A stretch of DNA of 25,733 nt from Planctomycetota bacterium (GTDB taxonomy: Bacteria > Planctomycetota > B15-G4 > JADJEK01): NCBI GenBank assembly GCA_044225365.1, contig JBGAIQ010000072.1:1-25733 (forward strand). Reading direction: 5' to 3'. Below are positions 1 to 25,733 of the stretch, in pieces. Every line of letters begins with the position of its first letter. Positions within the stretch are counted from its first letter, which is position 1. The position numbers and the translations under genes are program-made. The notes under the pieces are model-generated. The model was given only the letters and a program-made list of their open reading frames with translations, was not told the origin of the DNA and searched no databases.

Positions 1-173
1 AGAAGATGCCACGCTGGAGCGTGGCGGTCCCGGGGAAGGGGACAAAGAAGAAGATGCCACGCTGGAGCGTGGCGGTCCCGGGGAGGAGACAAAGAAGAAG
101 ATGCCACGCTGGAGCGTGGCGGTCCCGGGGAGGAGACAAAGAAGAAGATGCCACGCTGGAGCGTGGCGGTCCC
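1..173. repeat. Tandem array of REP-like hairpin units (47-48 bp period)
   Basis: AGAAGATGCCACGCTGGAGCGTGGCGGTCCC starts at 1, 49, 96 and 143. The linkers are near-identical. Each unit contains the palindrome GCCACGCT-GG-AGCGTGGC. The array may extend beyond the window start. Confidence 0.9.
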
Positions 174-186
174 GAAGAGGTCTGCC

Positions 187-210
187 GGAACGCCGGGCTC
201 TGCCCGGCAT
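187..210. repeat. REP-like hairpin, opposite orientation to the tandem units
   Basis: GGAACGCCGGGCTCTGCCCGGCAT, near-identical to the copy at 720-743. Confidence 0.75.
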
Positions 211-313
211 ATGGAATGGCTGCGACGCAAAGCGCGGCGACTCGAGGGTCGCGGGCCACCCGGGACTCGCAGAGTAGTTCGCGCCGGGCTTGGGCCGGCG
301 CGAGATCGGACCT

Positions 314-643
314 TCAGCGCTGGATGTGCAGAGCCGCGCGGTACGCATCGGCGCAACAGGGCGGCTTGCTCGCTTCTTGCGTCGCACTCATCGAGCAGCC
401 CACGGCGGGGGCGCAGCTTGGGTCACACGCGTCGGTGCAGGTCGCGACGTCGGGACACGGCAGGCAATCCGGCGGACACGCCGACGGATCGCAGGGCAGG
501 CCGCAGCATCCTCGAGACGGCTCACATCCCACGCTCGCCGCGTTCCTCTCAGATCCGCGCGAACTCGCGGCGTAGAGAAAGGCGGGAACGGCAACGAGCA
601 ACAGCGCGCTGGAACCGAGAACGAGACGACGCTTGAGCGCCAT
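314..643 (-). CDS. Small secreted Cys-rich protein (109 aa)
   Basis: ATG at 643 is preceded by GAAGAGG (SD-like). The N-terminus MALKRRLVLGSSALLLVAVPAFLYA is a signal peptide or anchor. The mature part has 13 Cys, including two CC pairs. Confidence 0.6.
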   Translation of the reverse strand: MALKRRLVLGSSALLLVAVPAFLYAASSRGSERNAASVGCEPSRGCCGLPCDPSACPPDCLPCPDVATCTDACDPSCAPAVGCSMSATQEASKPPCCADAYRAALHIQR

Positions 644-719
644 GATGGGACCTCTTCGGGGGACGGCAGCGGAACGCGCGTTCGACACGGCTGGGCGGGC
701 TCGAATTCCCGAATTCATC

Positions 720-788
720 GGACCGCCGGGCTCTGCCCGGCATGGGTCGATGGGAAACGAAGAAGATGCCACGCTGGAGCGGCGGTCC
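720..788. repeat. Inverted REP-like doublet upstream of topB
   Basis: GGACCGCCGGGCTCTGCCCGGCAT (720-743) faces AGAAGATGCCACGCTGGAGC--GGCGGTCC (761-788), which has a 2-nt deletion relative to the tandem unit. Confidence 0.8.
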
Positions 789-868
789 AAGGCAGCCTTT
801 CCGGGTCACCTTGCGACGAATCGCGACATTCCACGATATCCTCCGCGAAACGGAGCATTGCACCCCCT

Positions 869-2962
869 GTGAAACGAGTCGTCCTCGCCGAGAAGCCGTC
901 CGTCGCGCGTGACCTCGCGCAGTACCTGAAGGCGCGTACGCGCCAGGAAGGGTACTTCGAGGGCTCCGATCTTGCGGTCACCTGGGCGTTCGGCCACCTC
1001 GTCGGGCTCAAGGAGCCGCACGAGTACGACCCAGTGTGGAAGCGTTGGTCGGTGGAGTCCCTGCCGATCGTTCCGCCGCAGTTCCAACTGAAGGCGATCG
1101 GCGACGACGGGGCGAAGAAGCAGCTCTCGATCGTGGAGTCGCTCTTCAAGAACGCCGAGACGATCGTGTGCGCGACCGACGCGGGGCGCGAGGGCGAGCT
1201 GATCTTCCGCTACATCCTCGAATTTAGCGGAGCGCACGGCAAGAAGGTGCTGCGCCTGTGGCTGAACTCGCTGACCGAAGAAGCGATCCGCGACGCCTTC
1301 ACCAAGCTGAAGCCCGCGACCGAGTACGACCATCTCGCGGCGGCGGCGCGCAGCCGCTCGGAGGCCGATTGGATCGTGGGCCTCAACGGAACGCGCTTCT
1401 TCACCGCGGGGAATCGCCGCTTCGACGTGTTGTGGAGCGTGGGGCGAGTGCAGACCCCCGTGCTCGCGATGATCGTCCTCCGCGACGACGACATCCGTAC
1501 CTTCGTCCCAGAGATCTTCTTCGAACTGATCACGCAGTATCGCGGCGTCGAGTTCTCGCACCCGAACAAGCGCTTCGGGAAGCAGGAGGACGCGGCCGAA
1601 TTGCTCGCGAAGGTGGCGGCGGCGCCCTTCGTCGTGAAGAGCGTTCAGAAGAAGAAGGAGACCGCGAACTGCTCGCAGCTCTTCGACCTCACCGAGCTGC
1701 AGCGCGAGATGAACCGGCGTCACGGAATGTCGGCGCAGGATACGCTCGACGCCGCGCAGCAGCTCTACGAAGCGAAGCTGCTCACCTATCCGCGAACCGA
1801 TTCGCGTTATCTCCCGAACGAGTTCAAGGGGCAGATGCCCGAGTTGCTTCGCAAGCTCGAAGCGATGAAACCCGAGGCGATCGCGCCGCTCGACTTCACC
1901 AAGCTGAAGGAGACCTGCAAGGTCTTCGACGACGCGAAGGTCAGCGACCACCATGCGATCCTGCCGACCGGCAAGATCCCCACATCCCTTCCGCTTCATC
2001 AGGGCCGCGTGTTCGACGCGGTGGTCACTCGCCTCATCGCGATCTTCTACCCGCCGTGCATCAAGGAAGTGACGACCGTCGAAGGCGATGCCGACGGCAC
2101 GTCGTTTCGCGCGCGCGGCGTGCGCGTCGTCGATCCGGGCTTTACCGTGCTGTATCCCAAGAAGGGCGAGAAGGCGGACAAGCCCGACAAGGACGGCGCG
2201 AAGTCGAAGGGCGACGACGACCCGGATGCCGAACAGGAGATGCCGCTCTTCACGAAGGGCGAGAGCGGCCCTCACGAGCCGTCCCTGAAGCAGGGGCAGA
2301 CGCGCCCGCCGCGATCGTTCGACGAGAACACGTTGCTCGCCGCGATGGAGACCGCGGGCAAGCAGATCGAGGACGAGGAACTGCGCGAGGCGATGAAGGA
2401 GAAGGGCCTCGGCACGCCGGCGACGCGGGCGCAGATCATCGAGACGCTGCTGCATCGCGGCTACATCGCGCGCGACAAGAAGCGGCTGCTCGCCACCGAC
2501 CTCGGGAGGTTCCTGATCTACCTGATTCAGGACGAGGCGCTGAAGTCGCCCGAGATGACGGGAGAATGGGAAGCCAAGCTGAAGGCGATCGAGCAGGGCA
2601 AGCTCGATGCGAAGGAATTCATGGCCGGCATCGTGGAGTACACGCGGTCGATCGTGCGCGGCTCGTCGCGCGCGGCGGCGGCCGGGGGCCTGGGCCCTTG
2701 TCCCAAGTGCAAGGCGCCGGTGATCCAGGGCCGTCGCGGCTACGGCTGCTCACGCTGGCGCGAGGGCTGCGATTACGTGCTGTGGATGGAATACAAGGGC
2801 GTGACCCTCCGGCCGGATCAGGCGAAGCAGCTCTTGAACCGCCGCATCCTCCTCGAGCCTCTCGATCTCGAGGGTCGCGGGCCGACGATCCTCGTCCTCG
2901 GCCCCCGCGCCACGCTGCTCGAACTCGCCGTTCCGAGTCGCGATGCGCAGGTGAAGGCGTAA
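869..2962 (+). CDS. topB: DNA topoisomerase III (type IA)
   Basis: Probable GTG start at 869 (VKRVVLAEKPSVARDLA, TOPRIM). Motifs ATDAGREGELIF, SVGRVQTP, catalytic-Tyr motif LLTYPRTDS and GLGTPATRA. C-terminal CPKC...GC..W..GC ribbon. Confidence 0.93.
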   Translation: MKRVVLAEKPSVARDLAQYLKARTRQEGYFEGSDLAVTWAFGHLVGLKEPHEYDPVWKRWSVESLPIVPPQFQLKAIGDDGAKKQLSIVESLFKNAETIVCATDAGREGELIFRYILEFSGAHGKKVLRLWLNSLTEEAIRDAFTKLKPATEYDHLAAAARSRSEADWIVGLNGTRFFTAGNRRFDVLWSVGRVQTPVLAMIVLRDDDIRTFVPEIFFELITQYRGVEFSHPNKRFGKQEDAAELLAKVAAAPFVVKSVQKKKETANCSQLFDLTELQREMNRRHGMSAQDTLDAAQQLYEAKLLTYPRTDSRYLPNEFKGQMPELLRKLEAMKPEAIAPLDFTKLKETCKVFDDAKVSDHHAILPTGKIPTSLPLHQGRVFDAVVTRLIAIFYPPCIKEVTTVEGDADGTSFRARGVRVVDPGFTVLYPKKGEKADKPDKDGAKSKGDDDPDAEQEMPLFTKGESGPHEPSLKQGQTRPPRSFDENTLLAAMETAGKQIEDEELREAMKEKGLGTPATRAQIIETLLHRGYIARDKKRLLATDLGRFLIYLIQDEALKSPEMTGEWEAKLKAIEQGKLDAKEFMAGIVEYTRSIVRGSSRAAAAGGLGPCPKCKAPVIQGRRGYGCSRWREGCDYVLWMEYKGVTLRPDQAKQLLNRRILLEPLDLEGRGPTILVLGPRATLLELAVPSRDAQVKA

Positions 2963-3065
2963 GGGCGCACGCAGGGCGGATGGCACCCGCCGCGCCGAAG
3001 TTGTAATCTCGCTCGTCCGACCGAGCGTCGTGTCGCGCCAAGAATTGATTCGAAGGAGGTTCTCC

Positions 3066-4337
3066 ATGTCCTTGTTCACGCTTCCCGCTCTCGCCCTGTT
3101 CGCGTTCGCGCCCGCCGCGCCGGGCACGGAGGTCAAGCTCGAGTTGAAGTCCGTTCCCGCGACGATGGACCGCAATGCGCTTCCGCCGGTCGGAGCGGGG
3201 CGCGTGCCCGTGACGGTCTCGGACAAGGCGATGGCCGGAGCGCCCAAGGATCCCGAAGGCTGGACCGCGGTCCAGCGCGGCATGGTCGAGCTCGGCGGCA
3301 AGAAGATGTCGGTCGCCGTGGGCAAGAAGGCGGCGGATGCGGCGAGCGTCGATTCGGCCGCGGTCGACCTGAACGTCGACGGCGCATATTCGGGCGACGA
3401 GATCGTCGCGCTCACGGTGCGCGAGAACAAGATGAAGACCGAGACCGGAACGGAGACGGTGTACAGCGGCTCGGCGCCGGGCTTCGTTCTGAAGCAGGAC
3501 GCCGTCGAGCTGCCGTTCGGCCTCACGATGACGTCCACCTCGAAGGGCGTGAGCGTCGCCGTGTCTCCGCGCTGGTACTACGCGGGCACCGTGAAGATCG
3601 GCGACGTCGATCACACGATCGTTTTCCAGGACGCCGACGCCGACGGCAAGATCGACGGCAAGGCCGATCGCTGGGGCGCGGTGGCGGCCGCGGACCTCGG
3701 CAAGAAGATGTTGAGCTCGATGTCGATGGCCGCGCTCGACGAGAAGCTGTTCCTGAACAAGAACAGCGTCGGAGCGACCCTCCACGGCGCGGAGAAGGCC
3801 GACCTCTCGATCACGGCGGCCGCCGCGCCCGATCCGAAGGATCTCGAGAAGGCTCGCATCCGGGTCGGGAAGGACTGGGCCGCGCGATTCGACAAGGAGC
3901 GGGAGGAATTCGTCGCGGCTCGCAAGATCGACACCAAGCGTCCGCTCGCGAAGGACGAGATCCACTGGCAGTACATCACGTTCGACGCCGCGCAGAAGCT
4001 CGCGAAGGACTCGAACAAGCCGCTCTTCGTCGACGTCATGGCCTACTGGTGCGTGTGGTGCTACCGGATGGATTACTACACGTATCCCGACGCCGAGGTC
4101 GCGAACGTCCTCAACACGAAGTACATCCCGGTGAAGATCATCCAGGAGCAGGATCAGGTCGGCGATTACGAGAAGGTTCGCGGCCTCCTCGACGCGCAGG
4201 GCATCCCGGCGATGGGCATCTGGACCGCGGGCGGTTCGCTCGTCCACAAGATCGGTGGCTGGGAGAAGCCCGAGGAGTTCCTCGGTGAACTGAGCAAAGG
4301 TCTCGAGCTCGCCGCCGCGAAGCCCGCGGGCAACTGA
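3066..4337 (+). CDS. Secreted protein with C-terminal thioredoxin-like domain (WCxWC)
   Basis: AAGGAGG SD lies before ATG 3066, followed by a signal peptide. The segment AQKLAKDSNKPLFVDVMAYWCVWCYRMDYYTY is typical of DUF255/SoxW-like thioredoxin folds. Confidence 0.8.
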   Translation: MSLFTLPALALFAFAPAAPGTEVKLELKSVPATMDRNALPPVGAGRVPVTVSDKAMAGAPKDPEGWTAVQRGMVELGGKKMSVAVGKKAADAASVDSAAVDLNVDGAYSGDEIVALTVRENKMKTETGTETVYSGSAPGFVLKQDAVELPFGLTMTSTSKGVSVAVSPRWYYAGTVKIGDVDHTIVFQDADADGKIDGKADRWGAVAAADLGKKMLSSMSMAALDEKLFLNKNSVGATLHGAEKADLSITAAAAPDPKDLEKARIRVGKDWAARFDKEREEFVAARKIDTKRPLAKDEIHWQYITFDAAQKLAKDSNKPLFVDVMAYWCVWCYRMDYYTYPDAEVANVLNTKYIPVKIIQEQDQVGDYEKVRGLLDAQGIPAMGIWTAGGSLVHKIGGWEKPEEFLGELSKGLELAAAKPAGN

Positions 4338-4557
4338 TCCGGAATCGATCTCGAGCCGATCGAACGCGAGCGCCCGCGGAGAGCGATCCGCGAGCGCTCG
4401 TTTCGTTTCCCAGCGGTCACCGATGGTCTCGTGGAGTGTCGAATGTCCCCATCCAAGTCTATATAATAGGCTCGATTACCTGGAAGGAAATTCAGCGAGT
4501 TGACTCTCGCATCCGGACCTTTTTTGGGTGCGTGATCAGGACAAGCATATAAGATCA

Positions 4558-5097
4558 ATGATAATCGATCTGATACATAGGTGCTGTGCGTCCTGGGCAC
4601 GGGACTTCGAGTTTCCAACGGGTGGCGAGGTCGCCATCCCGTCGGGGGCAGAAGCTGATTTGGTCGAAGCGATCAAGTCTGCTCTCCCTCTGCAAGAGGG
4701 GCTCGTCGCTGCTATTCGCCATGGCCTCTCCTCCCGCGACGAATACACCATGACGATGTTCGCAGTAAGATGTGCGATATTGGCGGCTCGTACCGCGAAC
4801 GCTGACTTGCTCCACGTGAGTGTAGCATCCATCATGATTCTATCGGGGCGAGTCGATTGGAGAGACACGCTGGTGGCACTATCGATGATGGAGAACTGCG
4901 CGATTCGAGTGGGTGTACAGCTTCGAGATCTCGTAAGTCTTCAAATTCACTTGGCTGCGCCTTCCGTGGTCCAGACGATTTTGCGCGGGTATTTCGATCG
5001 GTCAGAGGAAATGCGCAGAGTCATAGTGATGGGTTTCCGGTCGGTGGAAGGCGGCGACGGCCTGCGGTTTCAATCCATTCCATTTCGAACGGAGTAG
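4558..5097 (+). CDS. Hypothetical protein in a lower-GC segment
   Basis: Open frame of about 179 aa with atypical codon usage and an AT-rich upstream region (TATAAT at 4462-4467). The start is uncertain (4528 or 4558). Confidence 0.5.
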   Translation: MIIDLIHRCCASWARDFEFPTGGEVAIPSGAEADLVEAIKSALPLQEGLVAAIRHGLSSRDEYTMTMFAVRCAILAARTANADLLHVSVASIMILSGRVDWRDTLVALSMMENCAIRVGVQLRDLVSLQIHLAAPSVVQTILRGYFDRSEEMRRVIVMGFRSVEGGDGLRFQSIPFRTE

Positions 5098-5488
5098 TTG
5101 TCGATCGCGATCCGAGCACTTGTGGGATCGAGCATCGCACGGAATTGATGCGGAGATCGCGTCGACGCCCCTTCCCGAATCGGCACCCACCTCCGGCGGC
5201 CATCGAGCGCCGGGGGCCGATGCGGGCCGTGGCTGCCGTCGAGAACCTGCGAGCGAATGGGGAGGCGACAAGTCCGCGTCGCGCGGCCTGCGAAATCGTT
5301 CGTCGGACGAGTTCGGGAGCTGCGGTGTCCTCGATGAGGTCCTCGATCGCGCGCGTGGCATTCGTGATCGGAATCGCTTCGCACCATGCGCGGTCGGATT
5401 TCGGCCCATCTGAGATGCTTTCACGCGGGAGAAGTAAGCCGCGAGAAGCCTGTGTGCGGCTCCGCGTCCGCTACGATGCCACGAGCCC

Positions 5489-8400
5489 ATGAACGACGAG
5501 ACCCTGACCCCGATCGACTCCAAGCTCGAAGAGCTCGTGGCGAAGTGCCTCGAGCGCCTCGAGCGCGAGGGGGATCCGCACATCGATGAGGTGTGCAAGG
5601 ATCATCCGGAGCTGAAGGAGGCGGTCGCGCGGCGCTTCGCGATGCTGAAGCGCATCGGTCTGCTCTCGGCGTCGCAGACGGCGGGGGGCGGGCAGCCTGG
5701 TCCCGAGAAGGACTTTCCCGAGCTGCTCGGTGACTTCCGCCTGGTGCGAAGGGTCGGCGGCGGAGGAATGGGCGTCGTCTATCTCGCGAAGCAGGAATCG
5801 CTCGGCCGCGAGGTGGCGCTCAAGCTGATTCGACCCGAGCATCTCTACTTCGAAGGCGCGAAGCTGCGCTTTCGCCGCGAGGTCGAGGCGATCGCGAGCC
5901 TCAGCCACCCCGGCATCGTTCCGATCTACATGGTCGGCGAGGAGAAGGGGATCCCGTACTACGCGATGGAGCACGTCCAGGGCAGTTCGCTCTCGGAGGT
6001 GCTCGAATCGCTCCGCGGCCGCGACGTGAGCGAACTCACCGCGACCGACCTCACGAACGCGATCCAGGGCATCGATCCGATGCAGGCGATCGCGATCGGC
6101 GAGCGGCTCGGGCCGTCCTGGATCCAAGCGTGTCTGCGCGTCCTGCTCCAGGTCGCCGAGGCGCTCGCGCACGCGCACGGGCGCGGGATCATCCATCGCG
6201 ACATCAAGCCGTCGAACATCCTGCTGCGTCGCGACGGCGTGCCGGTGCTCGTCGACTTCGGACTCGCATTGCAACGCGGCGCGTCGAAGCTGACGCAGAC
6301 GGGTTCCGCGCTCGGCTCGCCGCACTACATGGCCCCGGAGATCTGGACGAGCGGCGGCAGCATCGCGGATGCGCGCAGCGACGTGTACGCGCTCGGCGTC
6401 ACGCTCTACGAGATGCTGTCGCTCATCCTCCCGTTCCGCGGGCAGTCCGAGGAGCTGATCGTGAAGGTGCTGTCGGGCGAATTCGACCCGTTGCGCCGCG
6501 CGAATCCGCTCATTCCGTGGGACGTCGAGACGGTCTGCCTCAAGGCGATGGAGGTCGATCCGAATCGCCGCTACGAGTCGGCGGCGGAGTTCGCGCACGA
6601 CCTGCGCAACTTGCTCGAGCTGCGCCCGATCCTCGCCGCGCGTCCCACGCCCTACCTGCGCGTGAAGCGGTTCGTCCAGCGGCGGCCGGGATCGGCGATG
6701 GCCGTCGTCCTCGTCTTCTTCATCACGGTAGTGTTCCCCGTGTTCTATTCCGCGGTCCTGCGCGTGACGAACGCCAAGATCGAGAAGAAGAACGTCGAAC
6801 TCGAGAACCAGACGAAGCTCGCGGTCTCGCATCGCAGCGCGACGCTCGGCGCCATCGACGTGATGATCGCGAGTCTCGCGGATCCGTCGTTGAACGAAGT
6901 GCCCGGAATCGAAAGGCTGCGCACGCGCGCCCTCGAACAGGCCGAGCAGGTGATCAAGAAGGTGACGGCCTCGGGAGAGATCGACGTCGACCTCTCGTGG
7001 CGCGTGCTCAACATCCAGTCGCGGCTGGCCCGCCTCGTCGATGAGCTCGGCGACACGCGCGGCGCCATCGATCGCGCGCAGAAGACGATCGAGGATGCGC
7101 AGCGCGTGTTCGGAAAGCGCCCGCGCGACTGGCGGCCGCGGTTCTTCATCGCCAACGAACGAAGCTTCGCGGCGACGAACCAGCACACGCTGGGCGACGA
7201 CGTCGACGCCGAGAAGGGGATCCTCGAGGCGATCGAGGATTTCAAGCAGGTCGCGATCGACTCGAAGGACTCGGTCGAACCCTTCATCGCGCTCGGGAGC
7301 GGCTACTCGACTCTCGCTTCGATCCACTTCGATCGTGGACGATTCGATGAGGGCGACAAAGCCTACGCGCAGCTCTCGGAGGTCCTGGACACGGCGCTCG
7401 CGAAATGGCCCGACGATGCGCGGCTGAACATGCGTTGGGTCGAAGCGACCTCACAGAACGCGCTCTACTCGGTTCATCGCGGCGATCTCCCCGCCGCGAA
7501 ACGCTTCCTCGATGCCGTCACCAAGAAGTTCGAAGGTCTGAAGGTGGACGACGGAGAGAACTCCGTCGATCGCGAGTTGTCCGCCGTCGTCCGTTCGAAC
7601 ATGGCCGAATGCGCGAAGGTGCTGGACGACACGAAGACCTGCGTGCATTGGCTCGACGGCGCGATCGACGATCTGAAGATCCTCGTGACCCGTTATCCCG
7701 CGCGCCCCAAGTACAAGAAGCTGCTCGCGCGCTGCCTCGGTCAGGTCGCGGAGAATCGGAACTTCCTCGAGTTCGCATCCGACGCGGAGAGGGACGCCGC
7801 ATACGTCCGCTCGCTCAGTGAGTTCGAGCAGGCGATCGAGCTGATGCACTCCCTCATCGCGGCGAAGTACGCCGACCAGGTGCTCGATTCCGACCTCTGC
7901 GCCACGCTCGGTGCCTACGGCGATTGGCTGCAGAAGGGCAAGCGCTACGAAGAGGCGGTCGCGAGATACGAAGAGGCGACGAAGATCCTCGATCGGCGCC
8001 TCGCGGCGAATCCGGACAGTCCCGAGGATCGAAGGAACATCGCCGAGAACCTCACCGGACTCGGGTTCTGTCGCAGCCTGCTCGACGAAGGCGAAGGCGC
8101 CCTCGAATCGATCGCGCGCTCGGCGAGCATCCTCACCGACAGTCACGACAAGAAGCTCCTCGCCGACTCGGAGTTCGGCGACTTGTTCGCCCGCAACCGC
8201 CTCGTTCTCGCCGATTACTATCTGAATCGCAGGGACCATCGCGAGACGCTCGCGGCGATGCTCGACCTCGAGAAGATCGATGTGCCGATCGAGCTGCGTT
8301 TCGACTGCGTTCGCAAGTTGAACTTCAGCATCGAGGACGCGTCGACGGACGGCGCCATCTCGGAGGCCGATCGCAAAGCAGCCATCGCGAAGGCCGCAGC

Positions 8401-8530
8401 GATCGCGGTGACGCATCTCGATGCGATCCTCGCGGGCGGGGGATCGGTCGACGTCTTCCGCGACGAACCCAAGTACGGCGCTTTGCGCGATACCGCCGAA
8501 TTCGCCGCGTGGGCCGAGAAGCATCCCTGA
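5489..8530 (+). CDS. Hanks-type Ser/Thr protein kinase with TM segment and TPR-like C-terminal region
   Basis: Motifs GGGGMGVVY, VALK, HRDIKPSN, DFGLA, GSPHYMAPE and SDVYALG. A hydrophobic segment (AMAVVLVFFITVVFPVFYS) is followed by helical repeats. Confidence 0.93.
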   Translation: MNDETLTPIDSKLEELVAKCLERLEREGDPHIDEVCKDHPELKEAVARRFAMLKRIGLLSASQTAGGGQPGPEKDFPELLGDFRLVRRVGGGGMGVVYLAKQESLGREVALKLIRPEHLYFEGAKLRFRREVEAIASLSHPGIVPIYMVGEEKGIPYYAMEHVQGSSLSEVLESLRGRDVSELTATDLTNAIQGIDPMQAIAIGERLGPSWIQACLRVLLQVAEALAHAHGRGIIHRDIKPSNILLRRDGVPVLVDFGLALQRGASKLTQTGSALGSPHYMAPEIWTSGGSIADARSDVYALGVTLYEMLSLILPFRGQSEELIVKVLSGEFDPLRRANPLIPWDVETVCLKAMEVDPNRRYESAAEFAHDLRNLLELRPILAARPTPYLRVKRFVQRRPGSAMAVVLVFFITVVFPVFYSAVLRVTNAKIEKKNVELENQTKLAVSHRSATLGAIDVMIASLADPSLNEVPGIERLRTRALEQAEQVIKKVTASGEIDVDLSWRVLNIQSRLARLVDELGDTRGAIDRAQKTIEDAQRVFGKRPRDWRPRFFIANERSFAATNQHTLGDDVDAEKGILEAIEDFKQVAIDSKDSVEPFIALGSGYSTLASIHFDRGRFDEGDKAYAQLSEVLDTALAKWPDDARLNMRWVEATSQNALYSVHRGDLPAAKRFLDAVTKKFEGLKVDDGENSVDRELSAVVRSNMAECAKVLDDTKTCVHWLDGAIDDLKILVTRYPARPKYKKLLARCLGQVAENRNFLEFASDAERDAAYVRSLSEFEQAIELMHSLIAAKYADQVLDSDLCATLGAYGDWLQKGKRYEEAVARYEEATKILDRRLAANPDSPEDRRNIAENLTGLGFCRSLLDEGEGALESIARSASILTDSHDKKLLADSEFGDLFARNRLVLADYYLNRRDHRETLAAMLDLEKIDVPIELRFDCVRKLNFSIEDASTDGAISEADRKAAIAKAAAIAVTHLDAILAGGGSVDVFRDEPKYGALRDTAEFAAWAEKHP

Positions 8531-8552
8531 CGCCCTAGAAGAAAGTCCTCTA

Positions 8553-8632
8553 GGACCGCCGGGCTCCAGCCCGGCATCCGAATGGACACTTCGTTCCATC
8601 CCAAAAAGCGCCGGGCTGGAGCCCGGCGGTCC
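8553..8632. repeat. REPIN/BIME-like inverted REP doublet
   Basis: Perfect 23-bp inverted repeat GGACCGCCGGGCTCCAGCCCGGC (8553-8575 and 8610-8632). Each arm is itself a hairpin, and the element is intergenic. Confidence 0.88.
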
Positions 8633-8680
8633 CGAAGCGCGAAACTTGCCGCTTCGGCGCGACTGCGTTACAACGACGCC

Positions 8681-9472
8681 ATGGACGATCGCAGGACCGA
8701 ACTCGAGCACCGCTACGGACCGCGCGTCCACGTGCTCGCCGATCCGTTCGTCTGCGGCCTCCTCGGTCGGATCGGCTCGCCCGAGGTGAAGCCACCGCTC
8801 CTGCTCGATCTCGTCCGCACGTTCTACGCGACGATGCTCGCACGAGTCGTCGCGAGCGAGTTCCCCGCGACGGAACAGGCGATCCACACGCGCATGCGCG
8901 AGCACACCGAGCGCGGCGTGTGGCGGGGCAAGGCCGTCGCGCGCGACACTCGCGTCGCGATCGCGAATGTGATGCGCGCGGGCAATCTGCCGTCGCTCAC
9001 CTGCTTCGAACGCCTGACGGCGCTCCTGGACCCCGACGGGATCCGCATCGACCACTTCTACTTCGCGCGGCGGACCGACGCGAACGGCCAGGTGATCGGC
9101 GTCGATAGCGCCGGCAGCAAGGTCGGGGGCGGCATCGACGGCGCGGTCCTGCTCATTCCCGATCCGATGGGAGCGACGGGCAGCACCACGATCGAGACGC
9201 TGCGGGCCTATTCGAAGTTGCGAGCCGGTCGGCCTTCCTCCGTCATCGCGATGCATCTCATTGTGACGCCCGAGTACATCCGACGAGTCCTCGAAGAGGC
9301 CCCGGAAGTCGTCATCTACGCGGGCCGCGTCGATCGCGGGATGTCGGATGCGAGCGTCCTCGCGACGATGCCGGGCACGCACCTCGAGCGCGAATCGGGC
9401 CTGAACGAAGTGCAGTACATCGTGCCGGGCGCCGGCGGACTCGGCGAAGTCCTCACCAACGCGTTCGTTTGA
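8681..9472 (+). CDS. upp: Uracil phosphoribosyltransferase-like protein
   Basis: PRPP-binding motif LIPDPMGATGST, VMRAG, and C-terminal LNEVQYIVPGAGGLGE (canonical LNxxGYIVPGLGDAGD). A divergent member of the family. Confidence 0.75.
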   Translation: MDDRRTELEHRYGPRVHVLADPFVCGLLGRIGSPEVKPPLLLDLVRTFYATMLARVVASEFPATEQAIHTRMREHTERGVWRGKAVARDTRVAIANVMRAGNLPSLTCFERLTALLDPDGIRIDHFYFARRTDANGQVIGVDSAGSKVGGGIDGAVLLIPDPMGATGSTTIETLRAYSKLRAGRPSSVIAMHLIVTPEYIRRVLEEAPEVVIYAGRVDRGMSDASVLATMPGTHLERESGLNEVQYIVPGAGGLGEVLTNAFV

Positions 9473-9506
9473 ACGCGTTCGAGCCTCGCCCGAATCCCCC
9501 AACCTC

Positions 9507-10499
9507 ATGAGTCGACCCGTCCCCTCCGTTCCTTCCGATCCGCCTGAACCGACGGCCGCGAGCGGACTCGCACTGCTTCGTCACCTCGAGATCACGCGCC
9601 TGCGTTTCGTGGCGCGCGCCATGGACGCGATCGATCTTCGTGAGTTCCCCGGCAGTGCGCTGCGGGGCGGGCTGCTCGTCGCGCTGTTCGATGTCGGTTG
9701 CGTCGCGGTCCATCGCCAGTGCGAGGAGTGCGCTTTTCTCGCCGACTGCGCGGTTCCGCGCGTGCTCGGCCGGGAGTCGCCGCGAACGGATCGCGGGAAC
9801 CATGGGTTCTTCACCCGTCCTTATCGGATCACCACGGCGCATGCGCCTCCGCGAATCGAGCGCGGAGCGACGTTCGAATTCGGAATCGATCTCTTCGGCG
9901 AAGCCGCGGAATTCGCTGCGCTCCTCCGCACGGCGGTGATTCGGCTCGGCGAGCGGGGGCTGGGGCGGCGCCGCAGCCGGTTCGATGTGGAATCCGGGGG
10001 AGATTTCGAGGCCTGCGCGCCACGGCTCATGGGCGACGAGATCGCGGCTCGAATCCGGGATCTGCCGACCGATCGGCTCCTGCTTTGCTTCGATTCGCCG
10101 CTTCGTTTGCAGGCAAGAGGGCACGCCCTCACCGAATTTTCCTTTCTCTCTCTCATGGCCAACCTGTTGCGGAGAGCGTCCGGTCTGATGGAATCGCACG
10201 GACGGGCACAGGTCGAGGCTTTGGCCCGGCCGCTCCTGGAGCGAGCTTCTCGAGTCGTGGTGATCGCTGCGTCGTGGACGAAGCGCGATCAGGTACGATT
10301 CTCCTCGCGTCAAGGTCGTGCGATGAATCTCCACGGTGCGCAAGGCCAGGTCGAAGTCGCGGGCGATCTCGCGGCTTTCGTGCCCTGGCTCGCGTTCGGT
10401 GAGATCGCGGGCGCCGGCAAGGGCACGACCTTCGGCCACGGATCGATGCGAGTGCTCGCGACGAACCCTCCGCCCGCGATGGGCGAATCGAGTGGATAG
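9507..10499 (+). CDS. cas6: CRISPR pre-crRNA processing endoribonuclease Cas6 (Cys4-containing type)
   Basis: N-terminal FPGSALRGG and C-x6-C-x2-C-x5-C cluster, plus FDSPLRL and RFSSRQGRAMNLHG. C-terminal G-rich loop GAGKGTTFGHG. Confidence 0.88.
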   Translation: MSRPVPSVPSDPPEPTAASGLALLRHLEITRLRFVARAMDAIDLREFPGSALRGGLLVALFDVGCVAVHRQCEECAFLADCAVPRVLGRESPRTDRGNHGFFTRPYRITTAHAPPRIERGATFEFGIDLFGEAAEFAALLRTAVIRLGERGLGRRRSRFDVESGGDFEACAPRLMGDEIAARIRDLPTDRLLLCFDSPLRLQARGHALTEFSFLSLMANLLRRASGLMESHGRAQVEALARPLLERASRVVVIAASWTKRDQVRFSSRQGRAMNLHGAQGQVEVAGDLAAFVPWLAFGEIAGAGKGTTFGHGSMRVLATNPPPAMGESSG

Positions 10500-10531
10500 A
10501 CCTGCAGAGTAGAACGGAACGGTACAAGAGC

Positions 10532-11806
10532 TTGAATCGCGACGAACTCCGTCAGGATGTGACGAATCGACTCGACCGTGCTGCGGCGCTCGCCGGAGGC
10601 ACGGGAGAGGATCGCATCCTCGTCGGGGCCCGGGTTCATGGCGGACTCGAATACGCCTGTTCGACGACGTCGCGATCGAGCGATACCTCGGCGATGGAAG
10701 CCTCGGGAACGGTGGCCGAGTTCCATGGTCGTGCCGACGCGCTCGCCCGCGCCGTTGCGGCCGCGGCCCAGGCGCTCGGCACGGCAGCGTTCGGCTCTTC
10801 GCATCCGCTCGACTCCTTCCTCCGCATCGGCAACGACCGCTTCGTCGCCGTGATGCCGAGTTCGACCGAAGTCGACGCGCGCCTCACCGAGACGCGAGCG
10901 ACGATCGAAGCGGAATGGCTCGGCTGCTTCGAAGGCGCGGTCGATATCGCAATCGCCTGGGTGCGCACGACGACCAGCGAATTGAAGAACGCCGCCACGG
11001 CGGCGCGACTCGAGGAAGGCCTCACCCGTCGCGAGCGCACGCCCGCGCTCGACGCCCTCAGCGGATCGAATCCGTTCGGTCCCTTCGCCAGCGCGCCGCC
11101 GGTTCCTGGCCAGCGCGAGGCATTCGAGACGAAGCCTCTCGGTGTGCTGGTCTCGCGTCGCCTGCATCGAAGCGTGCCGGGCGACGACCTCGTCGCGGTC
11201 CTCGCCTCCGATCTCGAACGCGTGGAGTGGATCCGCTCGCGCGACGACCTCGCGTCGCTCGCGTCGGCCGCAGGGGACGTGGCGGTGGGGCCGATCTCCT
11301 CCGTCCTTGCGCTCGCTGCCACACCCTTCGAGTTCGAGAGCGCGATCGCGATCGAGGGTGCGCGCGGCGAGCGCGGCCTCGAAGGCGCGCTCGCTCGGGC
11401 CGTCACGGCGCCGAGCGGTCGTTTCCATGTCTTCGGCGTCCGCGCCCAACGCGCGCGCTTCGCCGAGGGCTTCGCACTCGGCAAGGATCTCGCGCCGCTC
11501 GCGCGCTGCGACGAATCCGCGATGCGGGGTCTCCTCGAAGTGGCGATCGCCCTCGACGAAGGAATGGACCGCGCCCCTCTGATGTTGCTGTCGCGCTGGC
11601 GCGCAAGGGCCCACGCCCTCGCCGCTCGCCTCGGCATGAACGAACGCGCGCTGCGGCACGTCACGGACGATGCATCGTCCGAGCGCCGCGCGCTGAAGAC
11701 CCTCATCGGTGAATTCCCGCGCTGGTTCGATACCGGCGCGGCGCGAATTCCCCTCTACTGCGCGTTGCTCGAAGCGGGCGTCGCGACGGAGGCATCCTCG
11801 GCATGA
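10532..11806 (+). CDS. cas10: Highly degenerate, truncated Cas10/Csm1-like large subunit (424 aa)
   Basis: Sits between cas6 and csm2 with an ATGA overlap. Palm1-like segments ILVGARVHG..FHGRA..SFLRIGNDRFVAVMP..WLGCFEGAVDIAIAWV and Palm2-like segments VAVLASDLE..SAAGDVAVGP..SAIAI..RFHVFG. No HD domain and no GGDD. The TTG start is uncertain. Confidence 0.65.
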   Translation: MNRDELRQDVTNRLDRAAALAGGTGEDRILVGARVHGGLEYACSTTSRSSDTSAMEASGTVAEFHGRADALARAVAAAAQALGTAAFGSSHPLDSFLRIGNDRFVAVMPSSTEVDARLTETRATIEAEWLGCFEGAVDIAIAWVRTTTSELKNAATAARLEEGLTRRERTPALDALSGSNPFGPFASAPPVPGQREAFETKPLGVLVSRRLHRSVPGDDLVAVLASDLERVEWIRSRDDLASLASAAGDVAVGPISSVLALAATPFEFESAIAIEGARGERGLEGALARAVTAPSGRFHVFGVRAQRARFAEGFALGKDLAPLARCDESAMRGLLEVAIALDEGMDRAPLMLLSRWRARAHALAARLGMNERALRHVTDDASSERRALKTLIGEFPRWFDTGAARIPLYCALLEAGVATEASSA

Positions 11807-12507
11807 ACGAGAACGAAACCAACCCCGAAGCGACGTCGAATCCGATGTCCGAAGGATCGCCGCCGCCGGCTCCCCCGGCTGCTCAGGCCCCAGGCGAGGC
11901 CGGATCCAACACAGGTAACGAGGGCGCCGGCCCGGGCGAGAGTCCGAACTCCGCCGGTGGCGACGCAGCCGCGGGCGGCGAACAGCAAGGCCGCGGCGAG
12001 CGCCGCCGCAAGGGCAAGCGCGATCGCGGCAAGGGCGGCGGTCACGGCCCCGGTGGGCAAGGCGGTCCCGGTCGTCCCCAGAACCAAGGCCATCCGCGCG
12101 ACGGGGGTCATGGCGGCGGACATCGCTACGTCGAGGACCGCATCGACATCGACGCGGAGCAGCTCGCCCGCGAGACGCGCTACATCACGGCGGACCGCAT
12201 CCGTCCGATCGCGTTCCTCACCGCGCAGGTTCGGCGGTTGCTCGGATCGCCCGATTCGCACGATCGGCGCGAGGCGCGGCGTTGCCTCGTGCTCTTCAAG
12301 TCGCGCGTCGCGTTCATGGCGGGTCGCGAGACCGGCCGCGAGCGCAGCGGCTTCGTGAAGATCCGCGACTTCATGCTGCGCGGCATCGAACAGGTCACGC
12401 GCGATCGCGAGACGCTCGACCCGCTCCAGGTGCGCAACTTCCTCGATCAAGTCGACGCCTACGTCGGCTACCACCGTTTCCACTGCGACGACCGTCGCCG
12501 CGATTGA
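11803..12507 (+). CDS. csm2: Type III-A small subunit Csm2 (Cas11) with ~105-aa disordered N-terminal extension
   Basis: TAQVRRLL (cf. TSQLRKFY), LFKSRVAFMAGR (cf. LKPKLAYAxGR) and FLDQVDAYVGYHRF (cf. FFEAIVAYHKY). Confidence 0.8.
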   Translation: MNENETNPEATSNPMSEGSPPPAPPAAQAPGEAGSNTGNEGAGPGESPNSAGGDAAAGGEQQGRGERRRKGKRDRGKGGGHGPGGQGGPGRPQNQGHPRDGGHGGGHRYVEDRIDIDAEQLARETRYITADRIRPIAFLTAQVRRLLGSPDSHDRREARRCLVLFKSRVAFMAGRETGRERSGFVKIRDFMLRGIEQVTRDRETLDPLQVRNFLDQVDAYVGYHRFHCDDRRRD

Positions 12508-12524
12508 ACGAGAAGACGACGAAC

Positions 12525-13337
12525 ATGACGAATACGACGAACGACGCAGCGCGCGGCATCTCCTTCAAGGGTCAGGTCGTGATCACCGGCGTGATCGAGT
12601 GCCTGTCCGGCCTCCACGTGGGCGGCAATCGCGACGCCTTGAACCTCTCCGGCGTCGAACTCCCGGTCGCGCGCGACCCGGCGACGCGCATGCCGATCAT
12701 CCCGGGTTCGAGCCTCAAGGGGCGCATGCGCGCCTTGCTCGAAGTGCTGCGCGGGAAAGTCCGCTTCGAGCGCGGTCAGGTCCGCGGTTCCGATGGCGAA
12801 CCCGATTCGATCGACCTGCTGTTCGGTACCTCCGGCAATCGCCGCGGCGGGCCGACCCGCCTCGTCGTGCGCGACGCGACGGCGCTGGCGAGCGATTCGC
12901 GCGAATCGACCGTCGCGTTCTGGGCGGCTCTCGACAGCGAGGGGCTCGGCACCGAGGTGAAGGCCGAAGCGGCGCTCAACCGCGTCACGGCTGCCGCGCA
13001 GCCGCGCCAGGTCGAGCGCGTCGTCGCGGGCTCGCGCTTCGAGTTCGAACTCGTGCTCTCGGTGTTCGATCAGCGGGAGGGCGAGGAACTCCTGCTCAAG
13101 GACGTCGTGATCGCGCTCCAACTCCTCGAGGACAGTTATCTCGGCGGCCACGGCACTCGCGGTTACGGCCGCGTGCGGATCCTCCTGCGCGAGAATCCCG
13201 CGATCGCGACCGCTCGCGATTACGAATCGGGCCGTCGCAAGACGAAGCCGACGGGCGACCTCAAGGCCCTCTCCGATATCGACGCGGACGGATGGGTCGC
13301 CGCGGCGAAGCAGGCGTTCTCCCAGAGCCCAACGTGA
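12525..13337 (+). CDS. csm3: Type III-A backbone RAMP Csm3 (Cas7 group)
   Basis: SGLHVGG..PVARDPATRMPIIPGSSLKGRMRALLE, GPTRLVVRDA, TEVKAEAALNR, PRQVERV and LLEDSYLGGHGTRGYGRV. Confidence 0.95.
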   Translation: MTNTTNDAARGISFKGQVVITGVIECLSGLHVGGNRDALNLSGVELPVARDPATRMPIIPGSSLKGRMRALLEVLRGKVRFERGQVRGSDGEPDSIDLLFGTSGNRRGGPTRLVVRDATALASDSRESTVAFWAALDSEGLGTEVKAEAALNRVTAAAQPRQVERVVAGSRFEFELVLSVFDQREGEELLLKDVVIALQLLEDSYLGGHGTRGYGRVRILLRENPAIATARDYESGRRKTKPTGDLKALSDIDADGWVAAAKQAFSQSPT

Positions 13338-14230
13338 AGCAGATCTACCTGAAGCCGCGGGGCGCGTTTCGCGCGCCCCCGCGTTCCGACACGCTCTTCG
13401 GCCTCATCGCGCATGCGATTCGCGCGGTGTACGGACGGGCGTCCGTCGAACGCTTCCTCGCTCCCACGTTCGAAGAGCCGGCGGGAACGCCGCTCTACGT
13501 GACGTCGGCGTTTCCGTATCTCGAGACGGAGCGAGGTCGGCTTCACTTCTTTCCGGCGCCGTTGTCGCACGGCCCCGCGGGCTACGTCGAGGACGCCGAG
13601 TTCCTCGCTTTCGTGACCGGACAGAAGGCGACGGCGGACATCTCGCCCCTCGCCGAAGGAATGCTGCGAATCGATCGCCAGGGGCACAGCCCCGTGCAGA
13701 CGCTCGCGCGACCGGGAGGCTTCTTCTTCCTCGCCGCGGGCTCGGGTGAGCACTACCTCGAAGCGGCCCTCAAGTATCTCGAACGCTCGGGCTTCGGCGG
13801 CGGAGCATCGCGCGGCTTGTCGCAATTCGATGCCGAGCTCGTCGACACCGAATTCGTCCGTCTCGCCCAGCCGGGCGAATACGGAGTGCTGCTCTCGCTC
13901 ATGCATCCCACCGCGGAGGAGCGCGAGCTGATCGCGCGCGAGGCTCGGGCCGATAGCCGCATCGCGTACGCGATCGAGCGGCGTCAGGGCTATGCCAGCG
14001 CGGCGTTCGTCGATGACGTCGCGGCTGCCGGCAGTGGCCGGAAGTCGGCGCTCGCGATGCTGGCCGAGGGCTCCGTGATCCCGCGCGCCACCTCGCGCGC
14101 CTGCGGCGCGGCGCCGGTCGTCGGCACGGCTCGCGATTCCGCCTCCGAATTCAAGATCGTGCAGTCCGGATTCGGTTTCCTCGTCCCGATCGTCGCGGCC
14201 AAGGTCTCGGCGTCGGAGGCCGTCGCATGA
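13334..14230 (+). CDS. csm4: Type III-A RAMP Csm4 (Cas5 group)
   Basis: GTG start overlaps the csm3 stop (GTGA). Motifs PRSDTLFGLI, YVTSAFPY, FFPAP, G-loop GFGGGASRG and MLAEGSV. Confidence 0.88.
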   Translation: MKQIYLKPRGAFRAPPRSDTLFGLIAHAIRAVYGRASVERFLAPTFEEPAGTPLYVTSAFPYLETERGRLHFFPAPLSHGPAGYVEDAEFLAFVTGQKATADISPLAEGMLRIDRQGHSPVQTLARPGGFFFLAAGSGEHYLEAALKYLERSGFGGGASRGLSQFDAELVDTEFVRLAQPGEYGVLLSLMHPTAEERELIAREARADSRIAYAIERRQGYASAAFVDDVAAAGSGRKSALAMLAEGSVIPRATSRACGAAPVVGTARDSASEFKIVQSGFGFLVPIVAAKVSASEAVA

Positions 14231-16038
14231 AGTTCGTCCTGCGCGTCGAATCTCCGCTGCACCTCGGAATCGGTCAGGACCAGGTCCTGTCGTGGCTCGA
14301 CTATCACCTCGAGGGCAAGATCGTCCACGTGCTCGATTGGGAGAAGGTCTTCGCCGCGGCCAGCGGTGACGACGAAGGCAAGCGCGACGCCATCCTCGAG
14401 AAGTTCACGGCCTGGTGCGACAAGACCACGCGCGCGCTCGACGACGCCGCGGAAGCCGCGCAGAAAGCGCCCTCGCGCGAACGCGCCGAGATCCTGCGAC
14501 GGGCTCGCGATGAATCGAGTCCCGCGCGATTCTTGCGCGACGACCTGTCCGACGACGGCCTCGCGAAGCGCCTGCGCGACGGCGAATTCGATCGCTACAA
14601 GGCCGAGTTCAGCGGCGGGCGCCTCGATCGCCGTCTCGAGATCCGGCGCACCGCGAAGGACGCGCTCGGAAACCCGACCATCCCGGGTAGCGCGATTCGC
14701 GGCCAGATTCGCACGGCGCTGCTGCATTCCGCGCTCGCGACGGGCGGCGCGGAGATCGTCGACAAGGTGATGATGGGCAGTCGTGACGCCGAGGGCTGGA
14801 AGAAGAGCCTCGACGATGCGACGCCGGGTCGCTCGCGCTTCCTGTTCGGCGATGCGCTGGAACGCGCCGTGCTGCGTCCGGGCTCGCGAATGGACGATCC
14901 GCGATTCGACCTGATGCGTCTCCTGCGCATCTCCGATCCCGTGAAGTCGCGCGCGACGCTCATCGTGGTGCGCGAGAGTGCATTCCTCATCAAGCCCGGA
15001 ACCCTCAACCCGCTCGCGCCGGTGGTCTGCGAAGCGATCGCCGAGGGCTCGGAGTTCGAGTTCGAGTTCCGCGCCGACGCGGGGCTCGTGAAGGGCGTCG
15101 CGGCGGCGGACGGCGGGACGCACGCGTTCGTCAGCGACGAGTTCTGGTCGCAGTTCACACGCGTCTTCGGCGTGACGCGCGACGAGGCGAGGACGCTCGA
15201 CGAAGCCGCGCTCGAGGAGCGCATGCTCTCCTCCATCGAGGTCGCATTCGGCAGCCGGTTCAGCGCGATCTCGACTCGCGAACGCGCGTGGTTCGATCGC
15301 GCCGGTGCTCCGGCGGACGCACCGCTGAGGCTGTTCCACGAGGGCCTCGGCAAGATCGAAGGCCGCGTGCCCCTGCGCCTCGGTCTTGGCGCGGGATTGC
15401 ACGGCACGACGCTCGTCCTCGCCCTCGACTCGGACGCCGCCCTCGCCGAGCCGCTCTCGCGCGCTCTTGCGCGCGCCGGACTCGGCCTCGATCCGCGAAA
15501 GCGCCGCGAGCGCGCCGAGCGCGAGAAGATCGCGATCGAGAAGGCTCGGCGCGAAAACTCGCAAGGCGGCAGGGGCGGTCCCGGATTGCGCCCGGAACTC
15601 CTCGCCGAGAAGCGCGATCCCAAGCAATTGCCGGTGTCGCGCCATTTCACGATGGACGGTCCGCTGCCCGACCTCTTCACCGGGTGCGTGACGTTTGCCC
15701 GCGGCGAGATCTCGGGCGAAGCGATCGCACGCGAAGCCACGCTCGCCGCGAAGACTCGCGCATTGCGCGCGCCGCAGCCGGAACCCGAGCGCCGCCCCGA
15801 CCGTCGCCCCGACAACCGTGCCGACGACCGTCGTGGCGGGCCGCCGGGTCAGGGAGGCCGCCGTGACGACCGGGGTCGGCGCCCGGACCGTGATGACCGT
15901 CGAGACGATCGCGGACCGCCGCGTCGCGACTCCGGGCCCGATCGCCGACCGAAGGGCCCGCCGCCCAAGCCGCTTCCCGATCGTCCGGCGAACGAGGACG
16001 AGATCAAGCGTCTGCTCGATCGCTTCGGGCGGCGTTGA
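14227..16038 (+). CDS. csm5: Type III-A RAMP Csm5 (Cas7 group) with R/D/G/P-rich C-terminal tail
   Basis: ATGA overlap with csm4. Motifs ESPLHLGIG, PTIPGSAIRGQIRTALL, DLMRLLRISD and LRLGLGAGLHGTT. Confidence 0.88.
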   Translation: MKFVLRVESPLHLGIGQDQVLSWLDYHLEGKIVHVLDWEKVFAAASGDDEGKRDAILEKFTAWCDKTTRALDDAAEAAQKAPSRERAEILRRARDESSPARFLRDDLSDDGLAKRLRDGEFDRYKAEFSGGRLDRRLEIRRTAKDALGNPTIPGSAIRGQIRTALLHSALATGGAEIVDKVMMGSRDAEGWKKSLDDATPGRSRFLFGDALERAVLRPGSRMDDPRFDLMRLLRISDPVKSRATLIVVRESAFLIKPGTLNPLAPVVCEAIAEGSEFEFEFRADAGLVKGVAAADGGTHAFVSDEFWSQFTRVFGVTRDEARTLDEAALEERMLSSIEVAFGSRFSAISTRERAWFDRAGAPADAPLRLFHEGLGKIEGRVPLRLGLGAGLHGTTLVLALDSDAALAEPLSRALARAGLGLDPRKRRERAEREKIAIEKARRENSQGGRGGPGLRPELLAEKRDPKQLPVSRHFTMDGPLPDLFTGCVTFARGEISGEAIAREATLAAKTRALRAPQPEPERRPDRRPDNRADDRRGGPPGQGGRRDDRGRRPDRDDRRDDRGPPRRDSGPDRRPKGPPPKPLPDRPANEDEIKRLLDRFGRR

Positions 16039-16733
16039 GCGCGAGTTCCCTACCGATGCTCGTCCTCTTCGACATCGATGGCACGATCCTCGTCTCCGGC
16101 GGCGTGGGCGTGAAGGCGTTCCTGTCGAGCTGCACCGAAGTGTTCCAGATGGAAGCGGCGGACGATCGCAAGCGCTTCTCGGGCGGCATGGACCCGCTGA
16201 TCTTCCGCGACCTCTGCGCGCTCCATGGAATCGAGGATTGGCGGCGGCATCACGACGGATTCCGCGAGCGCTACACCCAGCGCCTGCGCGAGCACCTCGC
16301 CCCTCCCGGCATCGTGAAGATCCTTCCGGGCGTGCGGGAGCTCGTCGATGCGATCGATTCCGATCCGCGGTCGTCGCTCGGACTCGTGACGGGGAACTAC
16401 CCCGAGACGGGGCGCTTCAAGCTCGAGCAGACGGGCATCGATCCCGATCGATTCGAAGTCGCCGCGTGGGGCGTCGACGGCGATCATCGGCGCGATCTGC
16501 CGCGCGTCGCGATGGAGCGATTCGCCGCTCGCCGGGGCTCGCCGATCGATCCGTCCAAAGTCGTCGTCATCGGCGACACGCCGCACGACGTCGACTGCGC
16601 GAAGCACAACGGCTGTCGCGCGCTCGGGGTCGGCACCGGGCTCTTTACTCCCGCGGAGCTGAGGGAGTGCGGCGCCGATCTCGCGGTCGAGAATCTCGCC
16701 GATACGAAGGCGATCCTCGACTGGCTGTTCTGA
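16035..16733 (+). CDS. HAD-superfamily phosphatase
   Basis: Motif I LFDIDGT, LGLVTGN and motif IV VIGDTPHD. The start is either TTG 16035 (overlapping the csm5 stop) or ATG 16056. Confidence 0.9.
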   Translation: MSASSLPMLVLFDIDGTILVSGGVGVKAFLSSCTEVFQMEAADDRKRFSGGMDPLIFRDLCALHGIEDWRRHHDGFRERYTQRLREHLAPPGIVKILPGVRELVDAIDSDPRSSLGLVTGNYPETGRFKLEQTGIDPDRFEVAAWGVDGDHRRDLPRVAMERFAARRGSPIDPSKVVVIGDTPHDVDCAKHNGCRALGVGTGLFTPAELRECGADLAVENLADTKAILDWLF

Positions 16734-16734
16734 G

Positions 16735-17757
16735 TCAGTCGAAGCGCGAAGCGCAAGCCGCGAAGACGCGATCGACTTCGATCCTGCGCATGCAGCGATG
16801 ATCGATCGGGCAGACGCGCAGGAGACACGGCGAGCATTCGACCGGCTCACGCAGGAGCGTGTGGATCGAGCCGTAGGGCGGCGTCGTCACGGGATCCGTG
16901 GAACCGAAGATCGCGACGACGGGCGTGCCGACGGCGGAAGCGACGTGCATCGCGCCGGTGTCGTTCGAGACGGCGAATCGACAAGCCTCGAGAACGCCCG
17001 CGAGCTCGAGGATCGTCGTCTTGCCCGAGAGGTCGAGGACCTGATCCTTGTCGATCTCGTGACGGATGCGGTCGCACACGTCGCGATCGCCCGGACCGCC
17101 GAGCAGGACGAGTTGCGCGTTCAGATCGAGGAGGAGTCGCTTGCCGAGGGCGACGTAGCGCTCCTCCGGCCACTGCTTCGCGGTGCCGTACTGCGCTCCA
17201 GGGATGATGCCGACGATCCGATCCGCCCGCTTCTCGAGGAGCGGAGCGAGGTGCACCTTGGCGCGCGCCTTCGCATCGTCCGGCACCACGATTCGCGGCG
17301 TGATCGGCTTCGAATCGATGCCGAGGGCTCCGAGAAGGTGATGGTAGTAGTGGACGCGATGGATCTTGAGGAGCGAGGGATCGCGCGGGATCGGATCGGT
17401 GAGGAGCAGATCGCGGCCCGAGGCGCGGTACCCGATGCGGCGCACCGAGTCGGAGATCAGCGCCGTCCAGGCCGCTCCGAACGAGCGGGGGAGCACGAGC
17501 GCGACGTCCGCGGAGAACGCCCGCAGCCGCGCGACGAAGTCGGTGAAACCGACGACGCGCCGCATCCCGTCTTGCCGCTTGTAGACGATCACTTCGCTCG
17601 CCGCGTTCGACGCCCGATACAGATCGGCGACCGTGCCGCGGGCCACCACGCCGACTGCGGCGTCCGGATAGGCCGTGCGCAGGCCATACAGCGTCGGCAG
17701 TGACATCACTGCGTCGCCCAGCCAGCTCGGACTGAAGAAGAGGAACCTGCCCGCCAT
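16735..17757 (-). CDS. waaF: Lipopolysaccharide heptosyltransferase II (GT9)
   Basis: PSWLGDAVMSLP, PGAQYGTAKQWP, VSNDTGAMHVASAVGTPVVAIFGST and CSPCLLRVCP. Confidence 0.9.
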   Translation of the reverse strand: MAGRFLFFSPSWLGDAVMSLPTLYGLRTAYPDAAVGVVARGTVADLYRASNAASEVIVYKRQDGMRRVVGFTDFVARLRAFSADVALVLPRSFGAAWTALISDSVRRIGYRASGRDLLLTDPIPRDPSLLKIHRVHYYHHLLGALGIDSKPITPRIVVPDDAKARAKVHLAPLLEKRADRIVGIIPGAQYGTAKQWPEERYVALGKRLLLDLNAQLVLLGGPGDRDVCDRIRHEIDKDQVLDLSGKTTILELAGVLEACRFAVSNDTGAMHVASAVGTPVVAIFGSTDPVTTPPYGSIHTLLREPVECSPCLLRVCPIDHRCMRRIEVDRVFAACASRFD

Positions 17758-17846
17758 GTTCAATCTTGCGATTATAAGCCGCTCGAAAGCTGGATCCGCC
17801 TCTCCGCACACGAATTCGACGACGACCCCGTAGAATCCGCGTCCCC

Positions 17847-25733: not shown

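Follow-up and report, generated by a model that had tools for sequence, protein, structure and literature searches.

A type III-A (Csm) effector variant of Phycisphaeraceae with a reduced Cas10 and a conserved acidic Csm3 site

The DNA analysed here (the window, 25,733 nucleotides, which is one entire contig, G000:C62) carries at 9507-16038, on the + strand, a type III-A (Csm) effector operon which consists of cas6, the gene for a 424-amino-acid Cas10 remnant, csm2, csm3, csm4 and csm5. The module is classified as a new type III-A variant, and we read it, with a probability of about 0.55, as a functional effector that is inherited vertically in the Phycisphaeraceae and has been reduced to RNA-only activity. 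The reading frames of all six genes are intact and every gene lies on the same strand. According to the coordinates, neighbouring genes overlap by 4 nucleotides at three junctions (ATGA at 11803-11806, GTGA at 13334-13337 and ATGA at 14227-14230). Coordinates and profile matches thus bear out the gene order, the intact frames and the start-stop overlaps that an earlier note on this DNA had described. The features of the module and of its neighbours are collected in Table 1.

Table 1. Module genes and adjacent genes in the window.
Feature	Position	Strand	Length and start	Profile or structural match	Remark
upp-like (UPRTase family)	8582..9472	+		PF14681, E 1.2e-12	upstream neighbour, outside module
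cas6	9507..10499	+	330 aa	PF10040; PADLOC PDLC01477	
Cas10/Csm1 homologue, reduced	10532..11806	+	424 aa, TTG start	predicted fold like Csm1	
csm2 (Cas11 small subunit)	11803..12507	+	234 aa	PF03750	
csm3 (Cas7 backbone RNase)	12525..13337	+	270 aa	TIGR02582	
csm4 (Cas5-like)	13334..14230	+	298 aa, GTG start	TIGR01903	
csm5	14227..16038	+	603 aa	TIGR01899	
HAD-family hydrolase	16035..16733	+		PF13419, E 2.4e-13	start overlaps csm5 stop by 4 nt
GT9 heptosyltransferase (waaF-like)	16735..17811	-		PF01075, E 1.7e-39	convergent, downstream

Profile searches identified most of the subunits directly. Csm3, Csm4 and Csm5 all exceed their NCBIfam equivalog cut-offs (TIGR02582, 190.3 bits against 90, E 3.9e-56; TIGR01903, 86.1 bits against 55; TIGR01899, 60.9 bits against 38.3), and Csm3 also matches Csm3 chains in the PDB at E 8.4e-40. 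Csm2 exceeds the Pfam cut-off (PF03750, Csm2_III-A, 26.5 bits against 24.8), stays under that of TIGR01870 (22.7 bits against 30.6) and is matched by five PADLOC Csm2 models, the best with E 1.2e-7. Cas6, presumed to be the endoribonuclease that makes the guide RNA, reaches 53.7 bits with PF10040 (cut-off 25, E 3.4e-14), and its residues 26-316 align to positions 2-294 of the 296 in PADLOC model PDLC01477 (E 2.4e-67). Its G-rich loop, GxGKGTTFGxG, is kept in eight family sequences, and no second Cas6 was found in its own genome.

The Cas10 remnant is a Csm1 homologue, though it is not a member at the level of sequence models. The Pfam, NCBIfam and PADLOC profiles gave nothing above threshold for this protein, and its score with TIGR02578 is 11.5 bits, where the cut-off is 170. 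The AlphaFold2 model (pLDDT 83.9, pTM 0.81) was compared with the PDB by Foldseek, and the matches listed to rank 46 are all Csm1 chains, at a probability of 1.00 and a TMq of 0.46-0.62. A profile built from the long Cas10 relatives matches Csm1 as well (E 2.2e-10), with the GGDD stretch aligned. As modelled, the protein comprises Palm1, a Palm2 that is degenerate, and a C-terminal helical domain (H307-414) that is D4-like, and has neither an HD domain nor the Zn-finger domain D2.

Both enzymatic sites of Cas10 were considered lost in the earlier note, and our analysis agrees. In the model and in the alignment the HD domain is absent, the polypeptide beginning directly at Palm1, and the position aligned to GGDD is degenerate and reads AAGD. 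One or both acidic residues are missing at this position in 12 of the 14 family Cas10s. Close relatives were searched for a full-length active Cas10 together with an array, a combination that would have told against the earlier note's reading, and none was found: the longer Cas10 forms that occur there (563-711 amino acids) have no conserved histidine in the N-terminal domain and no intact GGDD. In the six long relatives, which have an extra N-terminal helical domain, an invariant histidine was sought in the N-terminal 150 residues and was absent. Without an HD domain and with a degenerate GGDD in Palm2, the complex would be unable to cut DNA or to make cyclic oligoadenylate, and its outcome would therefore be confined to the bound transcript.

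Structure prediction supports Csm4 as the partner of the Cas10 remnant. The modelled complex scores 0.86 (best control 0.18), a mark that 58 of 80 solved complexes attain, compared with 2 of 110 mismatched pairs; because Csm1-Csm4 structures have already been solved, this pass may reflect resemblance to them. The prediction runs have at least 64% of the contacts in common, with a partner pLDDT of at least 82, and the predicted interface takes in the family-invariant stretch 166-187.

The Csm3 RNase had been listed in the earlier note as lost or altered too, so that all three activities appeared disarmed. Altered it is, as the catalytic position is E45 (codon GAA) instead of Asp; in alignments this residue pairs with Asp of the T. 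onnurineus Csm3 and with Ala in chain 6o7h. The proposed loss, and with it the disarming of all three activities, is not supported, since all 29 clade proteins that cover the site have an acidic residue there, which is Asp 21 times, Glu 8 times and never anything else. Asp is present in all five relatives of one alignment, and Glu is maintained across a diverged subclade. Because the position is always acidic, RNA cleavage by Csm3 is probably retained, as far as residue conservation can tell, and the complex would be RNA-only rather than inert.

Two subunits carry the disordered tails that the earlier note had recognised as new. Csm2 has an N-terminal low-complexity extension of ca. 110 amino acids, in which a Pro/acidic stretch is followed by an RRKKRRR-type basic patch and then by a Gly-rich stretch; it occurs in all six aligned family members, with variable sequence. 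Csm5 ends in a tail of ca. 100 amino acids, composed of an R/D/P-rich linker and the terminal motif [LV]PDRPA..E[IL]..L[LM]..FG, which is kept in all five aligned members and has its sole occurrence here in the six-frame translation of the own genome. Conserved tails of this kind, the conserved Csm5 end and the failure to find a guide source in the own genome and in 14 loci would suit a guide-independent RNA-binding or scaffolding complex, in which the RAMP filament is structural or an RNA chaperone, function resides in the new tails, and Cas6 is a sequence-specific RNase acting on cellular RNAs. We consider such a complex improbable, as strict Asp/Glu conservation where Csm3 cleaves argues for catalytic action on a paired target and the full five-subunit set is kept with Cas6 in canonical order.

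The module is confined to one family among the genomes compared. The Csm3 clade is present as a single copy in all 12 family genomes (Phycisphaeraceae MAGs), with 60-67% identity; a search of 69 other Planctomycetota at E <= 1e-10 found it in none of them. When the relatives' loci were queried with tblastn, identities came to 58-66% for Csm3 and to 55-63% for the upp gene beside it, which makes the two equally conserved. Four independent metagenome runs hold a strain that is about 97-98% identical, and no RNA run contains the locus. The best-supported 40 of the 297 differences to this strain include 31 inside the six module genes, 22 of them synonymous and 9 non-synonymous; the tail indels of Csm2 and Csm5 add up to multiples of 3. 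The mostly synonymous changes are counted for purifying selection, under which the module would appear to be.

These figures bear on the possibility that the module is a decaying type III-A remnant heading for loss. Decay could account for the lost HD domain, the degenerate GGDD and the lack of both an array and an adaptation module, and cas6 of one relative (G006) was indeed recovered as two tblastn pieces in different frames. With that exception, however, every frame in the examined loci of relatives is intact, as are all six here, and the occurrence throughout the family, the conservation of Csm3 on a par with upp and the ratio of synonymous to non-synonymous differences all contradict decay, which we regard as very improbable. 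The earlier note's judgement that this is not simple decay is thus upheld.

The flanking genes are ordinary ones, as had been noted before, with profile matches to the UPRTase family, HAD hydrolases and GT9 heptosyltransferases (Table 1). The own genome has one copy of the upp-like gene, and a REP-like hairpin is located at 8609-8628. Eleven loci extend upstream of cas6, and in 7 of these a upp-like gene adjoins it. Relatives align from about residue 36 onward only; translation probably begins near 8681. The HAD hydrolase had no tblastn match in any relative's locus and is not a conserved companion of the module. Of the synteny that the earlier note proposed to look for in related genomes, the operon and the upp-like gene therefore recur and the HAD gene does not. 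The GT9 heptosyltransferase recurs in several relatives, where an antisense frame matched 3' of csm5 (loci L013, L015, L022 and L027). Genes for csm6 or csx1 were found neither among the window ORFs scanned nor in the flanks of the relatives. RtcR, encoded at 23342-24991, is the only CARF-type protein seen.

The earlier note had also remarked that array, cas1/cas2 and csm6/csx1 are missing near the module, and the array scan of the contig and the ORFs scanned confirm this. The wider search for arrays and cas1 that it called for gave the same picture: the own assembly (6.53 Mb, 94% complete) yielded no CRISPR array in a whole-assembly scan, and no Cas1, Cas2 or further RAMP gene. All 14 related module loci scanned are devoid of an array, a positive control being detected. 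The whole-genome array scan concerns the own genome alone; in G005, the best-assembled relative, it was the 396-kb module-bearing contig, of a genome of ca. 5.9 Mb, that was found to be without an array. All family genomes are MAGs of 70-95% completeness, and in MAGs arrays are often unassembled or unbinned. Cas1 is encoded in 2 of the 12 family genomes (G003 and G007) and missing from the other 10. The G003 protein belongs to a type V system, and that of G007 is part of an adaptation module next to a second RAMP cluster, with cas4-cas1, cas2 and a 23-repeat array. The repeat ends in ATTGAAGC, which we take to be a Cas6-type tag. Neither this repeat, searched at up to 3 mismatches, nor arrays with the ATTGAAR tag were found in the other 11 family genomes.

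An ordinary antiviral effector could dispense with an array of its own if crRNAs came from arrays elsewhere, unassembled or kept by another system, and immunity were achieved via RNA cleavage alone. According to PMC12669027 (Extended Data Fig. 2 legend and the III-G passage), many type III loci have no array of their own and borrow crRNAs. Cas6 scores well in a CRISPR Cas6 family, of which it is an ordinary member, and this fits a canonical repeat somewhere; the array and the cas1, cas2 and cas4 genes of G007 would be usable by the module in trans; and every genome compared is a MAG. We nevertheless hold this explanation to be rather unlikely. It is hard to reconcile with the lack of Cas1 in most of the family and of Cas1, Cas2 and array in an own genome that is nearly complete, and with the restriction of the G007 repeat and of tagged arrays to that genome, where the second RAMP cluster is the likelier owner. 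Moreover, a defence system fixed at one chromosomal position in every family member and in none of the genomes outside would be unusual, and the neighbours are housekeeping genes that do not form a defence island.

Compared with the canonical III-A Csm systems (T. onnurineus, S. thermophilus, S. epidermidis, L. lactis; PDB 6muu, 6ifn, 7uzw, 9ash), the gene set and order are the same, the Csm3, Csm4 and Csm5 proteins pass the III-A equivalog models and the Cas10 fold matches Csm1. The present Cas10 is shorter, as the solved Csm1 chains listed have 616-780 residues, and unlike these it has no HD domain, has AAGD for GGDD and escapes the Cas10 sequence models. Further differences are the missing array, cas1 and cas2, the lack of a csm6 among the ORFs scanned, the added disordered tails of Csm2 and Csm5 and the vertical inheritance in one family. 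The III-E (Cas7-11/gRAMP) and type VII systems are RNA-guided, perform RNA-only cleavage and have no Cas10 enzymatic outputs; their effectors are fused or they employ a beta-CASP nuclease, and arrays normally lie next to them. The module would share their RNA-only target cleavage, whereas it is a multi-subunit Csm complex. HRAMP of Haloarchaea, a derived class 1 RAMP module that is conserved without array or adaptation genes, which suggests exaptation, is known to comprise diverged homologues of Cas5 and Cas7 only. It is likewise an array-less conserved RAMP complex, but here all the Csm subunits and Cas6 can still be recognised.

Other reduced type III systems are described in PMC12669027 (2025). 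For III-G and III-H this paper reports an apparently active HD, loss of the Cas7 catalytic Asp and predicted DNA cutting; III-G loci are array-less and contain Csx26, and in III-H Cas11 replaces the C-terminal domain of Cas10. To the extent of that description, the present module is similar in its inactivated Cas10 Palm, in having no adaptation module and, among the genes scanned at its locus, no cOA-sensing ancillary gene, and in its reductive evolution, whereas the pattern of losses is reversed. Membership of III-G or III-H is ruled out by the absent HD, the retained acidic Cas7 residue, the separate csm2 and the helical, D4-like C-terminal domain of Cas10. The same paper mentions an inactive cyclase in III-C, a Cas10 without N-terminal cyclase domain in III-I and the retention of only a Cas10 remnant in type VII. 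As described there, III-C and III-I resemble the module in that Cas10 signalling is inactivated or lost and the loci often are without arrays. In the PADLOC labels III-C is grouped with Cmr models and III-I with the fused Cas7-11i, unlike the separate Csm-type subunits found here.

With both Cas10 sites lost and the operon kept intact family-wide without an array, the module has the look of immune machinery that was kept for tasks on RNA alone. In the RNA-only mechanism that we favour, Cas6 would release a guide RNA from a transcript that bears a hairpin, and this guide would be loaded onto a complex of Cas10 remnant and Csm4, a Csm3 backbone, a Csm2 minor filament and a Csm5 cap. The loaded complex would then bind complementary RNA and, as the residue conservation suggests, cleave it through the acidic Csm3 residue. 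Since arrays and adaptation genes are missing and the surroundings are of a housekeeping type across the family, the probable source of the guides would be a fixed locus, either non-CRISPR or orphan. The family-specific tails of Csm2 and Csm5, including the C-terminal motif of the latter, probably recruit a cellular partner, a speculative assignment.

Transcript control or RNA surveillance would be a likelier role for such a complex than adaptive immunity. Vertical inheritance, the housekeeping neighbours and the absence of Cas1 from 10 of 12 genomes make a non-defence role plausible; it is a role that we infer, as is the central step of the mechanism, because the analysis identified neither a guide RNA nor a repeat or target for the module. 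A more far-reaching and tentative proposal, which we regard as possible, is that a type III effector has been domesticated as a core vertical cluster, where Cas6 would derive guides from non-CRISPR transcripts, Csm would slice host or parasite RNAs and the tails would act as tethers. If this domestication is true, the module would serve the cell as an endogenous, programmable machine for post-transcriptional regulation or RNA surveillance.

The anatomy of the module proved to be as the earlier note had described it from sequence, with six consecutive genes on the plus strand, matches to family models and 4-nt overlaps at three of the junctions (see table). The genes lie on contig C62, which is the whole window, of an assembly of 6.53 Mb in 103 contigs (94.3% complete, 0.03% contamination, GC 65%). 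They are flanked by a gene of the UPRTase family (upp), a HAD hydrolase gene and a GT9 heptosyltransferase gene on the minus strand, and the rest of the contig encodes a topoisomerase, a Ser/Thr kinase, ABC transporters and an RtcR-type regulator. The N-terminal domain of RtcR is related to CARF domains. A link between this regulator and the module was rejected: its gene lies 7.3 kb downstream of csm5 here but is found in none of the module loci fetched from relatives; a copy of its first 51 residues, 96% identical, starts another contig (C72). The frame orf301 is the antisense of the GT9 gene and not a gene itself, and long wrong-strand reading frames are numerous in this 65% GC genome. Within the window no Rfam family reached the gathering score, a scan for promoters and terminators yielded no useful signal (0 and 6 sites versus 0.4 and 5.0 expected), and no RNA datasets containing the locus are listed.

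Features of the window and of related genomes (G, genome; C, contig; L, fetched locus)
Feature	Location	Strand	Match or remark
REP/BIME-like element	1-174, 8609-8628; also genome-wide		GGACCGCC, then 7-bp hairpin
upp, start of longest ORF	8582-8680		first ~33 codons probably untranslated; REP-like hairpin inside; relatives align only from ~residue 36
cas6	9507-10499	+	PF10040 53.7 bits; PADLOC Cas6 model E 2.4e-67, full length
unrecognised 424-aa ORF	10532-11806	+	no match in Pfam, NCBIfam or PADLOC
csm2	11803-12507	+	Pfam Csm2_III-A 26.5 bits (cut-off 24.8)
csm3	12525-13337	+	TIGR02582 190 bits (cut-off 90)
csm4	13334-14230	+	TIGR01903 86 bits (cut-off 55)
csm5	14227-16038	+	TIGR01899 61 bits (cut-off 38)
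orf301	16798-17703	+	301 aa
RtcR-type sigma-54 activator	23342-24991	-	PF06956 E 4e-74; PF00158
cas6 of a relative (L012)	G006:C395, 7740-8674		two pieces in different reading frames
type V locus of a relative (L033)	G003:C118, 1-7067		1571-aa protein with Cas12b (C2c1) RuvC-like domain; 600-aa Cas4-Cas1 fusion; three 39-nt repeats at contig end
array, adaptation genes and second RAMP cluster of a relative	G007:C331 (L035), 935-2590; G007:C204 (L034); G007:C179		array of 23 repeats; 36-nt repeat ending in ATTGAAGC
second dispersed repeat family	many contigs, e.g. C13:47751, C15:52155, C75:99051		GGCGGCGGCTGCGATCCGT/ACCGCC units, period ~70 nt

The earlier note had proposed a search of related genomes for the same operon, and the operon was indeed found there. 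Each of the 12 family genomes carries this Csm3 once (60-67% identity), and at E <= 1e-10 it occurs in none of 69 further genomes from the phylum, 30 of which belong to the same order. Wherever the contigs of the relatives allow a view, the operon is complete and its gene order unchanged; of the 11 loci extending upstream of cas6, 7 have upp next to it, a GT9 gene is located downstream of the module in 5 loci, and further neighbours in relatives are histidine kinases, transporters and a protein with the beta-lactamase fold. Searches with tblastn against the loci of relatives gave 58-66% identity for Csm3 and 55-63% for the housekeeping neighbour upp. The cas6 gene of one relative (81% complete MAG) is matched in two pieces, owing either to a frameshift or to misassembly. 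A strain which is ~97-98% identical is present in four metagenome runs from other samples. Among the best 40 of its 297 differences, 31 are located within the six module genes (22 synonymous, 9 not) and none in the Cas10 gene, while indels in the tails of Csm2 and Csm5 sum to multiples of 3. This variation fits purifying selection in the partial sample formed by the best 40 of the 297 differences.

The 424-aa protein is very rare: a search of 5.8 billion clustered proteins gave 6 relatives, and one of 1.84 billion cluster representatives gave 15; searches of genome and metagenome contigs with the Cas10 alignment gave no related loci. An AlphaFold2 model based on 14 family sequences (pLDDT 83.9, pTM 0.81) consists of two beta-alpha-beta-beta-alpha-beta units (residues 27-147 and 203-292) and, after them, a helical domain (307-414), and the Foldseek matches in the PDB listed to rank 46 are exclusively Csm1 chains (probability 1.00, TMq 0.46-0.62). 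From this model the protein is read as a Cas10 remnant composed of Palm1, Palm2 and D4 and lacking both the HD domain and the zinc-finger domain D2. Other genera possess long forms of 563-711 aa with an additional N-terminal helical domain of ~150 residues, and the model of one of these matches Csm1 along its whole length (E 5e-14). The N-terminal domain contains no histidine that is invariant among six long forms, and its first helix reads LLRExGR, the corresponding stretch of Cas10 being LLHDIGK. A profile of the long forms matched solved Csm1 (E 2.2e-10), with the family stretch 'gsgdl' aligned to 'GGDDV' of Csm1. In the focal protein the GGDD position reads AAGD in a MAFFT alignment, an approximate assignment since the column depends on the alignment. 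The claim that both the HD domain and GGDD are lost or altered was thus borne out, by the model for the former and by this alignment for the latter. One or both acidic residues are missing at this position in 12 of 14 family Cas10 proteins, the exceptions having SGDD and GVDE.

The best-conserved stretch of the remnant (166-187, RRxxTP.LDAL...FGPF) is predicted to form the interface with Csm4. The predicted complex of the remnant with Csm4 scored 0.86, versus 0.18 for the best control, with at least 64% of contacts common to the runs and a partner pLDDT of at least 82; of 80 solved complexes, 58 reached this mark, as did 2 of 110 mismatched pairs. Since Csm1-Csm4 complexes have already been solved, the pass may reflect likeness to those structures and not binding by this copy.

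The Csm3 site fared differently. Glu45 (codon GAA) aligns with the catalytic Asp of Csm3 from T. onnurineus, a column which is Ala in chain 6o7h, and the Csm3 proteins of 5 out of 5 relatives from genome loci have Asp. Of 30 database proteins with at least 56% identity, 29 cover the site; 21 have Asp, 8 have Glu and no other residue occurs. An ordinary but unrelated III-A Csm3, aligned together with them, has Glu at this column as well. In a maximum-likelihood tree, from which fragment P0024 was excluded, the 29 Csm3 proteins group in a single clade whose stem is long (length 1.5, support 100/99). Seven of the eight Glu proteins fall within one diverged subclade and the eighth elsewhere, and on the full tree of 36 rows the Asp/Glu labelling requires 4 changes. 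So strict a conservation of acidic residues speaks for a site that remains in use. Judged by these alignments, Csm3 appears altered and not disarmed: of the proposal that its RNase was lost or altered, the alteration stands (Glu45 for Asp) and the loss does not, with Asp or Glu in 29 of the 29 clade proteins covering the site.

A whole-genome search for arrays and cas1, which the earlier note had also suggested, was carried out on this MAG (94.3% complete), and neither was found; the same holds for Cas2 and for additional RAMP and Cas6 genes. The hits of two k-mer scans of the genome were confined to REP/BIME-like clusters, tandem duplications and satellites, and each two-copy repeat candidate that was inspected proved to be a tandem duplication, a REP or a satellite. 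The array scans covered the own genome as a whole and the relatives, all genomes being MAGs, by their module loci and one contig. No array was detected in 14 module loci, in a scan that did detect a positive-control array, nor in the 396-kb module-bearing contig of a 20-contig assembly (G005). Cas1 occurs in 2 of the 12 family genomes, G003 and G007. The G003 system is type V, since the Cas4-Cas1 fusion adjoins a Cas12b-type RuvC protein and an array. Genome G007 harbors a canonical array together with cas2, cas1 fragments and an IS4-like ORF, and cas4-cas1 on another contig. The cas6 of its module lies beyond the contig end. A second cluster with five RAMP hits, also on another contig, is a likelier owner of this array than the module. 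The repeat of the array, with up to 3 mismatches, is absent from the other 11 family genomes, as is a triple ATTGAAR-tagged array. No Cas3 above the cut-off was found in 5 genomes.

In the own genome a hairpin element that matches GGACCGCCNNGCTCNNNCNNGGC occurs 214 times, among other places at the window start. The stem variants keep pairing (ACG/CGT, GGG/CCC, GCG/CGC, AGG/CCT), and copies are frequent in tandem clusters and at contig ends. Because the 'spacers' of these clusters are themselves repeated, the clusters are BIME-like and not CRISPR. Of the 40 relatives searched, 39 lack the element, and the remaining one (G004) gave 2 matches without the hairpin; the element was therefore rejected as a family-wide Cas6 substrate, and it looks like a lineage-specific burst. 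A second family of dispersed repeats is found on many contigs of the same genome.

Both Csm2 and Csm5 are extended. The N-terminal extension of Csm2 (~110 aa) runs from a Pro/acidic stretch through a basic patch of the RRKKRRR type to a Gly-rich stretch; all 6 aligned members have it, with variable sequence. Csm5 is 564-603 aa long, versus 364 positions in the family model, and ends in a variable R/D/P-rich linker and a conserved motif, [LV]PDRPA..E[IL]..L[LM]..FG, with no occurrence elsewhere in the own genome. In S. epidermidis, Csm5 is reportedly the contact for degradosome or housekeeping nucleases. Type III-A immunity of this species uses the degradosome and 'housekeeping' nucleases, according to the abstracts of two eLife papers (PMC6447361 and PMC9762709). 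By analogy with this nuclease use and the reported Csm5 contact, it is plausible, if speculative, that the Csm5 tail recruits a partner.

Type III defence is thought to rest mainly on the Cas10 DNase and cOA signalling, with RNA cutting by Csm3 being minor and self-limiting. Compared with usual type III systems, both Cas10 outputs are gone from the module, whereas selection has maintained the residue that cuts RNA, along with Cas6 and every structural subunit; among the features of III-A membership, the HD domain, GGDD and the array are missing. In the available part of PMC12669027, subtype III-G and subtype III-H are described as keeping an apparently active HD domain while having lost the Cas7 Asp, and are predicted DNA cutters; the module shows the reverse pattern. 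Its combination of features corresponds, in the same part of that source, to none of III-C, III-G, III-H or III-I, those subtypes whose Cas10 Palm domain is inactivated or has been lost (PMC12669027). A published description of the clade was not found in the literature searched, and the data files of PMC12669027 may list it. Because of the pattern opposite to III-G and III-H and the lack of such a description in that literature, we classify the module as a new variant that derives from III-A.

In one lineage the module is fixed, with neither arrays nor adaptation genes. It would act as a Csm complex stripped down to recognizing and cleaving RNA. The 424-aa Cas10 remnant would mark a minimal Csm4-docking core, which could inform compact RNA-only Csm tools without collateral signalling. 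The module would be a natural test of a type III complex with RNA cleavage alone, and it is a candidate for CRISPR exaptation in a free-living bacterium and not in a mobile element.

Follow-up and report, generated by a model that had tools for sequence, protein, structure and literature searches.

Genes at the locus

The window, by which we mean the whole stretch of 25,733 nucleotides analysed here, carries an operon in the order cas6-cas10-csm2-csm3-csm4-csm5, in which stop and start codons overlap, and every gene given below with coordinates lies on the forward strand. The first gene (9507..10499) encodes Cas6, the crRNA-processing endoribonuclease (PADLOC Cas6, E 2.4e-67; Pfam CRISPR_Cas6, E 3.4e-14). 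It is followed by a reduced cas10/csm1 (10532..11806), which begins with TTG and encodes a protein of 424 aa made up of Palm1, a linker, Palm2 and D4. The stop codon of cas10 is overlapped by the ATG of csm2 (cas11; 11803..12507; Pfam Csm2_III-A, E 1.2e-5; PADLOC Csm2, E 1.2e-7). The Cas7 backbone RNase Csm3 (270 aa; 12525..13337), which is concealed within ORF 12282-13337 and shares its frame, was recognised by the PADLOC Csm3 model (E 8e-58), by a solved Csm3 (E 8.4e-40) and, in the genome search, by Pfam RAMPs (E 2.7e-17). Its stop codon overlaps the GTG start of csm4 (cas5; 13334..14230; 298 aa; NCBIfam cas5_csm4, E 2.6e-24, above the cut-off). Reading ORF 12599-14230 as a Csm4 of 543 aa is an artefact, as csm3 occupies another frame there (12525-13337) and csm4 runs from 13334. 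The last gene, csm5 (14227..16038; 603 aa; NCBIfam Csm5, E 1.5e-16, above the cut-off; PADLOC Csm5, E 4.8e-20), specifies a tail of about 100 residues rich in Arg, Asp and Pro. With csm2, csm3, csm4, csm5 and cas6 all beside cas10, the module is one of subtype III-A.

Three further genes adjoin the operon. A HAD-family hydrolase gene (16035..16733; Pfam HAD_2, E 2.4e-13) has a start that overlaps the csm5 stop, and a gene for a UPRTase-like phosphoribosyltransferase (8582..9472; Pfam UPRTase, E 1.2e-12) lies directly upstream of cas6. Upstream of the latter by 52 nt is a gene for a Ser/Thr kinase of 1013 aa with TPR repeats (5489..8530; Pfam Pkinase, E 7.8e-40), which matches the PD-T4-6 and mad6 defence-kinase models of PADLOC. 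The catalytic domains of Cas10 might have been traded for one of these partners, which the binding of target RNA would switch on, in the manner in which Cas7-11 recruits a TPR-protease. The UPRTase-like protein is the candidate accessory factor that this reading possibly offers: its gene adjoins cas6 in five of the nine loci that show the upstream side, and its PRPP-loop stretch aligns to a solved UPRTase. The protein scores 55 bits against NCBIfam upp, where the cut-off is 208. In the Atlas, however, it belongs to a general UPRTase-family cluster with no stated CRISPR link. Nor are the other two partners conserved beside the locus: at the corresponding place in related loci the HAD gene gave no tblastn match, and the kinase gave only generic kinase matches elsewhere. 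We consider such an exchange of effectors quite unlikely.

The operon had been described in the earlier note as free of a CARF effector, and no CARF or SAVED domain was detected among its genes with Pfam, NCBIfam or PADLOC. The whole genome was also searched for cOA-sensing effectors with Pfam PF09659 and PF09651, for which the controls were silent. A gene for an RtcR regulator, whose N-terminal domain we take to be CARF-like, lies about 7 kb downstream of the operon on the opposite strand. RtcR was rejected as a linked CARF protein, being absent from the checked stretch of the contig of one relative (G004) beyond the locus. A scan of positions 4200-18000 for promoters and terminators returned sites no commoner than in shuffled sequence. 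The stretch 4337-5489 has a GC content of 0.58 and lacks repeats of note.

A strongly reduced Cas10 without its catalytic modules

The public gene call on the same DNA (P0002) starts at Met55 and gives a product of 370 aa. We prefer the 424-aa form because homologues of 422-442 aa align to it from its residue 2 and because the first Palm1 strand, placed at residues 27-36 with high confidence in the AlphaFold model, precedes that methionine. Codon 10, a GTG, is a possible alternative start. At 424 aa the protein is, as first described, roughly half of a typical Csm1; the solved chains to which it was compared have about 650-780 residues.

Scans of the 424-aa protein against Pfam and PHROG matched no family. 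The NCBIfam Csm1 model TIGR02578 gave 11.5 bits against a cut-off of 170 (E 0.083) and the PADLOC Cas10 model an E of 0.07, both at the level of chance, and profile matches of this single sequence are, on such values, unusable by themselves. A phmmer search of 1.84 billion representatives, by comparison, recovered 15 relatives at E<=1e-3; at this same threshold, Cas10 models were matched by nine of the 15 in PADLOC and by nine in NCBIfam. The source names returned for two family members were both 'hypothetical protein'. A profile built from the family aligned to solved Csm1 with an E of 1.5e-12, covering Palm1 and Palm2.

The AlphaFold model of the protein has a pLDDT of 86.9 and a pTM of 0.84. 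Foldseek returned 55 matches to it at E<=0.001 (best E 4e-8), and all 49 of the matches listed were Csm1 or Cmr2. With VIA-align, all 50 matches listed were Cas10 chains; the best (Z 20.0, rmsd 4.1 A, 343 residues aligned) placed residues 4-418 of the model on residues 184-805 of a Csm1 chain. The structural comparison that the earlier note had called for thus finds the Palm fold of Cas10, at an identity to solved Cas10 chains of 8-16%. Bridging relatives, family profile and predicted structure together settle the homology, and the product of ORF 10532-11806 is confirmed as a real but strongly reduced Cas10/Csm1; for the 424-aa protein itself the assignment depends on the intermediates and on a structure that is predicted.

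In the model, the protein consists of Palm1, then a short linker, Palm2 and a helical D4. Palm1 comprises about residues 1-150 (10532..10981), a region that the family profile pairs with residues 186-353 of Csm1. It is modelled with strands at 27-36, 96-99, 103-109 and 138-147 and helices at 61-87 and 112-133, and its hairpin loop is G100-N101-D102 within IGNDRF. Region 151-202 contains only two short helices in the model and includes a conserved linker motif, RRxxTPxLDAL...GPF (residues 166-188; 11027..11095), that stands where the Zn finger and D2 domain would be and is a predicted Csm4 contact. Among homologues R166, R167, P171, L173, D174, L176, G183, P184 and F185 of this motif are invariant. 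Palm2, catalytically degenerate (residues 203-305; 11138..11446), has modelled strands at 203-210, 241-244, 249-254 and 270-277 and helices at 220-234, 255-263 and 280-292. The D4 helical domain (modelled helices within residues 307-414; 11450..11773) shows the strongest conservation in the family, with the invariant blocks LSRWRA.AHA and EFP.WFD.GAAR.PL, and the VIA alignment extends through it to the Csm1 C-terminus.

The losses are of whole domains as well as of single residues. The protein starts at Palm1 and has no HD domain, as the earlier note had it, and its alignments begin at about residues 108-200 of Csm1. A four-Cys Zn finger after Palm1 is a typical feature of Cas10/Csm1; here no CxxC was seen at first reading, and the four cysteines of the protein (C43, C132, C325 and C410) include none in a CxxC arrangement and none that is invariant among close homologues. 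The earlier note had also held that the helices between the Palm2 motifs were largely deleted. This was mistaken: the Palm2 helices are kept, and the deletion is that of the D2 domain between the two Palms.

The loop that replaces GGDD was assigned correctly to SAAGDVAVGP, but its coordinates need correction, since residues 245-254 correspond to 11264-11293 and the position given before, 11267, is one codon late. SAAG itself occupies residues 245-248 (11264..11275), as placed by the profile alignment to Csm1 and by the model. In the alignment of the profile to solved Csm1, the family stretch 'aasgdgvlavGp' lies against YSGGDDVFVVGA, and the row of the 424-aa protein in the family alignment sets S245-A246-A247-G248 under G-G-D-D. 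In the model SAAGDVAVGP forms part of a Palm2 hairpin, beta2-loop-beta3, with SAAG between strands 241-244 and 249-254. The choice of VAVLASDLE as the 'LxxDxD' strand did not hold, as residues 221-229 sit in the predicted helix 220-234. Palm2 in fact opens with the strand LGVLVSRR (203-210), and neither Asp nor Glu occurs anywhere in residues 203-217. Loss of the cyclase motif, as concluded before, thus follows on different grounds.

Could the Palm pair still be an enzyme, keeping nucleotide-binding or a non-canonical transferase activity through other residues? Loss of the canonical residues may be compatible with such a non-canonical activity. The model retains both Palm folds with high confidence, and in the close clade two aspartates, D219 and D102 of the Palm1 loop, do not vary. 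Against this, the loop has no acidic pair and the first Palm2 strand no acid, D249 beside the loop is not conserved, and in the family alignment D219 falls at the start of helix A and not at the DxD site. We regard a persisting enzyme as very improbable.

These losses differ among relatives. An Asp at position 3 of the loop is present in five of the seven members of the clade of the 424-aa protein, SAAG being one of two loops there without it. Of the 16 aligned family members whose sequence spans the loop, three (P0012, P0013 and P0014) have an acidic pair in it. The lineage is therefore not uniformly cyclase-dead. Longer relatives of 563-711 aa (P0009-P0011, P0014, P0015 and P0017; E 2e-20 to 1.5e-8) were also found, and the longest, P0010 (711 aa), aligned to full-length Csm1 over chain residues 1-758 (Z 30.4, 589 aligned). 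Because this relative aligns from residue 1 of Csm1, HD and D2 are absent from the 424-aa protein and not from the whole lineage. The N-terminal LLRExGR of the long forms may resemble the HD motif. In a search for an HD remnant, the profile of the long forms aligned no earlier than Csm1 residue 138, and in it the 'DH' of Csm1 ISLYDHMR pairs with 'Dv'. In a tree the short forms of Cas10 occupy three places and seem to have arisen more than once.

Distribution, selection and CRISPR arrays

Among 61 genomes searched, the Cas10 family turned up within a single bacterial family, where 8 of 11 other genomes carry it, and in none of the 49 genomes outside. An alignment search with Cas10 of the genome and metagenome contigs returned no relative, and the related loci were recovered by an alignment search with Csm3. 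Gene order was identical in all 10 related loci that span the cas10 position to csm5, an eleventh showing the upstream end. A 301-aa ORF, an ABC ATPase gene or both follow csm5 in the window and in four related loci (L013, L022, L027 and L030), and these common downstream genes suggest vertical descent at one chromosomal site.

Differences between strains were examined within cas10, and 25 substitutions were listed from four DNA runs of three studies. Third codon positions accounted for 20 of them, first positions for three and second positions for two. No gap in cas10 was seen among the contigs spanning part of the gene; the only rows with an indel were two side matches of 34 bases. No RNA run was listed as carrying this DNA. 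The gene is maintained under purifying selection.

A module without function, on its way out in this genome, is an alternative on which this evidence bears. In the Csm3 of the window a Glu (Glu45) stands at the position of the catalytic Asp, which is kept in four of four relatives; GGDD has become SAAG, one of only two loops in its clade without an Asp; and no array, cas1 or cas2 was found. Decay is, however, poorly reconciled with six cas ORFs that are all intact and translationally coupled, with the predominance of third-position differences and the gapless gene-spanning pieces, with a fold predicted at high confidence, and with a Csm4-contact motif and a D4 that are invariant among homologues. 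We consider a relic unlikely.

CRISPR arrays were sought at several levels. None was present in the window or in 16 related loci, and none was detected by an exact 20-mer scan of the 6.53-Mb assembly, which is 94% complete, so that absence is unproven. The scan flagged 29 regions; seven and the window's own were read, and the other 21 were judged from their seed words. Those read were rejected as arrays: they were either palindromic REP-like elements in tandem, whose 'spacers' were themselves repeated, or tandem repeats rich in GC. Neither cas1 nor cas2 was found in this 94% complete genome. CRISPR arrays and a gene for a Cas4-Cas1 fusion occur elsewhere in two genomes of the same bacterial family, G003 and G007, the former also having cas2. 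One repeat of their arrays ends ATTGAAGC, and the array repeats could not be matched anywhere in this genome, even with up to 7 mismatches allowed.

A III-A complex kept vertically throughout the family, without array, adaptation genes or signalling and with its Cas10 whittled to a scaffold independently in more than one branch, could have been exapted for a host function. It would then be a long-kept chromosomal module outside adaptive immunity that serves to bind or trim RNAs, those of the host or others, directed by guides from elsewhere than a local CRISPR array. The confinement to one bacterial family, the suggested descent at one site, the lack of an array in any locus and of cas1 and cas2 in the genome, and the purifying selection on cas10 are all in keeping with this. 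On the other hand, arrays and a Cas4-Cas1 fusion exist elsewhere in G003 and G007, and ordinary use of arrays in trans therefore suffices for the lineage. Metagenome bins, moreover, are often without CRISPR arrays. A candidate for a non-CRISPR guide was not found around the loci either, where conserved non-coding sequence had nothing in common with the window. Exaptation appears rather unlikely to us.

A probable scaffold for the Csm complex

Co-folding of Cas10 with Csm4 gave a score of 0.85 against 0.24 for the best of three controls, although solved Csm1-Csm4 complexes exist and likeness to them may explain the pass. Of 80 solved complexes 58 reached this mark, as did 2 of 110 mismatched pairs; these counts hold only roughly here, where our own alignments were used. 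The runs agreed in at least 70% of contacts, with a pLDDT of at least 81 for the partner, and the interface comprised residues 166, 169-174, 176-178 and 181-188. The co-fold supports a model in which Csm4 is bound through the conserved linker.

The reduced Cas10 is thus most probably a scaffold-only large subunit of a type III-A effector, without enzymatic output. We infer this, and the inability to make cOA, because the catalytic residues are lost and the co-fold with Csm4 is supported. The structural core of Palm1, Palm2 and D4 would have been kept for building the effector, and the loss of the HD nuclease domain, Zn finger, D2 and the metal-binding acids of the cyclase would leave Cas10 with no enzymatic output of its own. 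The linker RRxxTPxLDAL...GPF and the Palm2 face would hold Csm4, and D4 would begin the Csm2 filament and face the target RNA. A putative Cas6-processed crRNA with Csm2, Csm3, Csm4 and Csm5 would complete the complex on this scaffold. Its sole remaining output would be crRNA-guided RNA binding and cleavage by Csm3, with neither cyclic oligoadenylate nor DNA cutting. As the catalytic Asp of Csm3 is replaced by Glu in this strain, RNA cleavage may be weakened.

Compared with the canonical III-A Cas10/Csm1 (6kc0, 9ash_A and 6o7h_A), the protein superposes over the Palm1-Palm2-D4 core and its gene likewise lies between cas6 and csm2, but it has 424 aa in place of about 650-780, lacks HD, the CxxC Zn finger and D2, and carries SAAG for GGDD. 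The longer relatives of the lineage have the operon, the linker motif and D4 as the 424-aa protein does. P0010, unlike it, keeps the HD-domain and D2 regions, and most of the longer relatives are still without GGDD. Cas8 of type I and Csf1 of type IV are non-enzymatic large subunits that seat Cas5 and the small-subunit filament, and in them a clear double-Palm fold is no longer evident. The scaffold role proposed here would be alike, whereas the 424-aa protein is plainly recognisable from its structure as a Cas10 and is encoded within an operon of type III.

Type III CRISPR systems have Cas10 as their signature enzyme. A Cas10-related protein, mCpol, works outside a Csm complex. The mCpol of Panoptes is described as a 'miniature CRISPR-Cas10 enzyme' that acts by oligonucleotide signalling (PMC12657230). 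Both proteins are small and related to Cas10, but the one described here lacks a cyclase site and is encoded inside a csm operon.

Other reduced type III systems are outlined in the 2025 classification paper (PMC12669027), which predicts an active cyclase for about 97% of Cas10 proteins and states that the inactive Cas10 it describes in III-G and III-H retain an HD nuclease. These two subtypes are given there as having an inactivated cyclase, no cOA-sensing ancillary genes and no adaptation module, and as products of reductive evolution, with an apparently active HD nuclease, a Cas7 without its catalytic Asp and predicted DNA cutting; in III-H a Cas11-like part takes the place of the Cas10 C-terminal domain (PMC12669027). 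On that outline, the loss of the cyclase, the lack of cOA-sensing genes and of an adaptation module, and the reduction itself recur in our locus, which is unlike III-G and III-H in that the HD domain is absent, csm2 is separate and the Csm3 Asp is kept in all four relatives. For III-I the same paper describes a Cas10 that has diverged extremely, is recognisable by structure alone and has no cyclase function; it lacks the N-terminal Palm and is paired with a III-D-derived fused Cas7-11i (PMC12669027). Our protein resembles it as a diverged, structure-recognised Cas10 without cyclase function, and differs in having both Palm folds and separate III-A-like csm3, csm4 and csm5 genes. The literature searched yielded no account of this lineage, or of a III-A operon whose Csm1 is HD-less and cyclase-dead, though the supplements of classification papers may list it.

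The locus joins a full Csm backbone in a III-A-type operon to a Cas10 stripped of all its catalytic modules. The 424-aa core and its predicted Csm4-binding linker may serve as a guide to trimming Cas10 in engineered RNA-targeting Csm complexes. Within the family, the longer relatives show intermediate steps and so provide a natural series for the minimal part of Cas10 that a type III complex needs, a series that also bears on how the complex may function when Csm3 alone can act.

Identity and extent of the cas10 gene

The cas10 open reading frame (10532-11806, plus strand) comprises 424 codons from a TTG start, and a public gene call on the same DNA (P0002) starts at Met55, for a product of 370 aa. 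The evidence favours the long form because homologues of 422-442 aa can be aligned from residue 2 onward and the first Palm1 strand is predicted at residues 27-36; codon 10, GTG, is a possible alternative start. An overlap between the cas10 stop and the start codon of the following gene (ATG, 11803) speaks for translational coupling.

The sequence by itself says little about identity. Alone, it matched no Pfam or PHROG family and scored poorly against the NCBIfam Csm1 model (E 0.083; 11.5 bits, cut-off 170) and the PADLOC Cas10 model (E 0.07); the source names retrieved for two family members were both 'hypothetical protein'. Three independent lines, from relatives, profile and structure, settle the protein as Cas10. 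A phmmer search of 1.84 billion representative proteins returned 15 matches at E≤1e-3, with 12 at E≤1e-10 and five at E≤1e-30. Nine of these 15 relatives matched Cas10 models at E≤1e-3 in PADLOC and nine in NCBIfam, all under the curated cut-offs (best P0012, 1.4e-14), and the 426-aa relative P0008 (E 1e-39) carries YSGGDG, a stretch matched by Cmr2 and Cas10 models. The profile of a 17-sequence family alignment matched solved Csm1 chains at E 1.5e-12, separately on Palm1 (Csm1 186-353) and Palm2. An AlphaFold2 model from the same alignment (pLDDT 86.9, pTM 0.84) was compared with the PDB by Foldseek, and the reduced Cas10 fold proposed in the earlier note was recovered: there were 55 matches at E≤0.001, the best 49 of which were all Csm1 or Cmr2 (best E 4e-8; TM-score on query 0.41-0.61 for these 49). 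With VIA-align, 343 residues were aligned to 6kc0 (Z 20.0, rmsd 4.1 Å), and all 50 matches listed were Cas10 of III-A, III-B or III-D.

Close strains were represented by contigs from four DNA runs of three studies, some at low depth. These contigs were ungapped over cas10 (longest 1042, 734, 686 and 541 bases), and indels inside the gene occurred only where other contigs gave two side matches of 34 bases. At least 25 substitutions were counted in 10532-11806, 20 at codon position 3, three at position 1 and two at position 2, and four consecutive position-3 changes run across the SAAG-D-V codons (11272, 11275, 11278 and 11281); outside this count, 19 more differences lie over the 2.2-kb compared stretch. 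Such a distribution is characteristic of purifying selection on a protein encoded in this frame.

Domain anatomy and lost catalytic sites

In the AlphaFold2 model, Palm1 is built of strands 27-36, 96-99, 103-109 and 138-147 with helices 61-87 and 112-133, and is joined by a linker (151-202; two short helices plus a stretch of low confidence) to Palm2, which has strands 203-210, 241-244, 249-254 and 270-277 and helices 220-234, 255-263 and 280-292. A helical D4 domain follows (307-414), and between Palm1 and Palm2 the model lacks a D2 domain. The HD domain is absent, as had been read from the sequence, since structural alignments begin only at Csm1 residues ~108-200. Cas10 normally carries a Zn finger. 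The four Cys of this protein are neither in CxxC nor invariant within the close clade, and it therefore lacks a Zn finger of the usual kind, again in agreement with that reading.

When the family profile was aligned to Csm1, its consensus 'aasgdgvlavGp' lay beneath YSGGDDVFVVGA, placing S245-A246-A247-G248 under G-G-D-D (via the protein's own row in the alignment), in the loop that joins strands 241-244 and 249-254. The earlier note had correctly recognised this loop as SAAGDVAVGP (245-254), with a start one codon late; the true span is 11264-11293. Residues 203-217 (LGVLVSRRLHRSVPG), which form the first Palm2 strand and following loop, contain no Asp or Glu; the counterpart in the relative P0013 is IDDLDG. 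With GGDD changed to SAAG and no acid in 203-217, both cyclase metal-binding sites are gone. Two details of the earlier interpretation have to be revised: VAVLASDLE (221-229), taken for the LxxDxD strand, sits in helix 220-234, and the Palm2 helices thought to be deleted are kept, the missing parts being the D2 domain and the Zn-finger region.

Operon, neighbouring genes and guides

On the plus strand, cas6 (9507-10499), cas10, csm2 (11803-12507), csm3 (12525-13337), csm4 (13334-14230) and csm5 (14227-16038) form a III-A-type module. The longest frame there, 12599-14230, would encode a '543-aa Csm4', and this was rejected: its first half is false, as csm3 overlaps it in a different frame and csm4 starts with GTG at 13334, overlapping the csm3 stop. 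A Pfam RAMPs search of the genome gave a full-length match in the csm3 frame at 12594-13178 (E 2.7e-17), and RAMP model matches in this assembly were confined to the window. The csm3 product, 270 aa from the ATG at 12525, also matched PADLOC Csm3 (E 8e-58) and solved Csm3 (E 8.4e-40), and no other gene of the module is as well conserved as csm3 (58-61% identity between relatives and the window). A longest-ORF reading of 12282-14230 would overlook it.

The residue mutated to Ala in 6o7h_C (GGIANPV vs GGIDNPV) is the catalytic Asp of solved Csm3. At this position the window Csm3 has Glu (residue 45, 12657-12659; SGVELPVARDP), whereas Asp is kept in all four relatives compared (GGHDLPVARDP and similar); Csm3 cleavage may thus be weakened in the window strain. 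Elsewhere in the module, csm2 of other strains has 9-nt in-frame insertions at 11950 and 12051, both within its poorly conserved N-terminal half. The last ~100 residues of Csm5 (15740-16038) are an Arg/Asp/Pro-rich low-complexity tail, which is variable, as tblastn matches in several relatives end at about residue 499-526.

Upstream of cas6 lies a divergent UPRTase-like gene (8582-9472, plus strand; 296 aa), which can be aligned to solved UPRTase over its PRPP-loop stretch. It directly precedes cas6 in five of the nine loci showing that side (the window, L012, L027, L030 and L031), and no second copy was found in the assembly by tblastn (E≤1e-5). In another locus (L009:6229-8697), an 822-aa ORF without Pfam, PADLOC or PHROG match takes the place directly upstream of cas6, with a different HAD hydrolase before it. 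The window also encodes a TPR-repeat Ser/Thr kinase of 1013 aa (5489-8530, plus strand), which reaches E values as low as 5.8e-74 with the PADLOC kinase models PD-T4-6 and mad6 and is not a conserved neighbour of the locus in relatives. The preceding stretch, 4337-5489, has a G+C of 0.58 against about 0.66; its ORFs 4528-5097 and 4857-5492 matched no family, and no repeats or conserved sequence were found in it. Downstream, the start of a HAD hydrolase gene (16035) falls on the csm5 stop. From the kinase to this hydrolase, no CARF or SAVED family was detected with Pfam, NCBIfam or PADLOC, which upholds the expectation that the operon has no CARF effector. An RtcR-type sigma-54 activator (23342-24991, minus strand; Pfam RtcR E 4e-74), whose sensor domain is presumably CARF-like, lies ~7 kb downstream of csm5. 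Its proximity looks incidental, as RtcR was not found in the examined stretch of a related contig (genome G004) beyond the locus.

No CRISPR array was found in the window, in 16 related loci including up to 10 kb of flanking DNA, or in the 6.53-Mb assembly, where an exact 20-mer scan flagged 29 regions (seven and the window's own were read, the other 21 judged by seed words). All regions read consisted of palindromic REP-like elements in tandem or of GC-rich repeats. The REP-like element (core GCCACGC-TGGA-GCGTGGC) recurs in tandem clusters at many places in the genome, often together with a second hairpin (window 1-180; on other contigs, for example, C2:76644-77250, C23:33300-33650 and C90:27987-28330); these are not CRISPR arrays, since their 'spacers' repeat. 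Cas1 occurs in two of 12 genomes of the family and, like Cas2, was not found in this one. Bins often lose CRISPR arrays and the assembly is 94% complete, so these absences are not proven. In genomes G007 (L034:935-2590) and G003 (L033:19-200, 4969-7067), a Cas4-Cas1 fusion gene with adjacent arrays lies away from the csm-locus contigs; cas2 is also present in G003, and one of the arrays consists of 23 copies of a 36-nt repeat that ends in ATTGAAGC. It is therefore plausible that the lineage uses arrays in trans and, as no effector genes were found on these short contigs, they are possible crRNA sources for the Csm module. The repeats of these arrays have no copy in the window's genome at up to 7 mismatches.

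Lineage and proposed role

Among 61 genomes searched, the family was found in the window's genome and eight of 11 others of the same family-level group, and in none of 49 outside it; related loci are annotated as Planctomycetota and Phycisphaeraceae metagenome-assembled genomes. The gene order from cas6 to csm5 was seen in all ten related loci reaching from the cas10 position to csm5 (L009, L010, L011, L013, L020, L022, L027, L029, L030 and L031), with contig ends cutting off cas6 or part of cas10; four short fragments and a distant Csm3 match (L021, 34% identity) were left out of the count. L012, an upstream end, has the UPRTase-like gene, cas6 and cas10. In L027, L030 and L031 the cas10-position gene was missed by tblastn and found by the family HMM (E 3e-41 to 4e-43); its products of ~410-416 aa begin directly at the first Palm1 strand.

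Other family members have 563-711 aa. The model of the 711-aa P0010 (pLDDT 80.5) superposes on full-length Csm1 (Z 30.4, rmsd 3.5 Å, 589 residues aligned, chain 1-758); the lineage therefore started from a complete Csm1 fold. The 'DH' of Csm1 ISLYDHMR aligns to 'Dv' in the profile of the long forms, hinting from sequence that their HD site was already inactive. The GGDD-equivalent loops of the seven window-clade members read SAAG, SADG (twice), LADA, TASG, TRDG and GGDG; an acidic pair at loop positions 3-4 is present in three of the 16 members covering the loop (P0012 GVDE, P0013 GDDD, P0014 SGDD) and lacking in 13. Short forms occupy three places in a maximum-likelihood tree of 19 sequences: the window clade (support 100/99), L027, L030 and L031 beside the 594-aa P0017/L012 (87/94), and P0012 alone. 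With a midpoint root only and moderate support, repeated loss of the N-terminal domain is likely, not proven.

Co-folding of Csm4 (11-row alignment) with Cas10 (17-sequence alignment) scored 0.85 (runs 0.85, 0.85 and 0.86), against 0.24 for the best of three controls. Of solved complexes, 58 of 80 reach this mark, as do two of 110 mismatched pairs; since custom alignments were used here, these counts apply only roughly. The runs shared at least 70% of contacts with partner pLDDT of at least 81; the score may reflect likeness to solved Csm1-Csm4 complexes rather than binding by this copy. The predicted interface on Cas10 (residues 130, 133-136, 138, 166-188 and 281-302) includes the most conserved linker motif of the family, RRxxTPxLDAL...GPF (166-188; R166, R167, P171, L173, D174, L176, G183, P184 and F185 invariant), so that conservation coincides with predicted Csm4 contact. 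The other strongly conserved block is D4.

The protein is most likely the large-subunit scaffold of a Csm complex, in which its linker and Palm2 face would seat Csm4, it would start the Csm2 filament, and D4 would face the target RNA. As it has neither HD domain nor cyclase site, no DNase or cOA output would be expected from it, and the remaining output would be crRNA-guided RNA binding and cleavage by Csm3.

According to Makarova et al. (2025, PMC12669027), activity is predicted for about 97% of Cas10 proteins; in subtype III-I, as they describe it, Cas10 is extremely diverged, lacks the N-terminal Palm and works alongside a fused Cas7-11i. Compared with that description, the window protein keeps both Palm folds and D4, and csm2 to csm5 are separate genes. 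In the type III subtype described by Altae-Tran et al. (2023, PMC10910872) the polymerase is inactive and the HD active, whereas here there is neither HD domain nor cyclase site. We found no description in the literature of an HD-less, cyclase-dead Cas10 in a III-A-type operon, and supplementary tables may contain one. With this reduced Cas10, a reductive trend already known for type III systems is carried further, and no new principle is involved.

Follow-up and report, generated by a model that had tools for sequence, protein, structure and literature searches.

Glutamate in place of the catalytic aspartate of Csm3 in a type III-A-derived operon of a Planctomycetota family

The operon and its genes

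The window analyzed here is the whole of a 25,733-nt stretch of DNA, contig JBGAIQ010000072.1 of the metagenome-assembled genome GCA_044225365.1 (Planctomycetota bacterium), and its forward strand carries six genes in the order cas6-cas10-csm2-csm3-csm4-csm5 (Table 1). The effector set of type III-A (cas10 and csm2 to csm5) is therefore found together with cas6 in a single operon, which is kept in the related loci L002–L010, and in L003, L004, L007, L009, and L010 it is likewise preceded by an ortholog of cas6. At three junctions within the operon the stop codon of one gene overlaps the start codon of the next; the start of csm2 overlaps the stop of cas10, and the GTG start of csm4 overlaps the stop of csm3 (GTGA). 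The csm3 reading frame opens with ATG at 12525 and closes with TGA at 13335–13337, and besides its NCBIfam match the product is recognized by the Pfam RAMPs model PF03787 (E = 1.8e-17). The Csm5 orthologs are all 562–603 aa long in comparison with 364 positions of the family model, which indicates that the extra length of this subunit is conserved. In the window Csm5 ends in a long low-complexity tail rich in Arg, Asp, and Pro, and Csm2 begins with a Gly/Arg/Pro-rich extension of about 100 aa.

Table 1. Features of the window and of related loci; positions are those of the window unless a locus is named.
Feature	Position	Strand	Description
47-nt tandem repeat	1..174		3.7 copies; palindromic hairpin core
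Ser/Thr kinase	5489..8530	+	1013 aa, TPR repeats; upstream of the operon
Uracil-phosphoribosyltransferase-like gene	8582..9472	+	divergent; directly upstream of cas6; PF14681 E = 1.2e-12
cas6	9507..10499	+	330 aa; PF10040 E = 3.4e-14; PADLOC PDLC01477 225.6 bits, residues 26–316
Mini-Cas10	10532..11806	+	424 aa from TTG; no HD domain, no GGDD motif
csm2 (Cas11 small subunit)	11803..12507	+	234 aa; PF03750 E = 1.2e-5 (residues 116–227); PADLOC Csm2 E = 1.2e-7
N-terminal extension of Csm2	11803..12100	+	Gly/Arg/Pro-rich
csm3 (Cas7-family backbone subunit and RNase)	12525..13337	+	270 aa; TIGR02582 191.3 bits, cut-off 90
csm3 codon 45	12657..12659	+	GAA, Glu at the catalytic-Asp position, by alignment to PDB chains
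csm4 (Cas5-family)	13334..14230	+	TIGR01903 89.2 bits, cut-off 55
csm5	14227..16038	+	603 aa; TIGR01899 60.9 bits, cut-off 38.3; PADLOC Csm5 E = 4.8e-20
C-terminal tail of Csm5	~15500..16038	+	Arg/Asp/Pro-rich, low complexity
HAD-family hydrolase	16035..16733	+	overlaps csm5 stop codon
RtcR-type regulator	23342..24991	-	PF06956 E = 4e-74; sigma-54 AAA+ domain
Cas10 ortholog, L004	2915..4870		651 aa
Cas10 ortholog, L003	3376..5151		591 aa
Cas10 ortholog, L007	5102..6340
Cas10 ortholog, L009	8003..9247
Cas10 ortholog, L010	7957..9225
CRISPR array, L097 (G026:C331)	934..2548		16 repeats of 36 nt

Glutamate at the catalytic position of Csm3

The original prediction held that codon 45 of csm3 specifies Glu where Csm3 carries its catalytic Asp, and that conservation is otherwise good along the protein, and both statements are borne out. 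When the window protein is compared by phmmer with PDB chains, Csm3 chains come out on top (E about 1e-39), and residues 14–76 align without a gap to T. onnurineus Csm3. Opposite Glu45 stands Asp in the wild-type chains 6muu_C and 6iqw_C (...GGIDNPV...), Ala in the mutant chains 6mur_C and 6o7h_C (...GGIANPV...), and the engineered Ala in the dead-Csm3 chain 9g9a_D of E. italicus. After the G-x-H-x-G-G strand, where the catalytic Asp is expected, the window protein thus has Glu45, a side chain that is still acidic, and on this alignment Glu45 is at the position of the catalytic Asp. As for the rest of the protein, an alignment of its 29-sequence clade (defined below) contains 69 invariant columns, and the window protein retains every other motif that is invariant in the clade.

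The metagenomic source of the sequence, and the fact that codons for Asp and Glu differ by a single base, could raise the suspicion of GAC having been read as GAA, but such a sequencing or assembly error is ruled out for practical purposes by an independent 1833-nt contig of another assembly (P0001), which encodes a protein identical at 269 of 270 residues (V74L) and has Glu45, by contigs of two further studies, and by four relatives at 69–75% identity that also have Glu. The contigs of the two further studies came from a comparison of Logan contigs of four sequencing runs (X3, X4, X6, and X14) over 12300–13500. In X3 a single contig spans the whole interval with 20 differences, in X4 there is a contig of 712 nt, and both runs, which belong to different studies, show A>G at 12659, so that GAA becomes GAG and Glu is retained. 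The changed csm3 codons are synonymous in 15 of 16 cases in X3 and in 9 of 10 in X4, the sole replacement being V74L. Nearly all codon changes among these strain variants are thus synonymous, and Csm3 is under strong purifying selection. No long piece across the codon-45 site was found in X6. X14, an RNA library, gave one 270-nt contig of depth 2 over the csm2-csm3 junction (12319–12586); it was rejected as evidence of transcription, as the share of the run is small and DNA carry-over is possible. The codon itself is uninformative on the age of the change between Asp and Glu, since GAA is not rare in the operon (63 GAA and 92 GAG).

Aspartate and glutamate among Csm3 homologs

How often Glu occupies this site depends on the sample. 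Among the 120 best homologs in a database clustered at 90% there are 104 Asp, 15 Glu, and one gap, which belongs to a fragment; among the best 150 of 1,881 homologs represented by 50%-identity clusters there are 136 Asp, 7 Glu, 2 Ala, 2 Asn, 2 Ser, and 1 Gly; and the 80 best loci drawn from one genome per GTDB species all have Asp. The original prediction would founder on Glu being common at this site in active Csm3, and the samples go part of the way towards this, in proteins that may or may not be active: Glu is the leading alternative in the 50%-identity sample, and it remains a minority state there. Glu is thus an uncommon residue at the site and yet the leading natural alternative to Asp, and it has arisen repeatedly.

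The clade of the window protein was bounded where bit scores drop from at least 296 to 188 past the first 30 hits, and with the fragment P0007 left out it consists of 29 full-length sequences of Planctomycetota. Position 45 is Asp in 21 of these and Glu in 8, and no other residue occurs, whereas the residues on either side, 44 and 46, are free to vary. Seven of the 90 more distant homologs among the 120 best also have Glu. In a maximum-likelihood tree of the 29 sequences and 6 outgroup rows, seven Glu forms fall into one subclade of eight, the eighth member of which (P0005) has Asp, and another Glu form (P0021) stands apart from this subclade. The tree needs at least three changes, each of them between Asp and Glu, and tip branches within the Glu subclade measure 0.06–0.47 changes per site. 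In the family of the window genome the other 11 genomes all have Asp (GAC in 7 and GAT in 4), and a metagenome scan for close Csm3 loci yielded only one short locus, L082, which is 73% identical and has Asp.

Some differences around the site accompany the residue. In Glu-type Csm3 outside the clade, Pro stands two residues past the catalytic position in 2 of 13 sequences, compared with 88 of the 151 rows aligned (named Glu forms are P0048, P0081, P0098, P0112, P0114, P0134, P0174, P0191, P0199, P0232, and P0266). Glu forms inside the clade keep the Pro, and in them Ser, Ala, or Gly-Val replace the usual Gly-Gly-x before the acid. These differences may represent a co-adjustment of the catalytic loop. 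A connection of Glu with the size of Cas10 was considered and rejected, as mini-Cas10 is also found together with Asp-type Csm3.

A reduced Cas10

The gene between cas6 and csm2 was called at 370 aa (P0267) by the gene caller, and the 424-aa reading frame that starts at TTG has no match above noise in Pfam, NCBIfam, or PADLOC; a profile of its alignment likewise found no match among PDB sequences. Five metagenomic relatives are 42–46% identical, of which four cover all of it and one covers 77%, and this supports the long start. An AlphaFold2 model built on an 11-sequence alignment (A2) reached pLDDT 82.7 and pTM 0.81 and shows a helical domain at the C-terminus in addition to two palm-like units. 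A Foldseek search with this model returned at least 45 Csm1/Cas10 chains (E from 2e-8 to 1e-5, probability 1.0) and after them Cmr2; the match to Csm1 chain 6o78_A has E = 2.4e-8 and probability 1.0, and TMq is 0.5–0.6 for the Csm1/Cas10 chains. Judged from the predicted structure, the product has the Csm1/Cas10 fold.

Two enzymatic parts of a standard Cas10 are missing. The protein begins directly at the first palm-like beta-alpha-beta unit, which leaves no room for an HD domain, and its palm hairpins read IGNDR and SAAGD, as equated by secondary structure and not by superposition, with no conserved GGDD in the 11 sequences of A2. Orthologs at the same place between cas6 and csm2 are 412–422 aa long in one genus (L007, L009, and L010) and longer in L003 and L004 (Table 1). 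The Csm1 model TIGR02578 (753 positions) recognizes L003 over positions 142–299 (E = 1.9e-7), and even the longest ortholog, that of L004, is matched only over positions 143–358 (E = 1.2e-11). We infer from the models and alignments that the cyclase and DNase functions have been lost across the family. The Cas10 orthologs diverge much faster than Csm3, as if whittled to a scaffold.

CRISPR arrays, Cas1, and the source of the guide

There is no CRISPR array in the window, where Rfam also gave no hit, and in the genome as a whole (94% complete, 103 contigs) clusters of REP-like hairpins were found and no array. Metagenome-assembled genomes often lose CRISPR arrays, and for that reason we do not take the absence as proven. 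The genome also has no hit to Cas1 (PF01867) and no second Cas10 that could be found, and no source of crRNA was found in it. With a simple repeat detector, arrays were found within 10 kb in none of 9 loci of the clade (1.8–20.8 kb of DNA each) compared with 28 of 71 ordinary Csm3 loci, and 26 of these 28 have six or more repeats.

Cas1 occurs in two of the twelve genomes of the family and was not found in the other ten. One genome that has it, represented by L097, also contains a true CRISPR array, the repeat of which ends in ATTGAAGC, which we take to be the usual Cas6-type 8-nt handle. This array could feed the Csm complex of that genome in trans. When the CRISPR repeats of two family genomes, that of L097 included, were compared with the genome of the window, only chance matches of 11–16 nt resulted. 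The tandem repeat at the start of the window belongs to the hairpin clusters mentioned above; its core occurs 31 times in the genome (on contigs C2, C22, C23, C40, C90, and others), often in tandem with a second hairpin unit. Such clusters were considered as arrays and rejected, since the intervening "spacers" repeat too, and by their sequence they look REP/BIME-like.

Distribution in the family

An ortholog of this Csm3 is present in all 12 genomes of the family, which belong to 7 genera and are 70–95% complete, and it is missing from all 30 genomes in the four remaining families of the order. The order makes up the whole class, and searches at either level cover the same 42 genomes. Downstream of the operon the same genes follow in L002, L006, L007, and L009, namely a GT9 heptosyltransferase, an ABC transporter, and more genes up to 22849 in the window, and this conserved synteny suggests that the operon has been inherited vertically at a fixed site. 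A literature search for type III-A systems in Phycisphaerae showed no occurrence of the taxon term among the matches listed.

Does Glu45 still support cleavage?

In Csm complexes the crRNA is lined by Csm3 subunits, the thumbs of which interrupt the duplex of guide and target every six nucleotides. The loop with residue 45 approaches the target strand at these breaks. In Csm of S. thermophilus, the D33A mutation served "to eliminate ssRNA cleavage", and the neighboring Csm2 holds the Asp33 loop (PMC6461802). Our literature searches retrieved no assay of Glu-type Csm3 or Cmr4, be it of D-to-E mutants or of natural Glu forms.

The reading that we prefer, with a probability of roughly 0.55, is that Glu45 is a conservative and selected replacement of Asp in a functional Csm3 of a derived type III-A effector, as the comparisons of homologs suggest. 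Such an effector would consist of Cas6, mini-Cas10, and Csm2 to Csm5, and selection in this lineage would retain a carboxylate at position 45, be it that of Asp or of Glu. On the premises of a catalytically competent Glu and of a complex that works with an RNA guide in this genome, the Csm backbone would most likely still cleave the target RNA that it has bound, at the sites usual for Csm3 and perhaps at a different rate. With neither an HD nuclease nor a GGDD cyclase motif in Cas10, cleavage by Csm3 would be the only enzymatic action of the complex on its target. The restriction of the clade to Asp and Glu, and the synonymous GAA/GAG polymorphism, argue for selection of a carboxylate and thereby favor catalysis over a dead Csm; a functionless site should show other residues, and non-acidic forms do exist in the wider family (7 of the 150 cluster representatives).

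The strongest competitor, which we regard as rather unlikely although not to be neglected, is that Glu45 is chemically unable to cut, and that the complex does no more than bind RNA, which might block a transcript or mark it, so that mere binding would replace cleavage as its action on the target. This is the natural dCsm that the original prediction envisaged. Against the preferred reading it can be said that nucleases are often crippled by a change from Asp to Glu, that Glu is a minority state, and that no source of crRNA was found in this genome. The catalytic Asp is indeed replaced, Cas10 has been stripped of its enzymatic parts as well, so that a complex which only binds would fit a general loss of enzymatic functions, and the non-acidic residues just mentioned show that natural forms without the acid occur; in the S. 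thermophilus complex, D33A abolishes cleavage (PMC6461802). On the other hand, a dead site would be expected to drift, but the 29 clade members have Asp or Glu alone, Glu persists in a deep subclade and has been retained through a synonymous change, and P0005 with its Asp lies inside the Glu subclade, as if the two states interconvert as equivalents. Of the original interpretation, the replacement of the catalytic residue stands and reduced cleavage may apply; the stronger claim of binding without cleavage runs counter to the pattern of Asp and Glu, and a natural dCsm is only weakly supported. An acidic residue that probably is still catalytic is the likelier reading of Glu45.

It is improbable that a type III-A system is decaying here and has left the operon as its remnant, with Glu45 as one more neutral lesion. 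Decay might explain why Cas10 shrinks across genera (651, 591, and about 412–424 aa) and evolves so fast, with 42–46% identity where Csm3 has 69–75%, as well as the array and Cas1 that were both not found in the genome of the window. It is difficult to reconcile with six genes that are all intact and translationally coupled, with strong purifying selection on Csm3, with the retention of this Csm3 in every genome of the family across its genera, or with the downstream synteny of the four loci compared.

Comparison with known type III systems

The operon has the same gene set and order as canonical type III-A systems (S. thermophilus, T. onnurineus, E. italicus, and L. lactis; 6ifn, 6muu, 9g9a, and 9ash), its Csm3 is 35–46% identical to ordinary Csm3 proteins with the family motifs kept, and the fold of its Cas10 matches Csm1. 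It differs from them in the Glu of Csm3 and in a Cas10 of 424 aa as opposed to about 700–780 aa. Four features of type III-A are missing, namely the HD domain, the GGDD motif, an adjacent array, and an adaptation module, the last being optional for type III. By its gene content and the similarity of Csm3, the system is best described as a derivative of type III-A.

The type III-E effector Cas7-11 (gRAMP) derives from type III, and as a nuclease it acts on its target solely through RNA cleavage of the Cas7 type, with no signaling by Cas10. If Glu45 is catalytic, the window system would resemble it in that Cas7-type RNA cleavage would be the only nuclease action on the target. However, III-E has its subunits fused into one protein, lacks Cas10 altogether, and has arrays and partners of its own, whereas the window encodes a multi-subunit Csm with a Cas10 remnant.

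Engineered dead Csm complexes, made for structures and RNA binding with Csm3 D33A and its equivalents, are altered at the same position (PMC6461802). In these the residue is Ala and the carboxylate has been removed, while in the window the carboxylate is retained, is one methylene longer, and is under selection.

Reduction of Cas10 is known elsewhere in type III, and Makarova et al. [quoted passage not shown] In the terms of that description, the window system resembles them in reductive evolution, in the loss of the cyclase residues, in having no adaptation module, and in having no genes for cOA sensors beside the operon, where none were seen; III-G loci are likewise described as being without arrays (PMC12669027). 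In III-G and III-H, however, the HD domain is reported as apparently active and the conserved Asp of Cas7 as missing (PMC12669027), whereas here the HD domain is absent and an acidic residue is kept. III-H is further described as having Cas11 fused to Cas10 in place of its C-terminal domain, and III-I a fused Cas7-11i (PMC12669027); in contrast, csm2 is a separate gene in the window, and Csm3, clearly of the III-A type, has a single domain. The separate csm2, the lack of an HD domain, and the conserved acidic residue of Cas7 thus set the system apart from III-H, and it appears to fit none of the reduced subtypes as they are characterized in the text of that classification (PMC12669027).

Possible role of the operon

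The substitution at position 45 is real but mild and probably does not render Csm dead, and the system that surrounds it is more unusual than the residue itself. We propose tentatively, with the odds somewhat against it, that the operon no longer serves adaptive immunity, and that a III-A derivative without array and without Cas1 has been exapted as an RNA-guided or RNA-loaded ribonuclease, or as an RNA-binding machine, for a host function. It would then have been inherited vertically throughout this family of Planctomycetota, in each genome at the one place on the chromosome, with Cas10 as a structural stub and the acidic residue of Csm3, Asp or Glu, as its sole catalytic tool, and its guide would be supplied by some non-CRISPR transcript or, in trans, by arrays. 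The operon, which is present in 12 of 12 family genomes as opposed to Cas1 in 2, and which has a Cas10 devoid of HD domain and cyclase motif and no array in sight, is a candidate exaptation of a type III effector, and what an orphan Csm complex binds is a question that could be tested directly in cultured relatives.

The residue has a wider bearing as well. Classification papers predict RNA cutting by type III systems from conservation of the catalytic Asp of Cas7 (PMC12669027). Glu, the most common natural alternative, makes up about 5% of the Csm3 clusters sampled, and this bears on whether such systems are read as RNA-cutting. Csm3 of the Glu type could also provide a Csm that is naturally tuned to be slow or fast.

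Neighboring genes

The uracil-phosphoribosyltransferase-like gene lies 35 nt upstream of cas6, has an N-terminal extension, and scores 55 bits with TIGR01091, for which the cut-off is 208. It adjoins cas6 in L007, L009, and L010, which represent only one other genus, with 62–63% identity, and it was not found upstream of the operon in L003 or L004; by its position it could be a partner of the system or just a neighbor. The HAD-family hydrolase gene does not occur at that position in the relatives compared, where the interval from csm5 to the GT9 gene ranges from 263 nt to 7 kb. The Ser/Thr kinase matches the PD-T4-6 kinase models of PADLOC with up to 247 bits, which may reflect generic similarity of the kinase domain only, and in the relatives compared its gene was not found beside the operon. 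The RtcR-type regulator lies downstream of csm5, at a distance of about 7 kb. RtcR systems respond to damaged RNA ends, and by analogy a link between this regulator, with its RtcR/CARF-related N-terminal domain, and a Csm complex that cuts RNA is conceivable.
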